A stretch of DNA of 64,000 nt from Gemmatimonadota bacterium (GTDB taxonomy: Bacteria; Gemmatimonadota; Gemmatimonadetes; Gemmatimonadales; Gemmatimonadaceae). This document shows positions 1 through 64,000 of this stretch, one piece after another. How positions within the stretch are numbered: the first letter of the stretch is position 1; every line of letters begins with the position of its first letter. Position numbers and translations under genes: made by a program. The notes under the pieces were generated by a model. It was not told the DNA's origin. It saw nothing but the letters and a program-made list of their open reading frames with translations, and searched no databases. The stretch lies in contig JAJPIM010000023.1 in the NCBI GenBank assembly GCA_021324775.1, forward strand, positions 53,176 through 117,175. The letters run 5' to 3'.

Positions 1-444
1 CGTCTTCAGCGTATACACGAAATACTGCTCATCCCGGACCCACCCCAGAGACTCGTACAGCGCCTGTGCCGGCCGGTTGTCGCGCGCCGTCTGCAGCTCC
101 AGCCTGAACGCTCCGGTCTCCGCCGCAAACTCCCGTGCGCGTTCCATGAGCAGCCTGGCGACGCCGCGCCGACGCGCCCCACTCGCGACGTACAGATCAT
201 ACAGCACATAGTACGGTTTCGCGGCAACCGAGCAAAACGCCGGATACAGTTGTGTGAATCCCAGCGCCTTCGACCCATCGTCTTCGAGTGCCAGAAAGAC
301 GGTTGATTCACCCCGTCGTATCCGATCGCCGATGAACGACCGTGCAGCCGCGAGATCCGGCGGCTGCGTGTAGAACTGCCGGTACGCGTCGTACAGCGGC
401 GCGACCATGTCGAGATCGGCGGTGGTCGCCTGGCGAATGATCAT
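1..444 (-). CDS. GNAT family N-acetyltransferase (C-terminal end runs off the window start)
   Basis: Own translation of the minus strand from ATG 444..442: MIIRQATTADLDMVAPLYDAYRQFYTQ...LYVASGARRRGVARLLMERAREFAAETGAFRLELQTARDNRPAQALYESLGW. This is a GNAT acetyl-CoA-binding-type motif region. The frame is open to position 1, so it is absent from the track. Track ORF 6..311(-) is a different frame. Confidence 0.8.
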   Translation of the reverse strand, partial: MIIRQATTADLDMVAPLYDAYRQFYTQPPDLAAARSFIGDRIRRGESTVFLALEDDGSKALGFTQLYPAFCSVAAKPYYVLYDLYVASGARRRGVARLLMERAREFAAETGAFRLELQTARDNRPAQALYESLGWVRDEQYFVYTLKT

Positions 445-1907
445 GACTGAACGGCCGCGGTACCGCGCACCCGGCGGACTGCCGACGGGCGGCGGGAGTA
501 GACGAAAAAGAAGAATGCCGCCATCAGCAGAAAGAACAGCGTGCCTCCCACCATCTTCATCTCAAATCGTCCCGCGGGTTCTCCGCTTTCGGGCGGCACG
601 AAGGCCAGCACCACTCCGATCGCCGTCACCGCCAGACCGGAGATGCCTGCCGCCCAGAGCACTGGCCGCGAATACCGCGCGCGCACGAAATCGGGCCTGG
701 CCGCGAGCCGCATCAACGCCAGGAAGATGTACAGATACGGAATGAGTTGCAGGACGACCGCGAGTAGCAGGAGCACTTTGTAGCCCTGCTCGACGGTCGA
801 CCCCATGAAACTCATCGCCAGCACCGCACACGACACCGTGCCCTGGACAATCAGGGCGACGTACGGCGTGGCGAACCGCGGGTGCAGTTTCCCGAGGCCC
901 GCCGGCAGGTAGTTGTCGAGTCCCGCCACGAACGGGATGCGCGCAGAGCCGGCGAGCCACGCGGATGTCGTCCCCGCGATCGCGAGTGTCAGGAGCAGTG
1001 CGATCGGCGGAACGAGCCACCCGATCGAGATCGTGTTCGCCATGTGCGTCACGGCTTCGATGATCCCCTGAACGGCGCCGATGTCCTTCGAGGGAAGTGC
1101 GAGCAGCACCGCGATAGTCGCGCCGACGTACAGCGCACCTGAGATGACGCCGCCCCACACGACGGCCCCGGGCACGGTCCTCCGCGGATCCCGGATCTCA
1201 TCCCCCATCACCGATGCCAGCTCGAGCCCCACGAGCGCGAAGCAGACGACGCCGAAGGAGCTCACGAGGTGGTAATCCACTCCCGAGATCTTGAAATCAC
1301 TCGCGTGCAGGGAGCTTCCGTGTGCCTGCGACACCGCGATAGCGAGTCCGACCAATACCACGGCCGTGACCACGGACCCGATCCCACCGAGGTTGTTCAC
1401 CCATTTGCCGACGCCGAGGCCGAGGATGTTGAGCCCGGTCATCACCACGAGCAGCGACACCGCGGTGATGGAGACGAACAGCCTGTCGTTGCCCAAGGAC
1501 TGGAGTTGCGGGCCGCCAATGAAGACGGAGATTCCGACGATGTAGAGGAGCAGCGTCGGGATGTAGAAGATGTTGTTGGTCCAGTAGCACCACCCCGACA
1601 TGAACCCGTGGAAATCCCCGAAGATCTCCTTGGTCCACAAATACACGCCGCCCTCGTGCGGGTACCGGTCCGACAGCTCGATGACGGCCAGCCCTTGCGG
1701 CCAGAAGAAGAGCAGCAAGGCGAGGAGCCACATCCAGACCGTCACCGGCCCGCCCGCTGCGACCGGTGGTACCGTGTTCAGATTCAGCACCGCCACGACG
1801 AACAGCAGCACGAGATCGCGCTGTCCCAACGCGCGGCGGAGATGCGGCGTGCCCGCCTCCCGTTGCGCCTCTTCCCGCGCGAGGGCGACGTCCAGCCCTT
1901 CGGGCAT
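441..1907 (-). CDS. APC-superfamily amino acid permease
   Basis: Track ORF of 488 aa, multi-TM throughout. The N-terminal region (QRDLVLLFVVAVLNLN...WPQGLAVIELSDRYPHEGGVYLWT) is typical of APC amino-acid/polyamine transporters. Its stop overlaps the GNAT start (ATGA). Confidence 0.85.
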   Translation of the reverse strand: MPEGLDVALAREEAQREAGTPHLRRALGQRDLVLLFVVAVLNLNTVPPVAAGGPVTVWMWLLALLLFFWPQGLAVIELSDRYPHEGGVYLWTKEIFGDFHGFMSGWCYWTNNIFYIPTLLLYIVGISVFIGGPQLQSLGNDRLFVSITAVSLLVVMTGLNILGLGVGKWVNNLGGIGSVVTAVVLVGLAIAVSQAHGSSLHASDFKISGVDYHLVSSFGVVCFALVGLELASVMGDEIRDPRRTVPGAVVWGGVISGALYVGATIAVLLALPSKDIGAVQGIIEAVTHMANTISIGWLVPPIALLLTLAIAGTTSAWLAGSARIPFVAGLDNYLPAGLGKLHPRFATPYVALIVQGTVSCAVLAMSFMGSTVEQGYKVLLLLAVVLQLIPYLYIFLALMRLAARPDFVRARYSRPVLWAAGISGLAVTAIGVVLAFVPPESGEPAGRFEMKMVGGTLFFLLMAAFFFFVYSRRPSAVRRVRGTAAVQS

Positions 1908-3347
1908 CTAGCGAGCGGCTGGCGCGGGCTGGCTGCGTGATCCTGCGGGTGCTGCCGCGGGTTTCGCTGCGCCACCCGGCGCGCCCGAGCGGGCCCGGCG
2001 CTCCCGCTGGCCGGCGGCCACCGCGGGTGCGATTTCCGCGAACAGCTCGAGGTGCCGGTCGATGTCCGCCTCGGTGTGTGCCACCGACACCGTCCACTGC
2101 TCGTCCCACCAGTACGGCTGTGGAATCACCCCGCGATTGGTCATCGCGAACCAGTAGTGCCGCCAGCTCTCGCTGTCGATGTTCAGCCAGTCCCGATAGT
2201 TGTGGATCGGCTTCGGGGCAAACATGAGAGACCCGTTGGAGCCCGCGCCCACGACGTACGCTTCGAGTCCTGACTTGCCGATCTCCTCCCGGTACCCCTC
2301 GACGAGTTTGGCATTCAGGCGATTTACGCGCTCGTACGCGGCCGGCGTGAGCACCTCGCGCAGCGTGGCGAGGCCGGCCGCCATGGCGACCGGGTTGGTG
2401 TTGTACGTGCCGCCGTGAAACACCCGGTGATCGGTGATCAGGTTCATGATCGACCGCTTCGACGCGAACGCCGCGAGGGAGAAGCCACCGCCGATCGACT
2501 TCGCGAGGCAGATGATGTCCGGCTCGATGCCGAAATATTCGCACGCGCCGCCGCGTGCGAGCTTGGCCCCGGTCTTCACCTCGTCGAAGATCAGCAATGC
2601 GCCATGTTTCCGCGTGATCTCGCGCAACCCCTGATGGTAGCCGGGGTCGGGCATCAGGATCCCGACGTTCATGAGGATCGGCTCGACGATCACTGCCGCG
2701 ATCTCACCTGGGTACGCCGCAAACAACCGCTCGATCGCCGGCAAGTCGTTGAACTGCGCGATCAGCGTGTTGCTGAGCGTCGCCTTGGTGATCCCCTCGC
2801 CCCCGGGGACCGGTGTGGGCCGGTCCGGATCGCCCACCTGATTCGCCTTCGGCTTGACCGACACGAGCACGGAATCGTGGAGGCCGTGGTATCCGCCTTC
2901 CATCTTGATCACCCGCTCACGTCCGGTCGCCGCGCGCGCCAGCCGCATCGCGTGCATCGTGCACTCGGTGCCGCTGTTGCTGAACCGTACCATCTCCACC
3001 GGAAACCGTGCGCAGATCTCCTCGGCCAGCGCGTTCTCCGCGTCGTGCGGCATCCCGAACATCGTCCCGGTCTTGAGCTTCGCCGCGACGGCGTGCATCA
3101 CCGCGGGATGGCAGTGCCCCGCCATGAGCGCGCCGAAGCACATGTTGAAGTCGATGTACTCGTTCCCGTCGATGTCCCGGATGCGCGAGCCGTTGGCATC
3201 GCGGACGTGCAGGGGATAGGGCTCGTAGGAGCGATAGTTGCTCGCAACACCGAGCGGGAGCCGTGCCGCCGCCCTGGCGTGGGCAGCGCGCGAGGCGGGT
3301 GTCCGCCGCTCGTACGTCTCGAGTTCCGACTGCAAAGTGTCTGGCAT
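1908..3347 (-). CDS. class III (PLP-dependent) aminotransferase, glutamate-1-semialdehyde aminomutase-like
   Basis: Track ORF 1908..3503. The homology-like part starts near MPDTLQSEL (ATG 3347..3345). Motifs: DGNEYIDFNMCFGALMAGHCHP, FSNSGTECTMHAMRLARA, LIFDEVKTG. Its stop abuts the permease start (1907/1908). Confidence 0.8.
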   Translation of the reverse strand: MPDTLQSELETYERRTPASRAAHARAAARLPLGVASNYRSYEPYPLHVRDANGSRIRDIDGNEYIDFNMCFGALMAGHCHPAVMHAVAAKLKTGTMFGMPHDAENALAEEICARFPVEMVRFSNSGTECTMHAMRLARAATGRERVIKMEGGYHGLHDSVLVSVKPKANQVGDPDRPTPVPGGEGITKATLSNTLIAQFNDLPAIERLFAAYPGEIAAVIVEPILMNVGILMPDPGYHQGLREITRKHGALLIFDEVKTGAKLARGGACEYFGIEPDIICLAKSIGGGFSLAAFASKRSIMNLITDHRVFHGGTYNTNPVAMAAGLATLREVLTPAAYERVNRLNAKLVEGYREEIGKSGLEAYVVGAGSNGSLMFAPKPIHNYRDWLNIDSESWRHYWFAMTNRGVIPQPYWWDEQWTVSVAHTEADIDRHLELFAEIAPAVAAGQRERRARSGAPGGAAKPAAAPAGSRSQPAPAAR

Positions 3348-3565
3348 GGCCCCCCCAGGTCCGATCGGTCCGGCGTGTGCCGGAACATCAATGAGTATGT
3401 CAAACAGGTACCGCGCCGGACTGTCGCTGTCCACCCCCGGCGGCCGCAGTTCTACGAACGGCATCCACATCAACGTAGCGTCCGGGGCCTGGCACCATGA
3501 CACTTCTGGCCCGTTGACCGGGGGGCGCGTATTATCGACAAGCCGTATCCCCCACAGCCAGCCGA

Positions 3566-6439
3566 ATGACCATGGCAGACCTGACGGACCGGGTGCAATC
3601 GGTGCTGGGCGACGCCTACCGCGTCGAGCGGGAACTGCCTCCGGGCGGGATGAGCCGGTTGTTCCTGGCCACCGAGCGGTCGCTCGACCGCCGGGTTGTG
3701 ATCAAGGTGCTGCCGCCGGAGCTGGCCAGCGAGGTCAGCGCGGCCCGATTTCAGCGCGAGGTGACGCTCGCCGCGCACCTTCAGCACCCGCACATTCTCC
3801 CGGTCTTGTCGGCAGGCTCCCGCGACGGTCTCCTCTATTACATCACGCCGTTCGTCGAGGGCGAATCCCTGCGGCAACGCCTCGATCGCGAAACGAGACT
3901 CCCGGTCGCGACCGCCGTGCGGATCCTCACGGAGACCGCCGACGCACTCGCCCGCGCGCACGCTGCCGGAGTGGTGCATCGCGACATCAAGCCGGAAAAC
4001 ATCCTGCTCCAGGACCGGCACGCGCTGCTCGCGGATTTCGGCGTGGCGCGCGCCCTTCACGAGGCGACCGGCAGCGATCGTCTCACGGAGGCCGGCTCAG
4101 GAGTCGGAACGCCGGGGTATATGGCGCCCGAGCAGCTCGCGGGCGAACGGCACGTCGATGCCCGCGCCGATGTCTACGCGCTGGCGGTCGTCGGCTACGA
4201 GATGCTGGCCGGCCGCTCGCCGTTCACGGGTGCCACACCACAGGCGGTCGCCGCCGCGCATTTCACGAGCGCGCCGCCGCCATTGTCGCAGCTTCGTCCG
4301 GATGTCCCGCGCCCAATCAGTGATGCCATCGCCAAAGCTCTCGCCAAAGATCCGGACGGGCGCTTCGCGACGGCTGCGGAGTTCCGCGATGTCCTCGTCG
4401 CGACCGCGCCACCCCCGGCGTCACGCGCGCGACGAATAGCGGGATGGGCTGGTGCCGCCGCTCTCGTCATTGTGATAGTCACCGCGCTGGTCTGGCGCGC
4501 GCGCCCGCATGCGCCCGCCACCATCGACGAGAATCTCGTCGCCGTCGAGCCGTTTACCGTGCTGGACCCGGCACTCGACGTGTGGCGCGACGGCATGGTC
4601 GATGTCCTGGCGCACAACCTCGATGGCGCCGGCCCGCTGCGCACGGTCTCGCCGACGGTGATCGTCCACCGCGCGCACGATGCGGGGATGCCTCCAGCCG
4701 ATCTCGCTCGCCAGCTCGGCGCGGGTCTCGCTGTCACCGGCCGCATCGAGCGCTCCGGCACCGACTCGGTTCGCGTGTCCGCTAGCTTCATCGACGCCGC
4801 CACCGGCCGGCCGGGTGAAGAAGTGGCCTACCGCGGCCGCGTCGATCACATGGATGTCGTCACCGATACGCTGACGGTCGCTTTGCTCCGGTCGCTCGCC
4901 AGAACACAGACCGTCGGCGTCGCACGCGGCTCGCTCGCTGGCGCCAAATCACTCCCGGCGCTCAAGGCCCTGCTGGAAAGCGAGCAGGCGTTCCGCCGCG
5001 GCGCGTGGGACTCCGCCCAGAAGGCGGCCCAGGAGGCCATCCGGCTCGACAGCACATTTGCCCTCGCCTACTACTGGGGCAGCTTTGCCGAGGGTTGGGC
5101 CCATGGGACTGATACGAACGCCGTCGCGTACGCGAGGCTCGCCCAGGCCAACAACCACGGCCTGTCCCCGCGGGACAGTCTGCTGATCGCGTCGAATGCA
5201 CAACTGGATGACTACCAGTACTGGAACTACCACGATCAGGCGCAGATGTTCGCGCTGGCCGAAGCAGGGGTCAAACGCTATCCCGATGACCCACAGGTCT
5301 GGAACAACCTCGGCGAAGTCCGCGAACACGCTGGCCTGGGTCCGCGTGTGGGCGTGGCGCCGCGCGCCGTCCTCGATGCCTTCGCGCACGCGATCGCCCT
5401 CGACTCGAACTTTGCACCGGCGTATGTCCACGCGATCTCGCGATCGCTCCAGGTCATGGGAGCTGATTCCGGCCTGCGATACGCTCGCCGGTTCCTGGCG
5501 CTCAATCCGCCATCGGTCGATGCCGAGGCCACCCGGCTCCAGATCCTGCTCATCGGCCACTCGCGCGATACGCTTGCGGCGCACCACCTGATCGATTCCA
5601 CGAGCCCCGACGTCCTGGTTCGCGCCTATTTCAACCTTCACGCCATCCCGGACTCCGCCGAAAGCGATGTGTGGCTTGCGGCCGCGATAGTTCGCCGGTT
5701 TGGCCCGGAAACCTTGGTCGGCGGGCCACCGGCGGCTGCGCTCTTTGAGGTCGCGTCAGCCGACCGAGGTCACGTACGTGCAATGCGCCAGCGAATCAGA
5801 GCCACCACTACGCCGTTACCGCCGCGAATCGCGGCCGCTGTGGCCATCGTCGGCTCGCTGGGCATCTTCCCCGTAGCTGAGTTGGATAGTGCGCTGCATA
5901 TCCCAAGCAACATGCACAGCGGCTGGTCCTGGTTTGGTCTCCGATGGTGGGCGGAACGCGGCGATACCGCGGACATTCACGCATTCCTGGCCGCCCGGAC
6001 CACCACCGCACCGTTCGACCCGGCAAAGGATGCCCGGCCCCCTGTGTACGACACCGCTGTCGCTCGCGCCTACCTCTACCTCGCCCAGCACGACACCGCG
6101 GCCGCCATGCGACGTTTTGCCACATTGCCCGACACGCTATGCGGAGGCCGCTGTGAACTGGATACCGTGACATGGGGCGATCTCCTCACGACTCACGGCC
6201 ACGCCCCCGAAGCCGACTCGCTGCTACAACGCGGGGCTATAACGCCCTACTTCGATTTCCCGAAGCTGCTTCGCACGCTGGCACTCGCGCGCGCCGCGGA
6301 ACGCGCTGGCGACAAGAAAACAGCCATCGATGCCTACGCCAGGATCGAAGATACATGGGCCCACGCCGACGCGGAGCTTCAACCCGCGGTGAAAGAGGCG
6401 CGCGCCGCACTGACCCGGCTGTCGGGCGACCACAGATAG
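3566..6439 (+). CDS. Ser/Thr protein kinase with one TM segment and a large TPR-like C-terminal domain
   Basis: Track ORF of 957 aa with Hanks kinase motifs: VVIKVL, HRDIKPENILL, DFGVA, GTPGYMAPE. A TM segment (AGAAALVIVIVTALVW) is followed by a helical-repeat region. Confidence 0.9.
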   Translation: MTMADLTDRVQSVLGDAYRVERELPPGGMSRLFLATERSLDRRVVIKVLPPELASEVSAARFQREVTLAAHLQHPHILPVLSAGSRDGLLYYITPFVEGESLRQRLDRETRLPVATAVRILTETADALARAHAAGVVHRDIKPENILLQDRHALLADFGVARALHEATGSDRLTEAGSGVGTPGYMAPEQLAGERHVDARADVYALAVVGYEMLAGRSPFTGATPQAVAAAHFTSAPPPLSQLRPDVPRPISDAIAKALAKDPDGRFATAAEFRDVLVATAPPPASRARRIAGWAGAAALVIVIVTALVWRARPHAPATIDENLVAVEPFTVLDPALDVWRDGMVDVLAHNLDGAGPLRTVSPTVIVHRAHDAGMPPADLARQLGAGLAVTGRIERSGTDSVRVSASFIDAATGRPGEEVAYRGRVDHMDVVTDTLTVALLRSLARTQTVGVARGSLAGAKSLPALKALLESEQAFRRGAWDSAQKAAQEAIRLDSTFALAYYWGSFAEGWAHGTDTNAVAYARLAQANNHGLSPRDSLLIASNAQLDDYQYWNYHDQAQMFALAEAGVKRYPDDPQVWNNLGEVREHAGLGPRVGVAPRAVLDAFAHAIALDSNFAPAYVHAISRSLQVMGADSGLRYARRFLALNPPSVDAEATRLQILLIGHSRDTLAAHHLIDSTSPDVLVRAYFNLHAIPDSAESDVWLAAAIVRRFGPETLVGGPPAAALFEVASADRGHVRAMRQRIRATTTPLPPRIAAAVAIVGSLGIFPVAELDSALHIPSNMHSGWSWFGLRWWAERGDTADIHAFLAARTTTAPFDPAKDARPPVYDTAVARAYLYLAQHDTAAAMRRFATLPDTLCGGRCELDTVTWGDLLTTHGHAPEADSLLQRGAITPYFDFPKLLRTLALARAAERAGDKKTAIDAYARIEDTWAHADAELQPAVKEARAALTRLSGDHR

Positions 6440-6452
6440 ACGGCAGATCACC

Positions 6453-9314
6453 ATGTCTGAGCTGTCGGAGCGCGTTCAGGCCGTACTCGGTGACTCCTAT
6501 CGCATCGAGCGGGAGCTCACACCCGGCGGCATGAGCCGCCTCTTCCTTGCCACGGAGCCGTCGCTCGACCGGCAAGTGGTCGTCAAGATCCTGCCACCAG
6601 AGCTGGCGAGCGAGGTGAGCGCTGCCCGTTTTCAGCGCGAGGTGACACTCGCCGCGCACCTGCAGCATCCGCATATCCTTCCGGTACTCTCGGCGGGCTC
6701 GCGCGACGGGATCCTCTACTACATCACCCCGTACGTCGACGGGGAATCACTCCGCCAGCGGCTCGAGCGCGAGCCGAGGCTACCGGTCCGCACGGCGATT
6801 CAGATCCTGACCGAGGCGGCCGGCGCACTCGCCCGCGCGCACGTCGCGGGCGTCGTCCACCGCGATATCAAGCCGGAGAACATCCTCCTGCAGGACGACC
6901 ACGCATTGCTCGCCGATTTCGGTGTGGCGCGGGCGCTTCACGAGGCGACGGGCAGCGCCCGCCTCACGGATGCCGGCATCGGCATCGGCACGCCGGGTTA
7001 CATGGCGCCGGAACAGATCGCGGGCGAGCGTAATGTGGACGCCCGAGCCGACGTCTACGCACTGGCCGTGGTGGGCTACGAGATGTTGGCCGGGAAACCG
7101 CCCTTCGCCGGCGCGACGCCGCAAGCGACGGCAGCCGCGCAGTTCACGGGGACAGCCACGCCGCTGATCCAGTTACGTCCGGAAGTGCCACGCCCGGTCA
7201 GCGATGCTATTGCCAAGGCGCTTGCCAAAGATCCGGACAGCCGTTTCGCCTCGGCCGCTGAGTTCCGCGATCTCCTCGCCGCCGGCGCACCAACCTTCAC
7301 GCAGCCGTCCACACGCACTGTCGTCATGGTCCTCGCGGTCGTTCTCGCCGTCGCTATCGGCGGAGCGGCTCTCTGGCGGATGCGCACACACGTCCCGGCA
7401 CCACTCGACGACAATCTCATTGCCGTCGAGCCGTTCACCGTCCTCGATCCTGCTCTCGATGTGTGGCGCGAAGGAATGGTCGACGTCCTCGCGCAGAACT
7501 TCGACGGCGCTGGCCCGCTCCGAACGGTCTCGCCCACGCTGATCGTACACCGTGGACGCGACGGCACCACCACGCCCGCCGAACTCGCACGCCAACTCGG
7601 TGCGGGACTCGCCCTCACCGGCCGTGTCGAGCGCTCTGGTACGGACTCGGTCCGCGTGTCTGCAAGCTTCGTCGATGTGCACGACGGGCGGCCCGGCGAA
7701 GTGATGGAGTACCGCGGCCGAACAGACCACATGGATGTCGTCACGGATTCGCTGACTGTCGCGCTCTTACGCTCCCTCGCCCGGACACATACGGTCGGCG
7801 TCGCACGCGGCTCGCTCGCCGGCGCGAAGTCGCTGTCCGCTCTCAAAACACTCCTGGAGAGCGAGCAAGCCTACCGTCGCGGCCAGTGGGATTCCGCGAA
7901 GAAGGCAGCCCAGGAGGCCATCCACCTCGACACGACGTTTGCGCTCGCCTACTACTGGTATGGCTATGCCGCGGCGTGGGCGGAGGGCTACGATTCGCTC
8001 ACCGTCGCGTACGCCCGGCTCGCCCAGGTTCACAACCACGGGCTCAGCCCGCGGGATAGCCTGCTCATCGCGTCGAATGTCGATGACTACCTGGCCCGGA
8101 CCTACCACGATCAGGTGCAGTTGTTCGCGCTGGCAGCCGCTGGAATCCAGCGCTACCCCGACGACCCGCTGATCTGGACCAACCTCGGCGAGGTCCGCGA
8201 ACATGACGGCCTGGGCCAGCACGTGGGCGTGGCCCCGCGCGCCATCCTCGAGGCGTTTGCGCACGCCATCGCGCTCGATTCGAATTTCGCGCCGGCGTAT
8301 GTCCACGCTATCTCGAGAGCGCTCCAGGTCTTGGGCCCCGATTCCGGCCTTCGGTATGCCCGCCGCTTTCTGGCCCTAGGCCCGCCATCGGTCGATGCCG
8401 ACGCCATCCGGCTTCCGATCCTCCTCCTTGGCCATCCGCGCGATACACTCGCGGCACGCCGCCTGATCGACTCCACGAGCCCGGAGGCGCTGGATCGCGC
8501 GTATCTCAACCTTCACTACGTCCCCGACTCCGCCGAAAGCGACGTGTGGCTGGCCCGCGCGCTTGTTCGCCGGTTTGGGCCGGACACCCGAGTCGGCGGG
8601 ACGCCTGCTGCTGCTGACCTGGAGATCTCGCTGGGCGACCGTGGCCACCTGCGCGAATTGCGCCAGGGTGTCCGTGCCATGAAAATGCTCATTCCGCCGC
8701 CGCCAGCGGCCTCTCTGGCCATCGTGGGCTCGCTCGGTCTCTTCCCGGTAGCCGAGTTGGACAGCGTGCTGCGCATCCCGAGCAACATGCACTCCGGCTG
8801 GTCCTGGTTTGGTCTCCGATGGTGGGCGGAACGCGGCGACACCGCCGACATTCATGCATTCCTGGCTGCTCGAACCACCAACGTGCCATTCGATCCGAAC
8901 AGGGATGCCCGTCCCCCCGCTTACGACACGGCCGTCGCTCGCGCCTATCTCTACCTCGCCAGGCACGACACCGCGGCTGCCATGCGACAATTCGCTGCGC
9001 TGCCCGACACGCTGTGTCTCGGCCAGTGTGAGTTGGATACTGTAACCTGGGGAGATCTCCTCACGACGCACGGGCGTGCCGCCGAAGCCGACTCGCTGCT
9101 GCAACGCGACGAGACGACCCCCTGGTGGGACTTCGGGACCCTGTTGCGAACGCTGGCGCTCGCCCGCGCCGCGGACCGCGCAGGCGACAGGAAAACAGCG
9201 ATCGATGCCTACGCCAGGATCGAAGACACGTGGGTCCACGCCGACCCGGAGCTTCAGCCCGCTGTCAAAGAGGCACGTGCCGCACTGGCCCGCCTGTCAA
9301 GCGACCGTCGATAA
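6453..9314 (+). CDS. Ser/Thr protein kinase, tandem paralog of 3566..6439
   Basis: Track ORF of 953 aa with the same motifs and the same architecture. It aligns collinearly with the upstream kinase over the full length, with most residues identical by eye. The gap between them is 13 nt. Confidence 0.9.
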   Translation: MSELSERVQAVLGDSYRIERELTPGGMSRLFLATEPSLDRQVVVKILPPELASEVSAARFQREVTLAAHLQHPHILPVLSAGSRDGILYYITPYVDGESLRQRLEREPRLPVRTAIQILTEAAGALARAHVAGVVHRDIKPENILLQDDHALLADFGVARALHEATGSARLTDAGIGIGTPGYMAPEQIAGERNVDARADVYALAVVGYEMLAGKPPFAGATPQATAAAQFTGTATPLIQLRPEVPRPVSDAIAKALAKDPDSRFASAAEFRDLLAAGAPTFTQPSTRTVVMVLAVVLAVAIGGAALWRMRTHVPAPLDDNLIAVEPFTVLDPALDVWREGMVDVLAQNFDGAGPLRTVSPTLIVHRGRDGTTTPAELARQLGAGLALTGRVERSGTDSVRVSASFVDVHDGRPGEVMEYRGRTDHMDVVTDSLTVALLRSLARTHTVGVARGSLAGAKSLSALKTLLESEQAYRRGQWDSAKKAAQEAIHLDTTFALAYYWYGYAAAWAEGYDSLTVAYARLAQVHNHGLSPRDSLLIASNVDDYLARTYHDQVQLFALAAAGIQRYPDDPLIWTNLGEVREHDGLGQHVGVAPRAILEAFAHAIALDSNFAPAYVHAISRALQVLGPDSGLRYARRFLALGPPSVDADAIRLPILLLGHPRDTLAARRLIDSTSPEALDRAYLNLHYVPDSAESDVWLARALVRRFGPDTRVGGTPAAADLEISLGDRGHLRELRQGVRAMKMLIPPPPAASLAIVGSLGLFPVAELDSVLRIPSNMHSGWSWFGLRWWAERGDTADIHAFLAARTTNVPFDPNRDARPPAYDTAVARAYLYLARHDTAAAMRQFAALPDTLCLGQCELDTVTWGDLLTTHGRAAEADSLLQRDETTPWWDFGTLLRTLALARAADRAGDRKTAIDAYARIEDTWVHADPELQPAVKEARAALARLSSDRR

Positions 9315-9349
9315 AATCGAGTGAACCGACCCCCTGTGGTTGATGCGAA

Positions 9350-11194
9350 TTATTGCCCGGCAGCGGCGCGGGGAGCGGCCGCCAAGGGCATGAACAGACA
9401 ACTCGGATGCGCCGCGTCATGGAACACCTTGATAGTCGCCACGCGCGCATCTTCGATCCGCTCGTACCCGATGCGCCCGCCGGTGTTGTAGTTCTTCTGA
9501 TAACTCGGTGAGTTGAGCGGCGCGATCGTGAGCCGGAGCCGCGCCCCAGGGGGAATGCGGCGCGCCATCCAGTAGAACTCGAACGGGATTCCTGCGACCT
9601 GGCCAGGCTTGAGCAGCTCCTCCGTGAACGGACCATCCCGGAAGCGCGCGCGCCGGATATCCTCGCCAAGCCGGATCGTGGACCCGTCGGGCATCACCAT
9701 GAGCACCTGCGCCCAGAGATCGAAATCCGGCGTATTGGCTTCCGTCACCAACCGCAGTCGCATGTGCCCGGCCACCTCCATGTCGTGCGCCAACGGCTCG
9801 GAATGGAAGACGATCGCCCGCTTCTGATAGTCGCGGAACTGGCTCGTCAGGTCCTCATCCGGGACGTATTGCGCGAAGCTCAGCTCGGGAAGCTCGTGCG
9901 GATCGCTCACGATGATGGCGGGTGGCTGGACCCGCGGTGACGTCTGGACGAGTTCGCCAGCATGAAACACGTCTGGCGGTGTCCCCGCGGCGTCGGACAG
10001 ACAGAACGTCGCGTCGCTCCCCGATGATGCCGCCGCGAGCGATGGCGCATAGCGCCACTCGTTCGCTCCGAGCATGAAGTAGGCGACCTTGTCGCGGAAG
10101 AACCCGGGCTTGCCGCCCCGGCCAAGGATCCAGTCGTCCCAGTCCGCCTGAAAGCCGGGCATGTTCAGCACCGCGGCGTCAGGGATCGTGAGCCCCATGA
10201 TGGTCTTCGTTGGCCGCTGTGTTCCGCCATGGTCCCAGGGGCCGATGACCAGATAGGAGCGGTTCTCCGCCGGGGCGGGCGCGTGCGCCTCGTGGTTCCG
10301 GTAGTAGCGAAGCGCGCCCGGCTGATCGTCGTCGAAGTATCCGGTGGCGGTCAGCACAGGAAACGTCATCTGGGCGTAGTCCGCCGCCTTCGGCTCGGCA
10401 GCGAGATTGAACCCTTCATCTCCGACGTGATCCAGCCACACTTTGAACATCGACGCTTTTTGGCCCTGGCCGTCGAGCATCCACCAGTCGTCGGGCGCGA
10501 TGCCGATTGCGGAATCCAGCTCCCGGAATGGCTGGTACGCCGCGTATTGCTCGAGCATCTTGCCGTACCAGTAGTCCTGGCGCTGGATGAATCCCTCATT
10601 GAGCGACCGGCCAGCCGTGTAACCCAGGATGACGTTGGTCCACGCTTGCGGAATGCCATTGGTGTTCGGGATGTCCCACCCGGGATAGATCGGCACGTAC
10701 GGCGCGATCGCCGAGAGATGCGGGGGTATCTGTGCCGCGGTCCGCCACTGGGTCATGCCCACGTACGAGCCACCGTACATCACCACGTGCCCATCGCACC
10801 ACGGCTGCGCGGCGATCCACTCGACGGCATCGTGGCCATCGAGTCCCACCTGGAGTCCGAGGTTGTCGGTCTTCTCCCCGCCCGAGCGGCCGCGGCCACG
10901 CACGTACACCTGGACGAAGACATAGCCTCGCTTCACGAAGGTCGCGAACTCGCCCCGTCGCGCCCCATCGATGTCGTACTGCGTCAGTTCCAGCACGGCC
11001 GGCGCTTTGTCCGCCAGGTGCGCGGGTTTGAAGATCCAGGCTTCGAGCGACACGCCGTCGCGCATCGGAATCATCCGGCTCATCTCGATGTCGTAGTCCG
11101 GCCCGACGGCTGGTGCCTGTGCTCCGCTCGGCGTCGCGAGCACCAGCATCCCTGCCAGAGCGGCCAGCACGTTCGCGAAACCGGCACCGCGCAT
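9350..11194 (-). CDS. CocE/NonD family hydrolase (X-Pro dipeptidyl-peptidase S15-like), secreted
   Basis: Track ORF 9350..11257, trimmed to ATG 11194..11192, which follows AGGAGAA. Signal-like MRGAGFANVLAALAGMLVLATPSGAQA. Motifs: LTQYDIDG...GYVFVQVYVRGRGRSGG and GGSYVGMTQW. Confidence 0.8.
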   Translation of the reverse strand: MRGAGFANVLAALAGMLVLATPSGAQAPAVGPDYDIEMSRMIPMRDGVSLEAWIFKPAHLADKAPAVLELTQYDIDGARRGEFATFVKRGYVFVQVYVRGRGRSGGEKTDNLGLQVGLDGHDAVEWIAAQPWCDGHVVMYGGSYVGMTQWRTAAQIPPHLSAIAPYVPIYPGWDIPNTNGIPQAWTNVILGYTAGRSLNEGFIQRQDYWYGKMLEQYAAYQPFRELDSAIGIAPDDWWMLDGQGQKASMFKVWLDHVGDEGFNLAAEPKAADYAQMTFPVLTATGYFDDDQPGALRYYRNHEAHAPAPAENRSYLVIGPWDHGGTQRPTKTIMGLTIPDAAVLNMPGFQADWDDWILGRGGKPGFFRDKVAYFMLGANEWRYAPSLAAASSGSDATFCLSDAAGTPPDVFHAGELVQTSPRVQPPAIIVSDPHELPELSFAQYVPDEDLTSQFRDYQKRAIVFHSEPLAHDMEVAGHMRLRLVTEANTPDFDLWAQVLMVMPDGSTIRLGEDIRRARFRDGPFTEELLKPGQVAGIPFEFYWMARRIPPGARLRLTIAPLNSPSYQKNYNTGGRIGYERIEDARVATIKVFHDAAHPSCLFMPLAAAPRAAAGQ

Positions 11195-11394
11195 AAGTTC
11201 TCCTGTTAGTCCGTCCATACTGCCTGGGGTAGCGGCCATCGCCCTCGGCCGGGCCATGCCGCCAGCCTGCCGCTACCATTATCGAACTGACTTTGCCGCC
11301 GCGCTAGAACCTCCTCGGCGTGCTGCTGGCCGGAATCCGGAGGGCGGCGTATTATCGGATGCCGCACCCTCTCACTCGAGTTTCCGACATCGCC

Positions 11395-12903
11395 ATGCCA
11401 CAAATAGCTGCCAACGGCGCCCCTCCCACTCCTGCACGAGTGGTCCCGAATTATGTCGGCGGCCGATGGGCCGCTTCCGCGGCCACGGAGTTCGTGGATG
11501 TCGTCAATCCGGCGACGGCCGAAGTGATCGCTCGCACGCCGCTGTCGAGTGCGGCGGAGGTCGATGGCGCCGTCCAGGCCGCGCTGGCCGCGTTCCCCGC
11601 CTGGCGCCGGACCCCGCCGGGCGAACGCATCCAATTCCTGTTCAAGCTCAAGAATCTGCTCGACGAACACATCGATGAGCTGGCGCGGCTCATTACCGTC
11701 GAGAATGGCAAGACATTCGGGGAAGCCAAGGCGGAGATCCGGCGCGGGATCGAGAACGTCGAAGTCGCGTGCGGCATCCCGCTCATGATGCAGGGCTACA
11801 ACCTCGAAGACGTGACACCCGGCGTGGACGAGATGCAGATCCGCCAGCCACTGGGCGTCGTCGCCGCCATCACGCCGTTCAATTTCCCGGCGATGATCCC
11901 GTTCTGGTTCCTGCCCTACGCGATCGCCTGCGGCAATACACTGATCCTCAAGCCATCCGAGCGCGTTCCGCTCACGATGCGCCGAGCGTTCGAGTTGCTC
12001 GCGATGACCGGACTGCCGAACGGTGTGGTCAATCTCGTCAACGGCGGCCGCACCGTCGTGGACGCGCTGATCGATCACCCCGACGTCCGTGCGATCAGCT
12101 TCGTGGGATCCACACCGGTCGCGAAGCATGTCTACACACGTTCCGCGGCGAACGGCAAGCGCATGCAGTGCCAGGGCGGCGCCAAGAACCATGTCATCGT
12201 GCTCCCCGACGCCGACATGGACCTCGCGACGCAGATCATCGCCGACAGCGCCTTCGGGTGCGCGGGCCAGCGGTGCCTCGCGGTATCAGTCGCCGTGACG
12301 GTCGGCGATGCACAGCACACATTTCGTGATGCGATCGCCCGCGCAGCGTCCGGCATACGCATCGGGAATGGACTCGACACCGGCGTCCAGATGGGCCCCG
12401 TGATCACGCGAGAGAGCAAGGCGCGCATCGAGTCGCTGGTCGCCGCCGGCGTCCAGGAGGGCGCCAAGCCGGTGGTCGATGGCCGGAACGCACAGGTCGA
12501 TGGGTACGCGGAAGGCAACTTCGTCGCGCCGACCGTGCTCGACGGCCTGCCCGTAAGCAGCAGCCTCGCCCACACGGAGATCTTCGGCCCGGTGCTGAGT
12601 CTCGTGCATGCGAGCTCAATCGACGACGCCATGGAGTTCCTCCGCCGCAGTCCATTCGGCAACCAGGCGTCGCTCTTCACCACGAGTGGTGCGGCCGCCC
12701 GCCGCTTCCGCTACGAAGCCCCGGCGGGCAACATTGGCATCAACATCGGTGTTGCCGCACCCATGGCTTACTTCCCTTTCAGCGGCTGGAAGGAGAGCTT
12801 CTTCGGGATCCTGCATGGCCAGGGGCGCGACGCGGTCGAGTTCTATACAGAGTCGAAGGTCGTCATCGAGCGCTGGTCGCGGCAGGAGACTCGCAAGTTC
12901 TGA
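11395..12903 (+). CDS. mmsA: methylmalonate-semialdehyde dehydrogenase (CoA-acylating), aldehyde dehydrogenase family
   Basis: Track ORF 11320..12903; the likely start is MPQIAANG (ATG 11395). Contains NYVGGRW...[37 protein letters not shown] and the catalytic Cys context GCAGQRCLA. Confidence 0.8.
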
Positions 12904-12929
12904 CGTAACTTCAGACGCAAGGGGTCGAA

Positions 12930-13397
12930 ATGCGTGTGATTCCGGTATGGGCGGCAATGCTCGTCATCTCGGCCGCGCCCATGGCCCGCGCGCAGATGTC
13001 AGCCGCTGGTGACAGCGATGTCTCCACGATCCGCGACCGTGAAAATGTGTGGGCCATCGCCATCGCGGAACGCGACTCCGGAGCGCTCGCTCCCATGCTC
13101 GCCCCGGAATACACGGTGCTGGCGAACGCGGGAGCGCCCGCTCAGTCCCGCGCCCAGGCCCTGCACGAAACGGCGTACCCTGTTGACCCGGCGCACCACG
13201 TCACTCACGTGACGTTCGATACGTTGAACATCCGCATGACGGCCCGCGATCGTGCGGTCGCGGAAGGAGTCGTCAGCGAAGTGGGTACCAATGCGAAGGG
13301 CCCGATCACCGAGCGCATCCGGTTTGTCGATACCTGGGTGCGCCGCCAGCATCGCTGGCTCTGCATCTCGTCGCTGTTTACGCCGGTGAAGAGCTAA
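12930..13397 (+). CDS. secreted SnoaL-like / DUF4440-type (NTF2-fold) protein
   Basis: Track ORF of 155 aa. Signal peptide MRVIPVWAAMLVISAAPMARAQ. The pattern DRENVWAIAIAERDSGALAPMLAPEY...WVRRQHRWLCISS is typical of NTF2-like DUF4440 proteins. Confidence 0.65.
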   Translation: MRVIPVWAAMLVISAAPMARAQMSAAGDSDVSTIRDRENVWAIAIAERDSGALAPMLAPEYTVLANAGAPAQSRAQALHETAYPVDPAHHVTHVTFDTLNIRMTARDRAVAEGVVSEVGTNAKGPITERIRFVDTWVRRQHRWLCISSLFTPVKS

Positions 13398-13398
13398 C

Positions 13399-13425
13399 AG
13401 AAGGGAGAGAGGAGAAAGGAGAGAC
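13399..13425 (+). repeat. polypurine (GA) intergenic element, copy 1
   Basis: agaagggagagaggagaaaggagagac, between convergent stops at 13397 and 13441. Contains GGAGAGAGGAGAAAGG (13404..13419), identical to 54055..54070. Confidence 0.8.
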
Positions 13426-13440
13426 CCTGCTCTCTACTCG

Positions 13441-14274
13441 TCACCGTTCGGCGACAACGAACACGTAGTCTCCAAGCGGATCGTCGCCGGCGGGTAAGAC
13501 CTCCGCGATCCGCCCGGACGCCACGTCGCGCCGCAGCTCTGCGCACCCTGTTGCCTCCTCGCTCGGCGGCGCCAGGTTGGCAAAACTCCACATCCCCGCC
13601 CGGATTGCGGGGCTGAGATAGAGCGACGGCCGATGTTTGCCGCTGTAGAGGAAGAGATCCTCGAGATCGGGCTTCACCGCGTACGGTTCGGTGCGAACCG
13701 TCGAAAACCCCGCTGTGTGGAGCGCATCGGTGATTCGGCCGATGGAATACGCTTGTCCCGCCGTCCGCTCGACGGTCTGCGGGAAATAGGCGCGAAGCCA
13801 GTAGCGCCGGATCTGCTCGGGCGTGGCCGTGAACAGCACGATCGGTCCGGCGCCCACCACCCGGCCCAGCTCCGCGATTGCGGCATCCAGATCCGCGAAA
13901 TACCGGAGCGCGAGCGTGCACGATGCGCCCGCAAATGCTGCGGGGGGGAAGGGAAGGCGTGTCACGTCTGCGACTGCCCATTCCGGAGCGTCGGGTCTCG
14001 CCTCTCCCGTGCTGAACCCCGGCTCCTGCCCGGGCGGCGGCGACGCCTTCCGCGCGGCGGCGGCGATCATGCGCGGCGAGTTGTCGACGCCTACGACCCG
14101 CACGCCGGCCGACGCGAACGCCATCGTGTAGTTGCCGGTGCCGCACGCGACGTCGAGATACCGCCCGGACTCCTGCGGATTGAGATGCGCCAGCAGGCGG
14201 GCCACGATGTACGAGTCCGCCCGCCGCGTCGAGTCGTATGCGCCGCCAATCCGGTCGTAGGGGGCGGCCGGCAT
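13441..14274 (-). CDS. class I SAM-dependent methyltransferase
   Basis: Track ORF 13441..14385, trimmed to MPAAPYDRIGGAYD (ATG 14274..14272). SAM motif I: YLDVACGTGNYTMAFASAGVRVVGVDNSPRMI. Confidence 0.8.
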   Translation of the reverse strand: MPAAPYDRIGGAYDSTRRADSYIVARLLAHLNPQESGRYLDVACGTGNYTMAFASAGVRVVGVDNSPRMIAAAARKASPPPGQEPGFSTGEARPDAPEWAVADVTRLPFPPAAFAGASCTLALRYFADLDAAIAELGRVVGAGPIVLFTATPEQIRRYWLRAYFPQTVERTAGQAYSIGRITDALHTAGFSTVRTEPYAVKPDLEDLFLYSGKHRPSLYLSPAIRAGMWSFANLAPPSEEATGCAELRRDVASGRIAEVLPAGDDPLGDYVFVVAER

Positions 14275-14409
14275 GCTACCTCGCTCCGAGGGCCAGAACC
14301 TCACCCGGTTCGGCCCGAATGCGGTTCGCCGTGTATGGCGCCATGGGTGAAGTGTGTGCGGGTGCCAGTTACCGGGCAACTCCAATCGGCGATTCTATAC
14401 ATTTGGGCG

Positions 14410-15195
14410 ATGCCCCCGAGAACGCACGAGGATTCCAGCGACATCGGCATCGTCGGAACCGGCCGCTTCGGGTCCTACTTTGCCACCCAGCTCGAACGCG
14501 CCGGACACCGGGTCCACCGCGCCGATATACGGGAAGAGCCCGCTTCACGCCAGGCATCGATGGTGCGCGCGTGCCGTTCGCCCCTGGTCATCTACGCGGT
14601 CCCCATCCGCGAGTTGGAGCACGCGATTACCGGGACGCGGGATCTGCTGGCACCGGACGCCACGGTCATGGATGTCTCGTCGGTCAAGATCGTGCCCTGC
14701 GCGCTGCTCGAGCGCCTGCTCCCGGGAATGGCCACCGTGGGCACGCACCCCTTGTTCGGCCCTCAGTCGGCGCCCGACACCTGCGCTGGCCAGCGTGCCG
14801 CGGTCTGTGCGATCGCCACCGGCACGGCCGCCAGCCAGGTCGCGGCGGCGCGGGCTGGGGACTTATTCGCGAGCCTGGGCGTCACGGTCGTCCGGTGCAC
14901 GCCCGTGGAGCACGACACACAAGTCGCCCGCACTCAGTTCCTCACGCACTTTATCGGGCGTGGCGCCATCCGAGCGGGCATCGACCGCCTGCCACTGTCC
15001 ACGAAGAGCCACGATGCGCTGATGGATATCGTCGATGTCGTCGGCAGTGACTCTATGGAGTTGTTCGAGGACATGGCGGCGTTCAACCCAATGGTCCGGC
15101 CGGTTCGCGTGGAGTTCCTCGCCGCCCTTCTCGACATCGATCGGCAGCTCGCCGTCGGCGAACGCGACTCCGCCGACGGGCAGGCCGGTCACTAA
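14410..15195 (+). CDS. prephenate/arogenate dehydrogenase family protein
   Basis: C-terminal 261 aa of track ORF 13633..15195; the upstream part is antisense to the methyltransferase. Contains the Rossmann motif IGIVGTGRFGSYF, then SVKIVPC...GTHPLFGP...EHD. Confidence 0.7.
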   Translation: MPPRTHEDSSDIGIVGTGRFGSYFATQLERAGHRVHRADIREEPASRQASMVRACRSPLVIYAVPIRELEHAITGTRDLLAPDATVMDVSSVKIVPCALLERLLPGMATVGTHPLFGPQSAPDTCAGQRAAVCAIATGTAASQVAAARAGDLFASLGVTVVRCTPVEHDTQVARTQFLTHFIGRGAIRAGIDRLPLSTKSHDALMDIVDVVGSDSMELFEDMAAFNPMVRPVRVEFLAALLDIDRQLAVGERDSADGQAGH

Positions 15196-15228
15196 TCGAA
15201 AGCAATACGAATAGTGCAGGAGGATGAC

Positions 15229-15819
15229 ATGAAGCGGACGAGGCGTTCACACGGGAAGACGACCGGCGCGAAAGCGGAGGAACAGGCCTCTCAGCGTAAG
15301 ATTATCGTCTACATAGCGACGAGTGCGGATGGGTATATCGCTCGTCCCGACGGCGACGTAGACTGGCTGAATCGGCCGCTGCCGAAAGGCGGATATGGTA
15401 TGGAGACCTTTGGGCGTTCTATCGACACGGTGCTTTGGGGACGAAAGACCTACGATTTCGCAGTCAAGATGGGCGGACTCGGCGCCTTTGGCAGGCTCAA
15501 ACACTATGTGTTCTCCCGCCAACCGGTTTCAGATCCACTTCCAGAAGCCGTGTTTGTTTCGGAGCCTATTCCGGAATTCGTGGCCAAGCTTCGGGGGCGA
15601 GAGGGCAGAAACATCTGGATGATGGGCGGAGCATCGATCATTGCTTCATTTCTAGACTCGGGGGCGATTGACGAATTCTCGATCCATGTCATCCCTGTGA
15701 TGATTGGCGAGGGGATTCCGCTGGTCGCTCCTCGCCACCGGAATATCCAGCTCGACTTGATCTCCACCCGTTCCTTCCCGGACGGTGTGGTGCACTTGAA
15801 TTACACCGTTCGGCGTTAA
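15229..15819 (+). CDS. dihydrofolate reductase family protein (RibD C-terminal domain)
   Basis: Track ORF 15214..15819. ATG 15229 is preceded by AGGAGG. Contains IIVYIATSADGYIARPDGDVDWL...LWGRKTY...WMMGGASI. Confidence 0.8.
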   Translation: MKRTRRSHGKTTGAKAEEQASQRKIIVYIATSADGYIARPDGDVDWLNRPLPKGGYGMETFGRSIDTVLWGRKTYDFAVKMGGLGAFGRLKHYVFSRQPVSDPLPEAVFVSEPIPEFVAKLRGREGRNIWMMGGASIIASFLDSGAIDEFSIHVIPVMIGEGIPLVAPRHRNIQLDLISTRSFPDGVVHLNYTVRR

Positions 15820-15911
15820 CGGGCAGATCGTAGCCCGACTGCGCGCTCAGACGTGGGGCCAACCGTTTGGGGCACCATGCTGTCCATAGTGAAGCTCTGG
15901 ACGGAAAGCCC

Positions 15912-17036
15912 ATGCGCATTCGGTGTCGTCAAATCGGTCGTGTCCTTTTGTGGTTCATCGTGAGTATCGCACCCAGTAGAGCACCCGGGCAGGACCGACC
16001 TCCGAGGGACTCAAGTCGTTTTTTCGTTATCGGGAAGCGTTTCGCGTATACGAGCGATCTTCCGGAGACACTGCTGGCCGGCCCGACGCAATCACCGAGG
16101 CATCAACCCGTCGCGCCTCCGGGAGTCATCGTCGATATCGGCGGCCAGCGGATTCATATGAATTGTACCGGTGCCGGATCACCCACCGTGTTGCTCGAAA
16201 GCGGTTTGGGCGACGTGTCGGTGATTTGGGCGCTCGTGCAACCAGGTGTGAGCGTGTTTACGCGGGTGTGCAGCTACGATCGCGGGGGATATGCATGGAG
16301 CGACCCGGGGGCGCGACCGCGCACTTTCGTTCAACTTTCGCTCGAGTTGCACACGGCACTTGATCGCTTGCATGTCGCCGGCCCGTACGTACTCGTCGGC
16401 CAGTCCTACGGAGGACTTCTCGTTCGCGGATTTGCTGCACGGTATCGACGCGAAATAGCCGGTATGGTTTTGGTGGACGCGGTGCACGAGGATCAGCGCG
16501 TTGTCTACGGAGGACAGCCGCACCGAATCAGGGATGGCGCCACGGGGCGGAAGGCTCCGCCGCCGCTGATCGCGCTGGACACGGCGCTCATCCGGGAGGC
16601 GCAGAGTGCGCCGGCGCATCCGATGACGACAGCGCTGGAGGCTCCGTTGAACCGAATGCCCGCCAGTGCGCAAGCCGCATGGCGTTGGGCGGAAGCGCAA
16701 CCATTGATTGGTTTGGCACAGCAGGCCGAGACTGACTGGTCGCCAGAGGAACTGCAGCGCATGCACGACGGGCGACTTCACGATCGGGCATCGCTAGGGG
16801 ATCTGCCATTGATCGTTCTGGCACGCACACGCGGCGGCTACGACGATGGCATGAGCATCTCAGCCGACAGCTTGGAAGAGGAGCGGCACAATTTTGCGGC
16901 TGACCTCGCGCGGCTGTCGCGCCGTGGCCGGTTGGTCTTCGCCGACCACTCCGGACACAATATTCATCTGGAGGCGCCGGATCTGGTCATTGCCTCGATT
17001 CGAGAAGTCGTCGCCGGAGCGAGAACGGCGCGATGA
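15912..17036 (+). CDS. alpha/beta hydrolase, probably secreted
   Basis: Track ORF 15867..17036. The likely start is MRIRCRQIGRVLLWFIVSIAPS. The nucleophile elbow VLVGQSYGG and the fold pattern GSPTVLLESGLGD...HSGHNIHLE are present. Confidence 0.75.
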   Translation: MRIRCRQIGRVLLWFIVSIAPSRAPGQDRPPRDSSRFFVIGKRFAYTSDLPETLLAGPTQSPRHQPVAPPGVIVDIGGQRIHMNCTGAGSPTVLLESGLGDVSVIWALVQPGVSVFTRVCSYDRGGYAWSDPGARPRTFVQLSLELHTALDRLHVAGPYVLVGQSYGGLLVRGFAARYRREIAGMVLVDAVHEDQRVVYGGQPHRIRDGATGRKAPPPLIALDTALIREAQSAPAHPMTTALEAPLNRMPASAQAAWRWAEAQPLIGLAQQAETDWSPEELQRMHDGRLHDRASLGDLPLIVLARTRGGYDDGMSISADSLEEERHNFAADLARLSRRGRLVFADHSGHNIHLEAPDLVIASIREVVAGARTAR

Positions 17037-17186
17037 CCGGGCACCATAGGCCGAACTGTCATGAGAAGGTAATGAACAGATTGGCGAACGCTTGGAGTGC
17101 CTATCACCGCGCCATTGCGATCGCACACCGCGCGGGCCGGTGGAGCTGAAACGACATCATTGCAGTTACCGAATTATGGGCCAGCG

Positions 17187-17215
17187 TTGACACTGACATT
17201 GGCCGCCAATACATT
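17187..17215 (+). promoter_or_regulatory. sigma70-type promoter candidate: TTGACA-17 nt-TACATT
   Basis: TTGACA at 17187..17192, a 17-nt spacer, then TACATT at 17210..17215. The GTG of the His-rich ORF lies 7 nt after the -10 hexamer. Confidence 0.5.
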
Positions 17216-17221
17216 CGGGTC

Positions 17222-17311
17222 GTGCTCGCCATCCAGCGCCATCACCATCATGTGCATCACCACGGCCCTTCGGGTCGCGGCGCGACGCGCGTGCATCGGA
17301 TGATCAGCTAG
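17222..17311 (+). CDS. hisL: his operon leader peptide candidate (29 aa, 7 His in 8 consecutive codons)
   Basis: Own reading: GTG CTC GCC ATC CAG CGC CAT CAC CAT CAT GTG CAT CAC CAC GGC ... TAG = (M)LAIQRHHHHVHHHGPSGRGATRVHRMIS*. It lies directly upstream of an intrinsic terminator and hisG, and is too short for the track. Confidence 0.75.
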   Translation: MLAIQRHHHHVHHHGPSGRGATRVHRMIS

Positions 17312-17345
17312 CACACTTCACACTCCGACCGTACCGCAACCGCCC

Positions 17346-17378
17346 CGGCCCGTCTATTCGACGGGCCGTTTTTGTTTT
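17346..17378 (+). terminator. intrinsic terminator / attenuator between the His leader and hisG
   Basis: Perfect 9-bp stem CGGCCCGTC / GACGGGCCG with loop TATTC, followed by TTTTTGTTTT. It ends 31 nt before the hisG ATG. Confidence 0.8.
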
Positions 17379-17409
17379 GCGCCCATACCCCGGCACCCAC
17401 CACACCACC

Positions 17410-18288
17410 ATGCTCCGCGTCGCTCTACCCAATAAAGGCCGTCTCGCCGAAGCCACCCGCGACCTGTTTGCCGATGCCGGCCTCGAGGTCCGCGGCCGCG
17501 GCGAACGCGCTCTCACGGCATCGCTCGGCGGTGAGTTCGAAGCGCTCTTCGTTCGCGCGCAGGATGTCACCGAGTTCGTCGCCGACGGCGTCGCCGATGC
17601 CGGTGTCACCGGGTGGGACCTGGTCGCCGAGTCGGACCGGCCGGTCGATCCACTGCTCGACCTCGAGTTCGGTTACTGCCGGCTCGTCGTCGCGGCACGA
17701 GAGGACAGCGGGATCCACGCCGTCGCCGATCTGAGGCCCGGTCCGGAAGCGCCGCACCGTGTCGCCACGAGCTTCCCCCGCATCACGCGCCGCTTCTTCT
17801 CCGACGCAGGCCGCGCTGTCGATGTCGTCCCGGTCTCGGGGGCCGCCGAGGTCGCGCCACACCTGGGGATCGCCGACATCGTCGTCGACCTGACGTCCAC
17901 CGGCTCGACCCTCAAGGTCAACGGCCTCCGCGAAGTCGCCACGATCCTCGACTCCTCGGCGCGCCTGATCACCGCCACGGGCCGCGACGCCGGCAACCTT
18001 GGCGTCGCCGCGCCGCTGGATGAACTCGTCGCGGCCCTCGCCTCCGTCCTCCGCGCACGGGGACAGCGATACCTCATGGCCAATGTCCCGCGCAACGCGC
18101 TCGATCGGGTCAAACAGATCCTTCCCGGACTGAATGGCCCCACCGTCACCGACATCCTCAACGGCGGCGACCTCGTGGCCGTCCACGCGGTCGTACCCGC
18201 TGCTTCGGTCTATCGCACCATCGCCGCACTCAAGGCCCTGCAGGCCACCGGTGTTCTCGTGACGAGGATCGAGAGGTTGATGCCATGA
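17410..18288 (+). CDS. hisG: ATP phosphoribosyltransferase, long form
   Basis: Track ORF 17377..18288. ATG 17410 gives MLRVALPNKGRL...; DLTSTGSTLKVNGL is present, and there is a C-terminal regulatory domain. Confidence 0.9.
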   Translation: MLRVALPNKGRLAEATRDLFADAGLEVRGRGERALTASLGGEFEALFVRAQDVTEFVADGVADAGVTGWDLVAESDRPVDPLLDLEFGYCRLVVAAREDSGIHAVADLRPGPEAPHRVATSFPRITRRFFSDAGRAVDVVPVSGAAEVAPHLGIADIVVDLTSTGSTLKVNGLREVATILDSSARLITATGRDAGNLGVAAPLDELVAALASVLRARGQRYLMANVPRNALDRVKQILPGLNGPTVTDILNGGDLVAVHAVVPAASVYRTIAALKALQATGVLVTRIERLMP

Positions 18289-19616
18289 CGGCATCCCTCA
18301 CACCCGCCGTGCCGCAGACCCGGCAGGCCTTCCGCATCACCGGCACGATCGGGGGCCTCTCCGCGGCGGACCAGCGCCTGCTCTTCGATCGCGCGCAGAC
18401 GCTCGACGATCATATCCGCGCGCGTACATCGGAGATCATCCGGCGGGTACGGCAGGACGGCGACCGCGCACTCCGCGAGCTGGCGTACTCGCTCGACGGC
18501 GTCGCCCTCGATCAGCTCGAAGTGCCGTGCACCGCATGGCGTGATGCTGCCGCGATCGTTGCACCGGAGGTACGGTCCGCGCTCGAACGCGCGGCGCGCA
18601 ATATCCGCTGCGCCCACGAGGCCTGGCTGCCGTCCGCCACCGAGGTAGAAGTCGAACCAGGGGTGATCGTCGGCCGCCGGCCCGACCCACTCGTTCGGGC
18701 GGGCATCTACGCCCCTGGCGGCCGGGCGCTCTATCCGAGCAGCGTTCTCATGGGAGCGATCCCCGCGCGCGTGGCGGGCGTCGGTGAGGTGATCCTGTGC
18801 TCGCCGCCAGGACCATCCGGCATCCCGGCGCCGATCATGCTTGCCGCGGCCGAGATCGCGGGAGTGGACCGCGTCTTTTCCGTGGGCGGTGCGGGAGCGA
18901 TCGCCGCCATGGCCTACGGCACGCAGACCATCCCGCGGGTTGATCGGATCGCCGGTCCCGGCAACGCCTACGTGGCCGCCGCGAAACTGCAGGTGGCATC
19001 CGATACCGGCATCGATGCGCCAGCCGGCCCCAGCGAACTCCTGGTCATCGCCGACCACAGCGCCGCCGCCGAAACGATCGCGCGCGAGGTCCTCGCCCAG
19101 GCGGAACACGACCCGGATGCGGCCGTGGTCGTGATCGCGACGAGCCAGGAGATCGCCAGCGCTGTCGCTCGGGCCGTCCGCAGTCTCACCCCGTTCGAGA
19201 AGCGCGCCGATATCATCGCCGCGTCGCTGGCGGCCCGTGGCGCGCTCCTCGTCGCCCCGGATGTCGCCACCGCGATCCGTTTCAGTAACGACTGGGCGCC
19301 CGAACACCTCCTGCTCGCCGTCGGCGACCCGGACGCGGTACTGCGCGATGTCGTGAGCGCCGGTACGGTCTGCCTGGGAACGACGACGTCCGTGGTCTTT
19401 GGCGACTACATCACGGGCGCCAATCACATCCTGCCGACCGGCGGCGCCGCTCGCCGCTACTCCGGCCTCTCCACCCTGGATTTCGTTCGCTGGACGACGT
19501 ACCAGCGGGTCTCCGAAGCCGCCGCACTGTCGCTGGCCGGCGATGTCGCGATCCTTGCGACGGCGGAACGTCTCCCGGCGCACGCAGCCGCTGCACGGCG
19601 GCCGGTCTCACCATGA
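18285..19616 (+). CDS. hisD: histidinol dehydrogenase
   Basis: Track ORF of 443 aa with GPGNAYVAAAK and AQAEHD motifs. ATGA overlap with hisG. Confidence 0.9.
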   Translation: MTASLTPAVPQTRQAFRITGTIGGLSAADQRLLFDRAQTLDDHIRARTSEIIRRVRQDGDRALRELAYSLDGVALDQLEVPCTAWRDAAAIVAPEVRSALERAARNIRCAHEAWLPSATEVEVEPGVIVGRRPDPLVRAGIYAPGGRALYPSSVLMGAIPARVAGVGEVILCSPPGPSGIPAPIMLAAAEIAGVDRVFSVGGAGAIAAMAYGTQTIPRVDRIAGPGNAYVAAAKLQVASDTGIDAPAGPSELLVIADHSAAAETIAREVLAQAEHDPDAAVVVIATSQEIASAVARAVRSLTPFEKRADIIAASLAARGALLVAPDVATAIRFSNDWAPEHLLLAVGDPDAVLRDVVSAGTVCLGTTTSVVFGDYITGANHILPTGGAARRYSGLSTLDFVRWTTYQRVSEAAALSLAGDVAILATAERLPAHAAAARRPVSP

Positions 19617-20686
19617 TGGCCCCTCCGCTCACGCGGGATGCGTACCGAGATGTCGGGCGCTATGTCGTCGACCAGTCTGTCATAGCGATCGACCTCCGTG
19701 ACAACACGAATCTCTGGGGCGTCCCTCCGGCCGCTGGCCGAGCGATCGCCGCATCCGCGGCGGCGGTGAGCCGCTATCCCCGCATCTACGCGTCGGCGCT
19801 CAAGGATGCGCTGGCGGCTTATGCCGGTGTGACACCGGACATGATCGTCACCGGCTGCGGATCCGACGACGTGATCGACTCGGCGCTCCGGGCCGTCGCG
19901 GACCCGGGTCAGCGCATGGCTCACCTCGATCCGACCTTCCCGACGGCTCTCACGTTCGCGCAGATGAACGGCCTGATCCCGGCCGGGGTGCCGCTGACAG
20001 GAAGTTGGGATGCGGACGCCGACGCACTGATCGCCACCGGCGCCCGGGTGATCTATCTCTGCTCTCCCAACAACCCGACGGGCACGATGGTTTCCCGGGA
20101 ATCCCTGGAGCGGCTTGCCATGCACGCGCCAGGAGTCGTGATCGTCGACGAGGCCTACGCGGAATACGCGCGCACGAGTGCGGCCGATCTCACGGGACCG
20201 GGGAGCCGAGTGCTGGTGCTTCGCACGCTGTCGAAGGCTTTCGGACTCGCGGGTCTCCGGATCGGCTACGCCATCGGCGCGCCGGATCTCATCGCAGGGA
20301 TCGAGAAATCGAGAGGACCGTACAAAGTCAGTGTCGTGGCCGAGCATGCCGCGATCGCAGCTTTGACCACCGATGCGCCGTGGGTGCGCGCGCGGATCGC
20401 TGAGACGATCGCGAACCGCGGCCAGCTCGCGGGACGCCTGGCCGCGCTCGGCCTGCGCGCGCTCCCCTCGGGTGCCAATTTCCTCTTCGTCCCGACGCCA
20501 CAGGCGGCGCCGATCGAACGATGCCTCTGGGAATGCGGCGTCGGTGTCCGGCTCTACACGGGGCTGCGCGGGATCGGCGATGCCATCCGCATGACCGTCG
20601 GACCCTGGTATCTCATGGCGTCACTGATCCAGGCATTGGAGCGCGCCACCGGACGATCGGCTGCGATGGACGGACCGGCCGTATGA
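19613..20686 (+). CDS. hisC: histidinol-phosphate aminotransferase
   Basis: Track ORF of 357 aa: class II aminotransferase pattern (LCSPNNPTG, RTLSKAFGLAGLRIGY). Overlaps the hisD stop. Confidence 0.85.
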   Translation: MMAPPLTRDAYRDVGRYVVDQSVIAIDLRDNTNLWGVPPAAGRAIAASAAAVSRYPRIYASALKDALAAYAGVTPDMIVTGCGSDDVIDSALRAVADPGQRMAHLDPTFPTALTFAQMNGLIPAGVPLTGSWDADADALIATGARVIYLCSPNNPTGTMVSRESLERLAMHAPGVVIVDEAYAEYARTSAADLTGPGSRVLVLRTLSKAFGLAGLRIGYAIGAPDLIAGIEKSRGPYKVSVVAEHAAIAALTTDAPWVRARIAETIANRGQLAGRLAALGLRALPSGANFLFVPTPQAAPIERCLWECGVGVRLYTGLRGIGDAIRMTVGPWYLMASLIQALERATGRSAAMDGPAV

Positions 20687-21300
20687 TCCGCGCGACGATT
20701 CTCGACTACGGCGCCGGCAACCTCCACTCGCTCGCCAAGGCGCTGGCCATGCCGGACGTCTCGGTACACATCACGACGGATCCATTGTCGGCGATCGATA
20801 CCGAAGTCCTCATCCTCCCCGGCGTCGGGGCGTTCACCGGCGCGGCCGGCTGCCTCGCGCCTGCCCGCACCGCAATCCGCCGCGCACTCACCGATGGCCT
20901 CCCATGTCTCGCCATCTGCCTGGGCATGCAGCTCCTGTTCGATGCGAGTGAAGAGGGGCCGGGCGCAGGTCTGGGGTTCTTGGCGGGCCGCGTCCGCCGG
21001 TTGAAAGCGGCGCTCGTCCCGCATATGGGCTGGAACACACTGGAAGAGCCGGCCGATCCACTCGTCACGGGCGGCGCGCTCGAGACGGCCTATTACGCAC
21101 ACAGCTATGTGTGCCCGCCCGCAGATCCAGGTGTGACGACAGCGTGGACGATGGTGGACGGCGACCGTTTTCCAGCCATCGTCCGTCGCGAGCGCACAGT
21201 CGGTGTCCAGTTCCACCCCGAGAAGAGCTCGGCGCCCGGTGTGTCCTTCATTCACCGGTTCCTCGCGGACGTCGCGGGACCACGGACGGAGGTGTCATGA
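20683..21300 (+). CDS. hisH: imidazole glycerol phosphate synthase, glutaminase subunit
   Basis: In-frame ATG 20683 within track ORF 20521..21300: MIRATILDYGAGNLHSL..., catalytic CLGMQLL, and HSY. ATGA overlap with hisC. Confidence 0.9.
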   Translation: MIRATILDYGAGNLHSLAKALAMPDVSVHITTDPLSAIDTEVLILPGVGAFTGAAGCLAPARTAIRRALTDGLPCLAICLGMQLLFDASEEGPGAGLGFLAGRVRRLKAALVPHMGWNTLEEPADPLVTGGALETAYYAHSYVCPPADPGVTTAWTMVDGDRFPAIVRRERTVGVQFHPEKSSAPGVSFIHRFLADVAGPRTEVS

Positions 21301-22013
21301 TCGCGATCCCCGCGGTCGATCTCCGCGACGGCGCGTGCGTGCAGCTCGTCGGCGGGTCGTACGCCGATGAGCGGATCCGGCTGCCCGATCCTGCCAGTGT
21401 GGCCCAGCGCTGGGCGGAGCTGGGCTTCGCGCATCTCCACGTCGTCGATCTCGACGCGGCCACCGGATGTGGGTCGAATGCACCGATTGTCCGCCGCATC
21501 CTCCGGCGCGGCGCCGGTCCCGAGGTGCAGATCGGCGGTGGGATCACGAGCGAAGGGTGCATCCGTGCGCTCGTGCGCGACGGCGCCGCCCGGATCATCG
21601 TCGGAACCCGGGCGATCGAAGATCCGGCATGGATCGCCGAGATGGCCGCCCGATTCCCGAACCGGCTGATCGTCGCCGCCGATGCGCGCGGCGAGCAGGT
21701 CGTCACCCGCGGCTGGAACAGGGTGCTACCCGCACATGTTCTCGAGTCAATCGAGGCGCTCCATGGGCTGCCGCTCGCGGGGATCCTCGTCACTGCCGTA
21801 CATCGGGAAGGCCGGCTGCAGGGTCCCGACCTGCCGCTGATGGCATCAGTCGTCAATCGCGCCCCGGCACCCGTGTACGCCGCGGGCGGCATCGCCTCGC
21901 TTGCGGATCTCCGGGCGCTGGCCGCGATCGGTGTCACCGCGACAGTGATCGGGATGGCCCTCTACACTGGCGCGCTGGATCCGCGCGCCGTCGTCACGGA
22001 GTTCTCACAATGA
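21297..22013 (+). CDS. hisA: 1-(5-phosphoribosyl)-5-[(5-phosphoribosylamino)methylideneamino]imidazole-4-carboxamide isomerase
   Basis: In-frame ATG 21297 in track ORF 21111..22013: MIAIPAVDLRDGACVQLVGG... ATGA overlap with hisH. Confidence 0.9.
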   Translation: MIAIPAVDLRDGACVQLVGGSYADERIRLPDPASVAQRWAELGFAHLHVVDLDAATGCGSNAPIVRRILRRGAGPEVQIGGGITSEGCIRALVRDGAARIIVGTRAIEDPAWIAEMAARFPNRLIVAADARGEQVVTRGWNRVLPAHVLESIEALHGLPLAGILVTAVHREGRLQGPDLPLMASVVNRAPAPVYAAGGIASLADLRALAAIGVTATVIGMALYTGALDPRAVVTEFSQ

Positions 22014-22606
22014 CTGGACGAAATGGAGCCGAAGTGAACCCTACGGGAGCGCGCGGGCATGTGGTCGAGCGCGTCACGCGAGAGACGGATATCCGCGTCG
22101 AGATCGCTCGCGGCGCCGGCCGCGCGACCGCCGACACGACGCAGCCGTTTCTCGATCACATGCTAGTGACGCTCGCCCGGTATTCGGCCCTGGATCTCAC
22201 AGTCCAAGCGCGCGGCGATCTCAAGCACCATCTCATCGAGGATGTCGCGATTGTCGTCGGCACCGCGGTCGCCGGGCTCGCGACGCCCACAGCCGCCCGT
22301 TACGGAGATCGCACGATCCCCATGGATGATGCGCTCGTCCAGGCAGTTCTCGATGTGGGGGGACGTCCGTTCTATCAGGGGCCATTGCCGAGCCGGTTGT
22401 ACGATCACTGGATGCGATCGTTCGCCGACCACGCGCGCGCGACGCTGCATCTGAGAGTGCTCCGGGGCCAGGATCGTCACCACATCGTCGAAGCCGCGTT
22501 CAAGGCCCTCGGCCTCGCCATCCGTGATGCGCTCGTTGACGGCGGGGAGGTGTTCAGCACCAAAGGGCGTGTCGAGGTTGCACGCGTGCCGGGGCTCCCC
22601 ACATGA
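22010..22606 (+). CDS. hisB: imidazoleglycerol-phosphate dehydratase (monofunctional, 198 aa)
   Basis: In-frame ATG 22010 in track ORF 21467..22606: ...TRETDIRVEI...FLDHMLVTLARYS...DLKHHLIEDVAIVVG. There is no histidinol-phosphatase domain. ATGA overlap with hisA. Confidence 0.9.
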   Translation: MTGRNGAEVNPTGARGHVVERVTRETDIRVEIARGAGRATADTTQPFLDHMLVTLARYSALDLTVQARGDLKHHLIEDVAIVVGTAVAGLATPTAARYGDRTIPMDDALVQAVLDVGGRPFYQGPLPSRLYDHWMRSFADHARATLHLRVLRGQDRHHIVEAAFKALGLAIRDALVDGGEVFSTKGRVEVARVPGLPT

Positions 22607-23391
22607 CGCGGACCCGTCGCGTGATCGTGTGTCTCGATGCCGACGACGACCGTGTGGTCAAAGGCGTGCAATTTCGTGCCCTGCGTCCGATCGGCGACCC
22701 GGCGGAGATGGCGGCCCGCTACGAACGCGCCGGCGCCGACGAGATCGTGCTGCTCGACATCTCGGCCAGCGCGGAGGGACGGGAGACACGGTGGGACACG
22801 GTGCGCCGGACGGCGGAGCAACTGTTCATCCCTCTCACCTTTGGAGGCGGAGTGCGGTCGGTGGACGATGTTGGCCGTGCGCTTCGGGCTGGCGCGGACA
22901 AAGTCGCGGTCAACACCGCCGCGGTCACCCGCCCGGCCGTGATCAGCGAAGCGGCGGCCTGGTTCGGCGCCCAGTGCATCGTTGCGAGCATCGATGCGAG
23001 GCGGGACGAGAGCGCACCGTCCGGGTGGCGCGTGGTTATCCATGGCGGCCGCACCGAGACGCCGCTCGATGTCGCCGAGTGGGCGCGCGAGTGCGTAGAC
23101 AGTGGGGCGGGGGAGATTCTGCTTACGAGCATCGACTGCGACGGCGGGCGCTCGGGATATGATCTGGCGCTTACGCGCACCGTCGCTTCGCTGGTGACCG
23201 TGCCGGTGGTCGCCTCCGGCGGTGCGGGCTCGGCGGACCACGTCTGCGCGGTTCTGTGCGACGGCGGTGCCGACGCGGCGCTCGTGGCGGGGATCGTGCA
23301 CGACGGTGTGGTGACGGTCGGGTCGATCAAGGCAGCAATGGCCGCCCGAGGACTACCCGTCCGGGGAGAGATTATCAGAGGCGCTGCGTGA
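22603..23391 (+). CDS. hisF: imidazole glycerol phosphate synthase, cyclase subunit
   Basis: Track ORF of 262 aa: RVIVCLDADDDRVVKGVQF...GADEIVLLDISAS...GGGV. ATGA overlap with hisB. Confidence 0.9.
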   Translation: MTRTRRVIVCLDADDDRVVKGVQFRALRPIGDPAEMAARYERAGADEIVLLDISASAEGRETRWDTVRRTAEQLFIPLTFGGGVRSVDDVGRALRAGADKVAVNTAAVTRPAVISEAAAWFGAQCIVASIDARRDESAPSGWRVVIHGGRTETPLDVAEWARECVDSGAGEILLTSIDCDGGRSGYDLALTRTVASLVTVPVVASGGAGSADHVCAVLCDGGADAALVAGIVHDGVVTVGSIKAAMAARGLPVRGEIIRGAA

Positions 23392-24026
23392 TGCCGGGCG
23401 CTGGCGTGCTCGATCTCGATAAGCTGGACTTCGAGAAGGGCGATGGCCGCCTGACCGTCGTCACGCAGGACGCCGATACGGGCGCCGTCCTCATGGTGGC
23501 GCACGCGGACCGTGACGCGCTCGAACGCACGATCGCGACTGGCGAGATGTACTACACATCCCGGACTCGCGGGCTCTGGCACAAGGGCGCCACGAGTGGC
23601 AATCGTCAGAGCGTGGTGTCGCTGGCCGCGGACTGCGACGGCGATGCGGTCCTCGCCCGCGTGCGTCCCATGGGCCCGGCCTGCCACTCCGGCCAGACGT
23701 CCTGCTTCGGCGAGCCGGCGCTGGCGCCGGACGCGCTCGCCGTGCTCGACCGCATGATCGCCGGCCGGGCTGCTGATCCATCGGCAGCGGCGGGTGGTTA
23801 CACCCGGACGCTGCTTCGGGATCGCAATCTGAGACTCAAGAAGATTGGTGAAGAGGCTGCCGAGTTTGTGGTGGCGTGCACGGGGACGGATGCGGATCGC
23901 GTCGTGGCCGAAGCCAGCGATCTCGTCTATCACGCATTGGTTGCCATGCATGGGGCAGGCGTCGCGTGGCCAGCCGTCGTCGGTGAGCTGGCCGCGCGCG
24001 GGTCTCGTGGCAAGCCGGCCGAATAA
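23391..24026 (+). CDS. hisIE: bifunctional phosphoribosyl-AMP cyclohydrolase / phosphoribosyl-ATP diphosphatase
   Basis: In-frame ATG 23391 in track ORF 23256..24026: ...VVTQDADTGAVLMVAHADRDAL...YYTSRTRGLWHKGATSGN...CDGDAVL...CHSGQTSCF, then a PRA-PH helical part (LKKIGEEAAEFV). 1-nt overlap with the hisF stop. Confidence 0.85.
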   Translation: MPGAGVLDLDKLDFEKGDGRLTVVTQDADTGAVLMVAHADRDALERTIATGEMYYTSRTRGLWHKGATSGNRQSVVSLAADCDGDAVLARVRPMGPACHSGQTSCFGEPALAPDALAVLDRMIAGRAADPSAAAGGYTRTLLRDRNLRLKKIGEEAAEFVVACTGTDADRVVAEASDLVYHALVAMHGAGVAWPAVVGELAARGSRGKPAE

Positions 24027-24127
24027 GCCCGGCTGACGTCGCGATTCGCCGCTTGCGCGCGTCGTGGACGGCGGATAGCTTCGGCAGTACAACCGATTTC
24101 CACCGTATCCGTGGTCCTTGCCGCGTA

Positions 24128-24156
24128 TTGCAGCCACGTTAAACAAATGCTAAAAA
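24128..24156 (+). promoter_or_regulatory. promoter candidate TTGCAG-17 nt-TAAAAA in an AT-rich island
   Basis: TTGCAG at 24128..24133, a 17-nt spacer, TAAAAA at 24151..24156. It sits in a locally AT-rich stretch (gttaaacaaatgctaaaaag) within the 473-nt hisIE-to-sulfite-reductase intergenic region. Confidence 0.35.
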
Positions 24157-24201
24157 GCGTTCGCCCGCGGCCGCTGTCCGTGGGCGTTCGTGTTACACAC
24201 C

Positions 24202-24405
24202 ATGCCTCTTACCGTTCGCCCCACCTCCCGCTCACGGACCGCCGCGCCACGCCACTGGTGCGGCACCGCCGCGCGTTGCAGCGAGTGCTGCCGCGAGTGT
24301 TGTTGCAGCTGTTGCGGCTGTTGTTGGAGCCACGGATGTGCCGCCCCGCATGGGCGCGGTCGCCAGGCCAGGGTGCGAGCCGATCCTCACGATCGCCGCC
24401 GGTAG
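24202..24405 (+). CDS. Cys-rich upstream ORF (12 Cys within 27 codons); candidate Cys-sensing leader peptide
   Basis: Track ORF 24190..24405 (GTG) with an internal ATG at 24202: ...HWCGTAARCSECCRECCCSCCGCCWSHGC... (Cys codons 24259..24339, several of them TGT). It is followed by a terminator and the sulfite reductase gene. Confidence 0.5.
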   Translation: MPLTVRPTSRSRTAAPRHWCGTAARCSECCRECCCSCCGCCWSHGCAAPHGRGRQARVRADPHDRRR

Positions 24406-24440
24406 CGAGCAGCAAGCTCGTACCCCGAACCCCGACGCCT

Positions 24441-24479
24441 GGCCCGCTCCTCACTCCGAGTAGCGGGCCCTTTCGTTTT
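24441..24479 (+). terminator. intrinsic terminator / attenuator candidate upstream of the sulfite reductase
   Basis: GGCCCGCT(c)CTC-actcc-GAG(t)AGCGGGCC: 8+3 bp with one mismatch and a 5-nt loop, followed by CTTTCGTTTT. It ends 20 nt before ATG 24500. Confidence 0.6.
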
Positions 24480-24499
24480 CACGCCTCTCCTCCGCTCAG

Positions 24500-26155
24500 A
24501 TGCCTGTGTCCTCCACGTCGTCACCCAACCTCGTACCGCCGCTGCCGTCTCCACCCAAGGAGACTGCTGCCCAGCACATCGAACGCGTCAAGCGCGAGCG
24601 CCCATCCTGGTCGATACTCGATGACATCCGGCGCTACGCTCGCGAAGGCTTCGACAGTATCCCTGCGGACGATCTTGCGGTCCGGCTCCGCGCGTGGGGG
24701 CTCTATACGCAGGGCGACGGCGCGGGCGTGCGTGGCGACGCGATCCGGTACTTCATGATGCGCGTCCGCACGCCGAACGGCGTGCTGACATCGGCGATGT
24801 GCCGGACCATAGCGGATCTCGCGGATCGGTATGCCCGTGGCACGCTCGACATCACCAACCGGCAGAACTTTCAGTTGCACTGGCTCCGCATCGAAGACGT
24901 CCCTGCGGTGTGGGATGCTCTCGCAGAGGTCGGGTGGACGAGCCAGGGCGCCTGCGGCGACAACACTCGCACGGTCACCGGCTGCCCGCTCGCCGGCGTG
25001 GACGCCGGCGAGGTGGCCGACGCGTCGCCCCTCGCGGTCGCGATCGATCGCCACCTGAACGGTCACCCGGACTTCGCGAACCTGCCGCGGAAGTTCAAGA
25101 TCTCCGTCACTGGGTGCCGGCACTGGTGCACGTATCCCGAGATCAACGATATCGGCCTGACCGCGATCCGCCGCGGCGAGGAGATCGGATTTTCCCTGCG
25201 CGTCGGAGGTGGCCTCTCCACGCGCCCCCACATGGCGGTCCGCCTCGATGCTTTCGCCCGCTGGGATCAGGCGATCGCGGTCACCGAGGCGGTGGCCGGG
25301 ATCTTCCGCGACTCGGACGTGCTCCGCGTGCACCGTGCCAAGGCGCGCATGAAGTATCTCTTCCTCACGCAGGGCTGGACGGCCGATCGTTTTCTCGCGG
25401 AGGTCAACGACCGCCTCGGTTTCACGCTCGATCCTGGCGTCCCAGAAGACGCGCCAATCGAGCAGTTCCGCGACCACGTCGGTGTCCACCCTCAGCGGCA
25501 GGCGGGGCTCTCCTACGCCGGATTCTCGGTGGCCGCGGGCCGGATCCGCCCGGCGCTTCTTCGGCGGATCGCTGACTGGGCGGAGGAGTTCGGCGACGGC
25601 ACGCTCCGCACCACGGCTGCGCAGAACCTGGTGGTGCTCAATGTGCCCGATGCACACATGGGTGGCCTCGAGCACGCCGTAACGTCGTCAGGCATCGCTC
25701 CTGTCGCCTCACCGTTCCAGCGCGGCATCGTCGCCTGCACGGGATCGGAGTTCTGCAAGCTCGCGCTGGTCGAAACGAAGGCATTCAGCCTGAACCTCAT
25801 CCCCGATCTCGAACGCCGGCTCCCGAACTTCAGCCAGCATCTTCGGATACACGTCACCGGTTGCCCCAACGCGTGCGGCCAGCACTGGATCGCGGATGTC
25901 GGGCTGCAAGGCGTGCAAGTCGACGACGGCGGCCGACAGGTCGATGGCTTCGATCTCTTCGTCGGTGGCGGCTTGGGCCGGGGCGCGGACTTCGCGCATC
26001 GGGCCGGCGTGCGGCTCCCGGCGACACGAGTCGCTGGTGCGCTCGAGACGCTGCTACGCGCCTACCTCGCTACCCGTGAAGAAGGCGAGGTATTCCGCGC
26101 GTGGACCGCCCGAGTGACGGATACGTACCTCAAGGAGCTGCTTGCCGACGCGTAA
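24500..26155 (+). CDS. ferredoxin-dependent sulfite/nitrite reductase (NirA/Sir family, siroheme-4Fe4S)
   Basis: Track ORF of 551 aa. Cys clusters CTGSEFCKLALVETK and HVTGCPNACGQHWIADVGL; duplicated NIR_SIR-type halves; N-terminal WGLYTQGDG. Confidence 0.85.
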   Translation: MPVSSTSSPNLVPPLPSPPKETAAQHIERVKRERPSWSILDDIRRYAREGFDSIPADDLAVRLRAWGLYTQGDGAGVRGDAIRYFMMRVRTPNGVLTSAMCRTIADLADRYARGTLDITNRQNFQLHWLRIEDVPAVWDALAEVGWTSQGACGDNTRTVTGCPLAGVDAGEVADASPLAVAIDRHLNGHPDFANLPRKFKISVTGCRHWCTYPEINDIGLTAIRRGEEIGFSLRVGGGLSTRPHMAVRLDAFARWDQAIAVTEAVAGIFRDSDVLRVHRAKARMKYLFLTQGWTADRFLAEVNDRLGFTLDPGVPEDAPIEQFRDHVGVHPQRQAGLSYAGFSVAAGRIRPALLRRIADWAEEFGDGTLRTTAAQNLVVLNVPDAHMGGLEHAVTSSGIAPVASPFQRGIVACTGSEFCKLALVETKAFSLNLIPDLERRLPNFSQHLRIHVTGCPNACGQHWIADVGLQGVQVDDGGRQVDGFDLFVGGGLGRGADFAHRAGVRLPATRVAGALETLLRAYLATREEGEVFRAWTARVTDTYLKELLADA

Positions 26156-26164
26156 GGCGGCGAG

Positions 26165-26188
26165 AGGGGCCGTTCGCGAACGGCCCCT
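26165..26188. terminator. perfect 24-nt palindrome between convergent genes (bidirectional hairpin, no U-tract)
   Basis: AGGGGCCGTTCG|CGAACGGCCCCT, located 10 nt after the sulfite reductase stop and 75 nt after the stop of the minus-strand GNAT gene. Confidence 0.45.
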
Positions 26189-26262
26189 GCTGCGTTGGCC
26201 GCTGGCCCGAGCGGTACGACAACGACGTATCGCTAACACCTGTCAGGTGGGTTGAGCGGCCA

Positions 26263-26787
26263 TCAGTTCAAATATCGCGCGACGCAGATCTCCGGGCAGT
26301 CGAACCGCCGCGCGCACCCGTTGCAATCACGGGCGACTTTCTCCGGATACCGGGATTTCTCGACGACAGCGTAGCCCAGTGTCTCAAAAAACCGCGGCGT
26401 CATCGTGAGCGCCACGAGATGATTCACACCCCGGCACCCGGCCAGCTCCTCGACCCGGCGTACCAGCTCACGACCGATGCCTGTGCCATGGGCTCGCGCG
26501 ACGACCGCGACCGAGCCGACTTCTGCAACGGACGGCGAGTACTCCCGGATCGCCGCGCATCCCAGAAGCCGGCCGGTGTGGTCGGCCGCCACGATGAAGT
26601 CGTCGAGCGCCATCGCCACCGCATCGGGTGACTTGGGCAGCATCACGCCGCGCGCCGCATATTCGTTGATGAGCGCGACGATGGCTGGCACGTCCATCGC
26701 CCGCGCTGGACGATAGGTCACTGCGAGCCGGGCCGCAGGAGCCCGCGTGACGGTCTGGCGGCTGTGCCGCGCGAGTGTGGCGGTCAT
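26263..26787 (-). CDS. short GNAT N-acetyltransferase, putative N-acetylglutamate synthase of the arg operon
   Basis: C-terminal 174 aa of track ORF 26263..27357. ATG 26787..26785 overlaps the argD stop (ATGA). GNAT motif VVARAHGTGIGRELVRRVEELA, and a C-terminal Cys motif DCNGCARRFDCPEIC. Confidence 0.65.
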   Translation of the reverse strand: MTATLARHSRQTVTRAPAARLAVTYRPARAMDVPAIVALINEYAARGVMLPKSPDAVAMALDDFIVAADHTGRLLGCAAIREYSPSVAEVGSVAVVARAHGTGIGRELVRRVEELAGCRGVNHLVALTMTPRFFETLGYAVVEKSRYPEKVARDCNGCARRFDCPEICVARYLN

Positions 26788-28007
26788 ACGAGTACCGAGT
26801 AGAGGATGCCGATGCCGCGCTCGAGATCCGGGCGCGTGATCGTGAGTGGAGGCAGTAGCCGGAGCGTGTGGTCGCCTGCCGAGAGTATGAGCAGGCCCGT
26901 CTCGCGTGCCGCATCGATGATCGGTGCGGCCCGCATGGCGATGTCGATGCCCCAGATGAGCCCAACGCCGCGTATGCCGCGTACGTGAGGCGAGGCTTCC
27001 GCGAGGCGGTTCAGCGTCGCGCTCAGCCACTCGCCATGCTCCCGGACGGATTGGAGTAGCGCCGGTTCCGCGATCCGCTCGACGACGTACCGCGCGACGG
27101 CTGACACGAATGGGCCACCGCCGAAAGTCGAGCCGTGATCGCCCGCTTCGATCGAGGCGGCGATCTCGCCGTTGAGCAACACGGCCCCCATCGGCAGCCC
27201 GCCCGCGAGGGGTTTGGCCAATGCCAGCAGATCGGGCTCGATCCCGGCGCGCTCGTACGCGAACAGCCACCCGGTCCGTCCCAGCCCGCACTGCACTTCG
27301 TCCAGCATGAGCGCGATCCGCCGCTCGGCTGTCAGGCTCCGCAACTCGCGCAGCCACCCCGGGTCGAATACACGGACGCCGCCCTCGCCCTGCACGGGCT
27401 CCACGACCAGAGCCGCCGTCGTCTCCGGCACGAGTGTGTCCGCGAGGCGTCCGAGGTCACGCTCGGCGATCGTCACGCCTCCCGCGAGCGGCCGGAACGG
27501 CGCCCGGTAGCGTGGGCGGTCGGTTGCGGCGAGGCTCGCGAACAGCCGTCCGTGAAACGACCCGCGCAGGGCCACGATCTCGTGCTTCACCGGACCACCC
27601 ACGGCGCGGGCCCACCGCCGCGCGAACTTGAACGCGCCCTCGTTCGCCTCCGCACCGGAGTTGCAGAAGAAGACCTTGTCCGCGAACGAATGCATCACCA
27701 GCCACTGGGCCAGTTCTTCGGCGGGTTCGGTGCGGAACAGGTTGGAGACGTGGATGAGCCCCGACGCCGCGTCCTGCAACACCGATTGAAGCCCTGGGTC
27801 GCCGTAGCCGAGTGCATTGACGGCGATGCCGCTGGTGAAATCCAGATACCGGCGCCCATCGCTCGCGATCAACTCCGCGCCGTGGCCGTCCACGACAGTG
27901 AGCGGTGCCCGGGCGTAGGTCCCGAGGATCGCCGAGGGCGTTTCGGTGGGTGGTAGCGATGGGGCGACGCCGGCGTCCGGCATCACGGGCAGCGCGAGCC
28001 CGCTCAT
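26784..28007 (-). CDS. argD: acetylornithine aminotransferase
   Basis: Track ORF of 407 aa: class III aminotransferase (FFCNSGAEANEGAFKFAR, LMLDEVQCGLGRTG) in an arg operon context. Confidence 0.85.
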   Translation of the reverse strand: MSGLALPVMPDAGVAPSLPPTETPSAILGTYARAPLTVVDGHGAELIASDGRRYLDFTSGIAVNALGYGDPGLQSVLQDAASGLIHVSNLFRTEPAEELAQWLVMHSFADKVFFCNSGAEANEGAFKFARRWARAVGGPVKHEIVALRGSFHGRLFASLAATDRPRYRAPFRPLAGGVTIAERDLGRLADTLVPETTAALVVEPVQGEGGVRVFDPGWLRELRSLTAERRIALMLDEVQCGLGRTGWLFAYERAGIEPDLLALAKPLAGGLPMGAVLLNGEIAASIEAGDHGSTFGGGPFVSAVARYVVERIAEPALLQSVREHGEWLSATLNRLAEASPHVRGIRGVGLIWGIDIAMRAAPIIDAARETGLLILSAGDHTLRLLPPLTITRPDLERGIGILYSVLV

Positions 28008-28843
28008 GACAGCCCTCCATCGGCGACGATCGACGTACCGGTGCTGTCGCCGGCGATCATGGCGACATCGCCGATGCGTGCCCGGGGGACGCCGCGGGCG
28101 ACCGCGCCGACCGCCGCGCGGACCTTCACCAGCATCCCGTCCTTGATGTCGCCCGCGGCGATCGCCGCTTCGGCCGCGCTCTCGCTCAATTCGGTGACGT
28201 TGTGTCCGTGTGCTCTCACGTGCGCGACGTCGGCGACGAGCAGCAACTCTCGCGCACCGAGTGCCGTGGCGATGGCGGCTGCCGCATCGTCGGCGTTGAT
28301 GTTGAGCGCGGCGGTCGCCGGCACGGGGTGTCCGGGCACCCGGGCAGCACGCGCCAATGGCGAGATCACGGGGACGTAGCCGCTTGCGAGCAGCAGCTCG
28401 AGGAGCGGGGTGTGCACCGCGACGACGGACCCGGTGGCGCCGAGGGCACTGTCACCCGAGGGCTCGGCGACGAGGATGGAGGCATCCTCACCCGAGAGGC
28501 CGATCGCGGTGATCCCGGCGCCGATCAGCGCCGCGGTGAGCCGCTTGTTGGCGAGCCCGGAGCACGCCATCCGGATCCGGTCGATGTCGCCGGGCGACGT
28601 CACGCGGAGCCCATTCACAAACTCCGGCTTGACCCCGAACGTGCGTTGGAGAGCGGAGACCTCGTCCGCGGCTCCGTGCACGATCACGACCCGTTGGCCG
28701 GCCTGTGCGAGGCGAAGCGCCAGCGCCGCGGGGAGACGCGGATCGGTGAGCACGCGACCGCCGATTTTCACGACGAGTGGCGGCGCGGTCACATTGTCCA
28801 CTCCGGAGTCTGCGGCCATCAGTGCCGATGCCATCGCGCTCAC
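28004..28843 (-). CDS. argB: acetylglutamate kinase
   Basis: Track ORF of 279 aa: VVKIGGRVL..., VIVHGA, NINADDAAAAIA. Overlaps both argC and argD (ATGA). Confidence 0.85.
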   Translation of the reverse strand: MSAMASALMAADSGVDNVTAPPLVVKIGGRVLTDPRLPAALALRLAQAGQRVVIVHGAADEVSALQRTFGVKPEFVNGLRVTSPGDIDRIRMACSGLANKRLTAALIGAGITAIGLSGEDASILVAEPSGDSALGATGSVVAVHTPLLELLLASGYVPVISPLARAARVPGHPVPATAALNINADDAAAAIATALGARELLLVADVAHVRAHGHNVTELSESAAEAAIAAGDIKDGMLVKVRAAVGAVARGVPRARIGDVAMIAGDSTGTSIVADGGLS

Positions 28844-29850
28844 GCGGGCAGCCCCATTGTCTCCTCGAATCCCAGCAGGAGGTTGGCGTTTTGAAGGGCT
28901 TGTCCAGCGGCGCCCTTGAGCAGGTTGTCGATCGCGACGGTCGCGATCAGCGTCGGCCGGCGCACGCCTGCCGCGGCCGCGACCGAGATGCGGGCCGAGT
29001 TGCGGTGCACGACATCACGCAGCGATGGCGGTTCCGCGCTGATCTCGACGAACGGCTCCTCCGCGTAGTGCGCCTTCCAGAACCCCAGCGGATCAGTGAG
29101 CGGCTCGGCGAGCGGGATGGTCACCGTCGCGAGGATCCCGCGGGCGACCGGCAGCAGATGGGGCACGAACACGAGATCCGCGTCCGTCCCGAACCGCTCG
29201 AACACGGCGCGCATCTCGTTCAGGTGCCGGTGGTCGTTTCCCGCGGCGTAGGCGCGGCAGTTTTCGGTCACCTCCGCGAACAGCAGTTCCCGGCGGGGAG
29301 AATTCCCCGCGCCTGTGACCCCGCTCGCGGCACACACGGACACCGTTCCCCCTGGCGCGACGAGACCGGTAGCCAGCACCGGGAGGACCGCGAGCAGCAC
29401 CGCCGTGGCATAACATCCCGGATTTGCAACGACCCCGGCGACCCGCACGGCCTCGCGATCCAGCTCCGGAAGCCCATAGATCCCGGCGACCGGAGCGGTG
29501 CCGGTGGTCCCGGTCGTGGTCCGATGTGCGGCCCCGTTGCCGGGGCGGAGATCCGCGGACAGGTCAATGACCCGGGCGCCCACCGCATGGGCCTGGCTGA
29601 CCCAGCCGGCCGAAGTTCCATGCGGGAGCGCACTGAATACCAAGGCTGCGTCCTCGAGCGGGGCCTCGGCCGTCCCGACGAACCGCATCGCGTCATCCCG
29701 TCCTGGCACTGGCGCCCCATGCTGCTCGTTGGCAGTCGCCCACACCAAACCGAGCCGTGGGTGGCGGCCGATCAGTGCGCACAACTCCCTCCCGGCGTAC
29801 CCACTCGCCCCCAGTACGCCAACGGGCAACCGGCTGCCGAATGTCCTCAT
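28840..29850 (-). CDS. argC: N-acetyl-gamma-glutamyl-phosphate reductase
   Basis: Track ORF 28840..29871, trimmed to MRTFGSRLPVGVLGASGYAGRE (ATG 29850..29848). The active-site context NPGCYATA is present. Confidence 0.85.
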   Translation of the reverse strand: MRTFGSRLPVGVLGASGYAGRELCALIGRHPRLGLVWATANEQHGAPVPGRDDAMRFVGTAEAPLEDAALVFSALPHGTSAGWVSQAHAVGARVIDLSADLRPGNGAAHRTTTGTTGTAPVAGIYGLPELDREAVRVAGVVANPGCYATAVLLAVLPVLATGLVAPGGTVSVCAASGVTGAGNSPRRELLFAEVTENCRAYAAGNDHRHLNEMRAVFERFGTDADLVFVPHLLPVARGILATVTIPLAEPLTDPLGFWKAHYAEEPFVEISAEPPSLRDVVHRNSARISVAAAAGVRRPTLIATVAIDNLLKGAAGQALQNANLLLGFEETMGLPA

Positions 29851-29878
29851 ATTTATGCAATAATAATGCACATCTATG
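29851..29878 (-). promoter_or_regulatory. AT-rich element abutting the argC start; ARG-box-like (TGCAT-type half sites) operator/promoter candidate
   Basis: The minus strand reads cgcATAGATGTGCATTATTATTGCATAAAT-ATG. Two TGCA cores are spaced about one helical turn apart in an otherwise GC-rich context. No argR gene is present in the window. Confidence 0.35.
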
Positions 29879-29926
29879 CGGACGACTAGTGGGGTCGTCA
29901 GGTACGGCCAGGGGCCCCTTTCCTAT

Positions 29927-29952
29927 AGAAGGGGCGTCCAGAAGGGGCGTCC
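29927..29952. repeat. perfect 13-bp tandem direct repeat (AGAAGGGGCGTCC x2)
   Basis: 29927..29939 is identical to 29940..29952, in the divergent argC / histidine kinase intergenic region. The 10-nt palindrome AGGGGCCCCT lies just upstream. Confidence 0.9.
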
Positions 29953-30131
29953 CGCGGCGTGTATCTCTGGACGGGCGAACCTCCGAATTGCCCTTCGGCG
30001 AGCCGGATGAGAGGCCCTCGCCGGGCGCCAGGACTGCCCGGGTCCCGCGACCTCTGGCACGGCCGGTCGTCTGCCCCTAGGAAACTCGTAACTGTTTGAT
30101 CCGCCTTCGCCTCCGGGGCTTCTCCTCAAGC

Positions 30132-32495
30132 ATGAATCCATCGTCGGCCGGCAGCATGCGTGATGGGCGCAACGTACTCGCGGCCGTGCGCCTCGAGAGG
30201 CGGGTGGCCGCGATAGTGGTGCTTGCCATCGTCGTGGTGGTTGGGTCGCTCGATGTCGCCCACGCGCATAACCGTACGCGTGTCGCGCAGAGCCTTACGA
30301 TGGTCCGTCTGGCGCACCGGCTCATGTCGCGCATCAAGGACGAGCAAGTCGTGGTCGGCAGCCCTGGCCTGATGGATGATGCGATGCGGAGGGCTGGTGA
30401 CGCCGCGACGCGCGCCGAGCTGTCCGCGGCGGTCGATTCGCTGGTCACGCAGAGCGTCGACGACTCGACGCAACATGCACGGGCCCGTGATATCCAGGTC
30501 GCGGTCGCGATCTGGATGAGCCACGTGGTCGCCCCGGTTGTCTCGGGCAGACAGTTGATCGTCGGGACACCCCTCGCGGCGGCGGCGCGGGAGAGTCAGG
30601 CTGATGCCGAGCTGGAGGCGATTCGTGGAGCCGTGCAGCAGTTGCGTGACGCGCAGGATCTCCTCTTCGCTGAACGATCCGCGGCGGAGCGGTGGTCGGA
30701 CAACTCGGCGACCATCGCGCTCGCGTTTGGATTAACGGTGCTCGCCTTCATCGTCTGGCTCTTCGGCCGGCGGATCATGAGCCAGACGACCAATCTCGTG
30801 AGCCAGCAGGAGCATCTCGAGCTTCAGGCCACCGAGCTTGAAGAGCAGGCGGCGGCGGTCGAGCGGCAAGCACAGGAATCGCAGGCACTCGCGCAGCAGC
30901 TCACGGCGGCCAACGAGATGCTGGGCGACCTCGTGACGCGGGCGGAGCGGGCGCAGGGTGACCTGACAGTCGAGCGGCGTTTTTTGCGACAGATCATCGA
31001 CGTCAATCCGCACTTCATCTTCGCCAAGGACCGGTCGGGGCGTCTCACTCTGGTCAACCAGGCAGTGGCGAAACTGTATGGGACGTCGATCGAGAACCTG
31101 ATCGGACAGTTCCCTCCTGATTTCAATTCCGGCTCGTCCGAAGTGGCGGCCTTTCGGCGGGCGGACCTTCAGGTCATGGACACGTTGCGGCCGTTGTACA
31201 TCGCCGAAGAGCAGATCACCGACTTCCGTGGCGTGGTGCACACCGTTCAAACCGTGAAGTGCCCGATCGTCGGCGCCGATGGCCGCGCCGAACAGGTGCT
31301 TGGTGTCGCCACCGACATCACGGAGCGCAAGCGGCTGGAGACGGAGCTTGTTCACGCGCACAAGCTGGAAGCGGTCGGTCGTCTGGCCGGCGGAGTCGCC
31401 CACGACTTCAACAACATGCTGACCGCGATCAAGTCGTACAGCGAGTTGCTGCGTGATGCGCTGGAGCCGGGTGACGAGCGGCGGAGCGATGCGGAGGAGA
31501 TCACCAAGGCGGCGGATCGCGCTGCCGTGCTGACTCGCCAGTTGCTGGCGTTCGGGCGGCGGCAGATCCTCGAGCCGCGGGTCCTCGATGTGAACCGTAC
31601 GGTGGTCGAGGTCCAGCAGATGTTGCGGCGGCTGCTCGTCGGCGATGTGGTGTTCGTCACGGATCTTTCACCTGGTCTGTGGCCCGTCATGGCCGATGCT
31701 GGCCAGTTGGAGCAGGTGCTGATCAATCTCGTGGTCAACTCGCGCGACGCGATGCCGGAGGGTGGCACGCTGACGATCCGCACGGAGAACGCCGAGGTGC
31801 GCGAGCGGCGGGCGGGTGGCGGGCCCGATGCGATGCCGCCGGGGTGTTACGTCCGCCTCTCGGTGAGCGACACGGGCATGGGCATCGATGCGGAGACTCG
31901 CGGCCGGATCTTCGAGCCGTTCTTCACGACCAAGGAGAGTGGGAAGGGCACTGGTCTGGGATTGGCCACCGTTTACGGCATCGTGCGGCAGTCAGCCGGA
32001 TACGTGGAAGTCGAGAGTACGATCGGCGAGGGGACGACCTTCTCGGTGTACCTGCCGAAGACCGCGGTGGCAGGTGAGGTGCGGCCGGCGCCCGCGGTGC
32101 TGGGAGTCCGGCGCACGGGCACTGAGACGATCCTCGTCGTGGACGACGATGTCGCGGTCCGGGGTGTCGTCCGGCGCATCCTCGAGAGTGGCGGGTATCG
32201 GGTGGTGGAGGCCGAGAGCGGTGCGGCCGCGATCGAGGCGGCGGAATCCGGTCCGGCGATCGGCGCCGTCGTGACCGATATGGTGATGCCGGAGATGGGT
32301 GGCCGGGAGCTGGCGCTGACGCTTCGTGGCTCGTTCCCGGATATCGCGGTCCTGCTGATGTCGGGTTACGCCAATGCGCCGATGCTACGCACCGAGATCG
32401 AGGACACGGGCTTCGCCTTCATCGAGAAGCCGTTCACGGCGAACGCGCTGCTGCAGGCCGTCGCCGAGCTGCTCACCGAGCCAGCGACGATCTGA
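30132..32495 (+). CDS. hybrid sensor histidine kinase (N-terminal TM/CHASE3-like, coiled coil, PAS, HisKA, HATPase_c, receiver)
   Basis: Track ORF 30096..32495; the first ATG is at 30132. H-box [15 protein letters not shown]; N/G boxes [12 protein letters not shown] and [15 protein letters not shown]; C-terminal receiver ILVVDDD...DMVMPEMGG. Confidence 0.85.
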
Positions 32496-32533
32496 CGGCG
32501 GGGCATCGGCTGGGCGGGTGCGTGCTCAGCGCG

Positions 32534-33838
32534 CTAGCCAGACTGGTCAGTCGGAGTCTGACAGGAGCCGAGCGGGAGAGACCTTGAGGACCCGGGCGAT
32601 GCGTTCGATGATGTCCAGGGTAGCGTTGGCCTTGCCGCGTTCGATGAGGCCCATGTAGGTGCGGTGGATCTTGACCGCGTGTGCGAGCGACTCCTGGGAG
32701 TAGCGGGACTCCGTCTTCCGGATGTGCACCACTGTCCGGCCAAAGCGCACGCGCAAGGACGCCATGTGGCAATGGTGCAGTCCAATTCACCAGTGTGCCA
32801 CAGCATCAACAGGCCCAGCATATATAGTGCTATTTGCCGGGGGCTCGCATCCCGGACGGACCCCGGGAACGGGGGCGCTCGCGGGTTCACCTCGCCGGTC
32901 GCGGCGCCGCCTGGCTCGTCGACGTCGTCCGCGTGTGGTGAGAGAGGAACGCCGGTACCGCTGGCCGGTCCGCCCGCCTGGCGCGCAGTGGGCGGCCGGG
33001 TCAGGCGGTTCGCCACCAGCGCCACGAGTGCATCCGGCCCGACGGTGCGGACCAGCGCGCTCGGCCGGCACCCTGTCACGTCACGGGTGTCTCGGGCCAG
33101 TGCATCCGGGGTGCCATATCCCAGCCGGGCCGCGATATCCGCGACGCGGTCGGACCCGCCCCTCAGGTAGTGGTAGGCCCGGATCACTCGCGCGGCCCGC
33201 ACGAACAGGAGCGCTGACGAGAGCCCTGCCCGTTGCAGGGCACGCGAGCACGTCCGTGGCGGCATGGCGGCCAGTCGTGCGAGCGCCGCGGACCCGCGCA
33301 CGGTGTGAGGTGCCCGGAACAGGATCGTGATTGCCGCATCGAGGGGTCCTGGGAGCTTGGCGCGGGCAGGTGCGAGACGTTCGAGGAGGCTCGCGCTTAC
33401 CGTATCTGCGCGGGCCCGGTCGACGATTGCGCGGAACGCAGCTGGCTGATCGTCGTAGCCGCGAAGCGCCACGTGTCGCACCCCAAACGCGGCCAGCGCG
33501 AGCGATCCGCGCATCCCTTCGACTGACACCGACACATACGCGATCACGGGTAGCGCCTGGTACTTCGCGAGCAGGGTGCCGAGCGCCGGGATGTTCGTGG
33601 GCCCCAGTGCTTGCGGATCCACGACGACGACATCGATCGGCCGCGTCCGGATGACGATCTCCAGATCGGCGACACTTGCGACATCGTGGATCGCGTGATC
33701 GGCACCGGCGAGCACGCGAAAGCGCGCGAGGTCGGAGGGATTGAGGTACGTCGCGAAGTCCACGCAGCGAGCGAGTCGGAGGAAGCGAGACAGAACGGAT
33801 ACGTGGCGATGCGCGACGGGTCGAGACGGAGTGCTCAA
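32534..33838 (-). CDS. pseudo-receiver + AraC-like HTH regulator (paralog A); the ORF has an anomalous stop-free tail
   Basis: Track ORF of 434 aa. Residues 1 to about 280 align in architecture with paralogs 35897..36736 and 47664..48575, and end at ...LVALVANRL (about 33000). The remaining roughly 150 codons are low-complexity and overlap the XRE gene in another frame. Confidence 0.6.
   Translation of the reverse strand: MSTPSRPVAHRHVSVLSRFLRLARCVDFATYLNPSDLARFRVLAGADHAIHDVASVADLEIVIRTRPIDVVVVDPQALGPTNIPALGTLLAKYQALPVIAYVSVSVEGMRGSLALAAFGVRHVALRGYDDQPAAFRAIVDRARADTVSASLLERLAPARAKLPGPLDAAITILFRAPHTVRGSAALARLAAMPPRTCSRALQRAGLSSALLFVRAARVIRAYHYLRGGSDRVADIAARLGYGTPDALARDTRDVTGCRPSALVRTVGPDALVALVANRLTRPPTARQAGGPASGTGVPLSPHADDVDEPGGAATGEVNPRAPPFPGSVRDASPRQIALYMLGLLMLWHTGELDCTIATWRPCACALAGQWCTSGRRSPATPRSRSHTRSRSTAPTWASSNAARPTLPWTSSNASPGSSRSLPLGSCQTPTDQSG
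32547..32765 (-). CDS. XRE-family helix-turn-helix transcriptional regulator (72 aa)
   Basis: Track ORF: ...IRKTESRYSQESLAHAVKIHRTYMGLIERGKANATLDIIERIARVLKVSPARLL, a classic HTH_3/XRE signature. Confidence 0.8.
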   Translation of the reverse strand: MASLRVRFGRTVVHIRKTESRYSQESLAHAVKIHRTYMGLIERGKANATLDIIERIARVLKVSPARLLSDSD

Positions 33839-33956
33839 ACGGTGGCATCATGGCCCGGGTGTGCGAGGCGAGTTGTGATCTCGAACGGTAAGGTGGCACC
33901 GCTCAGAGCAGGCCTTGCGTGGGCTTGCCGGCATTCACCGTTACCGAGGGTCTCTC

Positions 33957-34160
33957 ATGACACAGCGTCACCTCCTCGCTCGCGCCGCTCGCAAATCCAT
34001 CTTCGCCGCAACTGCCGCTGTTCTCGTCGCACTGGCTGCGGCGTGCTCGTCACCGACATCACCCACGGCGGACAACAACAGCTCCGCTGCTATTCGCAGC
34101 GGACCAACTCCCGTGGCACACAACGCCTGCGGCGTCTACGCAGGCAGTGATCAGTGCTAG
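33957..34160 (+). CDS. small putative lipoprotein (67 aa)
   Basis: In-frame ATG 33957 in track ORF 33915..34160, preceded by GAGGG. Signal plus lipobox-like ...AAVLVALAAAC. The mature part is Ser/Thr/Pro-rich and ends in C-x9-C (ACGVYAGSDQC). Confidence 0.4.
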   Translation: MTQRHLLARAARKSIFAATAAVLVALAAACSSPTSPTADNNSSAAIRSGPTPVAHNACGVYAGSDQC

Positions 34161-34226
34161 TCTGAGGGTCCAATGTTGGCTGGGGCGTGAACGATGCGTC
34201 ATCGCCCAGGCGGTGCCGTACCGCGG

Positions 34227-35840
34227 TCATCCGTGGTGCGGCGCTTCCGCCCGGCGGCGAACGCGACGCACAGCGCGCGTGATCCGTTGGACAGATCGTG
34301 ACATCGTCACAGGAGTTATCGGCGGGAACCAATCGTGTACTGCGCGCTCTGACCTGAGCGCCGCTATCGCCTCGTCGGCGCGAATGGTGACTTCGTGGAC
34401 TCGATTGAGTGCGGCCAGCTCGAGGGCCCGCTCAAAAGCCGTCGCGGCAGCGACTGGTCGTCCAAACCGGACCTCTCCGCGTCCCTCGTACAGCGCGAAC
34501 TTCGCAGCCACTTCGGCCGGGAGTACTCCGGCACGCTCCGCTTGGTGTAGCGTTCGCCGATAGGATTCAAAGAGGTCCTCTCGGTGTTCGAGCACCGCGA
34601 GTTCGAGAAGGTTCGTGGCTGCAATGAGCCGTATTTCGCGACGATGCGCACCTGTGTATAACAACAAGAGTGGATCACGTGCGGCGTCGTACAATCCCAT
34701 CTCCGCGAGGCTCTGAGCGAAGTCAGCGCACGCACGCTCCCGGCGATCTGGATCGCGATAGCCTCGCCAAGCGGCATAATAGTGCTCCGCCGCAACGTTG
34801 AAATCACCCTGGCGGCTCGCGACGACCCCTCGATCATGATGCGCAAGGGCTAGAATGTTGAGAAAGTCAGATGGGTCGCCGGAGCCAGCGTCCAGGTTAT
34901 CACCCGTATACGTCGGCCGCACACGAGGGGTGCTGTTCTTTGCGGCTCTCGCGTCCCGGATAATCGCGTCGAGCGCGGCTGCCGCAGCAGGCAGGTTTCC
35001 GAGATGCATCAGCATTTTCGTCTGGGAGATGCGCATGAGTCGCTCTGCGTGTTCATCGCCCAGCATATCGGCGGCTCTACACCCCGCGTCATAGGCCGCT
35101 CTCGCCCCGTCGAGATCACCGACCATGCGGAGCGACCGCCCAAGCCGATCATACGTGTGCGGCACAAACGCTTGAAGAACAGACACGCCGTCCGCCTGTG
35201 GGGCCGCCGCAACCCGCAGCACCGTGCGATACACGTCGGCGGCGAGCGGCCACCGCGAATCAGCGTGCAGCGCGTGGGCGTAGGCCAGTAGCCGCTCCGG
35301 CAGATTATTGGCGATGACGGCACTCGCCGACTGGACGAGCTCACGGAGCGGTCCGGCGACGGAGTCATGATCGTCCACGGCACCGGTCGCGGCGTGTGCG
35401 GCTTCGATGACCTCCGCTGGCACGTCTGCCGTGAATCCGCTCTCCGGCACCAGTTGCAGCCTATGGCGAATCCCATACTCCGCGCTGGCGATTCGCCGGT
35501 CGGCCAATCGCAGCGTCACAAGTCCCGCGATCAGCGCACGCCACTCGCTCCCGCCCTCCTGTCCTTCGAGTGCCGCGAGGGCCCGGAAGAACGGCTCGTG
35601 CAACAGCTCCGCGCGGGCCGTTTCGTGTCCCCCGGTGAGCACCGCAACCTCGGTTTCGTCGGACGCAGGCATGAGTTCCAAGGTGCTGGCGATCCCGTGG
35701 ACCCGAAAGGGTTCTGTCGCGTAGCAGCATGACGGGCGCTTGACGCGCTCGGTGAGCAGGCGTACGCTGGAGAGGACACCCTCGGTGCAGGGAAATCGTG
35801 ATGTTTCAACGGAGTACGCACCGGTGACATTGGATACCAT
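34227..35840 (-). CDS. TPR-like helical-repeat protein (start uncertain)
   Basis: Track ORF 34227..35912 overlaps the divergent gene start, so it is trimmed to MVSNVTG (35840); a later ATG at 35672 is also possible. The C-terminal two thirds show repeated TPR-like patterns (LGRSLRMVGDLDGARAAYDAG..., ALAHHDRGVVASRQGDFNVAAEHYYAA...). Confidence 0.6.
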   Translation of the reverse strand: MVSNVTGAYSVETSRFPCTEGVLSSVRLLTERVKRPSCCYATEPFRVHGIASTLELMPASDETEVAVLTGGHETARAELLHEPFFRALAALEGQEGGSEWRALIAGLVTLRLADRRIASAEYGIRHRLQLVPESGFTADVPAEVIEAAHAATGAVDDHDSVAGPLRELVQSASAVIANNLPERLLAYAHALHADSRWPLAADVYRTVLRVAAAPQADGVSVLQAFVPHTYDRLGRSLRMVGDLDGARAAYDAGCRAADMLGDEHAERLMRISQTKMLMHLGNLPAAAAALDAIIRDARAAKNSTPRVRPTYTGDNLDAGSGDPSDFLNILALAHHDRGVVASRQGDFNVAAEHYYAAWRGYRDPDRRERACADFAQSLAEMGLYDAARDPLLLLYTGAHRREIRLIAATNLLELAVLEHREDLFESYRRTLHQAERAGVLPAEVAAKFALYEGRGEVRFGRPVAAATAFERALELAALNRVHEVTIRADEAIAALRSERAVHDWFPPITPVTMSRSVQRITRAVRRVRRRAEAPHHG

Positions 35841-35896
35841 CGGCGTAACGGTGTTCCCCGGACGAAACGCGTGACGGCCCTGCCGGGCCTCCGTCC

Positions 35897-36736
35897 ATGA
35901 TCGCCGCCGCATGGGTGACGGACCCGCTCGCTCGCGAGCGACTCGCGGCCGCGATCACTGGGGAGCGCCGCCCGCGCCGGAGCAGACGTCCCGCCATTCT
36001 GTGGTGTGATTCCGGGCAAGACGTGATGGTCGCGGTCACCACCCGCGGGGCAAACGCTGTCATCATCGAACTCGCTGGCTTCGGCCCATCTGATCTCGCG
36101 TCCGCGACCGGCAGCGACATATCGCACATCGAGGAGGTGACGCGAGCGGTGCGCGGCCAGCACCCAGCCGTGCCGGTGCTCGTGTATGCGCCCCTCACCG
36201 CCGCGGCGTCGCGCGCCATTGTCACGCTGGCCCGCGCTGGCGTCGCCAACGTGATCATCGCCGGCCACGACGATCTCAATCACGCCGTCGGTCCGATCCT
36301 GGCCCGGGCGGCCTCGGCGTGTGCGGCGGAGGATGCGTACCGGATACTGTCCGCAGTCGCGTCGCCTGGAGTGGCAGCGATCCTGAACTACGGGCTGCGA
36401 TACGGAGCACGTGCCCCGACAGTCGCTGATGCGGCGGCCGCCCTGCATGTGCACCGGAAAACTCTGGCCGCGTGGTGCCACGCGGGCGGCGCGCCCTCAC
36501 CCCGTGTGCTCGTCACGTGGTGCCGTCTCATCATCGCTACGGAGCGACTCGCCGACGCACGCTGGCCCGCTGAGCGGGTCGCTCGCGTCCTCGGATTTGG
36601 GTCCGGGTCCGCGCTTGCCGGTTTGATCCGGCGCCACATAGGTCTTAGTCGCGCCGAACTCCGCGAGCGGGGCAGCAGCGTCGTCGTGGAGATGCTGGCT
36701 CGGAGGCTGGCCGATGGCCGTGAGCGGGTAACCTGA
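35897..36736 (+). CDS. pseudo-receiver + AraC-like HTH regulator (paralog B)
   Basis: Track ORF of 279 aa. N-terminal CheY-like layout lacking an obvious phospho-acceptor context. C-terminal HTH: TVADAAAALHVHRKTLAAW...ERVARVLGFGSGSALAGLIRRHIGLS. Confidence 0.7.
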   Translation: MIAAAWVTDPLARERLAAAITGERRPRRSRRPAILWCDSGQDVMVAVTTRGANAVIIELAGFGPSDLASATGSDISHIEEVTRAVRGQHPAVPVLVYAPLTAAASRAIVTLARAGVANVIIAGHDDLNHAVGPILARAASACAAEDAYRILSAVASPGVAAILNYGLRYGARAPTVADAAAALHVHRKTLAAWCHAGGAPSPRVLVTWCRLIIATERLADARWPAERVARVLGFGSGSALAGLIRRHIGLSRAELRERGSSVVVEMLARRLADGRERVT

Positions 36737-36821
36737 ACGGGCCGCTTTAGACAATCACCTCGCACTCGCAAGCCTCCGTGCCGAGCGGAGTGAGTTGTGC
36801 CGGGCCTGTTTCGCGAGGTGC

Positions 36822-37073
36822 CTATGGCCGCGGCTTGCGTCTGCGCGAAGGCCTAGGTGTGAGCAGGACACAACGCTCACGGGGCGCATCCGGCACATCG
36901 AGCGGCTGCGTGATCCACGCTCCCATGTCCGGGCGGTCATCGATCGGGGCGAACGCCGTGGTCCGCCTGACCGCGCGCGCGAGATCGGCCCAGCCCCATT
37001 CCTGTCCGGGCACCAGGACGCGCATTTCAGGATCCAGCTTCGACAGGATGTCCAGCAGGTGGCCGACAGTCAT
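36822..37073 (-). CDS. small hypothetical protein (83 aa)
   Basis: In-frame ATG 37073 in track ORF 36822..37226: MTVGHLLDILSKLDPEMRVLVPGQEWGWADL... I recognise no family. Palindromic operators lie upstream. Confidence 0.4.
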   Translation of the reverse strand: MTVGHLLDILSKLDPEMRVLVPGQEWGWADLARAVRRTTAFAPIDDRPDMGAWITQPLDVPDAPRERCVLLTPRPSRRRKPRP

Positions 37074-37164
37074 GGGGTAGGTGGGGGGCAAGAGACGACG
37101 CCGCCGCCACGCCGTTTCCCCCCGGGCTCTGCTGATTATGTCGCACGGTGGCCCATGGAGGGAG

Positions 37165-37190
37165 GCACTATAAATAGTGCTTTCGCGAAA
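37165..37190. promoter_or_regulatory. two adjacent perfect palindromes (GCACTAT-AA-ATAGTGC and TTTCGCGAAA): operator candidates
   Basis: The 37165..37180 inverted repeat is 7+2+7, and 37181..37190 is a 10-bp palindrome. Both sit in the divergent region between the small ORF (36822..37073) and the ECF sigma gene. Confidence 0.5.
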
Positions 37191-37454
37191 TTCGGCCGCG
37201 CATGCTATGCCTCCGGAGCTATCCACGGCGTGACTATCCGCACCTCACTTTTGCACCCGATCACGGATCCTCTGACGGCCCGCTGACGGCTGGCACCCAC
37301 TGTCTCACACATGCGGTTGGCCGGATAGCAGCGAGTGGGACGCTCGCGGCGTGCCCAAGCGACTGGCTCGGCGCTCTGGACGGCGCTGCCGAGTCTTGTG
37401 CTGGCGCGGGCGGCACGCGCGTGGGACGCGCTGGTGGCTGAATCGGCGCGGCGC

Positions 37455-38105
37455 GTGTCGGAGGACAAGGGAAAGCCTGCTGAGGAAGCCGACCGCACGC
37501 TGCTCAAGCGGCTTGCGGCCGGCGATGAAGAGGCGCTCGAGCGTCTCTTTCTTGCCCACGCCGGCGCACTGCACCGGGTAGCCTACCGGTACCTCCACTC
37601 ATCGTGGGCCGCGCGCGCCGTCGTGCAGGACGTGTTCACCGCCGTGTGGTGGCGGCGTACTACGCTTGCTGTGCGCGGACCGATCGGCGCGTATCTCACG
37701 GTGGCCGTCCGGAACCGTGCGCGCACCGTCCTGCGCGAAGAGTTGCGCCGCCGAGAGCGTGACGCACGGTGGGTCGAGGACAGCGGGAAGCCGGAGAGCG
37801 AGAACAGCAAGCGTGCCGCCGCGGCCGAAGAGGCGGGAGGAACCCGAGGGCGGATGGCCCCCGGCGATCTCGCGGACGCACGAGCCGCCGTGCAGGCCGC
37901 GCTCGCCGCACTCCCCGATCGCCAGCGCACCGTCTTCCGGCTGCGCGTCGAAGAACAGATGTCCAACGCCGAAGTGCGGGCCGCGATTGGTGCGGTCTCG
38001 GTCAAGGCGGTCGAACGGATATTCTCCCGCGCGGTTCGCGCCTTGCGCGCGCGGCTCCTGCCGCCGGACGGCGGCCGAAGCCAACCCAGGCGCCGCGGCC
38101 GGTAA
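37455..38105 (+). CDS. ECF (sigma-70 family) RNA polymerase sigma factor, FecI-like
   Basis: Track ORF 37335..38105. A GTG at 37455 gives a typical ECF length. Region 2: LLKRLAAGDEEALERLFLAHAGALHRVAYRYL. Region 4: LPDRQRTVFRLRVEEQMSNAEVRAAIGAVSVKAVERIFSRA. Confidence 0.8.
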   Translation: MSEDKGKPAEEADRTLLKRLAAGDEEALERLFLAHAGALHRVAYRYLHSSWAARAVVQDVFTAVWWRRTTLAVRGPIGAYLTVAVRNRARTVLREELRRRERDARWVEDSGKPESENSKRAAAAEEAGGTRGRMAPGDLADARAAVQAALAALPDRQRTVFRLRVEEQMSNAEVRAAIGAVSVKAVERIFSRAVRALRARLLPPDGGRSQPRRRGR

Positions 38106-38111
38106 GGCGCG

Positions 38112-39338
38112 ATGCCGACGCCTCCCGAGCGTGCTTCGATCCTCGCCGCGATTCGAGCGGGGGTTTTGGCCTTGCGGCGGCGTCTACATGTCGTGAGGTA
38201 CACACTCCGCCCGGCGCGCCCCTGGCGTTTTCCGGTCACCACTCGCCGTACGCAGGCAGACTCGGCCGGCGATCCGGGCGTTTTGCTGGAAGGCTATCTG
38301 GTGAGCGAGCTGGGTGCTGTGGAGCGGGAGCTGTTCGAGTCCTGGGTCGCGATGGACAGCGACCGAGGGCTGACCATCGAGGCGCTTCGCCATTCGTATG
38401 ACGAGCCGTATGACGAGCCGGATGCGGGGGAGTGGTGGGCCGAGTGCCGGAAGCGGATACGTATGCCCTGGAGCGGGCGGTTGGGTGACACGGTCGACCT
38501 CACGGTGACCGGCTCTGACCTTCGGATTGTCAGGCCGGTCATTGCGACTACCGGCCGGTGGCTGTCGCCCGGATGGTTCGGTCTCGCGGCGTCGATTCTG
38601 TGTGTTTCGCTGGGCGTTTGGGCTTTCCACTCCAGGAGAGACTCCGCGGCTAGCGCCATGCATCTCGCCGAACACTCGTACGCGACGGCCCGTGGCGAGC
38701 GTGCGGTGCTCACGCTCGGTGGCGCGACTGTGGTCCTGGGTCCGGAAAGTGTGCTTCGGATTTCGGGCAGCTACGGCGTCCGTGATCGCACGGTCTCGCT
38801 CACGGGGCACGCCTACTTCGATGTCGCTCATGATGCTGGCCATCCATTCCGGGTGTGGGCCGGTGGAGTTCTGGCTGAGGACATCGGCACACGGTTCGAT
38901 ATCCGTGCGTACGGGCGCGATTCGGTGATGCGGCTCGTGGTCGCGGACGGCGCGGTCGTGATGCACACCCGGCGTGTCCCGGCGGACGGATCGCACGACA
39001 GCGCAGTGCCGATCTCGTCGGTGGTCGTCACCCGCGGGATGATGGCGACGGCCGGTGTGGACGACGTCGTGCGGGTGCGGTCCGGGCTCGCCGCGGACCG
39101 CTATCTGTCCTGGAGTGATGGGCGGCTGGCGTTCGACGACACGCCGCTACCTGAGGTCGTGGCGGAGCTCAGCCGGTGGTACGACCTCGACATTCGGCTC
39201 GGCGATGCTCGGCTCGCATCGAGGACATTGACCGCGTCCTTCGACGACCCAGCCGCCGATGTGCTGGTGGCACTCGAAGGCGCACTCGGCATACGCGCAA
39301 CCCGTGTGGGGCGTGTCGTGACGCTGTATCCGCCCTGA
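38112..39338 (+). CDS. FecR-family anti-sigma / transmembrane sensor
   Basis: Track ORF of 408 aa. One TM segment (WFGLAASILCVSLGVWAF). FecR domain, and a C-terminal signature: LAFDDTPLPEVVAELSRWYDLDIRLGD...LTASFDD. It starts 6 nt after the sigma gene. Confidence 0.85.
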   Translation: MPTPPERASILAAIRAGVLALRRRLHVVRYTLRPARPWRFPVTTRRTQADSAGDPGVLLEGYLVSELGAVERELFESWVAMDSDRGLTIEALRHSYDEPYDEPDAGEWWAECRKRIRMPWSGRLGDTVDLTVTGSDLRIVRPVIATTGRWLSPGWFGLAASILCVSLGVWAFHSRRDSAASAMHLAEHSYATARGERAVLTLGGATVVLGPESVLRISGSYGVRDRTVSLTGHAYFDVAHDAGHPFRVWAGGVLAEDIGTRFDIRAYGRDSVMRLVVADGAVVMHTRRVPADGSHDSAVPISSVVVTRGMMATAGVDDVVRVRSGLAADRYLSWSDGRLAFDDTPLPEVVAELSRWYDLDIRLGDARLASRTLTASFDDPAADVLVALEGALGIRATRVGRVVTLYPP

Positions 39339-39429
39339 GATCCGTCCCGCGGGGATAGGCCGCGAGACCGTCTGCCCATCCGAAGTCTGTTTCTCACCGT
39401 GCAGCCATCCACGACCGTGGGGGGGAGCT

Positions 39430-42171
39430 ATGGATCGTCCTCGAGTCCGCCGAAGCACATCCGGTAACGTATGGCGAGTGCTGGTTTCGCTTGCCGCCAT
39501 GATGGTCGCCGTAAGCAGTGGTGCCGAGAATGCGGCGCCAGTGCCCGATCAAGTTCCGGCGTTCTACGCGGCGCCGGTGGATGCTGGCGGCAAGCTCCAG
39601 CGCCTCGACACGGCGCGAACCGCGATCCTCAGCCGGCGCATCACGATCGCTGTGCGTGATGCGACGATCCCGGAAGCACTGGCGGCGATCTCGGAGCAGT
39701 CGGGGCTGCGGTTTACCTACGACCATGCGGTATTGCCGGCCCGCACACGAGTGACGCTCTCCCGCCAATCAGTGACCGTCGCGGCGGCGCTGACCCACGT
39801 CCTGCGTGGCGCGAACGTGGACGTGGAGCTGACGCCAGACGGATTGGCGTCGGTTGTCGCACATCGTGCAGTTCAGGATAGCGGCGCGATCACGGGGCGC
39901 GTGACGGACAGCAAGACAGGGCAGGGGATCGCGCACGCCACGCTGCTGGTGGAGGGTATTGCGCGTGGCGCCACGACCGACGACAGCGGCGCATACCGGA
40001 TCGCGGACGTGGCACCAGGCACGTACACGCTTGGCGTGCGGTTCCTGGGGTACGTCGAGGCGCGGCGGACCGTGACGGTGGTCGCGGGCCAGTCGCTGGT
40101 GGTCAATGTGGCGCTCGTGCAATCAGTCAATCAGCTCGATCAGGTTGTCGTGGCCGGGACGGTTGTGCCGACCGAGGTCAAGGCAATTCCCACGCCGGTT
40201 TCGGTAATCACCGCGACCGACATCGATCTGCAACGGCCACAAACAGTCGCACAGCTCTTTCGGCAGGCAGTGCCGAGTGCGGTCGCATGGGATATTGCGA
40301 CGGATCCTCAGCAAACGAGCTTCGCCGTTCGCGGTGGCAGCACGCTCAATATCGGAGCTGGCTCGATGAAGGTGTACCTGGACGGCATCGAGGTCACCGA
40401 CCGTACGTTTGCTGCAGTCGACCCGGCAAGCATCGACCGGATCGAAGTAATTCGCGGCCCAGAAGCAGGGACGATCTACGGCTCCGACGCGATCTCTGGT
40501 GTCCTTCTGGTTACGACGCGACATGGCTCTCCCAACTCAACCCGTCCCGAGGTGAACCTCCAGGCAGCCGCCGGCGTGGTGCAAGGGCCGTATGCTGACC
40601 AGGGAGGAGGCAACGTGGCTCGGCAAGAGTACTCCGGGTCGGTCAATGGCGGCACACAGTCCGCCAGCTATTCTCTCGGCGGCGGCTATGCAAGCACCGG
40701 CAACTGGGTGGCCCAGGGTGCCACGTCAATCCCGAGTGGGTTCGGCAGTGTTCATATCGCGCAGGACCGTATCACGGTCGATATCACTGGCCGGGACTAC
40801 ATCCAGCAGGTGGGCGAGGCGTTTCCGCCGGACTTTGCGTCAACTGGCATTCCGACCTACACCAAGCCGACCAATCAGTTTCTGACTTCACAAGAGCAGA
40901 CGGTTGGCGCTAGCATCGGCTTCACGCCAGCCAGTTGGTGGCATCACTCGCTCACGATCGGAGTCGATCGCACTCTGAACGATCTCCGTTCGAGCGCTCC
41001 GGCTTTGACAACTCCCGCGGACACTTTTCTCACAGTCGACGAGCAGAACGAAAGCAGGCTGACCTTGGCGTACAACACGTCGGTTCTGCTACAGATCAAC
41101 AGGATGGTTTCAGCCAACGTGACGGCCGGCGTAGATCACTACGATCTCGGCAACGATTCGTATTTCACAAGCGGTGCGACCAACACCACAGGCACGATCG
41201 AGACCGATCCTGGCCAGCCGTTCACCGTCTCACGGGCACCGTTGACGAACACCGGCGTTTTTGTTCAGACGCAGGTGGGCGTGGCGGACCAATTGTTTTT
41301 CACGGCTGGAGTACGAGCGGAACAAAACTCGGCATTCGGGCAGCAGCTCGGGACACCGGTATCTCCTCGATTTGGGATTGCCTATGCCCCATCTCTTGGG
41401 TCGCTGACGCTGAAATTGAGGGCGTCGTACGGGCAAGCCATCCGGCCGCCCGATCCGGGCGAAGAGGAAGCGATCCTGACGCCGTCGACGCTCCAACTCG
41501 CCAATCCGCGGTTGAGTCCAGAGCGGCAGAGCGGTTGGGACACCGGGATAGATGCGGCGTTCGGCGGCCGCGGTTCGGTCGGGGTCACGTACTACGACCA
41601 AGTCGCCAGCGATCTGATTGATGGCGTGACAATCAACGCCGACACGAATCCTCAGGTCCAGCAATTCCAGAACCTCGGCCGGGTTCAAAACCGGGGTGTC
41701 GAGCTGGAAGGCACCGTGCGATTGGGGTTCGGCCAAATCGCCGCGCAATACGCCATCACGAGCAGCCGCGTCGAGTCGCTGGGCCCTTTGTACGGCGGCG
41801 ATCTCAAGGTGGGTGATCAACTGCTTGTCGTGCCGCAACATACTGGCGGCCTGTCGCTGGCGATGTTGCCGCTGCGCAGGACGACGGTCACGGTCGGACT
41901 ATCCTATGTGGGTACCTGGACGAACTACGACGTCCTCGCTGAACTGAGTTGCTTCGGCGGCACGGGACCCTGTGCGGCTACGTCCCGCGGATACATCCGG
42001 CCCTATCCGGGGTTTGCCAAGGCAAATCTGGCTGTTACGCAACAACTCACGTCTTTGGTCTCTGCATTCGTGACGGTAAAGAATGTCACCAACAACGACA
42101 CGTATGAATTCTTCAACGCTGAACCGATTCAGGGACGCGTAACGGTTGCGGGCGTCCGTGTCCGCTACTAA
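39430..42171 (+). CDS. TonB-dependent receptor/transducer with N-terminal STN signalling domain and CarboxypepD_reg domain
   Basis: Track ORF of 913 aa. Signal peptide. STN-like RITIAVRDATIPEALAAISEQSGLRFTYD. GRVTDSKTGQGIAHATLLVEG...GAYRIADVAPGTYTL. Plug (IDRIEVIRGPEAGTIYGSDAISGV), and a beta-barrel ending ...VRVRY. Confidence 0.85.
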   Translation: MDRPRVRRSTSGNVWRVLVSLAAMMVAVSSGAENAAPVPDQVPAFYAAPVDAGGKLQRLDTARTAILSRRITIAVRDATIPEALAAISEQSGLRFTYDHAVLPARTRVTLSRQSVTVAAALTHVLRGANVDVELTPDGLASVVAHRAVQDSGAITGRVTDSKTGQGIAHATLLVEGIARGATTDDSGAYRIADVAPGTYTLGVRFLGYVEARRTVTVVAGQSLVVNVALVQSVNQLDQVVVAGTVVPTEVKAIPTPVSVITATDIDLQRPQTVAQLFRQAVPSAVAWDIATDPQQTSFAVRGGSTLNIGAGSMKVYLDGIEVTDRTFAAVDPASIDRIEVIRGPEAGTIYGSDAISGVLLVTTRHGSPNSTRPEVNLQAAAGVVQGPYADQGGGNVARQEYSGSVNGGTQSASYSLGGGYASTGNWVAQGATSIPSGFGSVHIAQDRITVDITGRDYIQQVGEAFPPDFASTGIPTYTKPTNQFLTSQEQTVGASIGFTPASWWHHSLTIGVDRTLNDLRSSAPALTTPADTFLTVDEQNESRLTLAYNTSVLLQINRMVSANVTAGVDHYDLGNDSYFTSGATNTTGTIETDPGQPFTVSRAPLTNTGVFVQTQVGVADQLFFTAGVRAEQNSAFGQQLGTPVSPRFGIAYAPSLGSLTLKLRASYGQAIRPPDPGEEEAILTPSTLQLANPRLSPERQSGWDTGIDAAFGGRGSVGVTYYDQVASDLIDGVTINADTNPQVQQFQNLGRVQNRGVELEGTVRLGFGQIAAQYAITSSRVESLGPLYGGDLKVGDQLLVVPQHTGGLSLAMLPLRRTTVTVGLSYVGTWTNYDVLAELSCFGGTGPCAATSRGYIRPYPGFAKANLAVTQQLTSLVSAFVTVKNVTNNDTYEFFNAEPIQGRVTVAGVRVRY

Positions 42172-42186
42172 CCCCACACCGTCCAG

Positions 42187-44553
42187 ATGAACTTCACCGT
42201 GCGACCAATAGTGACATGGGGTGTCGCTGTGCTCGAGGCTCTCCTCGCCTCCAGCGGTGCACTCGCGCAGGCGTCCGATTCGTTATCCATCAGCGCCGCG
42301 CTATCTCAGCCCTTGTTCCTCGACTACATGCCAGTGTCGATGTCGCCCGACGGTCACGCGGTCGCCTATACGATCTGCTCCGTAGACCGCGTGAACAGCG
42401 ACACACTGATTGCCGGCTATACCCGAACGGGTGCTACGGGATCGGCGCGAGGCTGCGAGGTGTGGATCGCGGAGTTGAAGCGCAACGTGGCGGTTCGTCT
42501 CAATGACAGGCCAGGTGTGAACGCCTGGGCGCCTCAATGGTCGCCCGATGGAACGAGGGTCGCCTACTACTGTGATGCCAATGGTGTCGCGCGCCTGTGG
42601 ATCTGGGACGCGGCCGTCGGAACAAGTCATCCGGTTTCAGATGCGATCGTACGGCCTTACACGCCGCTCGAGGTCCCTCGGTGGACGCCGGACAGCCGCG
42701 ACGTGGTCACGCGGATCCTGCGGTATGGCACCACCCTGGATGCGACGAGAGGCAGCGAGCATCTCATCGGGATGTCCTGGGATACTGTGGGCCGAGTGCC
42801 TGGTTCGACGGTGGCCCTGTATCGAACTGACTCAACTTGGCGTACCCAGACTCGGCTCATACCCTCGACAGTAAGCCTATCCGAATCCTTCTATGCCGGT
42901 GACCTGGCGCTGATCCGCGTCGCCACGGGAAAGGTGACCGTGCTTGCGCACGGCTATAGGCCATTTGCGTACTGGGTATCGCCTGACGGCCGCTTTGTCG
43001 CATTTACTTCAATGCACGGTATAACGAATGCGACGGCCACCATCGCCGAGTACCGAGACGACTTGGTGGTGGTTCCACTCAACGACCGTGTGCCGCCTTC
43101 GCCGAGGCTGGTCGCAGACCGCGCAGTCATCTCGCCATATGGGACCGGGGTCGCCTGGTCGCCCCGGGGTAGCGCCCTCGCGTATGCGATCGCTGAGCCT
43201 GACGGAACTGAATCGTACAATATCCTTCACACAAACGACTGGAGCATCAAACACTATCTGGCGCCTGACAGCATCGGTCACAGGCTTAGAAGCCGGGACG
43301 GAGCTCAGCCGCTCCGATGGGATTCAGCCGGCCAAGTGCTGCTGATCGTATCCGACTCCACTGTGGCTCAACTCACCATTGATAGCAACTCGTTCCGCGT
43401 GGTGGCCCAGCCGCCCCGCGGGACGTCGATCGTCTCGTTCATCGGCCCGAGTACCGGCAATACGGCATGGGACGATGGCGGCAAAGGCCTTGTGGTTGTA
43501 TCTCGCAATGACTCGACCAAGCGGATGGGTTTTGCGAGGATCGACTGTCGCACCGGTGTGTGGACCCAGGTAACGGACGAGGAACAGTACATCGGGTCGA
43601 GACAATTCACCGCAAGCGACGTATCGGCCGATGGGCGGAGTCTCGTGTACGCATCAGAGGGAGCGGCGAGCCCCCGAGATCTATGGATTGCAGACACAAG
43701 CCTCGTCCACTCCAGGCGGCTGACCAATGTTGCTCCGTCGCTCGTCGGCAAATCTTTTGGCAAAACGCGGCTGGTCCATTGGAAAGCGGTCACCGGCGAG
43801 CCGGTCAGCGGTGCGCTGTTGTTGCCGTCCGATTATGTGCCCGGGCATCGGTATCCTTTGATCGTCTATCCATACCCGCGGGAGCACCGCTCCAACAATG
43901 TCTTCCGCTTCGGGCTTCAAGGGGAAGGCACTGAGAACATGCAACTGTTGGCGACGCGTGGGTTTGCGGTGCTGGCTCCTGACGCGCCAATCCGATTGAG
44001 CGATCAGATGCGGAGCTTGGCGGACGCTATCATGCCGGGTGTTGACCAGGTCATTGCCATGGGGATCGCTGACTCCGCACGCATTGGTCTGATCGGCCAT
44101 AGCTGGGGCGGTTACACGGTGTTGGCGCTGCTGGTACAAACTCACCGGTTCAGGGCCGCGATCATGAGGGGTGGATACGGCGATCTCTTTGCCGACTATG
44201 GCGAAATGCAAGGTACTGGCGCGACGTTCGGCCAGTTACGCCTCGAGTCGTGGCTGGGTACCACTCCGTGGAAGGACCTGGCGCGATACATCGACAACTC
44301 ACCCGTGTTCTTTCTCGACCGGGTGGATACGCCGCTACTGATCATCGAGGGTGGAGCGGAGACCACGGTTCCTCCGCACGAGGCGGCAGAGGTGTTCGTC
44401 GATCTGCGGCGGCTTGGGAAGGAGGTCGAGTACGCTCTCTACGGGGGCGAGAATCACGGAGAGATCGGATGGCGGTACGCGAATCAACAGGACTACCTGG
44501 CGCGGACGATTCAATGGTTCCAGAGATTTCTCGGAGACGCCGGGTCGAACTAG
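42187..44553 (+). CDS. secreted S9 (prolyl oligopeptidase family) serine peptidase; candidate lasso-peptide isopeptidase
   Basis: Track ORF of 788 aa. Signal peptide ...SSGALAQA. N-terminal beta-propeller-like repeats (WSPDG x several). C-terminal alpha/beta hydrolase with GHSWGGY. Sits 15 nt after the TonB receptor gene and is convergent with the lasso operon. Confidence 0.75.
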   Translation: MNFTVRPIVTWGVAVLEALLASSGALAQASDSLSISAALSQPLFLDYMPVSMSPDGHAVAYTICSVDRVNSDTLIAGYTRTGATGSARGCEVWIAELKRNVAVRLNDRPGVNAWAPQWSPDGTRVAYYCDANGVARLWIWDAAVGTSHPVSDAIVRPYTPLEVPRWTPDSRDVVTRILRYGTTLDATRGSEHLIGMSWDTVGRVPGSTVALYRTDSTWRTQTRLIPSTVSLSESFYAGDLALIRVATGKVTVLAHGYRPFAYWVSPDGRFVAFTSMHGITNATATIAEYRDDLVVVPLNDRVPPSPRLVADRAVISPYGTGVAWSPRGSALAYAIAEPDGTESYNILHTNDWSIKHYLAPDSIGHRLRSRDGAQPLRWDSAGQVLLIVSDSTVAQLTIDSNSFRVVAQPPRGTSIVSFIGPSTGNTAWDDGGKGLVVVSRNDSTKRMGFARIDCRTGVWTQVTDEEQYIGSRQFTASDVSADGRSLVYASEGAASPRDLWIADTSLVHSRRLTNVAPSLVGKSFGKTRLVHWKAVTGEPVSGALLLPSDYVPGHRYPLIVYPYPREHRSNNVFRFGLQGEGTENMQLLATRGFAVLAPDAPIRLSDQMRSLADAIMPGVDQVIAMGIADSARIGLIGHSWGGYTVLALLVQTHRFRAAIMRGGYGDLFADYGEMQGTGATFGQLRLESWLGTTPWKDLARYIDNSPVFFLDRVDTPLLIIEGGAETTVPPHEAAEVFVDLRRLGKEVEYALYGGENHGEIGWRYANQQDYLARTIQWFQRFLGDAGSN

Positions 44554-44626
44554 CCGATCAAGAACGCCGAGCCGACAGAGCCGGCGGAAGTCAAGAGCCA
44601 GTGGGGACTGAGGCCGCTCACGTCGG

Positions 44627-44770
44627 CTAGAGTTGGAACCCTACGCTGCCAGGTGCCATCCCCAAAAGGTGAATCCGGTCCACGGGATCTTTGGTGCCAG
44701 CAACAAACTGCTTCGTGGTCTCGACGAGACGGCCCGCGTTGGTGAGCTGCGGTGTGGTATAGCTCTTCAT
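44627..44770 (-). CDS. lasso peptide precursor (47 aa), not in the ORF track
   Basis: Own translation: MKSYTTPQLTNAGRLVETTKQFVAGTKDPVDRIHLLGMAPGSVGFQL*. AGGAGA/GGAGAT lies 4 nt upstream of the ATG, which is 26 nt downstream of the cyclase stop. The leader fits YxxPxLxxxGxxxxxTx. Confidence 0.8.
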   Translation of the reverse strand: MKSYTTPQLTNAGRLVETTKQFVAGTKDPVDRIHLLGMAPGSVGFQL

Positions 44771-44796
44771 TGTTATCTCCTGGACTGTGTGTCCGG

Positions 44797-46713
44797 TCAG
44801 GCGTGTTTGGAATGCAACTTCTGAGTCCTGCTAACGTTGTACTGATCTCTAGCAACTCGTGCGACCTCCGGTCCCCACCGGCCCGAGCGTACCTGCAACC
44901 ACAACTCGACATCGACAACCGACTCCACCATCCCACTCACGACTTCCGCATCCTCCGTATCCCGTCTATTTGCGTCTAGTTCGGCCTTTAGGCGCTCAGG
45001 GTCGATGACGCCCAGCGCACCCAGCATCGATTCGTTCAAAAGCGCGCGAATGAACCTGCTCTCCTTCAGTAGGGAGTGTACCGTCAGGCCTCCCGCGTTT
45101 CCTTTTCCTACTCGGGTGCGCACAACCTCCGGCACAATGCCGCGCATCGATTCGCGCAGCACCCATTTCCGCGCGTGAGGTCGAACACACATGGCCGCTG
45201 GCAGATGCAACGCGAATTCGACCAGCGGCCGGTGTAGGTATGGATGGCGGATGTCGAGCGCGTCTCGGTCTACACCGCTGCCGAGAATGGAGGGAATGGC
45301 GCCGACTGCCGATGCCAGCGCGAATTCGTATTTGGAGCCCGCGGGTCCCGAATACAGGAGACCCGAGCCGACTCGCTGGTTGAGGCGGTACTGTCGCACA
45401 AGACCAGCACTCACCCACGGCGGTACAGACGATTCCAGCCCGCGCACCACTAGTTGGCGGAGGCGACTCGGTATCAATGGCAATACGACGTTCTGATAGG
45501 CCAGATCCCAGAACGAGACGCGACCGATCGCTGCCCGGTGTACCATCTCCCGAAGTGCGTCCCTGACTCGTCCGCGGGCGACCCAATCTGCAAAGAAGAA
45601 CATCGTCCCGAGGAAGAGATTGTCGCCGCCGCTGCCCGTCAGCAGAGTTGAGCCGCCCGCAGCTGTCACCGCATCGACGACACCCCCGTCGCGGGCCGCA
45701 ACCGTGTAAGAGCAAACACAGGGCTGATCGAACCGGGGCAGATCATCGAGGATCGCCCACCGGTCCAGTTGATGCGGAATTAGCACATTTCGAATGCCGT
45801 AGTGCGCCACGACCGCATCGGAATACCAGCGTTCATCTGCGGCCGTGCCGATCGGATCCACGAATGAGACCGTGCCCCCAACACCGTCCGGGAGAGCGCC
45901 TTTCGATGCCATCCATTGGGCCGTGCTGACAACTGATGACGAGTCGAGCCCGCCCGACAGATGCGCCCACGTGCGCGGTCCGTCTGTAACACAATTCCTG
46001 ACTGCGTCAGTAAGGAGCTGGCGTACAGCATCGACTTGGTCCGTCTCAGACCGCAGATCGACGCCTTGGGCTTGCGCGTCGCTCACGTTCCAGTAACTCG
46101 CCACCCGCGGCAGCCCGTGCTCGAACCGCAGCACGCTCGCCGCCGGCAATGCCGACACACGCGGATACACGGTGCTCGCGGGATCAGGGGCGCAGTACGA
46201 CACCCACGCCGCCAGATATTCGATGTTGTAGTCGTCCCCTTGTGCCAGCAATTCCGCCCGGGAGGAGAACGTCACTACTCCAGGGCTGGGTGTCGCGTAA
46301 TACAACTGCTTTACCCCGAACGTGTCGCGCGCCGCAATCAGGGTCCGCGTATCCGCCTCCCACACGACAAAGGCGAAATCGCCCAGGAGACGCGCCACTC
46401 CCGCCGTCCCGCGCCGGAGCGCCACCTCGCCGGCAAGCCCGAGATCGCCAATCCCCGGATCGGCATCGCCCAGCAGCTCGAGCATCTCCGCCCGGTTATC
46501 GATGCGGGCCACGCCCACCACCGTCACTGGCCCCGATCGCACGATCGCCGGCGGACACGCACCGTGTTCCGGCCCCACGACCGCGATGAGTCCGTCCGCG
46601 GTCACCCAGTGGAGTGGATGATCCCGGCAGTACGGCGCTCCACGTATTACCGTGCGAAACGACAACGGTGGCGGGCCGCCATCGAGGCGCACCGCTCCCG
46701 CAAACATTCTCAC
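44797..46713 (-). CDS. lasso peptide cyclase (asparagine synthetase B homolog, McjC-like)
   Basis: Track ORF of 638 aa. The N-terminus MRMFAGAV lacks the Cys-2 glutaminase nucleophile. The ATP-pyrophosphatase motif HLSGGLDSS is present. 4-nt overlap with the B2 gene. Confidence 0.85.
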   Translation of the reverse strand: MRMFAGAVRLDGGPPPLSFRTVIRGAPYCRDHPLHWVTADGLIAVVGPEHGACPPAIVRSGPVTVVGVARIDNRAEMLELLGDADPGIGDLGLAGEVALRRGTAGVARLLGDFAFVVWEADTRTLIAARDTFGVKQLYYATPSPGVVTFSSRAELLAQGDDYNIEYLAAWVSYCAPDPASTVYPRVSALPAASVLRFEHGLPRVASYWNVSDAQAQGVDLRSETDQVDAVRQLLTDAVRNCVTDGPRTWAHLSGGLDSSSVVSTAQWMASKGALPDGVGGTVSFVDPIGTAADERWYSDAVVAHYGIRNVLIPHQLDRWAILDDLPRFDQPCVCSYTVAARDGGVVDAVTAAGGSTLLTGSGGDNLFLGTMFFFADWVARGRVRDALREMVHRAAIGRVSFWDLAYQNVVLPLIPSRLRQLVVRGLESSVPPWVSAGLVRQYRLNQRVGSGLLYSGPAGSKYEFALASAVGAIPSILGSGVDRDALDIRHPYLHRPLVEFALHLPAAMCVRPHARKWVLRESMRGIVPEVVRTRVGKGNAGGLTVHSLLKESRFIRALLNESMLGALGVIDPERLKAELDANRRDTEDAEVVSGMVESVVDVELWLQVRSGRWGPEVARVARDQYNVSRTQKLHSKHA

Positions 46714-47141
46714 GGCGCCATCCCCGCCCGACGCACCGCCGCGTCGAACGCCGTGAAGATCCGCACGTGCTCCGGGACGTCGTTGATCGGCTCACCGCGA
46801 TACTCGACCCACGCGTGTGCCATGAACGGGTACCGCTGGATCCCGAGCCGCATCTGCGCGGCGATGCCGCGGCACCGGAGATAGTCATACAACACCAGCG
46901 ACCGCTCGAGGCACTGCGCCCGGCCCGGGAAGAGCGCCGCTCCCATCGCCACCGCATACTCGATCGCGGCCACCACCCGCGGGTCGCCATCACCAACGAC
47001 CTCCACCCGAGCGATCCGGCGCTCGATCCGCTGCCGGGTCCGATCGTAGCCCGCGAGCTTGAGCGCCCAGCGCACGATCGTCACCCGCGCCAGACACTCC
47101 GCGGCGGACGGGACACGCAAGGCGCGGCGGTCAGCTCTCAT
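46710..47141 (-). CDS. lasso peptide biosynthesis B2 protein (transglutaminase-like leader peptidase)
   Basis: Track ORF of 143 aa: ...FPGRAQCLERSLVLYDYLRCRGIAAQMRLGI...FMAHAWVEYRGEPIND, the Cys/His/Asp arrangement of McjB-type proteases. Confidence 0.85.
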   Translation of the reverse strand: MRADRRALRVPSAAECLARVTIVRWALKLAGYDRTRQRIERRIARVEVVGDGDPRVVAAIEYAVAMGAALFPGRAQCLERSLVLYDYLRCRGIAAQMRLGIQRYPFMAHAWVEYRGEPINDVPEHVRIFTAFDAAVRRAGMAP

Positions 47142-47493
47142 GAGCGGCGCCCGATGTCTCCTGGATCAGTAAACCCGCCGCCCGCAGATGCCGAAGCAGA
47201 GTCGTGACGTCCTGCTCGACGGGATCCACGTCACCCACCAGTGGGACGTCGTACTCCGCCCGGATGGTCCCGACGATGGCCTCGAGCGTCGTCCCGTCCG
47301 CGAGCAGCTCCCACACCCGCGCTCCGACGTCATTCAGCGTGTGGTACCGGCCGCGAACTGGATCAAGCAGCACCGTCTCACCGGCGCGCGTGGCCGACAT
47401 CACGTGCAGCGGACGCACCAGCCGGCCACGAAACTCCGCGTCTCGTGCAGCACCAGGCGCGGCCCGGCGGATGAAACGCTCCACAAACCGCAT
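47131..47493 (-). CDS. lasso peptide biosynthesis B1 protein (PqqD-like RiPP recognition element)
   Basis: Track ORF of 120 aa: ...GETVLLDPVRGRYHTLNDVGARVWELLADGTTLEAIVGTIRAEYDV...DVTTLLRHLRAAGLL. GAGAGGA lies 7 nt upstream of the ATG. 11-nt overlap with the B2 gene. Confidence 0.85.
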   Translation of the reverse strand: MRFVERFIRRAAPGAARDAEFRGRLVRPLHVMSATRAGETVLLDPVRGRYHTLNDVGARVWELLADGTTLEAIVGTIRAEYDVPLVGDVDPVEQDVTTLLRHLRAAGLLIQETSGAAHES

Positions 47494-47663
47494 GACGCCA
47501 TCCTCTCGAAGAGTCGCCAGCCGGCAGGCACGCGTTCTGGCTCGCCGATCGGTGCTCGCGAGAGTTAGGGTCTAGATGCGGGCTCGCCTATCGCCGCAGC
47601 ACGCCAGAGTTGCGGCCGCGCGACGATCTTGCTCCGGCGCGACAGCCGCGCTCAACTCGACGC

Positions 47664-48575
47664 TCACTCCAGTGCTGTCATCGGTCGCGATCGGGGCCGC
47701 GCGACCTGGCCGGCGCGTGTTTCCAGCACCGGGTGAACGAGTGCGTTGCACGCGTACTCGAGCGCGGTCTCGAACTCCGCGCCCTCCCGCACGCGCGCCG
47801 GGGTCAGGCCGCCCAGATATTGCTGCATGAGACGGGTGATGGAGCTCGCGTGCGCGAAATGCCGGAGCCGCTGGATCCGCCGGGCCGGCCACCCATGCTC
47901 CGACATCAGCCACACGGCGTCCAGCGCCCGCACGGTCTGCAACACCACCCGCGCCGTCGCCCACCCCGATCGCACGAGCCGCCGCTCCACTGTCCTCGGC
48001 GACACCCGGCTCCATCGCGCGAGTTGATCCACTCCACGCCCACTCGTCGCCTTGAGCACCGCGATCGCGAGGAAAACCCGGAGCGGCGATGGCGCCAGCG
48101 GCAGTAGCCGCCGCAGAATCACCGGCACCGCACTCGATGGCTGCCCGCCCGTCATCACTCGGCGCAGCGCCGGCGGCAGCGGCTCCGCGGGCCGTACCAC
48201 GAACTCGATCCGTAACCCCGGGACCATCAACGCGGGCAACGCGTCGATCGTCAACCGGTCGGCGCGATCGTACACCACGATCGGCACTCTGCCCAAACCG
48301 CTCCCCGCTGCTCTCTGCCGCCATCCCACAATTCCGGCACGCAGGGCGTCGGCATCGGCCACCACGACGTCGATTGGCCCGCCCGCCATCGCTTCACCAA
48401 CCGCGTCCATCGAATCGAGGTATCGCAACACCGTCGCGTGCGCGAGCTGCTCGCCGATCATGCTCCGGTCGCCACCCCCGCGCAGCACCACACCGACTAC
48501 CGGTTTCGGCGGCCGGTCCAACACACTTGGCTCCGTACTCCTCACGGCATTCCCCTCGTCCTGCGATATTGGCAT
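47664..48575 (-). CDS. pseudo-receiver + AraC-like HTH regulator (paralog C), immediately upstream of the lasso operon
   Basis: Track ORF 47664..48593; the first ATG is at 48575. It has the same two-domain layout as 35897..36736. HTH: GVDQLARWSRVSPRTVERRL...RIQRLRHFAHASSITRLMQQYLGGLTP. Confidence 0.7.
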   Translation of the reverse strand: MPISQDEGNAVRSTEPSVLDRPPKPVVGVVLRGGGDRSMIGEQLAHATVLRYLDSMDAVGEAMAGGPIDVVVADADALRAGIVGWRQRAAGSGLGRVPIVVYDRADRLTIDALPALMVPGLRIEFVVRPAEPLPPALRRVMTGGQPSSAVPVILRRLLPLAPSPLRVFLAIAVLKATSGRGVDQLARWSRVSPRTVERRLVRSGWATARVVLQTVRALDAVWLMSEHGWPARRIQRLRHFAHASSITRLMQQYLGGLTPARVREGAEFETALEYACNALVHPVLETRAGQVARPRSRPMTALE

Positions 48576-49100
48576 GACGCGACCTCGGTCCACACGAGCC
48601 GGCTACGGCTTGCTCCGTATTGAATGCATGGACAAGCTCCACCGCGCTGACAAGAGGCGCACGCGTCCGCACTTGCAATTATTTCGTCGCACCGGCGTGT
48701 GTCTGCCAAAAACCGTTTACCGCGTTACGCGAACAGTTGGTGTGTCACCCGCCGGCGATATGTTCTCGCTCCGTCTTTACCGAGATCACACACGCGTCGG
48801 GGAACGCGACATCACGCGGGCTCGGGATGACGGCCGGATGACACCGCCACCAATGGGAATGGCAGCAGATATTGTGGCCGCATGACGCAGGCATGACGGT
48901 GGAACGACGACCGCTTGACGCTGCTGCGCCACGCACGGCCGGTATGATCGGATGCAACAATCCGCCACCTTCCGATGCTGCTGTGCCGTTTTGGCGCGCG
49001 GCTCGTACGCGGACCCCTTTCCCCGGGCGGTGCCTCCGGCTCCCGAATCCTGCCTCTTCTATAGTGGTGACCCCCGTCGCCGCGGATTCGTCCACCTTCC

Positions 49101-51500
49101 GTGGATAGGGATCGCCGCGGTCGGCCCGCACCCTGGGCGTCGCTTATCACGCTGCTCACCGCAGCTTATGTCGCGGCCTACCTCATCTACCTGGTCTGGA
49201 GCGAAAGCCCGGGTTGGGAGACGAGGCCTCTCGTGCACGGCATCGTCACTGACCTGGGGTACCTCCCGGTCAATCTTCTCATCGCCGCCGTCTTCTGGTG
49301 GGCCGCGCGCCGTGCCGCACAATATCCCGGATCGGCGCCCTCCCGCGACGCCATCAGTGACGCCGCGCCGAGCCAGACGCTCGCCCGCGCGCTCCGGCTC
49401 GTCGCCCTGCAATCCGCCCTCACCGCTGTTGGCGACATCGCCTGGTGGTATGTCGACATCGTCCAGGGCCGCGACCCCGTCAACTCCTGGGCAAATGGCA
49501 TCTACCTCGCCAGCTACGTGGTCATGCTGGCCGCCCTCGCCAGCATGCCCCGCGGGCGCCGCGCCAGACTCGAATGGTGGAAGTTCGCCCTCGATGCCGC
49601 CACGGTCCTCCTCGGCGGCGCCATCGTCATCGGGGTTGTCGTCCTCTGGCCACGTGCCTCCGCTCAACCTGCCGGCGGGACGCTCTCGTTCGAACTCGCC
49701 TACCCGCTCGCCGACCTCCTCATACTTCTGGGCATCACGACGGTCGCGCTCCGCCCCACCGGCCATCCGCCCGCCCCTCTCATCGTCCTGCTCGTCAGCC
49801 AGATCGCCTGTATCGCGAGCGATGTCCTCTACACGATCGTGTTTCTGCGCGGGACAGGCCCCGAAATCCCGTCCACTCCGGTCTGGAGCACGGCGCTACT
49901 CGGCGTCAGTTATGTCCTCCTCGCCGCGAGCGGCGAATGGTATCGCCGAGTGCCCGAACCGGAACCTGGTCCTGGCGGGGCGGCCGCGGCCGGCGAGCTG
50001 GCGGCCGATGACGCCATCGAGACGATGCACACCGCCAGCCCGCTTCCCTACATCGCCGCCGGCGCCGCCGCCACTCTCCTCATCTTCCTTGCCTGGCAAA
50101 GCTGGCCCGCGCCGCTCAGCGTCCTCGTCATCGCCGCCGTACCGGTCTTCGCCCTGATCGCTGTACGCGGAGTCCTCTCCAGTCATCAGAACGTGAGGCT
50201 CCTCACCGAGAACGCCGCTCGCACCGCGGAATCCCGCACTCGCTCACAACTCCACGCGCAACTCGTCAACGCCCAACGGATGGAGGCGGTCGGGCAACTC
50301 GCTGGCGGAGTCGCCCACGACTTCAACAACATCCTGACAGCCATCAGCGGCAACGCGGAACTGGCGATGGAGTCGCTCCCGCTCGACTCCTCCGCCCGCG
50401 ATGACCTACATGAGATCCGTGCCGGTGTCACTCGCGCCTCGGCCCTCACCCGCCAACTCCTGGCCTTCAGCCGCCGGCAAACGCTCCACCCACGCGTGGT
50501 CGATCTCAACACGGTGGTCGCAGGCTGCGAACCGATGCTCGCCCGCCTCATCGGCGAACACGTCCACCTCGAAACACATCTCGCTCGCAACGTCTCCTCG
50601 ATTCTCGCCGACCCTGGCCAGATCGAACAGGTACTGGTCAATCTCGTCGTCAACGCCCGTGACGCCATGCCCGGCGGCGGTCGCGTTCAGATCGAAACCG
50701 GAGAAGTAGTCATCACGCAGCCGGATCCGGTGAGGTGGCCCGGTCTCGTGCCCGGCCGTCATGTCCGCCTCTCCGTCCGCGACACGGGATGCGGCATGGA
50801 TCGCGAAACGCGCAAACGTGCCTTCGAACCGTTCTACACGACGAAGCCCCAGGGCAAAGGCACCGGACTCGGGCTCGCCACCGTCTACGGCATCGTCACG
50901 CAATCCGAAGGCTTGATCTTCATCGACAGCGAGCCCGGACTCGGCACGACCGTCGCCGCATACTTCCGCCCGACGGCGGCCAGGTCGCCATCGCCTCCAC
51001 TGCCCGCATCCTCCGCCGGCGCGCGACCGGCCGCCGGCAAAGGCGAGACGATTCTCGTCGTGGAGGACGAGCCGGCCGTCCGCCAACCAATAGCCCGCGC
51101 CCTCCGGCAGCAAGGCTACGTCGTACTGGAAGCAGAAGACGGCATGCATGGTCTCGATGTCAGCGCCCGGCACGCGAACGCGATCGATCTCGTGATCAGC
51201 GATGTCCGCATGCCACGCCTCATCGGCCCAGCGATGGTCGATCGGCTCCGCAGTGAACGCCCAGGGCTCCGCGCCATGTTCGTGTCGGGGCACACGTCGG
51301 CCGATCGCGGCGTTCCACCATCCCTCATCGCCGCGCAGCTCCTCGAGAAGCCGTTCACACTTCCTACGCTCTTTCGAAGAGTGCGGGCCGCGCTCGACAG
51401 TCCGCCTCCCCAAAGCGGGGAATCACCCGCGGGACCGGAGGCTGCCGCCACCGTCGGCGCGGCCGCAGGCGACCCCGATGAGGACTCCGGCGGGCTCTGA
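49101..51500 (+). CDS. hybrid sensor histidine kinase with polytopic membrane sensor domain and C-terminal receiver
   Basis: Track ORF of 799 aa (GTG start). About 10 hydrophobic segments. H-box [42 protein letters not shown]. Receiver: ILVVEDE...DVRMPRL. Confidence 0.85.
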   Translation: MDRDRRGRPAPWASLITLLTAAYVAAYLIYLVWSESPGWETRPLVHGIVTDLGYLPVNLLIAAVFWWAARRAAQYPGSAPSRDAISDAAPSQTLARALRLVALQSALTAVGDIAWWYVDIVQGRDPVNSWANGIYLASYVVMLAALASMPRGRRARLEWWKFALDAATVLLGGAIVIGVVVLWPRASAQPAGGTLSFELAYPLADLLILLGITTVALRPTGHPPAPLIVLLVSQIACIASDVLYTIVFLRGTGPEIPSTPVWSTALLGVSYVLLAASGEWYRRVPEPEPGPGGAAAAGELAADDAIETMHTASPLPYIAAGAAATLLIFLAWQSWPAPLSVLVIAAVPVFALIAVRGVLSSHQNVRLLTENAARTAESRTRSQLHAQLVNAQRMEAVGQLAGGVAHDFNNILTAISGNAELAMESLPLDSSARDDLHEIRAGVTRASALTRQLLAFSRRQTLHPRVVDLNTVVAGCEPMLARLIGEHVHLETHLARNVSSILADPGQIEQVLVNLVVNARDAMPGGGRVQIETGEVVITQPDPVRWPGLVPGRHVRLSVRDTGCGMDRETRKRAFEPFYTTKPQGKGTGLGLATVYGIVTQSEGLIFIDSEPGLGTTVAAYFRPTAARSPSPPLPASSAGARPAAGKGETILVVEDEPAVRQPIARALRQQGYVVLEAEDGMHGLDVSARHANAIDLVISDVRMPRLIGPAMVDRLRSERPGLRAMFVSGHTSADRGVPPSLIAAQLLEKPFTLPTLFRRVRAALDSPPPQSGESPAGPEAAATVGAAAGDPDEDSGGL

Positions 51501-51557
51501 GCCCTTTGGCGACCGCTAACCCCGCATGGTCCGGTCCGTGCGTTAGCTCGCTTTCAT

Positions 51558-52766
51558 ATGGCGAGCATCCTCAATGAGTTAGGACCTTCGTACCCGCCTG
51601 GTCCAGCGATCGGCGACGTCGCCTGGCTTCCGCCGCGACACGCGCGGTCATCACGTTCGCTCTCGCTCGCCCTCGCGGGCGGTGTCCCGCTGTCGGTCGC
51701 GGTGATGCTGATCGCATTCAACGGCTACGCGGGCCCTGCCGCGGCCTCGCTCGGGGCACCAGCCACCGCACCAGTCGCTGCCTCACGGGGCCACACCGCA
51801 TCGCAATCGCAGACCACCGCGCCGTCTCACCAATCCGCCGCCGCATCGAGTGATGCGCCCGGCAACTCCACCGCACCGGCCGCCCGCCAATGGGTCGACA
51901 TCCACAATGTCGATCTCGGTGTCACGGACCGGGTCGCGATCCGCGTGCGAACGCTGCACGGCGAAGTGCTGCGCACGTCGCCCGCAAGACCGGCTGCGCT
52001 CGATGACCCGCACTCGTTCAAGATCCGCGTCACGAGCGCCACAGTCGGCCTCACCGGCACGGACCTCGGCGCCATCCTGAACACCGTGGTCTTCGCCTAC
52101 CCGAACGCTCCACTCCGGGACCTGCAGGTGCGAACGGACGGCGACCAGATCATCGAGACGGGCATCCTCCGCAAAGGCGTCGATCTCCGGTTCCGGTTGC
52201 ACGGGACCCTCTCGCTCATGCCTGACGGCCGCATACGCATCCGCCCCACGGCGATGCGCATCCTGGGCATCAACGGCGAAAAGATGCTCAGCGTGGCCGG
52301 CCTGCATCTCGACAACATCCTCGACATGAAAGGCGCCAAAGGCGCCACGGTCAAAGGCGACGATCTCTTTCTCGACCCCGCGCTGATCCTGCCACCACCC
52401 GAGATCGACGGCCGTCTCGCATCGATCCGCATCGAAGGCGCCGAAGTGGTGCAGGATTTCGTCCGCTCGCCCGATGATTCGGTATTCGGCCGATACGTGA
52501 AGTCCGACACCACGGGTCACAATTTTATCTACTTCCGTGGGGGCGAACTCCGCTTCGGCAAGCTCCTGATGAGTGACACGGATCTCCGCATCCTGGGCCC
52601 CCACTCGACATCGCCGTTCGACGTGAACCTTCCGCACTACAGCAAGCAGCTCGTGGCCGGCCGGTCCCAGACCCTCGCGAACCAGGGCCTCGTGGTCTAT
52701 ATGCCGGACTACGCAACCCTCGGGAGATCAGACCTCGGGCGGACTACGGACGCGTCGATCAAATGA
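51558..52766 (+). CDS. membrane-anchored hypothetical protein
   Basis: Track ORF of 402 aa with an N-terminal TM segment (LALAGGVPLSVAVMLIAF), an Ala/Ser/Thr-rich linker, then a globular region. I recognise no family with confidence. Confidence 0.6.
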   Translation: MASILNELGPSYPPGPAIGDVAWLPPRHARSSRSLSLALAGGVPLSVAVMLIAFNGYAGPAAASLGAPATAPVAASRGHTASQSQTTAPSHQSAAASSDAPGNSTAPAARQWVDIHNVDLGVTDRVAIRVRTLHGEVLRTSPARPAALDDPHSFKIRVTSATVGLTGTDLGAILNTVVFAYPNAPLRDLQVRTDGDQIIETGILRKGVDLRFRLHGTLSLMPDGRIRIRPTAMRILGINGEKMLSVAGLHLDNILDMKGAKGATVKGDDLFLDPALILPPPEIDGRLASIRIEGAEVVQDFVRSPDDSVFGRYVKSDTTGHNFIYFRGGELRFGKLLMSDTDLRILGPHSTSPFDVNLPHYSKQLVAGRSQTLANQGLVVYMPDYATLGRSDLGRTTDASIK

Positions 52767-52807
52767 GAGAAAGGGGAGAGGAGAGAGCAGAGAGGAGACA
52801 GGAGAAC
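52765..52807 (+). repeat. polypurine (GA) intergenic element, copy 2 (degenerate)
   Basis: gagagaaaggggagaggagagagcagagaggagacaggagaac, between convergent stops at 52766 and 52816. Confidence 0.7.
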
Positions 52808-52815
52808 AATCGCTC

Positions 52816-53493
52816 TCAGCAGCCGCGGCTCCCAGCCGCCGGCGCATTCACAGTTACCATGGCCCTCACGGATGACGATGGCGGGTCTGTCGCCACGGAC
52901 TGCACCTGAATCTGCGACGGCTCGACACACGACACGCCGGGTAGCCGTGGCGGTGGCAGCTTCGGATTCTTCGCCGACATCGCAAGATACTGTGCGAGAT
53001 CCAGCGTCCCCTTGTCGTTCAGCAACTGTTCGAGCTGGCCGTGTACCGTCTGCACGAATCCCTGAAAGACGATATCGCTCGTGGGCCCTGCCTGCACGAC
53101 CGATTGCGTCACGTGAATCAACCCGTCGCGGGCGACCGGCACCGCCGACACGACCAGATCCCCCGCGATCGATGGCGCAAACATCGCGTTGATGGCGTAG
53201 GTCCCCGACACGTGCACCGTAAACACCAGCCGCGGGCCATCGATCTTCACGCCCGGCGCGCTGAGCGCGAGATCATGTCCCCACGACGAGCACGCGGGAT
53301 TCCCGCGGCACGGATACAGCCGCCCGCTGTCCGTGAACAACTCGGTCCTGAGCACCGATACCATCTGTGCGGTCGGCATCGCCAGCGTATAGCTACGAGG
53401 GTCGGGCGCCGTCGCGGCCACCACCGCCCCCCGATGACCGCCGCCAACTGGCATCCACACCATCAACCAGCTGGACAGGAACGCGTATATCAT
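52816..53493 (-). CDS. hypothetical secreted protein
   Basis: Track ORF 52816..53772, trimmed to MIYAFLSSWLMVWMPVGG (ATG 53493). The upstream part would overlap the divergent DksA-like gene region. No family recognised. Confidence 0.5.
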   Translation of the reverse strand: MIYAFLSSWLMVWMPVGGGHRGAVVAATAPDPRSYTLAMPTAQMVSVLRTELFTDSGRLYPCRGNPACSSWGHDLALSAPGVKIDGPRLVFTVHVSGTYAINAMFAPSIAGDLVVSAVPVARDGLIHVTQSVVQAGPTSDIVFQGFVQTVHGQLEQLLNDKGTLDLAQYLAMSAKNPKLPPPRLPGVSCVEPSQIQVQSVATDPPSSSVRAMVTVNAPAAGSRGC

Positions 53494-53695
53494 TGGCACG
53501 GCTGTAGATCTCCTTCGAGTCGGTATCAGGATGATACTCGCTCCCCCAATACCACCGCGACCGAGTCCCCGTTCCAACCAGCTCCTGGCGCGGACCGTGC
53601 TTGTGAGGGACTTCCCGAGAGCTGCCCGCCGGCGCCACCGCGGTGCAGTATTCATGGCGAGGCAAGTATCGCAGTTAACCGCCGGAGGACGCACG

Positions 53696-54028
53696 ATGCT
53701 GACCGATGCCCAACTGAACCATATCCGTGAACGACTTCTGGAGGAACGCGCGCGGGCTCTCGGTGAGGTCAACCGATCGCAGGCCGACGCCGCCGAAGGG
53801 GAGTTCGAGAGCGCGGGCGATATCTCCGGTGCGGACGGCGGCTCCGAAAAGGATCATCAGGACCTCTCCGCTACTCTGGCGGAACGGGAGATCGACGAAG
53901 TCGCGGAGATCGACGCGGCACTCGAGCGTCTCTACAAACATCCGCGAGATTTCGGACGATGCGAGCGAACGGGGAAGGATATCCCTCTCGCACGCCTCGA
54001 ACTGGTCCCATGGGCTCGCACGTGCTAG
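53696..54028 (+). CDS. DksA/TraR family protein (2-Cys variant)
   Basis: In-frame ATG 53696 (GGAGGA 8 nt upstream) in track ORF 53531..54028: MLTDAQLNHIRERLLEER...EIDEVAEIDAALERL...FGRCERTGKDIPLARLELVPWARTC. Confidence 0.7.
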   Translation: MLTDAQLNHIRERLLEERARALGEVNRSQADAAEGEFESAGDISGADGGSEKDHQDLSATLAEREIDEVAEIDAALERLYKHPRDFGRCERTGKDIPLARLELVPWARTC

Positions 54029-54043
54029 ACCGGCGGGGACTGA

Positions 54044-54075
54044 CAGACGAGAGAGGAGAGAGGAGAAAGGGGAAC
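54044..54075 (+). repeat. polypurine (GA) intergenic element, copy 3
   Basis: cagacgagagaggagagaggagaaaggggaac, between convergent stops at 54028 and 54078. It shares the 16-mer with copy 1. Confidence 0.8.
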
Positions 54076-54077
54076 GA

Positions 54078-56951
54078 CTACCTCGGCACCGCGATGGGTT
54101 GAACGACGAGCTGCGCAATTGAACAGCCCGCGATCTGTGCCGGTTCGAAGCGAAGTGACGACAATACCTGATCCGCACGCGTGGTGAAGGCGGCTTCGCT
54201 AACGTCCGTCGTCGGGAGCGCCGGTGCCCGTACCGCGTCCGTCGCGGGCAATGATCGCATCATCCGGGTCGTGGTCATCTCCACTCGCCCCCGCGCATCG
54301 ACGACCCCCTCGATCATAACGGTATCGGCCCGTGGCGCGCTCGCAGGAGCAGAGGTTACATCACCACGTCGCGGCGTCCGCGCCAACCGGGCGGCCCTGG
54401 ACAGGTGCCACACCGGAACCGCGACTCGCCCAACGGCCACCGCCGGCGCGCCCGGCGCCACCCCGCCCGACGAGATCAGAAGGTCGAATCGTGCCGGCCC
54501 TCCGCCGGCCGGTGAAGCCGGAACCGGTGGGAAGTCATGAGCGGCTGCTGCCTCCGCCAGCATCACGAGCATGCTGGTATCAGCGGCACCGGACAATGAC
54601 GATGCCGCCACGTGCGCCTCCGTCAGCGCTCCCGCCGAATCGAGCGTGAAGCTGATGACCCCGGACAGTGCCGGCGCAACGTCCCGCAGTTGACGCGTCC
54701 GCCGCAGCCCAATGCTGTCAACCACGTCGAAGGCCGGCAATGTGAGTTCCGTCGGCAGCACGGCCCACCGGCGCACGGCACGCAACAGTTGCCCCTCGTA
54801 GTCAGTCCACACGCTGTCGGTTACTGGCCGGGACGGCGTCCCCTGGAGCGTCGCGTAGATGGTCAGGCCGATTGTCGAATGGACCGGGAGCGTCGTGCAC
54901 GCGGAATCATCTCCGAACACTGCGTCCACGCGCGTCTCGTCGCCGGCCACCGCGCGGGTCGCTACACTCTTCGCCGGGGTGCCGCCGGTCGAGACGCCGA
55001 GGCGGCTCCGTGTCCATACGACAACGAGCGCGCACTGTTGCCGGTCGAGCCCAACCCTTGGCACCGGGGCTCCGGGCAGCATCGGATGCTCTTGCGATCC
55101 TTGAAATTCGGCAGGCCGCTCCGACGAGCTATAGACCTCGATGGCGCCAACCTGCGACACGTCGATCAGGTTGTCAGGAGTTTCGCCGCCGATCACCCCA
55201 CCGTCGACAGTGTGCTCCATCAACTGCAGCTGCGGGACACCGTCGACGAAGTACGACACGCAGCTCCCAGGCCCCCGGCTGCCGTTGGTGGCCCCGCCCG
55301 GCTGCATGGAATTGGCCATCAACGATATGCCGGCGAGGGATTGCAGTAGTTGCGTGAAGGCCGTGGCCTGCTTGCTCTGGATCTGATCGTAGGTCAGGAA
55401 TTGGCCAATACCCATCGCCTTTCGCTTGTCGAATCCGGTCTGCCCGGAGAGTGTGCGGTCAGGGGTCGTCGTCACAGTCGCCAGAACGGGAACCGATCGG
55501 TCCATGCTGATCAGGAGATCACGTCCCGGCTGTTGCGCCAGGGTCGCCACGAAGCGTTCCGGCCGAAGGCCGAGCCCGCGGACGCTCACCATGTACGTGC
55601 CTGGTGTCGCTGTGCGCAGGACGAAGTGGCCGTCGCTGCTCGTCATCGTGCTGTCTTTGGTGCCCAGGAGCGCCACGACGGCGTGTCCGACCGGTATGCC
55701 ATCGGATTGCAGCACTCGGCCAGCCACGACGCCGCCTGCCGGCACGCCGCGGGATGCATTGGTCTCCATCACCGGTGTCCCCGCACCCAGCGGTGGCCCA
55801 TCGGCCGCCCTCGGTTCGAACACGTAGTCGAGAAGGCGAGCCTGTTCGATAGCCGTGCGGTGTATCAGCGCGGACGAGAACGATTGTGTCCGTGCTGGCA
55901 TCGGCTGGTCGGTGATGAGCGAGTCGACCACGGGGATGAGCGGCGCAACCTCGCGGTACGTTGCCGTGACGGTGAGGCCCAGGATCGGCACATTCGCCGC
56001 TTCCGGTTTCGTCATGCGGAAGACAGCACGCCGTACGATGAGGCGTGCCGAGTCGAGGTAGATCGACCCTGCTACATCAGGGAGGGCGATCGACTCTTGC
56101 GGGCGGAAGTCGATCCGCAGCACCCGATTGCCGCCGATCGACTCCGTGCCGCCGTAGCTGAAACAATGCACCGCGAGAAAACTCGAGTCGGCGAGATCCC
56201 GAAACGCCGGGAGGTACATGTACTGGCGGCGGCGTCCCCCATCATCGAGAGCGTCATAGATCACGCCGCCCAGGTGATAGGCCCGTCGCGAACGCGATTC
56301 GTACGAGACCGTGTCGGTCGACGTCGTGCTGTCGCCGCCCGGATCCGATCGCAGGACATTTCTCTCGACGCGCCGGTAGCGATAGGGGTAGGCGTCCGCG
56401 AGCAGGCGAAACCGGTCGACGTTTTCGCTGACCTGCGTGAAAATCCTCGCGAGCGGCAAATTGATTGTGGAGTCCGGGATACCGGTGTTGTTCACGCAGC
56501 GCCCCGATCGGCGTCCCTCGACTCTCACGACCTTGAGCAGCGCTGGAATGCGATGCATGCGGATGGCCAGCGTCGTGACCGTCGGGGCAGGACCGATCAC
56601 CATCGTAGTGTCCTTGGGTGCGTATCCGATCTGGCGGGCCCGTACGATGTAAGTTCCGATGGGGAGCCCGCCCAGCCGAAACGCGCCATTCGCATCGGCA
56701 AACGCCCCCCAGTCGGTCCCGGGCAGCGTCACCGTGCCATACGGAACCGGGCGATCGCCATCGGCGTCGACCAGCGTGCCGGCGAGAACACCGGACGAGT
56801 CGGCATTCGCGCCGGCCCGGCGAGACGCGAGGTGGGTATCCGCACGACGGATATCGGCACGACGGATATCGGCACGACGGATATCGGCAGGGACGCGAGC
56901 CGCCGCGATCAGTGACAGCACGCCGATGATCACGGAGCGGCTATGTCCCAT
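54078..56951 (-). CDS. large envelope protein with two CarboxypepD_reg domains, a plug-like segment and a TonB-C-terminal-like end
   Basis: Track ORF of 957 aa. Signal peptide. GTLVDADGDRPVPYGTVTL...GAFRLGGLPIGTYIV, and again GRVLQSDGIPVGHAVVALLG...GHFVLRTATPGTYMV. C-terminus: VVDARGRVEM...RFEPAQIAGCSIAQLVVQPIAV. Confidence 0.75.
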   Translation of the reverse strand: MGHSRSVIIGVLSLIAAARVPADIRRADIRRADIRRADTHLASRRAGANADSSGVLAGTLVDADGDRPVPYGTVTLPGTDWGAFADANGAFRLGGLPIGTYIVRARQIGYAPKDTTMVIGPAPTVTTLAIRMHRIPALLKVVRVEGRRSGRCVNNTGIPDSTINLPLARIFTQVSENVDRFRLLADAYPYRYRRVERNVLRSDPGGDSTTSTDTVSYESRSRRAYHLGGVIYDALDDGGRRRQYMYLPAFRDLADSSFLAVHCFSYGGTESIGGNRVLRIDFRPQESIALPDVAGSIYLDSARLIVRRAVFRMTKPEAANVPILGLTVTATYREVAPLIPVVDSLITDQPMPARTQSFSSALIHRTAIEQARLLDYVFEPRAADGPPLGAGTPVMETNASRGVPAGGVVAGRVLQSDGIPVGHAVVALLGTKDSTMTSSDGHFVLRTATPGTYMVSVRGLGLRPERFVATLAQQPGRDLLISMDRSVPVLATVTTTPDRTLSGQTGFDKRKAMGIGQFLTYDQIQSKQATAFTQLLQSLAGISLMANSMQPGGATNGSRGPGSCVSYFVDGVPQLQLMEHTVDGGVIGGETPDNLIDVSQVGAIEVYSSSERPAEFQGSQEHPMLPGAPVPRVGLDRQQCALVVVWTRSRLGVSTGGTPAKSVATRAVAGDETRVDAVFGDDSACTTLPVHSTIGLTIYATLQGTPSRPVTDSVWTDYEGQLLRAVRRWAVLPTELTLPAFDVVDSIGLRRTRQLRDVAPALSGVISFTLDSAGALTEAHVAASSLSGAADTSMLVMLAEAAAAHDFPPVPASPAGGGPARFDLLISSGGVAPGAPAVAVGRVAVPVWHLSRAARLARTPRRGDVTSAPASAPRADTVMIEGVVDARGRVEMTTTRMMRSLPATDAVRAPALPTTDVSEAAFTTRADQVLSSLRFEPAQIAGCSIAQLVVQPIAVPR
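56836..56889 (-). repeat. in-frame 15-nt tandem repeat (about 3.6 copies) encoding (ADIRR)3
   Basis: Forward strand reads gtatccgcacgacgg / atatcggcacgacgg / atatcggcacgacgg / atatcggca. It lies just after the signal peptide of the 957-aa protein. Confidence 0.9.
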
Positions 56952-57073
56952 GCGAACGCGCTCCCGCCGAAGGATGGACCACCGGCCTCTGCATGGCGGA
57001 GACGAGTCTCTGCCGCCAGCATGCCCGGGACGAGTCCGATGCGACCTAGCAACCAGATATCGTTACCGGGACC

Positions 57074-58321
57074 CTATAGCGCGCCCCCGGCCAATATTCG
57101 TTGGGGTGAATGGCGCGCCGGTACCGGTTGCCGCGGTGCCTGGTCACGCGGGGGACGCGCGCTCGTCTCGCCTTTCCCATTGTGGCGCGCGCTCACCTTG
57201 TTCAGGAATTCGTCCACGCGGGCAAGGCCGGCCAGTGTCTTCTTGATGTCGTAGCCGTAGCCGATGCGGATGTATTTCCCGATGCCGAAATGCGCACCCG
57301 GTGTGATAAGCACCGAATGCTCGACGCGGAGCCGTTCGAAGAGGCGTGCCGACGGAATCGGCAGCCGGTACTTCACCAGCACGATCGCGCCCGCGAGGGG
57401 ACGGATGAAGCTGAAGATGTCGTCGTGGGTGTGGATCCAGCGCTCGAGCTGCGGGAGATTCGTGCGGAGGATCGATCGGGTACGCGCGAGAATCTGCTCG
57501 CGGCGTACCGGCTCGGTGGCGATACGCGCGAGGCGGTCTGACAGCACTGACGGCGTGAGAGTCGTGTAGTCCTGATAGGACCAGAGATGCGCCACTGTGC
57601 GCTCCGGCCCGACGATCCACCCGACGCGCACGCCCGGCATCCCGAACGCCTTCGAGAGCCCAGCGGTCACGATCACTTTGGGGTACCGTCCCCAGAACGT
57701 CGGCGTCGGCCGGTCACTGGCTACTTCAGCACCGCGGTAGACTTCGTCCGCCACGATCCACGCGCCCGCCTGCCGCGCCAGCCTGATGATCTCATCCATC
57801 TCGGCAGCAGTCAGTACTCCGCCGGTCGGATTGTTCGGATTGGTCACGAGGATGAGCTTCGTGCGCTTGGTGACCGCTTTCCGGAGACTCTCGATGTCGA
57901 GAGCCCAGCGCCGTACGCCGTTCTCCTCACGTTCCACGAGCCGGTACGCATCGGCCCGAGCGGCGTAGGCCCTCGCCAGCCCCCACGCCTGCAGGTAGTT
58001 GGGGATCATGATGGCGGCGCGCCCTGTCCTGTCGAGCAGCCCCCACAGCGTACTGAAGTTCGCTTCGGACGTACCGGTAGTCACCAGCACGTTGCTGGCG
58101 GTCGCCCCGGGATAAAGGGACGCGATGTGCTCGCGCAGCTCCGGCGAACCATTGGACTGCGGGTATTTCAGCCCCGCATCGAGAAATGCCTCTCGCCCGG
58201 CGTCCGTCGTCAGTAGCTCGCGAGCGGTCAGCGGCTGGACGCCACTCTCGGAGAGATTGAATTCGACTTCGTTCTCATAGAGACACTGCGTCCGCTCCAT
58301 CTGAAACCGATCGATCCGCAT
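57074..58321 (-). CDS. class I/II PLP-dependent aminotransferase
   Basis: Track ORF of 415 aa: ...FNLSESGVQPLT..., LILVTNPNNPTGGVL, ADEVYRG, AGLSKAFGMPGVRVGW. The C-terminal ~35 aa form a low-complexity tail. Confidence 0.8.
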   Translation of the reverse strand: MRIDRFQMERTQCLYENEVEFNLSESGVQPLTARELLTTDAGREAFLDAGLKYPQSNGSPELREHIASLYPGATASNVLVTTGTSEANFSTLWGLLDRTGRAAIMIPNYLQAWGLARAYAARADAYRLVEREENGVRRWALDIESLRKAVTKRTKLILVTNPNNPTGGVLTAAEMDEIIRLARQAGAWIVADEVYRGAEVASDRPTPTFWGRYPKVIVTAGLSKAFGMPGVRVGWIVGPERTVAHLWSYQDYTTLTPSVLSDRLARIATEPVRREQILARTRSILRTNLPQLERWIHTHDDIFSFIRPLAGAIVLVKYRLPIPSARLFERLRVEHSVLITPGAHFGIGKYIRIGYGYDIKKTLAGLARVDEFLNKVSARHNGKGETSARPPRDQAPRQPVPARHSPQRILAGGAL

Positions 58322-58699
58322 ATCGGGCCCTACCTCGGAGGTGATCGCTGATTGACCGCAGCAAAGTCTATAGTCTTCGGCTGCGGCTGTTAGGATCTGG
58401 CCGGTTCGAGTGACTCAAGTCGCCTCAAGGCGCACCGATGTTTCTTGGGCACCCAGTCACATGATAGCCCCGCTCGGACACATAGACATAGGTCACCAAC
58501 CTATGCCGAGGTGTTTCCGCCCAGCAACCTGCCGTCATGAGAGAACCATGACAATGCTCTAATGTGCGCGGTCCGTCCTTTCTTCATGCCGTTCCAACTC
58601 TAACATTGACCCCTGGCGGCCGTTGCGCGCCATGCGCCTCGATCCCATCGCTGTACTCCACTCGGAATGACTTCTTGGCAGCGAGACCTTACAGGAGGA

Positions 58700-59278
58700 A
58701 TGATGCGAGTGTTCTCTGTGGCAATGCTGATCGGCCTGACGGCGTCTCCCCTGGCGGCGCAGCAAGCGACATCGTCGGGTGCACCAGTGGCTGACGCGGT
58801 CCGCACTATCATGCAGCGGCTGTCGGTGGCCCTGGTCGCGGCAGGTGACGACATGCCGGTTGCCAAATTTGGATTCCGGCCCACGCCCGCGCAGCTCAGC
58901 TTCGGCGGCGTGCTGGTTCATTCGGCGGAGTTCAACGAAACCGTCTGCTCATGGGTCTCCGGGATGAAGCCGCCCATGGAGCCCAAGCCCGAGCCCAGCG
59001 ACACCACCGAGGCAGGGTGGACGACCTACGGACCCAAGGCGACTGCGCACCTCAAGCGCTCGTTCGAGTACTGCGCCGCCGCGCTCGCCAACCTGGATGA
59101 CTCCAAGCTGGATGAACAGGTGCCATGGTTCGGCGGGCCAAATGCAAAGGCCTCCCGCGCCCGCGACCTGATCGTGCTCCCCATGGACTGGCAAGACCAC
59201 TATGCCCAGCTTGCGATGTATCTCCGGATGAACGGGATCCTTCCGCCGAGCGCGAGACCGAAACCGAAAACGGCATAG
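58700..59278 (+). CDS. DinB-family protein, secreted
   Basis: In-frame ATG 58700 (AGGAGG just upstream) in track ORF 58667..59278. Signal peptide MMRVFSVAMLIGLTASPLAAQ. DinB-like four-helix pattern, ending ...DHYAQLAMYLRMNGI. Confidence 0.65.
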   Translation: MMRVFSVAMLIGLTASPLAAQQATSSGAPVADAVRTIMQRLSVALVAAGDDMPVAKFGFRPTPAQLSFGGVLVHSAEFNETVCSWVSGMKPPMEPKPEPSDTTEAGWTTYGPKATAHLKRSFEYCAAALANLDDSKLDEQVPWFGGPNAKASRARDLIVLPMDWQDHYAQLAMYLRMNGILPPSARPKPKTA

Positions 59279-59382
59279 GGGGAGCCGCATCGATCGCTCG
59301 AAGTAGCCCGACAGAGTCCTTCAAATAGCGAGCATGGAAAGGAAGCAAACCGGGACCGTGCTGGACCCGCGTGTCTAGCCGT

Positions 59383-59919
59383 TCACCGATGCGGCTTGGC
59401 ATGCCACTCGGTGTCCACCGCCGGCGGCAAAGAGTCCAGGTGCTTGAGTAGCGTCACGACGGTCCAGATTCTCTCGTCTGTGAGGTCGCGTCCCGCGGAA
59501 TCCTTCCCCCACTGTTTATCCCACGCGAACATCGCCGAATAACGCACCCCGTATTTCACGAACCAATAGAGCTGCCAATCGGGCTCGGTCGGCGGGTACC
59601 CCGCGAAGTACGGCGCGTCAGGGTACAGGTTGACAGTGGTGCTGATCTTCGCGTCCGGCAGACCGTGGCACCCGGCGCAACCGTCCTTGAAGAGTTTCAC
59701 GCCGGCAAGCAGGTTGGCCTCGGTCGGCGCCACGGGATTGGTGACGCGCGGCGCCCGCCTCGCTGCCGCCGCATCGAGCGCCCGATGCGCGAACGCAATC
59801 TCCCAGGCCGGAGCCGCCACGTTCGCGGTCGTGGACAGGAGGCCAAACCACCCACACACGAAAATGGCGATTGGCACCGCCACCACACCGGCGACCATAC
59901 CAAGCAGAAATCGTCGCAT
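59383..59919 (-). CDS. membrane-anchored c-type cytochrome
   Basis: Track ORF of 178 aa with an N-terminal TM segment and the heme-binding motif CAGCHG. Confidence 0.75.
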   Translation of the reverse strand: MRRFLLGMVAGVVAVPIAIFVCGWFGLLSTTANVAAPAWEIAFAHRALDAAAARRAPRVTNPVAPTEANLLAGVKLFKDGCAGCHGLPDAKISTTVNLYPDAPYFAGYPPTEPDWQLYWFVKYGVRYSAMFAWDKQWGKDSAGRDLTDERIWTVVTLLKHLDSLPPAVDTEWHAKPHR

Positions 59920-60124
59920 GCCGCTACCGCCTCCGCTTGCCGGTAAGGGAGCGCCAACATAAAGGCGGACAACGGGTTCGCGAAGACGCGGCGCGCTGAT
60001 TTATTCCTGAGGATTCGGTGAGCGCGGCGGCGGAAACCCCGCGCACACGCTCCGGTCTCTAATTTCTTCGCTGTCACCCGTTCAGACGTTCCGGCCGGCC
60101 GCCACCTCCGCCACCCCGCCACCG

Positions 60125-60982
60125 ATGTCCTCGAGCTCACGCTTTCACTTTGGCGGCGTCACCTTCGACGTGGCGAGTGGCGACCTGACACGCGGCGGCG
60201 CTCGCACCCGCCTTCAACCGCAGGTCGCCGCGCTACTCCTCGTCCTGCTCGAGAATGCCGGGTCGGTCGTGACACGAAGCGACCTCCAGGCGCGGCTCTG
60301 GCCCGACACCACCGTCGAATTCGACGAAGGCATCAATTTCTGCGTGCGCCAGCTCCGCGTCGCACTCGGCGACGATTCGAGCGCGCCACGCTTCATCGAG
60401 ACGCTGCCCAAGCGAGGGTACCGCTTTCTGGCACCTGTCACCGCCGACACCGCCGCCGGCGAGGCAAGTCCGCGAGAGCCGGCACCACCGGCGCCGACGG
60501 CCGCGGCCGGCGAAACGGTCACGAGATCACGTGCGATGGCGCCCATTCTGCTGTCGGCCGCCGCCCTGGCGCTGGCTGCCGGCCTGACCGCCCTCGCCCG
60601 CGGTCGCTGGCTCGCGCGCGACGCGACGCCGGCTCGCGATCCCGTCATCCTCGAGATCCTGCCCTTTGCCGCCGACACGACCGACTCGATGGCGGTGGCA
60701 TATCGCCGGCGCCTCACGAGCCAGATTCTCGCCGACGCCCGCACCGAACACGGATGGAAGACCGTGACGGAGACGTCGCCCGGGACCACGCACGTGTTGT
60801 CGGGATCCCTCACCCGGCACGGCAACTCGGTCCAGATATTCGCAGAGCTGGTCCTCGCCGGGACACGCCAGCACGTGTGGGCCGACGATATCACCGACTC
60901 ATACGCATTCAGCGGAAACTCCGCCGTCACGGCCGGGCGCATCGAACAAAGCGTCGCACGCGTGCTCGGCATCCGCCGCTGA
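60125..60982 (+). CDS. winged-helix (OmpR/CadC-type) transcriptional regulator with a TM segment
   Basis: Track ORF of 285 aa: F.GVTFDVASGDLTRGG..TRLQPQVAALLLVLLENAGSVVTRSDLQARLW...INFCVRQLRVALGD...IETLPKRGYRF, then a TM segment (MAPILLSAAALALAAGLTAL). Confidence 0.75.
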   Translation: MSSSSRFHFGGVTFDVASGDLTRGGARTRLQPQVAALLLVLLENAGSVVTRSDLQARLWPDTTVEFDEGINFCVRQLRVALGDDSSAPRFIETLPKRGYRFLAPVTADTAAGEASPREPAPPAPTAAAGETVTRSRAMAPILLSAAALALAAGLTALARGRWLARDATPARDPVILEILPFAADTTDSMAVAYRRRLTSQILADARTEHGWKTVTETSPGTTHVLSGSLTRHGNSVQIFAELVLAGTRQHVWADDITDSYAFSGNSAVTAGRIEQSVARVLGIRR

Positions 60983-61099
60983 CGCGATCTGCCAGGTAGC
61001 GCGTCGCCTCCTTCTGCGCGCGCAATCTGTCCCGTGTAGGGGCTAGGCAGTTTCGAGAGCGCGGAGGCAGATTCTATTGGTCGCGTTTACCCTACCACC

Positions 61100-62068
61100 A
61101 TGCCAACCCAACTCGGCGCCGCTCTCGTCCTCACCGAGCCCGAAATCCGGGAACTCCTCACCCCCGCCGCCTGCATCGCCGCCGTCGAACGTGCCTTCAC
61201 GTCGTACGCGATCGGTGCGGCCGAACTCCCGGGCGTGATCCACCTCGACATCCCGGACGCGCGCGGCGAAATCCACATCAAGGCCGGCTACCTGCACACC
61301 GCGCCGTGGTACGCCGTGAAGTTCGCATCGGGCTTCCCCGGCAACTCCGTCGCCGGCCTACCCGTGAACGGGGGCATCGTCGTCGTATTCGACGCCCGCA
61401 CCGGCGCACTCGCCGCGATTCTCCTCGACAACGGCTACATCACCGACCTCCGCACCGCAGCCGCGGGCGCAGTCGCGGCAAAGTATCTCGCTCGTGAATC
61501 GATTGGTACGGTGGGAGTGATCGGCACGGGCGCGCAGGCGCGGTACCAGGTCCAGCTCCTCGCACACGTGCGCGCATTCGACACGGTCAAGGTGTGGGGC
61601 CGGCGGCAGGAGGGAGCCGCGGCATGTGTCGCGGACATCGCGGCAACTGGCATGCACGCCGTCGTCGCCGAAACACTCGAGCAGGCAGTCGCGGATTCGG
61701 ATGTCGTCATCACAGTCACGGCCAGCCGCACGCCACTCGTCCGGGCCGCGTGGGTGAAGCCGGGGGCCTTGATCATCGCTGTCGGCTCCGACGGCCCCGA
61801 CAAACGCGAGCTGGAAGTCGATGTCCTGGCGCTCGCCGATCGCGTCGTCGCAGACAGCCTTCCCCAATGCCGGCGCCTTGGCGAAATCCACCACGCACTC
61901 GAGGCAGGCGTATTGCAGGAGTCCCGCGTCACCGAGCTCGGGCAAATTACCGGCGGCCAATCCCCCGGCCGCATATCTGATGCGGAAATCATTGTCTGCG
62001 ACCTCACCGGTGTCGGCGTCCAGGACGTCGCAGCCGCGGCGGTCGTGATGGAAGCAGTTCGTCCTTGA
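61100..62068 (+). CDS. ornithine cyclodeaminase / mu-crystallin family protein
   Basis: Track ORF of 322 aa: ...YITDLRTAAAGAVAAKYLARE...VGVIGTGAQARYQ...; Rossmann fold and the family-typical layout. Confidence 0.8.
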   Translation: MPTQLGAALVLTEPEIRELLTPAACIAAVERAFTSYAIGAAELPGVIHLDIPDARGEIHIKAGYLHTAPWYAVKFASGFPGNSVAGLPVNGGIVVVFDARTGALAAILLDNGYITDLRTAAAGAVAAKYLARESIGTVGVIGTGAQARYQVQLLAHVRAFDTVKVWGRRQEGAAACVADIAATGMHAVVAETLEQAVADSDVVITVTASRTPLVRAAWVKPGALIIAVGSDGPDKRELEVDVLALADRVVADSLPQCRRLGEIHHALEAGVLQESRVTELGQITGGQSPGRISDAEIIVCDLTGVGVQDVAAAAVVMEAVRP

Positions 62069-62240
62069 GCCGGGGCGAAGATGAAACCCGACGGTCGTCG
62101 TGGCGCCATTCTTACCGGGCCGGTCGCGACCGGCCCCTACCAGGGCTAAGGTCCTAATGGGGCGTCGAGGCGCATCGTCCTTGACTCCCCACCACTCCCC
62201 GGCAGAATTATAGGCAGGGTAGCCGAAGGAGAAGCGACCC

Positions 62241-63113
62241 ATGGACAAAGCACGGACTCACGGCGCCTTCGTCTGGGCGCTGAGCGTACTCCTCGCGTGC
62301 GTGTTCCTGCTGGCCGGGATCCCCAAGATCACCGGCAGCGACCCGGTCTGGCTCCAGGCCGCCGCCATGCGCGGTTTCCCGGCGTGGCTGCGCATCGTCG
62401 TGGGCGTCGTCGAAGTGATCAGCGGCGTGGCGCTTCTCATCCCTGGCGTCGCCATCTACGCTGCACTGGGCCTCTCTCTCCTCATGGTACCCGCTGCCAT
62501 CACGCAGCAAATGAGCGGCGAGCCTGGTGTGCTGATCCCGCTCGTCCTCCTCGTGCTGCTGCTCACCGTCGCATGGCGCCGCGATCCCGCCACCACCCGT
62601 GCGCTTTATCGCTCGATCACCGCCGGTCCCCACCCGGTACTCCGCGAAGGCATCATCGCCGGCATCATCGGCGCCACCTGTGTCGCGGTGTGGTTCTTCT
62701 TCGTTGACCTGCTGGGCGGGCGCCCTCTCTTCACACCCACGACGCTCGGACGGGCACTCATCACAGTGTTCCACCCCGCGCCACTCAGCGAGGCGCCGAT
62801 CCTGTACGTCGCCAGTTACACGGTATTCCACTATGTCGCGTTCGCGTGCGTCGGCATCGCCGCGGCCGCGATCGTCGCATGGGCGAGCGAGGAGCCCGCG
62901 GTGCTGCTGGGATTCGCGATGCTGTTCGCGGCGTTCGAGGTCGGCTTCTATGGGTTCGTCGCGCTGCTCCAGCACGCGAGTCCTCTGGGCGCCCTCGCCT
63001 GGTATCAGGTGATGATCGGGAACATCATCGCTGCGCTCGCGATGGGCACGTATATCTGGCGCGCCCACCCCAAACTCCACGAGCAGTTCGTCCACGCGCT
63101 GGACCCGGGCTGA
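62241..63113 (+). CDS. DoxX-family integral membrane protein with an additional C-terminal membrane domain
   Basis: Track ORF of 290 aa. GAAGGAG lies upstream. The N-terminal ~110 aa are DoxX-like (LLACVFLLAGIPKI...VVGVVEVISGVALLIPG), followed by 4-5 more TM segments. Confidence 0.7.
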   Translation: MDKARTHGAFVWALSVLLACVFLLAGIPKITGSDPVWLQAAAMRGFPAWLRIVVGVVEVISGVALLIPGVAIYAALGLSLLMVPAAITQQMSGEPGVLIPLVLLVLLLTVAWRRDPATTRALYRSITAGPHPVLREGIIAGIIGATCVAVWFFFVDLLGGRPLFTPTTLGRALITVFHPAPLSEAPILYVASYTVFHYVAFACVGIAAAAIVAWASEEPAVLLGFAMLFAAFEVGFYGFVALLQHASPLGALAWYQVMIGNIIAALAMGTYIWRAHPKLHEQFVHALDPG

Positions 63114-63220
63114 CGACGGGCTGGCCTGGCTATGGTTTGCCCGCGCGCGCTCCGCGGGCTAGCGTTTTACCGCTGAGGCCGTTTGCGAATCCGTCATCAC
63201 CTCACCCGAGAGCGTCCACC

Positions 63221-64000
63221 GTGACATCGAAACGGAGCCTGACTGCCCGCGCGCTTCTCATCGGCGCGGTCCTTGTCCCGTCGGTGGCTGCCGTCGATGG
63301 CGCGCCGCCCCGCTACTTCCACATGAAAGCCGTGCAGATCATCGACCGGGGCGGCTTCGCGAAGCCAACGCCCGCGATGGATCTCCTGATTCCCGCCGGT
63401 TGGACGTTCGACAGCAAGGTGGAATGGGCGAACCGGGGATGTTTCACCGACCTTGCTGCCATCTCGTTCCACATGCAGAGCCCCGACGGCAAGATCGTCA
63501 TCGAGGGCTACCCGTCGTTCAGTTGGCAGTTCGTCGACAACCCGTCGGTGCAGCGCTACCTCGTCGCAGAAAATCAGCAGGGTCTCAAGGTCGGCCTCAA
63601 ACCCTGCCCGGTCAACCAACCGGTGCCTGCCGCGACGGTGCTCACGAAGGTCGTCGTCCCCCGTCTTCGGCCCGGCAAGGATATCGCCGCGATGGAAACG
63701 TCCCCCGATCTCGATCAATACATCAAGGATCGCACGGCCGCTCTCCAGGCGCAGGTCGCAAAGACTGGCCAGAACATCCAGCTCCAGGCCGACGCAGCGC
63801 GCGCACGCCTCAAATACGAAGTCGATGGCGCGCCTGTCGAGGAATGGATCACCGCCGTCAGCATGGCGCAGACCTCACCGTCGGGCGATGGGCACGGTGG
63901 CCGCCGCTACGACAACCGCGCGATCATGCTGATGTCGATGCGCGCACCGGCCGGCCAGCTCGAAGCGAATGAAAGACTCCTCACCGCCGTCCGTGGCAGT
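63221..64000 (+). CDS. hypothetical secreted protein (3' end beyond the window)
   Basis: Own translation from GTG 63221: (M)TSKRSLTARALLIGAVLVPSVAAVDGAPPRYFHMKAVQIIDRGGFAKPTPAMDLLIPAGWTFDSKVEW... The frame is open for 260 codons to the window end. Absent from the track because there is no stop. Confidence 0.6.
   Translation, partial: MTSKRSLTARALLIGAVLVPSVAAVDGAPPRYFHMKAVQIIDRGGFAKPTPAMDLLIPAGWTFDSKVEWANRGCFTDLAAISFHMQSPDGKIVIEGYPSFSWQFVDNPSVQRYLVAENQQGLKVGLKPCPVNQPVPAATVLTKVVVPRLRPGKDIAAMETSPDLDQYIKDRTAALQAQVAKTGQNIQLQADAARARLKYEVDGAPVEEWITAVSMAQTSPSGDGHGGRRYDNRAIMLMSMRAPAGQLEANERLLTAVRGS

What the first reader, a model, noticed from the sequence alone, without database searches (positions are those of the whole stretch)
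17222..17378. Histidine leader peptide plus intrinsic terminator upstream of hisG: classical his attenuation outside its usual phylogenetic range
Seen in sequence: a 29-codon ORF contains CAT CAC CAT CAT GTG CAT CAC CAC (7 His in 8 codons, 17240..17263). After its stop (17309..17311) and a 34-nt gap comes a perfect 9-bp GC-rich hairpin followed by TTTTTGTTTT, ending 31 nt before the hisG start.

Established knowledge: enterobacterial hisL (seven consecutive His codons) controls his operon transcription through ribosome-stalling-dependent antitermination.

The GC-rich self-complementary stretch GTCGCGGCGCGACGCGCG (17274..17291) could supply the alternative pairing partners, but I could not resolve a 2:3 antiterminator by eye.
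Basis: partly seen in the sequence, partly recalled or inferred. Interest (0 to 1): 0.8.

Follow-up and report, generated by a model that had tools for sequence, protein, structure and literature searches.

The report
Leaderless histidine attenuator upstream of hisG
A short histidine-rich leader ORF, an antiterminator and a terminator in front of the histidine operon of a Gemmatimonadales bacterium form a classical ribosome-sensing switch; it belongs to a conserved RNA family, absent from Rfam, that is shared with myxobacteria, so it is a solid new example of a known mechanism.

Summary
There is a 29-codon ORF (17222-17311) with 7 His in 8 codons. A 9-bp GC hairpin plus U-tract (17346-17378) ends 31 nt before hisG.

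The window comes from a Gemmatimonadales genome. The same element precedes hisG in about 79 of 80 related loci from Gemmatimonadota, Myxococcaceae/Archangiaceae and 'Eisenbacteria'. It also occurs in more than 100 metagenome contigs, always upstream of hisG.

- Region 1 is the His codons plus GGCCC.
- Region 2 is 17271-17304.
- Region 3 is 17318-17352.
- Region 4 is the 3' arm of the terminator.

The 1:2, 2:3 and 3:4 pairings exclude one another. They are supported by covariation, including His-codon wobble positions, and by an alignment-free complementarity test. The leader stop codon sits at the apex of the antiterminator.

A conserved TTGAC(N)/TAnnnT promoter places the transcription start on the GTG/ATG, so the leader ORF is probably leaderless.

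No Rfam family matches, including His_leader RF00514, and I found no published report.

Verdict: a real, classical His attenuation element. It is a new family in new phyla, not a new mechanism. All evidence is computational.

The parts
17187..17192 (+). -35 hexamer TTGACA of the leader promoter
   Evidence: Promoter scan, 10 of 12 matches with a 17-nt spacer. Exact TTGAC starts 34-40 nt (mode 36) upstream of the leader start codon in 68 of 79 loci, against 0.006 expected per locus. Homology with the closest relatives L001 and L002 resumes at 17167, 20 nt upstream of this hexamer, after a roughly 2-kb insertion.
17210..17215 (+). -10 hexamer TACATT
   Evidence: A TAnnnT hexamer ends 6-9 nt before the leader start codon in 54 of 79 loci, and 5 or 10 nt before it in 2 more.
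17222..17311 (+). Leader ORF of 29 codons, GTG start and TAG stop: MLAIQRHHHHVHHHGPSGRGATRVHRMIS. It is probably translated from a leaderless mRNA, with the transcription start at or next to G17222.
   Evidence: An in-frame His-rich ORF is conserved in 79 loci. There is no room for a 5' UTR or Shine-Dalgarno sequence between the -10 hexamer and the start codon.
17240..17263 (+). Regulatory His-codon run, 7 His in 8 codons, interrupted by one Val codon (GTG) that takes part in the P1 helix
   Evidence: Across the family there are 4-7 His per 8 codons. The wobble base of the His codon next to the interrupting codon covaries with the downstream strand: column 42-101 has CG 30, UA 26, UG 16. Leader His codons are 54% CAU, against 19% in hisG.
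17241..17268 (+). Region 1: the 5' strand of the anti-antiterminator P1, made of the His codons plus CGGCCC
   Evidence: Single-sequence fold, -27.8 kcal/mol. The same three-tier hairpin is predicted in nearly all 79 sequences.
17263..17277 (+). P1a apical hairpin CGGCCC-UUC-GGGUCG. Its arms have nearly the same sequence as the terminator arms, so it acts as a decoy of the terminator. It encodes the conserved G-P-(T/S)-G-R.
   Evidence: helix 4, 85.8% of cells paired. Third codon positions inside stems are conserved and those in the loop vary (A1).
17271..17304 (+). Region 2: shared strand. It is the 3' strand of P1 (17272-17304) and the 5' strand of the antiterminator (17271-17303).
17318..17352 (+). 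Region 3: the 3' strand of the antiterminator. Its last 7 nt (17346-17352) lie within the 9-nt 5' arm of the terminator (17346-17354).
   Evidence: Constraint folds with the ribosome masked. The hairpin 17269-17354 folds at -36.7 kcal/mol. The base helix is 86% paired across 79 sequences.
17346..17368 (+). Intrinsic terminator hairpin (regions 3:4), CGGCCCGUC-UAUUC-GACGGGCCG
   Evidence: Energy is -18.4 kcal/mol. The core GCCCGUC / GACGGGC is nearly invariant in 79 sequences, with compensatory changes in the outer pairs and 95.4% of cells paired.
17369..17378 (+). U-tract TTTTTGTTTT
17410..24026 (+). Regulated operon hisG(long form)-hisD-hisC-hisH-hisA-hisB-hisF-hisIE
   Evidence: NCBIfam hits for all eight genes. 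hisD follows hisG in 78 related loci and hisC in 70.

Best explanation
This is a ribosome-mediated, leader-peptide transcription attenuator that makes his operon transcription depend on charged tRNA-His.

Transcription starts from a sigma-70-type promoter (TTGACA, 17 nt, TACATT) at or next to the GTG at 17222. A 70S ribosome therefore loads directly on the 5' end, and the leader ORF is leaderless.

When there is no ribosome, or once a ribosome has passed, region 1 (His codons plus GGCCC, 17241-17268) pairs with region 2 (17272-17304). That leaves region 3 free to pair with region 4, forming the terminator (17346-17368 plus U-tract). Transcription then stops before hisG.

When His-tRNA is scarce, the ribosome stalls on the His codons (17240-17263) and covers region 1. 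Region 2 is then free to pair with region 3 (17318-17352) in a long antiterminator hairpin that holds 7 nt of the terminator's 9-nt 5' arm. RNA polymerase reads through into hisGDCHABF-IE.

When His is plentiful, the ribosome runs on to the stop codon. The stop codon sits at the apex of the antiterminator, so the ribosome melts the upper 5' strand of that hairpin. The small decoy hairpin GGCCC-loop-GGGUC re-forms behind the ribosome, and the terminator wins.

Shown from sequence and comparison: all the elements, their mutual exclusivity, their conservation and covariation, and their exclusive linkage to hisG.

Inferred: the transcription start, translation of the ORF, the response to tRNA-His, and the kinetic order of folding.
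For: (1) The anatomy is exact.

(2) The element is conserved. A His-rich ORF, the conserved blocks and a terminator lie upstream of hisG in 79 of the 80 related genome loci, and in all 78 of those with enough upstream sequence. The loci come from Gemmatimonadota, Myxococcaceae/Archangiaceae and 'Eisenbacteria'.

(3) The terminated state (P1, P1a and terminator) on alignment A1 has 79.3% of cells paired, against 29-43% when partners are slid. The covariation score is 0.185 against about 0.07, and 0 of 500 shuffles reach it. Compensatory pairs include a His-codon wobble base.

(4) The antiterminator is predicted independently by minimum-free-energy folding in 78 of 79 sequences, with mean z of -2.95.
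- Its base helix is 86% paired.
- With the conserved base trimmed, cognate 5' and 3' interiors pair at -29.2 kcal/mol against -23.3 for non-cognate partners, and 0 of 2000 permutations reach that.
- Cognate halves pair at -28.8 against -21.9 for a reversed 3' half, better in 43 of 47 representatives, p=5e-9.
- Five pairs show double changes within one subfamily.

(5) Window folds with a ribosome mask switch between the two states as the model requires.

(6) The stop codon lies in the apical loop or upper 5' strand of the antiterminator in 77 of 78 sequences.

(7) Leaderless start: TTGAC lies at -36±2 from the start codon in 67 of 79 loci (68 within -34 to -40), and TAnnnT ends 6-9 nt before it. 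Homology with the nearest relatives begins 20 nt before the -35 hexamer.

(8) Specificity. A hisG-independent motif scan of metagenomes gave 120 loci, and 106 have hisG immediately downstream. Of the other 14, 5 are too short to tell, 1 (L127) is a genuine leader whose contig ends before hisG, and 8 are chance hits without a His run. Covariance model R2 finds 91 of 99 independent metagenome loci at 73-133 bits, none of the 8 chance hits, and exactly one site in the window, 17216-17381 at 114.5 bits; the window sequence was one of those the model was built from.

(9) Leader His codons are enriched for the rare CAU, 54% against 19% in hisG, p=1e-22.
Against: There is no experimental evidence: no transcript ends, no ribosome profiling and no reporter data.

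For the full-length RNA with a stalled ribosome, the thermodynamic optimum still contains the terminator. Readthrough therefore rests on the usual kinetic argument that 2:3 forms before region 4 is made.

MAFFT plus RNAalifold recovers only the base helix of the antiterminator across the whole family. Interior covariation therefore rests on alignment-free tests and one subfamily.

The core of the terminator and of the antiterminator base never varies, so it says nothing either way.

GTG is a weak leaderless start in E. coli.

A few loci have poorer U-tracts (L004, L048).
Confidence: 0.87

Rival explanations
1. The attenuator is real, but the leader ORF is not leaderless. Transcription starts further upstream and the ORF is translated by Shine-Dalgarno-independent internal initiation.
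For: hisG itself lacks a recognisable Shine-Dalgarno sequence in 64 of 79 loci, so these lineages evidently initiate without one. No transcription start has been measured.
Against: A conserved -35 and -10 pair sits at exactly the distance that puts +1 on the start codon. Conservation with the nearest relatives begins only 20 nt upstream of the -35 hexamer. No alternative promoter was found in the 3-kb scan.
Confidence: 0.1
2. The His-rich ORF encodes a functional small protein, for example a metal-binding peptide, and the downstream hairpin is only a leaky terminator or insulator. His-tRNA is not sensed.
For: The peptide motif HHHHxHH-GPTGRG looks conserved at the amino-acid level. His-rich peptides can bind Ni or Zn (general knowledge).
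Against: The conservation is at the RNA level. Stem positions are fixed, including synonymous third positions, while loop positions vary. A His-codon wobble base covaries with a distant strand. The C-terminal third of the peptide is not conserved in sequence or length. The element is linked exclusively to hisG. The stop codon is positioned relative to an RNA hairpin.
Confidence: 0.02
3. The structures are the binding site of a protein or small ligand (a riboswitch, a T-box or a TRAP-like system), and the His codons are incidental.
For: Histidine T-boxes and the HisR repressor regulate his genes in other phyla (PMC9413887).
Against: No Rfam family, T-box included, matches the window or representative loci even at E<=1-10. 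The His run is present in 109 of 117 motif-selected metagenome loci and in essentially all genome loci. The frame is preserved across codon-sized indels (A1).
Confidence: 0.02
4. This is a chance juxtaposition: the terminator belongs to the upstream gene and the ORF is a spurious high-GC reading frame.
For: High-GC DNA produces many spurious ORFs.
Against: The upstream genes (15214-17036) lie in an insertion that is absent from the nearest relatives, yet the leader is conserved. A promoter lies between the upstream gene and the ORF. The element recurs in about 200 independent loci.
Confidence: 0.01

Closest known systems
Enterobacterial his operon attenuator (hisL; Rfam His_leader RF00514)
   Same: Both have a short ORF with a run of His codons directly upstream of hisG. 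Both have mutually exclusive RNA helices that end in an intrinsic terminator. In both, a ribosome stalled on His codons favours the antiterminator. In both, the His codons themselves lie in the first pairing strand.
   Different: There is no detectable homology: RF00514 does not hit at E<=10.

From my own knowledge, E. coli hisL has 16 codons with 7 uninterrupted His, a Shine-Dalgarno-led start and six pairing segments (A:B, C:D, E:F against B:C, D:E).

Here the ORF has 29 codons, and the His run is interrupted by a conserved Ala/Val codon that pairs. The layout has four regions, like trp, plus a nested decoy hairpin. The ORF is probably leaderless. The operon order is hisGDCHABF-IE.
E. coli trp operon attenuator (trpL), the four-region model
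   Same: Both have 1:2 (anti-antiterminator), 2:3 (antiterminator) and 3:4 (terminator) pairings. In both, a ribosome at the stop codon occludes region 2.
   Different: The amino acid sensed is different. The 2:3 helix is much longer, spanning about 80 nt. The regulatory codons lie upstream of the region 1 hairpin arm as well as inside region 1. The start is leaderless.
Predicted His-leader attenuators in Firmicutes (B. cereus group hisZ/hisS, Peptostreptococcaceae, Erysipelotrichales; PMC9413887, PMC2965389, PMC4833913)
   Same: These are independent, non-proteobacterial families of His-codon leader peptides with a terminator and antiterminator, found by comparative genomics.
   Different: They occur in different phyla, upstream of a different first gene (hisZ or hisS), and are described as unrelated in sequence. 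Nothing is reported for Gemmatimonadota or Myxococcota in the library I searched.
Leaderless leader peptides in Deinococcus deserti and mycobacteria (PMC4007540; bioRxiv 10.1101/834739)
   Same: The leader ORF starts at the 5'-terminal AUG or GUG of the transcript and is proposed or shown to attenuate downstream amino-acid genes.
   Different: The amino acids and genes differ (cysS, trp, Cys biosynthesis), as do the phyla. No His/hisG case is mentioned in the main text of PMC4007540, where a term search for 'histidine' and 'hisG' found nothing; its supplementary table listing the 14 putative leader peptides was not checked.

Membership tests
Rfam His_leader (RF00514, gammaproteobacterial hisL attenuator) | Match to the family covariance model at or above the gathering score | tested here: not met
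   cmscan of 16500-18000 at E<=10 gives no RF00514 hit. The whole window at gathering thresholds gives 0 hits. Seven representative loci at E<=1 give no hit on the leader.
Ribosome-mediated (leader-peptide) transcription attenuators | A short ORF with clustered codons for the end-product amino acid, upstream of the biosynthetic operon | tested here: met
   7 His in 8 codons at 17240-17263. This is conserved in 79 loci. The downstream operon is hisGDCHABF-IE.
Ribosome-mediated (leader-peptide) transcription attenuators | An intrinsic terminator between the leader ORF and the first structural gene | tested here: met
   Stem 17346-17368 plus U-tract. It is present in every locus that has enough upstream sequence.
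Ribosome-mediated (leader-peptide) transcription attenuators | An antiterminator that shares a strand with the terminator and is evolutionarily maintained | tested here: met
   17271-17303 pairs with 17318-17352 and overlaps the terminator's 5' arm. It is predicted in 78 of 79 sequences. The base helix is 86% paired. Interior complementarity gives p of about 5e-9 and 0 of 2000 permutations.
Ribosome-mediated (leader-peptide) transcription attenuators | An anti-antiterminator (1:2) that includes or abuts the regulatory codons, so that a stalled ribosome frees region 2 | tested here: met
   P1 and P1a span 17241-17304. Covariation includes a His-codon wobble base. The last His codon ends 5-12 nt before region 2 in 77 of 78 sequences, and 14 nt before it in the other.
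Ribosome-mediated (leader-peptide) transcription attenuators | The stop codon is placed so that a terminating ribosome prevents 2:3 | tested here: met
   The stop lies in the apical loop or upper 5' strand of the antiterminator in 77 of 78 sequences.
Ribosome-mediated (leader-peptide) transcription attenuators | Readthrough responds to charging of the cognate tRNA and needs translation of the leader | not testable with these tools
   This needs Term-seq, reporters or in vitro coupled assays.
Leaderless mRNAs | The transcription start coincides with, or lies within about 3 nt of, the start codon | tested here: inconclusive
   The promoter geometry predicts it, and this is conserved in 68 of 79 loci. 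No 5'-end data are available.

The most novel reading that the evidence does not exclude
The element may be more than a cis switch in three ways.
- The leader and the long-form hisG operon may have moved as one unit between Gemmatimonadota, Myxococcaceae and 'Eisenbacteria'. HisG is 66-74% identical across these phyla, and the RNA core is the same.
- The decoy hairpin GGCCC-GAC-GGGUC may have arisen as a duplicate of the terminator arms. That would be a simple route by which a plain terminator becomes an attenuator.
- The abundantly terminated leader RNA of about 155 nt, or its His-rich peptide, may have a second role in trans, as shown for rnTrpL and peTrpL in Sinorhizobium.
Probability: 0.1. 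Interest if true: 0.6.

Novelty: new member of a known kind. Interest (0 to 1): 0.4.

Why it matters
It gives a well-supported regulatory annotation for the his operon in Gemmatimonadota, a phylum for which my literature searches found no attenuator or leader-peptide report. The same annotation applies to the genetically tractable Myxococcus xanthus, where it can be tested directly.

It defines an RNA family that is absent from Rfam 15. Covariance model R2 recovers 91 of 99 independent metagenome loci.

It adds a clean case of a leaderless leader peptide outside Actinobacteria and Deinococcus.

It shows an unusually transparent design: region 1:2 is a sequence mimic of the terminator. The near-identical RNA core across three phyla is a useful marker of his operon transfer.

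It does not change the concept of attenuation.

Tried and rejected
- RNAalifold on a MAFFT alignment of all 78 region 2-3 segments recovered only 5 base pairs, because the interior is too variable to align by sequence. I replaced it with single-sequence folds and alignment-free swap, reversal and shuffle tests.
- My first antiterminator structure string was off by one column. I corrected it.
- Covariance model R1, built from one subfamily's antiterminator, did not generalise. Other subfamilies scored 19-29 bits, and the near-palindromic base gave antisense hits. I did not use it for pair counts.
- The search for homologous proteins with HisG listed only hits of at least 72% identity. It could not show whether more distant HisG clades, such as Actinobacteria, carry the element.
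- The genome-contig scan kept only the best 80 of 254 relatives, so the outer phylogenetic limit of the family is unknown.
- Literature searches for a prior description in Myxococcus, Gemmatimonadetes or deltaproteobacteria found nothing. Lopatovskaya et al. 2010 (Mol Biol), a broad attenuator survey, is not in the library and could not be checked.
- I considered and rejected three alternatives: a T-box or riboswitch (no Rfam hit), a terminator of the upstream gene (that gene lies in an insertion absent from relatives), and a generic repeated terminator motif (it is unique in the window).

Full report
OBSERVATION

- A GTG at 17222 opens a 29-codon frame, MLAIQRHHHHVHHHGPSGRGATRVHRMIS, that stops at TAG 17309-17311.
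- Codons 7-14 (17240-17263) are CAT CAC CAT CAT GTG CAT CAC CAC.
- After 34 nt comes a 9-bp stem, 8 of them G-C, at 17346-17368, followed by TTTTTGTTTT.
- The hisG ATG lies 31 nt further on, at 17410.

NCBIfam confirms hisG (long form, with the HisG C-terminal domain) followed by hisD, hisC, hisH, hisA, hisB, hisF and hisIE, ending at 24026.

The His-codon pattern and the terminator core are each unique in the 64-kb window. The expected counts are 0.00 and 0.04.

ORGANISM AND RELATIVES

A scan of one genome per GTDB species with the HisG protein returned 80 loci.
- The two best, at 98% identity, are Gemmatimonadales MAGs.
- Most of the others are Gemmatimonadaceae or Gemmatimonadales.
- About 20 are Myxococcaceae or Archangiaceae (Myxococcus, Corallococcus, Pyxidicoccus, Hyalangium).
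- Three are 'Candidatus Eisenbacteria'.

Every locus with enough upstream sequence has a His-rich ORF, with 4-7 His in 8 codons, ending 74-174 nt before hisG. Each also has a terminator whose stem is almost the same sequence everywhere: GGCCCGUCC, loop, GGACGGGCC, then a U-run.

The alignment of 79 leaders (A1) shows four conserved blocks:
- the His codons;
- CAC-GGCCC-GAC-GGGUC-GGGG;
- GCGCGUGC..GGGUGA;
- the terminator.

THE ALTERNATIVE STRUCTURES

I found it in three steps.

(a) Window folds. I folded the window RNA truncated before region 4, with the ribosome footprint masked. This gives a long imperfect hairpin, 17271-17303 paired with 17318-17352. Its base, CGGGUCG with CGGCCCG, consumes 7 nt of the terminator's 9-nt 5' arm. 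Without a ribosome, the full RNA folds into P1 plus the terminator. P1 is the His codons and CGGCCC (17241-17268) paired with 17272-17304.

(b) Antiterminator across the family.
- Folded one at a time, 78 of 79 family members give the same long hairpin closed by GACGGGUC:GGCCCGUC, although the interior sequences differ widely. The mean z is -2.95.
- MAFFT cannot align those interiors, so RNAalifold recovers only the base. I therefore used alignment-free tests on 47 diverged representatives with the conserved base trimmed off.
- Cognate 5' and 3' halves pair at -29.2 kcal/mol, against -23.3 for non-cognate partners. None of 2000 permutations reaches that value.
- Cognate halves pair at -28.8, against -21.9 for the reversed 3' half of the same sequence. 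The cognate pair is better in 43 of 47, p=5e-9.
- Within one well-aligned subfamily, five pairs show changes on both sides.

(c) P1 across the family. The 1:2 structure is predicted in nearly every sequence as a three-tier hairpin.
- On A1, the terminated-state structure has 79.3% of cells paired, against 29-43% for slid partners. The covariation score is 0.185 against about 0.07, and 0 of 500 shuffles reach it.
- The wobble base of the His codon next to the interrupting codon covaries with a nucleotide about 60 nt downstream: C-G 30, U-A 26, U-G 16.
- The odd non-His codon inside the run (GCG, GUG, GCC, GCA, ACG, AUC and others) changes together with its partner strand.
- This explains why the His run is interrupted. 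It also explains the apparent conservation of the peptide G-P-T-G-R-G. The underlying RNA, GGCCC-GAC-GGGUCG-GGG, forms the apical hairpin P1a and the base of the antiterminator. Stem positions are fixed, including synonymous third positions, and loop positions vary.

Regions 1 and 2 are in effect a sequence mimic of the terminator arms. GGCCC mimics the 5' arm and GACGGGUC mimics the 3' arm.

PLACEMENT OF THE CODING SIGNALS

The last His codon ends 5-12 nt before region 2 in 77 of 78 sequences. A ribosome stalled on the later His codons therefore covers the 5' strand of P1 and GGCCC, and leaves region 2 free.

The stop codon lies in the apical loop or upper 5' strand of the antiterminator in 77 of 78 sequences. 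A terminating ribosome therefore sits on region 2. These are the classical design rules.

LEADERLESS START

The only sigma-70-like promoter found in 16000-19000 is TTGACA (17187), a 17-nt spacer, then TACATT (17215). It ends 6 nt before the GTG.

Across the family, exact TTGAC begins 34-40 nt (mode 36) upstream of the leader start codon in 68 of 79 loci. The chance expectation is 0.006 per locus. A TAnnnT hexamer ends 6-9 nt before the start codon in 54 loci.

Relative to L001 and L002, the window carries an insertion of about 2 kb (15176-17166) holding two unrelated genes. Homology resumes at 17167, 20 nt before the -35 hexamer. The promoter, leader and operon therefore form one conserved unit.

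I infer that the transcript begins at the start codon. This has not been measured. Leaderless leader peptides have precedents in Deinococcus deserti (PMC4007540) and in mycobacteria (bioRxiv 10.1101/834739).

SPECIFICITY AND FAMILY COHERENCE

I scanned metagenome contigs for GGCCCGACGGGTCG, a gap of 48-78 nt, then GGCCCGTCC. This pattern does not depend on hisG.
- 106 have hisG immediately downstream.
- 5 are too short to tell.
- One (L127) is a genuine leader whose contig ends before hisG.
- The other 8 are chance matches inside coding sequence, without a His run or a terminator.

I found no other regulated gene.

Covariance model R2 was built from A1 with the terminated-state structure. It recovers 91 of 99 independent metagenome loci at 73-133 bits and none of the 8 chance matches. 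It finds exactly one site in the window, 17216-17381, at 114.5 bits; the window sequence is itself part of the model's seed alignment, so that score is expected.

COMPARISON WITH WHAT IS KNOWN

Functionally this is classical attenuation. It is closest in purpose to enterobacterial hisL and closest in topology to the four-region trp attenuator.

It is not a member of Rfam His_leader. There is no hit at E<=10 in the window region, none at gathering thresholds in the whole window, and none on the leaders of seven representative loci.

The literature I could search places His attenuators in gamma-proteobacteria. It predicts independent ones in Firmicutes (PMC9413887, PMC2965389, PMC4833913) and cites a search for His-containing leader peptides in Actinobacteria (ref 18 of PMC4833913). 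I found no report for Gemmatimonadota or Myxococcota. One broad Russian survey (Lopatovskaya 2010) could not be read.

OTHER FEATURES

Leader His codons are 54% CAU, against 19% in hisG of the same loci, p=1e-22. Either the pairing constraints or selection for a slowly decoded codon could explain this.

VERDICT

The missing antiterminator is now defined and has comparative support.

It is a new, well-conserved family of a known kind of regulator, in phyla where my literature searches found none reported, and it probably has a leaderless leader ORF.

Confidence in the attenuation mechanism is about 0.87. Confidence in the leaderless start is about 0.75.

Interest is moderate, at 0.4. It is a good annotation, a candidate new Rfam-type family and directly testable in M. 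xanthus, but it would not surprise a specialist.

Noticed in passing
window 15176-17166: The window carries an insertion of about 2 kb relative to the closest relatives L001 and L002, whose HisG is 98% identical. The insertion holds a RibD-C/DHFR-like ORF (15214-15819; this label is my reading of the translation and was not checked against a family library) and an alpha/beta-hydrolase-like ORF (15867-17036). Flanking homology of 85-87% at the DNA level ends at 15175 and resumes at 17167.
   Followed up: partly
L014, L015, L024, L033, L035, L038, L047, L049 and others (Myxococcaceae/Archangiaceae); L044, L048, L062 ('Eisenbacteria'): HisG from myxobacteria and 'Eisenbacteria' is 66-74% identical to HisG from Gemmatimonadota. 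These loci carry the same leader RNA family with the same terminator core. This suggests horizontal transfer of the operon together with its attenuator between phyla. No tree was built.
   Followed up: partly
window 17379-17409 and the equivalent region of 79 loci: hisG has no recognisable Shine-Dalgarno sequence in 64 of 79 loci; the window has a C/A-rich spacer. These lineages may commonly initiate translation without a Shine-Dalgarno sequence.
   Followed up: partly
L043 (CALQGY020000055.1): This contig is labelled 'Candidatus Kuenenia stuttgartiensis' MAG, yet it carries a Gemmatimonadota-type hisG (70% identity) and the same leader. The contig is probably mis-binned.
   Followed up: no
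leader His codons in 79 loci; window 17240-17263: The rare codon CAU makes up 54% of leader His codons, against 19% in hisG (Fisher p=1e-22). Whether this reflects the RNA-pairing constraint or selection for slow decoding is unresolved.
   Followed up: partly
window 26784-29871, minus strand: Three adjacent, overlapping ORFs lie on the minus strand: 26784-28007, 28004-28843 and 28840-29871. From my reading of their translations they look like an argD, argB, argC cluster. They were not run against a family library, and their regulation was not examined.
   Followed up: no
L008 2046-2100, minus strand: There is a sub-threshold Rfam match to CsrB/RsmB, 28.7 bits against a gathering score of 71, E=3e-4, about 700 nt upstream of the leader in one Gemmatimonadaceae locus. 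It is probably chance.
   Followed up: no

Follow-up and report, generated by a model that had tools for sequence, protein, structure and literature searches.

In an uncultured soil Gemmatimonadota bacterium (a MAG), the whole 473-nt spacer between hisIE (end at 24026) and a NirA/SirA-type reductase gene (ATG at 24500) is likely, judging from sequence comparison and RNA modelling, to form a single composite 5' leader on the reductase mRNA, with two termination checkpoints in series. All positions are those of the window, i.e. the entire 64-kb stretch of DNA analysed. The first checkpoint would consist of a SAM-II-like aptamer and a terminator (T1), the second of a Cys-codon leader ORF (sORF) and a terminator (T2) with its antiterminator and anti-antiterminator. 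A SAM riboswitch and a Cys-codon leader ORF in series, each with its own terminator, have not been described before for sulfur metabolism. The initial annotation had read the region as a Cys-responsive leader-peptide transcription attenuator. This core is supported by conservation, by the antiterminator, by the modelling of ribosome positions and by recurrence in other genomes, and the coordinates and sequences given for the spacer, the ORF and the hairpin were all correct on re-examination. The reading was nevertheless incomplete: the SAM-II aptamer, T1, the antiterminator and the anti-antiterminator had been missed, and its start position (24128) falls within the aptamer. The features of the proposed leader and of the gene behind it are as follows.

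24053..24081, + strand: putative promoter, TTGCGC-17 nt-TAGCTT, proposed from its conservation
24101..24160, + strand: SAM-II (RF00521)-like aptamer, detected by Rfam cmscan below the gathering score
24110-15 with 24133-38, + strand: paired strands of aptamer helix P1
24120-25, + strand: aptamer loop strand, GCCGCG
24149-59, + strand: conserved 3' strand of the aptamer, GCUAAAAAGCG
24162..24194, + strand: terminator T1, stem CGCCCGCGG / CCGUGGGCG, then UUCGUGUU
24202..24405, + strand: leader ORF of 67 codons, MPLTVRPTSRSRTAAPRHWCGTAARCSECCRECCCSCCGCCWSHGCAAPHGRGRQARVRADPHDRRR and stop, from ATG 24202 (GTG 24190 also possible) to TAG
24259..24339, + strand: Cys-codon tract, 12 Cys codons (6 TGT, 6 TGC), the last of which (TGT 24337-39) abuts segment 1
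24338..24347, + strand: segment 1, predicted 5' strand of the anti-antiterminator, pairing with 24352-63
24352..24368, + strand: segment 2, predicted 5' strand of the antiterminator, GGGCGCGG..GCCAGGC, within the 3' third of the sORF
24371..24432, + strand: branched domain enclosed by the antiterminator, with hairpins 24382-94 and H3 (24405-21)
24437..24451, + strand: segment 3, predicted 3' strand of the antiterminator, holding the entire 5' arm of T2
24441..24479, + strand: terminator T2, GGCCCGCU / AGCGGGCC (24441-69) with inner CUC/GAG pairs, then CUUUCGUUUU
24500..26155, + strand: regulated reductase gene, siroheme/[4Fe-4S] NirA/SirA-type, 551 aa

The reductase exhibits the Pfam domains NIR_SIR and NIR_SIR_ferr, and its best relative of solved structure is the M. 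tuberculosis NirA (1zj8). Its neighbours in related genomes are cysG or an ORF that resembles ATP sulfurylase, the latter judged by eye. The sequence suggests that the gene probably encodes a ferredoxin-dependent assimilatory sulfite reductase.

The centre of the leader ORF reads WCGTAARCSECCRECCCSCCGCCWSHGC. As the initial annotation had claimed, it carries 12 Cys codons within 27 and is composed of the quasi-repeats TGTTGCAGC / TGTTGCGGC / TGTTGGAGC. This run of Cys is far beyond chance. The runner-up among stop-free 27-codon stretches in the six frames of the 64 kb contains 7 Cys and, with TGY making up 2.8% of all triplets, 12 or more Cys codons in 27 would be expected with a probability of about 3e-12 per position and about 4e-7 for the whole window. 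Cysteine accounts for 0.78% of the codons in 17 probable genes of the window. The supposition that TGT is the rarer Cys codon also proved correct, these genes using 8 TGT vs 48 TGC and the sORF 6 of each. No Shine-Dalgarno sequence was found before the sORF, but only 4 of the 17 probable genes have one. The ATG and the stop codon (TAG or TAA) of the sORF are aligned and in frame in seven of eight close Gemmatimonadales relatives despite many indels, the seven copies being 204, 192, 171, 198, 192, 153 and 153 nt long with 6 to 12 Cys codons at the same position. The Cys-rich sORF is thus retained among close relatives, and poly-Cys sORFs recur upstream of orthologous reductases elsewhere, as the attenuator reading requires of relatives.

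The stop codon (24405) is followed by a gap of 35 nt and then by the hairpin and U-tract of T2, which end 20 nt before the reductase ATG, exactly as first reported. T2 has a folding energy of -21.1 kcal/mol (z = -4.65), a value that none of 200 shuffled sequences equalled. It is 97% paired across relatives, with a U-rich tail in all of them. The terminator scanner skipped T2 and chose a chance hairpin in the Cys tract instead, because the loop of T2 exceeds the limit of the tool unless the inner pairs are counted.

Folding of the region for alternative structures, a check proposed with the attenuator reading, revealed a conserved antiterminator overlapping the 5' arm of T2. The helix (24352-68 : 24437-51) is the MFE structure in all eight relatives when segment 4 is excluded from folding, and it is also the RNAalifold consensus. 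Its duplex energy is -25.7 kcal/mol, compared with -19.1 +/- 2.5 kcal/mol for shuffled sequences; an energy as good was reached by 10 of 500 shuffles for the window and by 1 of 500 for the relative L082. Across relatives the antiterminator is 88.7% paired vs 32-51% with slid partners, and the anti-antiterminator together with T2 is 91.8% paired vs 37-50%. Within segment 3, CCCGCUCCU is invariant in the eight relatives. The local hairpin of segment 1 (-15.4 kcal/mol) is 86% paired across the same eight, with two compensatory pairs. A further compensatory change is seen in H3, where GCGAG/CUCGC is replaced by GCGAC/GUCGC in L041, L082 and L083; the stop codon of the sORF (24403-05) lies inside this conserved branched domain. 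The antiterminators of the window and of L045 contain a mismatch (C24355 opposite U24448) and are weaker. Covariation tests of the antiterminator, the anti-antiterminator and T2 on the eight close relatives were not significant, these sequences being too similar to each other. In full-length MFE folds T2 always prevails and no switch is visible, so that the argument for the antiterminator hangs on the order of co-transcriptional folding. Another helix (24416-20 : 24457-61) was considered as an antiterminator of T2 and rejected, its 5 bp being too weak.

The modelled position of the ribosome has a marked effect on the 5' arm of T2. The arm is sequestered with a probability of 0.5-1.0 as long as the A-site is on one of the Cys codons, and with the ribosome three codons past the last Cys codon this falls to 0.1-0.3 or less. 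In a scan along the window sequence, the probability is 0.88 at 24337, 0.11 at 24346 and about 0 at the stop codon. All Cys codons sit just 5' of the point where a ribosome begins to cover the antiterminator, and in six of seven relatives the last Cys codon is exactly at the edge of this antiterminator "safe zone". The leader combines three elements of a leader-peptide attenuator: an ORF rich in codons for the end product, an intrinsic terminator, and an antiterminator that depends on the ribosome, the last according to computation.

From the computed structures and their conservation we infer how translation, stalling and termination may be coupled. When charged Cys-tRNA is plentiful, a ribosome would cross the 12 Cys codons, move onto segment 2 and end at the stop codon within the antiterminator domain. 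Segment 2 would then be covered, or would be re-paired with segment 1, and T2 would form, leaving the reductase untranscribed. When Cys-tRNA is scarce, a stall within 24259-24339 would leave segment 2 free to capture the emerging 5' arm of T2, and the polymerase would read into the reductase gene. At the stop codon a ribosome would occupy about 24390-24418 and leave segment 2 physically uncovered; for termination in the Cys-replete state one would therefore have to suppose a contribution of the 1:2 hairpin, steric hindrance or trailing ribosomes.

The sORF could sense cysteine and yet act on something other than T2, namely on translation initiation of the reductase, in the mycobacterial style, or through Rho. 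Ms5788A, the only poly-Cys sORF dissected by experiment, indeed acts on translation (10.1101/834739), terminators are absent from mycobacterial cys leaders (PMC1262725), and in L084 and L045 the U-run of T2 begins 6 nt past the stem, which would weaken intrinsic termination. We regard such an output as distinctly unlikely. T2, strong and conserved, has its hairpin and U-rich tail shortly before the start codon, no Shine-Dalgarno sequence that could be sequestered was found upstream of the reductase ATG (24500), and the conserved competing helix hits the 5' arm of T2, not the start region. Moreover, canonical terminators follow the Cys sORFs of the distant relative L011 and of a family of leaders in Acidobacteriota. 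The initial annotation had itself offered a different alternative, a small metal-binding or Cys-rich peptide. More generally, the ORF would encode a functional peptide (metal-binding, redox-active or a sulfur carrier) co-expressed with the reductase, and the hairpins would be ordinary structures of the mRNA. Its 67 aa are long for a leader, and the C-terminal "RVRADPHDRRR" is conserved in close relatives, but this is also the stretch occupied by the antiterminator and the hairpins within it. Substitutions are equally spread over codon positions 1, 2 and 3 in each of the three parts of the ORF, with no third-position bias. Selection thus does not appear to act on the peptide sequence itself, which counts against a functional Cys-rich peptide. 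The copies also differ in length (50 to 67 aa), in how many Cys they have (6 to 12) and in how these are spaced, the N-terminal part is not conserved, a Pfam search with the sORF gave no match, and other lineages have unrelated Cys-rich sORFs at this place. Taken together, these observations make a functional peptide very improbable.

It is still more improbable that the ORF is not translated at all, its Cys codons being a by-product of a GC-rich repeat hairpin of UGC/GCA type and regulation being left to SAM-II and RNA structure. Such a reading would agree with the composition of the DNA (66% GC), with the occurrence here, on both strands and in several reading frames, of stretches of 50-110 codons without a stop, with the folding of the Cys tract into a hairpin of its own, and with the lack of an annotated gene at the sORF in the source assembly. 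Against it, the frame, the ATG and the stop codon survive at least four independent length changes. The sole exception to frame conservation, L041 (a long-read MAG), has one extra base compared with L082. A Cys-dense sORF is found upstream of the reductase on the strand of the gene at 46 of 158 loci, and on the opposite strand at 1 of 158. The sORF is also present without a riboswitch in L045 and at many other loci, and the placement of the last Cys codon at the edge of the "safe zone" in six of seven relatives is likewise at odds with an untranslated sequence. We gave no weight to the length of the ORF, since open frames of similar length occur on both strands.

The Cys-responsive attenuator appears to be preceded by a SAM-responsive element. 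The window copy of the SAM-II-like aptamer scores 30.5 bits in Rfam cmscan (E = 2e-5 to 7e-5) and does not reach the gathering score of 36. At gathering thresholds Rfam gave no match in the entire window, and SAM-II was exposed only by a permissive search, in which no other Rfam family, amino-acid leader families included, matched within 23900-24700 at E <= 10. Copies above the gathering score were found in the orthologous locus L005 (41.6 bits), in L011 (40.7 bits) and in L019 (37.8 bits). By sequence, then, the lineage possesses the SAM-II family, with the window copy as a divergent representative. No other block of the leader is as conserved as the aptamer, with 10 of 55 columns variable vs 24 of 45 for the flank. 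P1 and the core UUGCAGCCACGUUAAACAA.UGCUAAAAAGC are both there and hardly vary, and P2b and P2a can be drawn for a candidate pseudoknot. The L1 strand is altered in the clade of the window, where UCCUU takes the place of the GAUUU found in the consensus and in L005, L011 and L019. With this change and the sub-threshold score, SAM binding is not assured in the clade.

Upstream of the aptamer, the putative promoter block CGCTTGCG..N..GATAGCTTCGA is kept in the alignment of all seven aptamer-bearing relatives. Its 17-nt spacing is also found in L005, L011 and L019 (TTGCTC/TTGACA-17-TAGCTT/TAGCGT/TAACGT). The window promoter is weak by consensus and a scan with the sigma-70 consensus did not call it, for which reason it is a conjectural part of the leader. 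Transcription would start at about 24088-90, some 20 nt 5' of P1. On the other side of the aptamer, T1 was called terminator-like by the scanner; it has a folding energy of -17.5 kcal/mol (z = -2.4), and its hairpin and U-rich tail are kept in all relatives with the aptamer. Positions 24166-71 of T1 (CGCGGC) are complementary to the aptamer loop, and this complementarity covaries, occurring in three versions: GCCGCG/CGCGGC in the window, GCUGCC/GGCAGC in L011 and GCCGCC/GGCGGC in L019. The geometry of the loop/T1-arm helix would fit an ON switch too. A candidate antiterminator made of the P1 3' strand and the T1 3' arm (CCACG/CGUGG) was rejected, being absent from L005 and L082.

The aptamer, T1 and the covarying loop/arm helix, all obtained by computation, would be compatible with the following switch, whose direction we propose. 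At low SAM, the loop strand GCCGCG would pair with CGCGGC in the 5' arm of T1 and T1 would be blocked. At high SAM, the loop strand would be locked in a pseudoknot with 24149-59, T1 would form and transcription would stop. With both checkpoints in place, the reductase would be made only if SAM and charged tRNA-Cys are both low.

A helix strand of the aptamer directly overlapping the 5' arm of a terminator is also the layout of known ON switches such as the adenine riboswitches. In an ON switch, SAM would cause CGCGGC (24166-71) to be sequestered as an extended P2a, and T1 would not form; alternatively, the aptamer may have decayed, leaving T1 as a constitutive partial terminator. The replacement of the triplex-forming GAUUU by UCCUU, the score under the Rfam cut-off and the MFE folds, which show P1 and T1 with no obvious antiterminator, would all agree with one or the other. 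We nevertheless consider them unlikely. SAM-II elements with terminators have been interpreted as OFF switches (PMC1273637, PMC9373788), and the GC(G/A) right after the A-run can form a short canonical P2a. The near invariance of the aptamer in the clade argues against decay, and in L019 this arrangement stands upstream of a probable metX, for which induction by SAM would be physiologically meaningless.

The two modules of the proposed composite leader are also found separately. L005 has SAM-II and T1 only, L045 has the Cys sORF and T2 only, and L085 has neither module. The distant relative L011 exhibits the complete series (promoter, SAM-II, T1, Cys sORF and T2) with a different sequence, before cysG and the reductase. 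In another distant relative, L019, the series before a probable metX runs SAM-II, T1, Met-rich sORF, terminator. Orthologous reductases of two phyla are preceded by poly-Cys sORFs with terminators behind them. The terminators of the Acidobacteriota family of Cys leaders are textbook ones, and these leaders gave no Rfam match at E <= 0.5. Leaderless transcripts are possible in the riboswitch-less L045 and in the Acidobacteriota family. The window itself contains a classical His leader with a terminator.

The second checkpoint resembles the classical attenuators (the trp, his, leu, thr and phe leaders of Proteobacteria and the trp leader of Actinobacteria) in its ORF of end-product codons, in its alternative hairpins 1:2, 2:3 and 3:4, and in an intrinsic terminator placed just before the structural gene. 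It differs from them in sensing cysteine, as we propose, and in its size, with 67 codons and 12 regulatory codons spread over 81 nt. The roughly 22 codons past the last regulatory codon encode the antiterminator 5' strand and the branched domain containing the stop codon. In addition, a riboswitch with its own terminator precedes it, and it matches no Rfam leader family.

Cys leaders themselves have precedents, and poly-Cys sORFs upstream of Cys-assimilation genes in mycobacteria, mentioned in the initial annotation, are indeed on record. The Ms5788A-type polycysteine sORFs are short and leaderless and carry their Cys tract at the C-terminus, and the characterised one unmasks a Shine-Dalgarno sequence, i.e. 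it acts on translation (Canestrari et al., bioRxiv 10.1101/834739). Seliverstov et al. (2005, PMC1262725) also predicted Cys leader peptides in front of the cys operons of Actinobacteria. These leaders and the window share runs of Cys codons in an unannotated sORF before genes of cysteine or sulfur assimilation, as well as stalling at scarce Cys-tRNA as the proposed signal. Unlike the mycobacterial sORFs, the window sORF is not leaderless, its ATG (24202) following about 110 nt of conserved leader (aptamer and T1). It has a terminator and an antiterminator and no Shine-Dalgarno sequence for the Cys tract to mask, it belongs to another phylum and it exhibits no sequence similarity to them. The mycobacterial system, being leaderless and translational, is thus an analogue and not a member of the same family. 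The uORFC-8-2 motif upstream of cysS in Rhodobacterales is a predicted ribosome-mediated attenuator (Brewer et al. 2021, PMC8632094) that has Cys codons and a U-run terminator in common with the window; it has only two tandem Cys codons, a tRNA synthetase as its target, an unrelated sequence and structure, and no riboswitch. Our literature search retrieved no reports of Cys leaders beyond those of Actinobacteria and of Rhodobacterales cysS.

SAM-II, the metA element (RF00521), typically has a promoter just before P1 and an intrinsic terminator after the aptamer (Corbino et al. 2005, PMC1273637; PMC9373788). The window element agrees with it in P1, the conserved loop, the 3' strand (..CCACGUUAAACAA.UGCUAAAAAGC), the layout of promoter and terminator, and the association with Met, SAM or sulfur genes. 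It differs in its Gemmatimonadota host, in its sulfite reductase target, in the altered L1 and in the score below gathering. The full complement of its P2a strand lies 8-9 nt further 3', in the arm of the terminator, and a leader-peptide attenuator follows downstream. The literature search gave no paper tying SAM-II to Gemmatimonadota. In Salmonella mgtA, a Mg2+ riboswitch is combined with the proline-codon ORF mgtL, which lies within the expression platform, and the output is Rho-dependent (see also PMC6460261). The mgtCBR leader carries tandem attenuators (PMC3641672). Like these leaders and the tandem riboswitches, the window leader would integrate two signals by an RNA sensor and/or ribosome stalling. 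It differs from mgtA in having two complete modules in series, each with its own intrinsic terminator and each found separately in relatives. The proposed pair of signals, SAM and Cys-tRNA, is new.

On balance, we lean towards the view that Gemmatimonadota possess, throughout the lineage, a modular arrangement of SAM-II and a ribosome-mediated attenuator in series. It would operate as a two-input NOR gate, with Cys-tRNA and the reductase in the window and L011, and Met-tRNA and metX in L019. If this is true, these would be the first classical terminator-based leader-peptide attenuators for Cys and Met, and poly-Cys leaders would be a widespread means of controlling sulfite reduction, in Gemmatimonadota, Acidobacteriota and Actinobacteria. 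Cysteine has long been the missing case among amino-acid attenuators, the sole dissected example being mycobacterial and acting on translation; a Cys attenuator of another phylum that works through a terminator would show that the mechanism is general, with a compact and readable 1:2 / 2:3 / 3:4 model. Poly-Cys leaders, numerous and independent (46 of 158 loci), would help to separate sulfite from nitrite reductases in the ambiguous NirA family, and would enrich the regulatory annotation of two soil phyla that have been little studied. Serial sensors of SAM and of tRNA charging would link the Cys and Met/SAM branches at the committed step of sulfite reduction.

The 473-nt spacer between the end of hisIE and a NIR_SIR-family reductase gene, in which the source assembly annotation calls no gene, is best described as a composite leader consisting of a promoter, a SAM-II aptamer, a terminator (T1), a Cys leader ORF (sORF) with an anti-antiterminator, an antiterminator, and a second terminator (T2), with the sulfite reductase gene behind them. 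The initial annotation had proposed a Cys-responsive attenuator at 24128-24499. The sequence features that it described are all present on re-reading, and conservation, competing predicted structures and a scan of ribosome positions support its reading, but the reading was incomplete, as it overlooked a SAM-II riboswitch and the terminator belonging to it. The elements are as follows.

24026: end of hisIE
24053-81: putative promoter block, TTGCGC-17-TAGCTT, conserved, 5' of the aptamer
24101..24174: SAM-II (RF00521) full-length match
24110-15 with 24133-38: aptamer P1
24120-25 (GCCGCG) and 24166-71 (CGCGGC): aptamer loop strand and its complement in the T1 arm
24162-86, then UUCGUGUU: T1, terminator-like hairpin directly behind the aptamer (scanner call)
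24202 to 24405: leader ORF, ATG to TAG, 67 codons
24259..24339: Cys tract, 12 Cys codons in 27
24352-54 with 24449-51, 24356-59 with 24444-47, 24362-68 with 24437-43: antiterminator pairs
24382-94 and 24405-21 (H3): hairpins of a conserved branched domain within the antiterminator
24441-69, GGCCCGCU/AGCGGGCC, then CUUUCGUUUU to 24479: T2, 35 nt after the sORF stop
24500: start of the reductase (551 aa)

The best solved relative of the reductase is M. tuberculosis NirA (1zj8), itself a sulfite reductase. NCBIfam is unable to tell nitrite from sulfite reductases for this gene. We accept it as a sulfite reductase because of the NirA relative and because the gene in relatives adjoins cysG or follows an ORF resembling ATP sulfurylase (the latter translation judged by eye). 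Relatives were drawn from genome and metagenome collections, in which searches assign the locus to the Gemmatimonadales, with reductase identities of 91% (L002, L003), 88-89% (L041, L082, L083), 85% (L084), 83% (L045), 82% (L085), 71% (L005) and 66% (L011), and about 150 more reductase loci came from Gemmatimonadota, Acidobacteriota and others.

The Cys density of the sORF is not a chance product of GC-rich DNA. Cys makes up 0.78% of codons in the 17 probable genes of the window, where TGT is indeed the rarer Cys codon (8 against 48 TGC); the sORF uses 6 of each. The runner-up among stop-free 27-codon stretches, over all frames of the 64 kb, holds 7 Cys, and the window's own TGY frequency gives an expectation of about 4e-7 such runs per whole window. 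Within the tract, 24283..24330 consists of quasi-repeats TGTTGYNGC and folds into a hairpin of its own. The tract length is unlike in every relative, always by multiples of 3 among intact copies, a pattern suggesting that the varying Cys-codon number arose by replication slippage.

Between the aligned ATG and the aligned TAG/TAA, the ORF is retained in 7 of 8 close relatives (204, 192, 171, 198, 192, 153 and 153 nt), with 6 to 12 Cys codons each. The exception, L041, has one base more than the near-identical L082: an extra C (2184..2382 against 687..884; GCAGCCTGTTGT versus GCAGCTGTTGT) disrupts its frame. Since L041 is from a long-read MAG, this is probably an assembly indel and not a true loss. 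An open frame per se was rejected as evidence, comparable frames occurring on both strands of the window DNA. The alternative is that the ORF encodes a small functional Cys-rich peptide. The C-terminal RVRADPHDRRR is conserved; this stretch coincides with conserved RNA helices. None of the three codon positions takes more substitutions than the others, whether in the N-terminal portion, the Cys tract or the C-terminal portion, and the amino-acid sequence is not maintained. Frame and Cys codons kept without the peptide sequence are what a leader peptide predicts, which argues against a functional peptide; judged by its sequence, the ORF behaves as a translated sensor would and not as a protein gene.

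The T2 hairpin (-21.1 kcal/mol, z = -4.65) has a U-tract ending 20 nt before the reductase ATG. When folding is limited to the RNA preceding the T2 3' arm, the 5' arm is base-paired to part of the sORF in 8 of 8 relatives, and the RNAalifold consensus contains the same antiterminator helix. The helix encloses the branched domain, which includes the sORF stop codon and in which H3 changes from GCGAG/CUCGC to GCGAC/GUCGC in 3 relatives. It is 88.7% paired across relatives (32-51% with slid partners), and the window duplex reaches -25.7 kcal/mol against -19.1 +/- 2.5 for shuffled sequences; for L082, 1 of 500 shuffles is equally good. Segment 2a alternatively pairs with segment 1 (24338-47), which starts at the last Cys codon, in a local hairpin of -15.4 kcal/mol; this hairpin with T2 is 91.8% paired across relatives. 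Covariation tests of the antiterminator and of the anti-antiterminator with T2 did not reach significance, the 8 relatives being too similar to one another, and T2 wins every full-length MFE fold, so the case for a switch is built on conservation, on compatibility and on the order of transcription.

Ribosome position was scanned by masking the RNA to 13 nt beyond the A-site and calculating the long-range pairing probability of the T2 5' arm before segment 4 (the T2 3' arm). Whichever Cys codon occupies the A-site, it is 0.5-1.0 in 7 of 7 intact relatives, and it drops to 0.1-0.3 or less within 3 codons past the last Cys codon in 6 of 7 (window: 0.88 at 24337, 0.11 at 24346); at the stop codon it is about 0. 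The entire Cys tract therefore lies in the zone in which stalling would keep the antiterminator available, and in this model that zone ends at the last Cys codon. Since a ribosome standing on the stop codon leaves segment 2 uncovered, Cys-replete termination would need one or more further steps: the 1:2 hairpin may re-form behind the ribosome, a helix having to close around the ribosome may be sterically excluded, or trailing ribosomes may contribute.

SAM-II is well known from Alphaproteobacteria; our literature search found no paper tying it to Gemmatimonadota. The window match, from a permissive Rfam search, scores below the gathering score (30.5 versus 36 bits; E-value 2e-5 to 7e-5). The conserved core UUGCAGCCACGUUAAACAAAUGCUAAAAAGC is present, copies over threshold occur in L005 (orthologous, 41.6 bits), L011 (40.7) and L019 (37.8), and the aptamer is the leader's most conserved block in the window clade (10 of 55 columns variable, versus 24 of 45 directly upstream). 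On this sequence evidence the riboswitch appears to be a divergent SAM-II. The promoter spacing of 17 nt recurs in L005, L011 and L019, and T1 folds at -17.5 kcal/mol. The layout matches that of described SAM-II elements, with a promoter a few nt before P1 and a terminator right behind the pseudoknot, read as OFF switches (PMC1273637, PMC9373788). The T1 5' arm contains a perfect 6-nt complement of the aptamer loop strand, and the pairing covaries across loci (GCUGCC/GGCAGC in L011, GCCGCC/GGCGGC in L019). We take this as the putative switching helix. It could be an extended P2a of the SAM-bound state, giving an ON switch, but L019 has the same layout before a probable metX, pointing to OFF; our preferred reading is that it would be the antiterminator of the SAM-free state.

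The window also holds a classical His leader before hisG (17170..17410):

GTG 17222 to 17311: leader ORF, VLAIQRHHHHVHHHGPSGRGATRVHRMIS*; promoter TTGACA-17-TACATT, GTG 6 nt behind
~17346-17379: terminator, CCGGCCCGUC..GACGGGCCG + UUUUUGUUUUG, -19.4 kcal/mol, z = -3.5
17410: hisG ATG

Rfam His_leader gave no match at gathering score here. With this leader and terminator before hisG, the organism therefore uses ribosome-mediated attenuation. With the GTG so close to its promoter, the His leader mRNA is possibly leaderless. Only 4 of 17 long high-GC3 window ORFs have GGAG/GAGG/AGGA at a distance of up to 20 nt from their first start codon, the sORF and the reductase both lack the motif, and several leaders have a start codon right behind the -10 element; the organism may often initiate translation without a Shine-Dalgarno sequence or on leaderless mRNAs.

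A survey for Cys-codon runs upstream of orthologous reductases, as suggested initially, found a Cys-dense sORF (ATG start, at least 5 Cys in 12 residues) on the gene's strand at 46 of 158 loci and on the opposite strand at 1 of 158. A large family of the Acidobacteriota type, made up of poly-Cys leader ORFs of ~30 aa (typically MMTSCQMMCCCCARKAACRMTSISGQGSFRT), lies ~100-220 nt upstream of the reductase in L046, L053, L055, L056, L059, L063-L068, L070, L071, L073, L074, L077-L081, L143, L145-L151, L153, L154, L157, L158 and L160. The ATG follows the -10 element of the consensus-like promoter (TTGACA-17-TATTCT) by 8-9 nt, so the mRNA is near-leaderless, and a canonical terminator stands ~25 nt past the stop. 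The conserved CUCUGGCC, complementary to GCCAGAG of the terminator arm, coincides with the conserved peptide tail ISGQGSFRT. These leaders have no Rfam family match at E <= 0.5. Further unrelated Cys-rich sORF families occur in Gemmatimonadaceae, frequently far upstream (L013 788-940, L015 1564-1872, L017 2043-2216, L019 791-985, L023 2129-2392, L037 1187-1360, L038 1592-1741, L044 2283-2396, L112/L116/L117 ~470-651, L140 232-393), probably preceding an operon with the reductase as a later gene; Rfam scans of L013 and L019 did not find SAM-II beside them.

Leader-peptide attenuation is a textbook mechanism, and the window Cys leader is modelled to work like the classical attenuators. Poly-Cys regulatory sORFs upstream of mycobacterial Cys-assimilation genes, mentioned in the initial annotation, are indeed published; they are leaderless and translational, as shown by experiment (10.1101/834739). 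The window leader is neither leaderless nor Shine-Dalgarno-masking and is thus not a member of that family. Predictions exist for Cys leader peptides without terminators in Actinobacteria (PMC1262725) and, before cysS in Rhodobacterales, for a uORF that has two Cys codons and a terminator (PMC8632094); the literature search gave these three as the Cys-specific cases. That search turned up no leader that joins a SAM riboswitch in series to an amino-acid attenuator. The mgtA leader integrates two signals. The mgtCBR leader does likewise (PMC3641672).

The modules also occur apart: L005 has SAM-II and T1 without the Cys sORF, L045 the Cys sORF and T2 without the riboswitch (start codon near a possible promoter), and L085 neither module. 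The tandem leader recurs independently in L011, where the complete series stands in differing sequence (560..1080) before a cysG-reductase operon:

promoter: TTGACA-17-TAGCGT, followed by SAM-II
668-690: T1
739-861: Cys-rich sORF, MHRSESCHKHRHTNCARTCVCTCRGTCCRRTARGPIGVPL
898-923: second terminator, 37 nt past the stop, with cysG and the reductase behind it

In L019 (5025..5364), SAM-II above the gathering score and T1 are followed by a Met-rich sORF (MISMRRMQMRMSMAAASLARGTDGRRRMRT, 7 Met in 30) and a strong terminator, before an alpha/beta-hydrolase gene that is probably metX; a predicted arrangement of this kind, with a Met leader-peptide attenuator behind a SAM riboswitch, does not appear to have been described. 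For the window, the probable logic is that the reductase would be expressed only when the levels of both SAM and charged tRNA-Cys are low, the mechanistic steps past sequence, structure prediction and conservation being ones that we infer. The series in L011 and L019 make the tandem of a riboswitch and then an amino-acid leader a recurring design in this family.

Follow-up and report, generated by a model that had tools for sequence, protein, structure and literature searches.

A split-B lasso-peptide cluster convergent with a sigma factor/FecR/TonB-receptor/S9-peptidase operon in a soil Gemmatimonadales genome

We analysed a 64-kb stretch of DNA (64,000 nucleotides; the window) from a soil Gemmatimonadales genome, in which a lasso-peptide gene cluster is convergent with a plus-strand operon encoding, in this order, an ECF sigma factor, a FecR protein, an STN-bearing TonB-dependent receptor and a secreted S9 peptidase. 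Open reading frames and Pfam and NCBIfam matches define eight genes in total, which lie among the following features.

35897..36736, plus strand: AraC-type (HTH_18) regulator preceding the sigma operon (Pfam HTH_18, E = 1.4e-9)
36822..37073, minus strand: conserved 83-aa protein, divergent from the sigma gene (gene call in the source contig)
37335..38105, plus strand: ECF sigma factor with an N-terminal extension of ~60 aa (Sigma70_r2 and r4_2)
38112..39338, plus strand: FecR-type anti-sigma factor/sensor (FecR, E = 9e-11; FecR_C, E = 9e-11)
39339..39429, plus strand: conserved FecR–receptor spacer (alignment with L001, L002, L003 and L063)
39430..42171, plus strand: TonB-dependent receptor/transducer (Pfam: weak STN, CarboxypepD_reg, Plug, barrel)
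42187..44553, plus strand: secreted S9 serine peptidase, proposed lasso-peptide hydrolase (Peptidase_S9, E = 3.8e-23)
44627..44770, minus strand: lasso precursor, 47 aa (leader motif, homologous precursors)
44797..46713, minus strand: lasso cyclase C, asparagine-synthetase-like (Asn_synthase and GATase_7; best NCBIfam match NF033535, 176.9 bits)
46710..47141, minus strand: lasso leader peptidase B2, transglutaminase-like Cys protease (NF033537, 75.4 bits, exceeding the 33-bit cut-off; Transglut_core3)
47131..47493, minus strand: lasso B1, PqqD-like leader-recognition element (PqqD, E = 4e-20; NF033530, 58.8 bits)
47494..47663, minus strand: conserved non-coding region upstream of B1 (alignment, long invariant stretches)
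47664..48593, minus strand: second AraC-like regulator, on the B1 strand and immediately upstream of that gene (weak HTH_18, 22 bits)

The plus-strand genes are separated by 6 nt (sigma–FecR), 91 nt (FecR–receptor) and 15 nt (receptor–peptidase), and the stop codons of the peptidase and precursor genes lie 73 nt apart. The minus strand carries a complete split-B lasso cluster in the order AraC, B1, B2, C and precursor; B1 overlaps B2 by 11 nt, and B2 overlaps C by 4 nt. Genes, spacings, the GHSWGGY motif of the peptidase and the split B1/B2 pair are all as the initial annotation had described them. The 64-kb window holds neither an ABC exporter nor an immunity gene.

The precursor gene is preceded by an AGGAGA ribosome-binding site and encodes a leader, MKSYTTPQLTNAGRLVETTK, and a core, QFVAGTKDPVDRIHLLGMAPGSVGFQL, with a predicted Gln1–Asp8 ring. 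The leader matches YxxPxLxxxGxxxxxTx, and Thr(-2), an acidic residue at +8 and a C-terminal GSVGFxL are kept in about 20 homologous precursors; ring position 1 of the precursors is predicted to be Gln, Met or His. None of the NCBIfam precursor families matches the protein, and the GSVGFxL tail is absent from the acidobacterial precursors linked to the S9 family of the window.

The receptor consists of a signal peptide, a divergent STN domain, a CarboxypepD_reg (NTE) domain, a plug and a 22-strand-type barrel, the last of which varies from strain to strain. Its ATG at 39430 and the ribosome-binding site are conserved in an alignment of the window with L001, L002, L003 and L063. The STN domain, claimed in the initial annotation, scores 26.2 bits and thus stays below the Pfam cut-off of 28.4 bits. 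Nevertheless, a PDB search with a profile of this region hits the STN domains of secretins and TonB receptors (PilQ, E = 3.4e-4; FpvA, HasR and FecA weakly), the AF2 model contains a beta-alpha-beta / beta-alpha-beta-beta unit, and the STN motif fits the receptor sequence by eye.

Both AraC-type genes are conserved in position: the upstream one is 83–87% identical at the protein level in L001/L002 and also occurs, with synteny kept, in L003, L063, L083 and L086, and the one next to B1 is 88–89% identical in L001/L002 and syntenic in L003, L063 and L083–L086. The 83-aa protein belongs to no Pfam family and is 68–86% identical in L001–L003 and L063, with a clearly conserved copy at the matching position in L083 and L086. 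The best NCBIfam match of the sigma factor is the Bacteroidetes-type ECF family TIGR02985 (85 bits, under the cut-off), and its N-terminal extension is kept in L001, L003 and L063. In the same five-locus alignment, the FecR–receptor spacer opens, immediately behind the FecR stop codon, with a CCGCGG-N7-CCGCGG hairpin or palindrome; a stretch of conserved sequence and a ribosome-binding site rich in G come after it. This spacer is a candidate sigma-dependent promoter or operator; a sigma-70 consensus scan found no match and no recognisable promoter in it. The region 47494..47663, with long stretches invariant across the five loci, is a candidate promoter/operator of the lasso operon. A weak GCGG..GATAGG element is common to that region and to the region upstream of the receptor gene.

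The S9 peptidase has a signal-like N-terminus ending ALA|QA and is modelled as a beta-propeller joined to an alpha/beta hydrolase domain (AF2 pLDDT 85.9), with Ser639 (in GHSWGGY, residues 637–643), Glu725 and His757 as the triad. The catalytic Ser, Asp/Glu and His are kept in 120 aligned family members, save for a few alignment gaps, and Glu725 aligns with Glu610 of AtxE2. We rejected membership of the AtxE2 isopeptidase family: the protein scores 161.7 bits with NF033523 (cut-off 400 bits), and its family groups with AtxE2 in 0 of 100 replicates of a bootstrapped tree. Among solved structures, the family profile prefers the Geobacillus S9 carboxypeptidase 8wt1 (192.5 bits) to AtxE2 (107.6 bits), and Foldseek likewise places generic S9 enzymes first, with 8wt1 and a Deinococcus S9 peptidase at the top. 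On this evidence, AtxE2 is no nearer to the peptidase than generic S9 enzymes are.

To follow the association in other genomes, we fetched 67 loci via the peptidase alone, each with 3 kb or more of sequence downstream. In 24 of them (Gemmatimonadota 8/14, Acidobacteriota 14/35, Pseudomonadota 2/5), a lasso cyclase gene convergent with the peptidase homologue is located within 5 kb, and the adjacency of peptidase and cyclase is far beyond chance. A receptor gene stands directly upstream of the peptidase in 10 of 18 lasso-linked loci versus 2 of 31 others. The four closest metagenomic relatives all have the identical eight-gene layout, and the link between peptidase and lasso cluster is kept across genomes. 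Steroidobacteraceae loci L059 and L060 place the same S9 family beside a fused-B cluster. Many family members have no lasso genes beside them, among them tandem arrays in Acidobacteriota. The acidobacterial versions combine a zf-HC2/RskA anti-sigma factor with a receptor that lacks STN, so the association does not always include surface signalling. Some acidobacterial clusters hold both an ABC exporter and the S9 peptidase.

Comparison of the window with the syntenic loci L001 and L002 reveals a sharply bounded valley in an otherwise conserved sequence. Background DNA identity is 80–92%; it drops to 50–72% from 42180, at the start of the peptidase gene, to ~46120, inside C, and then returns to 88–93%. 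The left breakpoint falls within the 15-nt receptor–peptidase spacer, and the valley covers the peptidase, the precursor and all of the cyclase except its conserved N-terminal ~200 aa. Protein identities to L001 follow this pattern (sigma 90%, B2 90%, B1 86%, S9 58%, precursor 45%, C 69%). Synonymous divergence is 1.0–1.4 for C in the valley and saturated for S9, compared with 0.3–0.5 in flanking genes, at a dN/dS of ~0.12–0.17; the block is therefore an old allele that was swapped or maintained and not a product of relaxed drift.

Other genome pairs show related patterns. L001 and L002 differ only in the receptor barrel, the peptidase and the adjacent precursor, and their other two precursor genes hold 94–95% identity. 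L083 and L001 are equally close to the window in the background genes (sigma 90/90, B2 90/90), yet L083 is closer in the peptidase (80 vs 58%), the receptor (86 vs 72%) and core residues 1–20 (60 vs 30%). These comparisons show that the peptidase, the precursor and the C-terminal portion of the cyclase are one co-inherited, strain-variable cassette, which in some genome pairs includes the receptor barrel. The peptidase thus travels with its peptide and is matched to it.

We compared this locus with known systems, reading the alpha-proteobacterial AtxE2-family clusters on plasmids of Asticcacaulis sp. DW145 (L081) and Novosphingobium sp. PP1Y (L082). The astexin/AtxE2, sphingopyxin/SpI-IsoP and benenodin/BenE clusters likewise have sigma, FecR, STN-TonB receptor and S9-fold peptidase genes in this order, convergent with the lasso operon. 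Like the window they have no ABC exporter, and their isopeptidases share a signal-like N-terminus and a Ser-His-Glu/Asp triad with its S9 enzyme; the astexin-like architecture noticed at the outset, an exporter-less lasso cluster beside ECF sigma, FecR, TonB receptor and secreted S9 peptidase genes, is real. Two claims of novelty had to be withdrawn. A peptidase gene that shares an operon with the receptor gene is no novelty, since AtxE2 clusters have the same order (L081, L082), with a spacer of 16 nt in Asticcacaulis versus 15 nt here. Nor is this architecture with split B genes unique to the window: it recurs in Gemmatimonadota and Acidobacteriota, and split-B soil clusters with prolyl-oligopeptidase genes have been mentioned in passing (PMC12670498).

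In the alpha-proteobacterial clusters B is fused and the order is GntR-A-B-C (convergent C < B < A), whereas the window has AraC-B1-B2-C-A; its receptor has an extra CarboxypepD_reg/NTE domain and only the sub-threshold STN, its ~790-aa peptidase is of another S9 lineage than AtxE2 and under the NF033523 cut-off, and its proteins are only 23–33% identical to their counterparts. The following is new: the cluster belongs to the phylum Gemmatimonadota (related layouts occur in Acidobacteriota); its B genes are split, its order is B1-B2-C-A and its regulators are AraC-type in place of GntR; the precursors carry a predicted Gln, Met or His as first ring residue and end in a conserved GSVGFxL; and the S9 peptidase falls outside the AtxE2 family. 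The layout is a known one, but the genes that make it up here are distantly related, and the peptidase changes from strain to strain along with the peptide.

The metanodin cluster (BGC 89, Steroidobacterales) resembles the window in its inversely oriented peptidase gene, the missing ABC exporter and an unusual ring position 1 (Asn), but is of the fused-B proteobacterial type (PMC12670498). Its authors call the peptidase an isopeptidase by inference, omitted peptidase genes from their expression constructs and do not discuss a receptor/sigma module or peptidase–peptide co-variation (PMC12670498). Rubrinodin-type clusters combine an isopeptidase, an ABC transporter, a TonB receptor and FecI/FecR (PMC9266682); acidobacterial L028, with ABC exporter, receptor and S9 peptidase, is similar, whereas the window has no exporter. 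The acidobacterial versions differ from the rubrinodin type in an added S9A prolyl oligopeptidase and kinase and a non-FecR anti-sigma factor. With FecIRA-type signalling the window shares the ECF sigma factor, the FecR-domain anti-sigma factor and the N-terminal STN, and with Bacteroidetes SusC-like transducers the NTE ahead of the plug. Unlike in those systems, a ribosomal lasso peptide takes the place of ferric citrate or a glycan as presumed ligand, the operon includes a peptidase gene and the STN is divergent.

The prevailing hypothesis for isopeptidase-type lasso clusters is a cycle of import, signalling and linearisation (PMC9266682). We hold with moderate confidence that the window encodes such a cycle of uptake, signalling and hydrolysis, as a deeply diverged, split-B counterpart of the alpha-proteobacterial clusters. 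B1 would bind the leader via the YxxPxL...G.....Tx motif, B2 would cleave after Lys20 and C would close the ring between the amine of Gln1 and the side chain of Asp8; the resulting lasso of 27 residues would leave the cell by a route other than a window-encoded ABC exporter. Binding of the peptide to the receptor would signal through STN to FecR, release the sigma factor and induce the receptor–peptidase operon. Once in the periplasm, the peptide would be hydrolysed by the S9 peptidase (Ser639, Glu725, His757), most likely at the isopeptide bond, which may end the signal, release cargo or recycle the peptide.

With S9 carboxypeptidases as its nearest relatives of known structure, the peptidase could target another bond than the isopeptide: it might trim or cut tail or loop, for instance as a carboxypeptidase acting from the GSVGFxL C-terminus, in periplasmic maturation or inactivation. 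The profile and Foldseek preference for 8wt1 and the invariant C-terminal motif fit such trimming, and co-variation of the cassette is equally compatible with any peptide-specific hydrolase. We nevertheless consider it unlikely: the acidobacterial precursors of this S9 family lack the tail, a conserved tail needs no fast-changing enzyme (ring and loop are what vary with it), and the architecture matches proven isopeptidase clusters gene for gene.

Alternatively, receptor and peptidase might import and destroy the cell's own lasso peptide, in place of an ABC exporter, or that of neighbouring strains, as immunity or competition and not to sense a signal or unload cargo. The window has neither exporter nor immunity gene, receptor, peptidase and peptide show allelic diversity of the kind typical for antagonistic systems, and control of lasso concentration is one possible isopeptidase role (PMC9266682). 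However, uptake of a toxin for destruction carries a cost, antimicrobial activity is absent from most known isopeptidase-type lasso peptides (PMC9266682), and exporter and S9 peptidase coexist in some acidobacterial clusters, which makes this role distinctly improbable.

Finally, a general peptide- or nutrient-uptake operon under ECF control, of the Bacteroidetes utilisation type and merely adjoining the lasso cluster, would account for the SusC-like NTE domain, the Bacteroidetes-type sigma factor and the lasso-free tandem arrays with this S9 family behind sigma and TonB-receptor genes (L015, L020, L046), but is very hard to reconcile with convergent adjacency in 24 of 67 loci from three phyla, the identical layout of proven alpha-proteobacterial systems and a divergent block whose breakpoints flank peptidase and precursor together, with the left breakpoint in the 15-nt receptor–peptidase spacer.

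The two convergent operons of the locus comprise the following genes (coordinates, strand, feature).

37335..38105, plus strand: ECF sigma factor (Sigma70_r2 and r4_2)
38112..39338, plus strand: FecR anti-sigma factor (FecR and FecR_C)
39430..42171, plus strand: TonB-dependent receptor
42187..44553, plus strand: S9 peptidase with GHSWGGY serine motif and signal-like N-terminus
48593..47664, minus strand: AraC-like regulator, first of the minus-strand series
47493..47131, minus strand: B1 (PqqD, E = 4e-20)
47141..46710, minus strand: B2, transglutaminase-like (NF033537, 75.4 bits; cut-off 33)
46713..44797, minus strand: cyclase C (Asn_synthase; best NCBIfam match NF033535)
44770..44627, minus strand: lasso precursor of 47 codons, last gene of the lasso operon

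The four plus-strand genes are separated by 6, 91 and 15 nt, and 73 nt lie between the stop codons of the convergent precursor and peptidase genes. The gene layout, the spacings, the GHSWGGY motif and the signal-like N-terminus of the peptidase described in the initial annotation are all present. The minus-strand genes constitute a split-B lasso cluster, with a leader motif, a Thr at position −2, an acidic residue at core position 8, inside the 7–9 range usual for lasso precursors, and the genes B1, B2 and C. The ECF sigma factor and the anti-sigma factor with its FecR domains match those of FecIRA-type systems. A search of the complete window with an acidobacterial lasso ABC protein returned no ABC exporter homologue, and an Rfam scan of the entire window gave zero matches. 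The G+C content of the window is 60–70%, its nearest relatives are uncultured Gemmatimonadales genomes, and the contig also occurs in metagenome assembly ENA ERZ27279683 (run SRR5579863).

The leader of the precursor, MKSYTTPQLTNAGRLVETTK, matches YxxPxLxxxGxxxxxTx, the known motif of RRE-dependent lasso leaders, and the predicted core is QFVAGTKDPVDRIHLLGMAPGSVGFQL. In some 20 homologous precursors from related loci, Thr −2 is retained, core position 8 is acidic (in locus L055 it is position 7), and the C-terminus reads G-[ST]-[VLI]-G-F-x-L; ring and loop are the variable parts. The predicted core begins with Gln in three loci, with Met in two and with His in one, and otherwise with Ala, Ser, Gly or Thr. 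Experimental cases at position 1 were limited to Gly, Cys, Ser and Ala before a 2025 report of Asn (PMC12670498), which makes Gln, Met and His predictions with no characterised counterpart; the lasso family predicted to begin with them is itself uncharacterised. Among the NCBIfam precursor families, none matches the window precursor. A Pro usually follows ring Asp8 directly (window, L001–L006, L054, L055, L065 and L083–L086), and in the invariant GSVGFxL end of the family Phe sits two residues from the C-terminus, a placement that we read as resembling the plug arrangement of MccJ25. L001 and L002, the loci from two syntenic Gemmatimonadales genomes, carry three precursor genes each.

In its AF2 model (pLDDT 85.9), the peptidase is a two-domain S9 enzyme composed of a propeller and an alpha/beta hydrolase domain. 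The initial annotation had proposed to look for a Ser-Asp-His triad and a propeller in a comparison with the lasso isopeptidase AtxE2; the model shows the propeller, and Ser639, Glu725 (the acid) and His757 align with Ser527, Glu610 and His638 of AtxE2. The triad is kept in 120 family members, with Asp commoner than Glu at the acid position. Membership of the AtxE2 family itself did not hold up. The peptidase scores 161.7 bits against NF033523, the NCBIfam family of AtxE2, where the curated equivalog cut-off is 400 bits, and nine other ~790-aa family members score 103–159 bits, whether linked to lasso genes or not. A single-sequence PDB search places AtxE2 first, narrowly (71 versus 64 bits for 8wt1), and the family profile favours 8wt1, a Geobacillus S9 carboxypeptidase, with 192.5 bits versus 107.6 for AtxE2. 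Foldseek returns 8wt1, a Deinococcus S9 peptidase and DPP-IV on top, with SpI-IsoP 19th and AtxE2 outside the top 50. BLASTP identity to true AtxE2-family proteins is 23–28%. A crude NJ tree of catalytic domains with bootstrapping recovers the AtxE2 group as monophyletic in 100/100 replicates and the window family together with AtxE2 in 0/100; the mean tree distance of the window family is 2.12 to AtxE2 versus 1.79 to generic S9 enzymes. Membership in the AtxE2 family was ruled out by profile score, profile search, Foldseek, identity and tree. The crude tree leaves room for a very deep common origin of the two families, for which there is no positive evidence.

AtxE2 is taken to be periplasmic from the signal-like N-terminus of its Asticcacaulis homologue. 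According to a 2026 perspective, these isopeptidases are primarily alpha-proteobacterial. The lasso clusters that contain them are all built on nearly the same plan, in which a GntR regulator and a TonB-dependent transporter accompany a sigma/anti-sigma pair; the roles proposed are siderophore-like or concentration-controlling, with the exact function unknown, and the proven enzymes hydrolyse cognate peptides only (PMC9266682). For comparison, we used two true AtxE2-family loci on plasmids of Asticcacaulis sp. DW145 and Novosphingobium sp. PP1Y, whose peptidases PGAP labels as NF033523 members. In both, sigma factor, FecR, TonB receptor and isopeptidase genes follow one another and converge on a lasso operon of the order A, B, C; in the Asticcacaulis cluster, GntR lies directly upstream of A and 16 nt separate the receptor and isopeptidase genes. 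A peptidase co-operonic with the receptor, originally taken as a novelty, is therefore the norm. Like isopeptidase-type clusters, the window has a peptidase, a TonB receptor and a sigma/anti-sigma pair beside lasso genes without an ABC exporter, but it has neither their GntR gene before the precursor, nor their fused B, nor their leading precursor gene (PMC9266682). What is new is the phylum together with the split-B, precursor-last organisation, the distinct S9 lineage in the peptidase role, and the cassette-like co-inheritance of peptidase and peptide described below.

Using a profile of the peptidase family alone, we fetched 78 loci from species-representative genomes; iterated HMMs of the window proteins served to annotate them. 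Counting was restricted to the 67 loci that have 3 kb or more of downstream sequence, with a cyclase scored on the opposite strand within 5 kb. A convergent lasso cyclase is present in 24/67 (Gemmatimonadota 8/14, Acidobacteriota 14/35, Pseudomonadota 2/5, other phyla 0/13), and a receptor gene stands directly upstream of the peptidase gene in 10/18 lasso-linked loci versus 2/31 others. All four of the closest metagenomic relatives of the peptidase (62–82% identical) have the identical eight-gene layout. Co-occurrence of the two operons in related genomes, whose absence the initial annotation had counted among the findings that would refute it, is thus observed, and the system of the window is real and well conserved. 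The ~790-aa S9 family, called only "S9 peptidase" by annotation pipelines, marks lasso clusters in Acidobacteriota and Gemmatimonadota.

The association also occurs in other forms. Two acidobacterial loci, L028 and L013, have the same S9 family and a TonB receptor facing split-B lasso clusters, and in two Steroidobacteraceae loci (L059 and L060) the S9 family lies beside clusters of the fused-B type, as in the metanodin cluster. What stays constant throughout is the set of receptor, S9 peptidase and lasso cluster. The FecR/STN signalling layer belongs to particular lineages, because the acidobacterial versions use a zf-HC2/RskA anti-sigma factor and a receptor without STN. In L028 (4484..20732) and L013 (3330..18680), a classical S9A prolyl oligopeptidase gene is inserted between C and B2. 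L028 also has an APH-like kinase, an ABC exporter and the zf-HC2/RskA anti-sigma factor, its receptor has no STN, and its precursor, MEYNKPEILAVADALESIQSSKKPTPARADSNSKETATAYEADE, is unrelated to the Gemmatimonadales precursor family. Many members of the S9 family occur without lasso genes, notably in Acidobacteriota, where three to seven paralogues stand in tandem. Such arrays of ~790-aa paralogues are found in nine loci (L008, L010, L011, L015, L016, L020, L040, L046 and L051), and in three of them (L015, L020 and L046) genes for an ECF sigma factor and a TonB receptor precede the paralogues. There are zero lasso genes within 10 kb of the acidobacterial arrays, which may be peptide-utilisation loci.

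The window is syntenic with L001 and L002 over ~21 kb. Identity to L001 is 90% in the sigma factor and B2, 88% in the flanking hybrid kinase, 85–89% in the AraC regulators and 86% in B1, 73% in FecR, 72% in the receptor, 69% in the cyclase, 58% in the S9 peptidase and 45% in the precursor. A DNA identity profile in 300-nt windows shows a background of 80–92% and a valley of 50–72%, which sets in at the very start of the peptidase gene and takes in the precursor gene and the part of the cyclase gene that encodes its C-terminal two-thirds. In the comparison with L002, the valley has its left edge at ~42180, within the receptor–peptidase spacer, and the right edge at ~46120, where identity returns to 88–93%. 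Synonymous divergence is 0.3–0.5 in flanking genes, 1.0–1.4 in the cyclase gene and saturated in the peptidase gene, and dN/dS in the valley is about 0.12–0.17; values for the TPR and receptor genes, which are frameshift-distorted in the nanopore-derived L001 and L002, were left out. Positive selection as the cause of the valley was ruled out, since synonymous divergence is raised as much as non-synonymous. For the same reason, and given the low dN/dS, the block is an older allele under purifying selection, recombined in or maintained, and not as a relaxed or positively selected gene.

Between L001 and L002, against a background of 90–99%, the valley spans the receptor barrel and the peptidase but takes in a single precursor gene of the three, the neighbouring one; the remaining two are still 94–95% identical. 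L083, from a relative sharing the layout, provides a matched contrast. It is as distant from the window as L001 in sigma factor, B1, B2 and AraC, whereas its peptidase is 80% identical to that of the window (58% for L001) and its receptor 86% (72% for L001), and its core peptide is closer to the window's than the L001 core is. A rank correlation of core-peptide similarity with per-gene identity covers seven loci, too few for significance, and our claim of co-variation rests on this contrast and the identity profiles. Taken together, they show that the peptidase, and partly the receptor barrel too, is inherited with the peptide core, and we therefore argue that both handle the cognate peptide specifically.

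Two observations on close relatives stand beside this. A TPR-like protein (34227..35912, minus strand) is syntenic in all of them. Against L001 and L002, a second valley (55–72%; background 80–92%) lies in its C-terminal half (~33850..35000), and the protein may be one more component of the system that varies between strains. In L063, from a Gemmatimonadales MAG, the peptidase, precursor and cyclase genes (9900..14900) are fragmented or barely recognisable (S9 34% identical, cyclase in pieces) and the regulators are still 65–83% identical, owing either to a decaying cassette or to frameshift errors in long reads.

The candidate STN domain of the window receptor gives a partial Pfam match of 26.2 bits, under the 28.4-bit cut-off; those of the Asticcacaulis and Novosphingobium receptors score 41–42 bits. 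A profile of receptor residues ~58–150 matches the PilQ STN/N0 domain in the PDB (E = 3.4e-4), and weakly the signalling domains of FpvA, HasR and FecA (E of about 1). The AF2 model of the N-terminal part has a beta-alpha-beta / beta-alpha-beta-beta unit that fits the STN fold, with a transthyretin-like NTE domain behind it; Foldseek matches to this model are dominated by the NTE domain and so give no readout on the STN fold. Both the 91-nt FecR–receptor spacer and the 170 nt upstream of B1 are strongly conserved. Scans of 36600..48800 for sigma-70 promoters and terminators did not exceed the level expected from shuffled sequence, and the key spacers yielded no useful hit. Immediately after the FecR stop codon lies a GC-rich hairpin or double palindrome, CCGCGG-N7-CCGCGG (39345..39365), whose stem is kept and whose loop varies in L001–L003 and L063. 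A similar GCGG..GATAGG..CCGC element upstream of B1 (47560..47600, minus strand) is present in the window, L001 and L002, and not clearly in L003. As a lead only, the two conserved upstream regions would have this element in common, and it could be a shared operator or RNA element.

In the mechanism that we propose, B1 would bind the leader, B2 would cut it off after Lys20 and C would close the Gln1–Asp8 ring. The peptide would exit the cell by a route other than an ABC exporter of the window, as in the alpha-proteobacterial type, and be bound outside by the receptor, whose STN would signal to FecR, freeing the sigma factor and inducing the receptor–peptidase operon. Imported peptide would then be hydrolysed in the periplasm by the S9 enzyme. 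On balance, we lean towards the peptidase acting on its cognate peptide once the receptor has taken it up. By analogy, its chemistry is most likely the opening of the isopeptide bond, an assignment that we hold less firmly than the action on the cognate peptide and that finds indirect support in the co-variation of peptidase and precursor. A rival is cleavage of the lasso tail or loop, since the nearest solved relatives are carboxypeptidases and the precursor C-terminus is conserved. Receptor and peptidase could alternatively serve in immunity, importing the peptide and destroying it. That the operon is a generic peptide-uptake locus merely alongside the lasso cluster is unlikely, because the adjacency recurs across genomes and because of where the valley breaks.

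More speculatively, lasso clusters of soil Gemmatimonadota and Acidobacteriota might have independently recruited an S9 lineage unrelated to AtxE2. This peptidase, the receptor barrel and the precursor, joined by the part of the cyclase that binds the substrate, would form an exchangeable lock-and-key cassette of old, divergent alleles in near-identical loci, reminiscent of the pyoverdine/FpvA receptor types of Pseudomonas; we regard this only as a tentative proposal. If true, the lasso peptides would act as shuttles or signals, private to a strain and specific for a receptor, rather than as antibiotics, and the uptake-and-linearise cycle would have arisen at least twice in evolution. That other phyla show the same eight-gene logic built with very distant genes supports, on independent comparative grounds, a joint working of peptide, receptor, sensor and peptidase as one unit, and the block inheritance of the peptidase, sometimes with the receptor barrel, along with the peptide core is further independent evidence. 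The natural sets of peptide and peptidase alleles on one genetic background are material for specificity swaps.

Several neighbouring genes deserve mention. Between an AraC gene and the sigma factor gene, a strongly conserved 83-aa protein without a Pfam family is encoded (36822..37073, minus strand). It is 68–86% identical in L001–L003 and L063, with clearly conserved copies at the same position in L083 and L086, and in L003 it is 82% identical versus only 57–80% for the adjoining genes. Hybrid histidine kinase/response regulator genes flank both sides of the locus (30096..32495 and 49101..51500, both plus strand), besides a third AraC-type regulator (32534..33838, minus strand); these are syntenic and 84–88% identical in L001 and L002 and, with the two AraC genes within the locus, make for unusually dense regulatory surroundings. 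Three further large ORFs of ~955 aa have no lasso linkage (3566..6439 and 6453..9314, plus strand; 54078..56951, minus strand). The last of these, the one that we checked, combines tandem CarboxypepD_reg domains with a Plug domain and shows weak homology to the window receptor.
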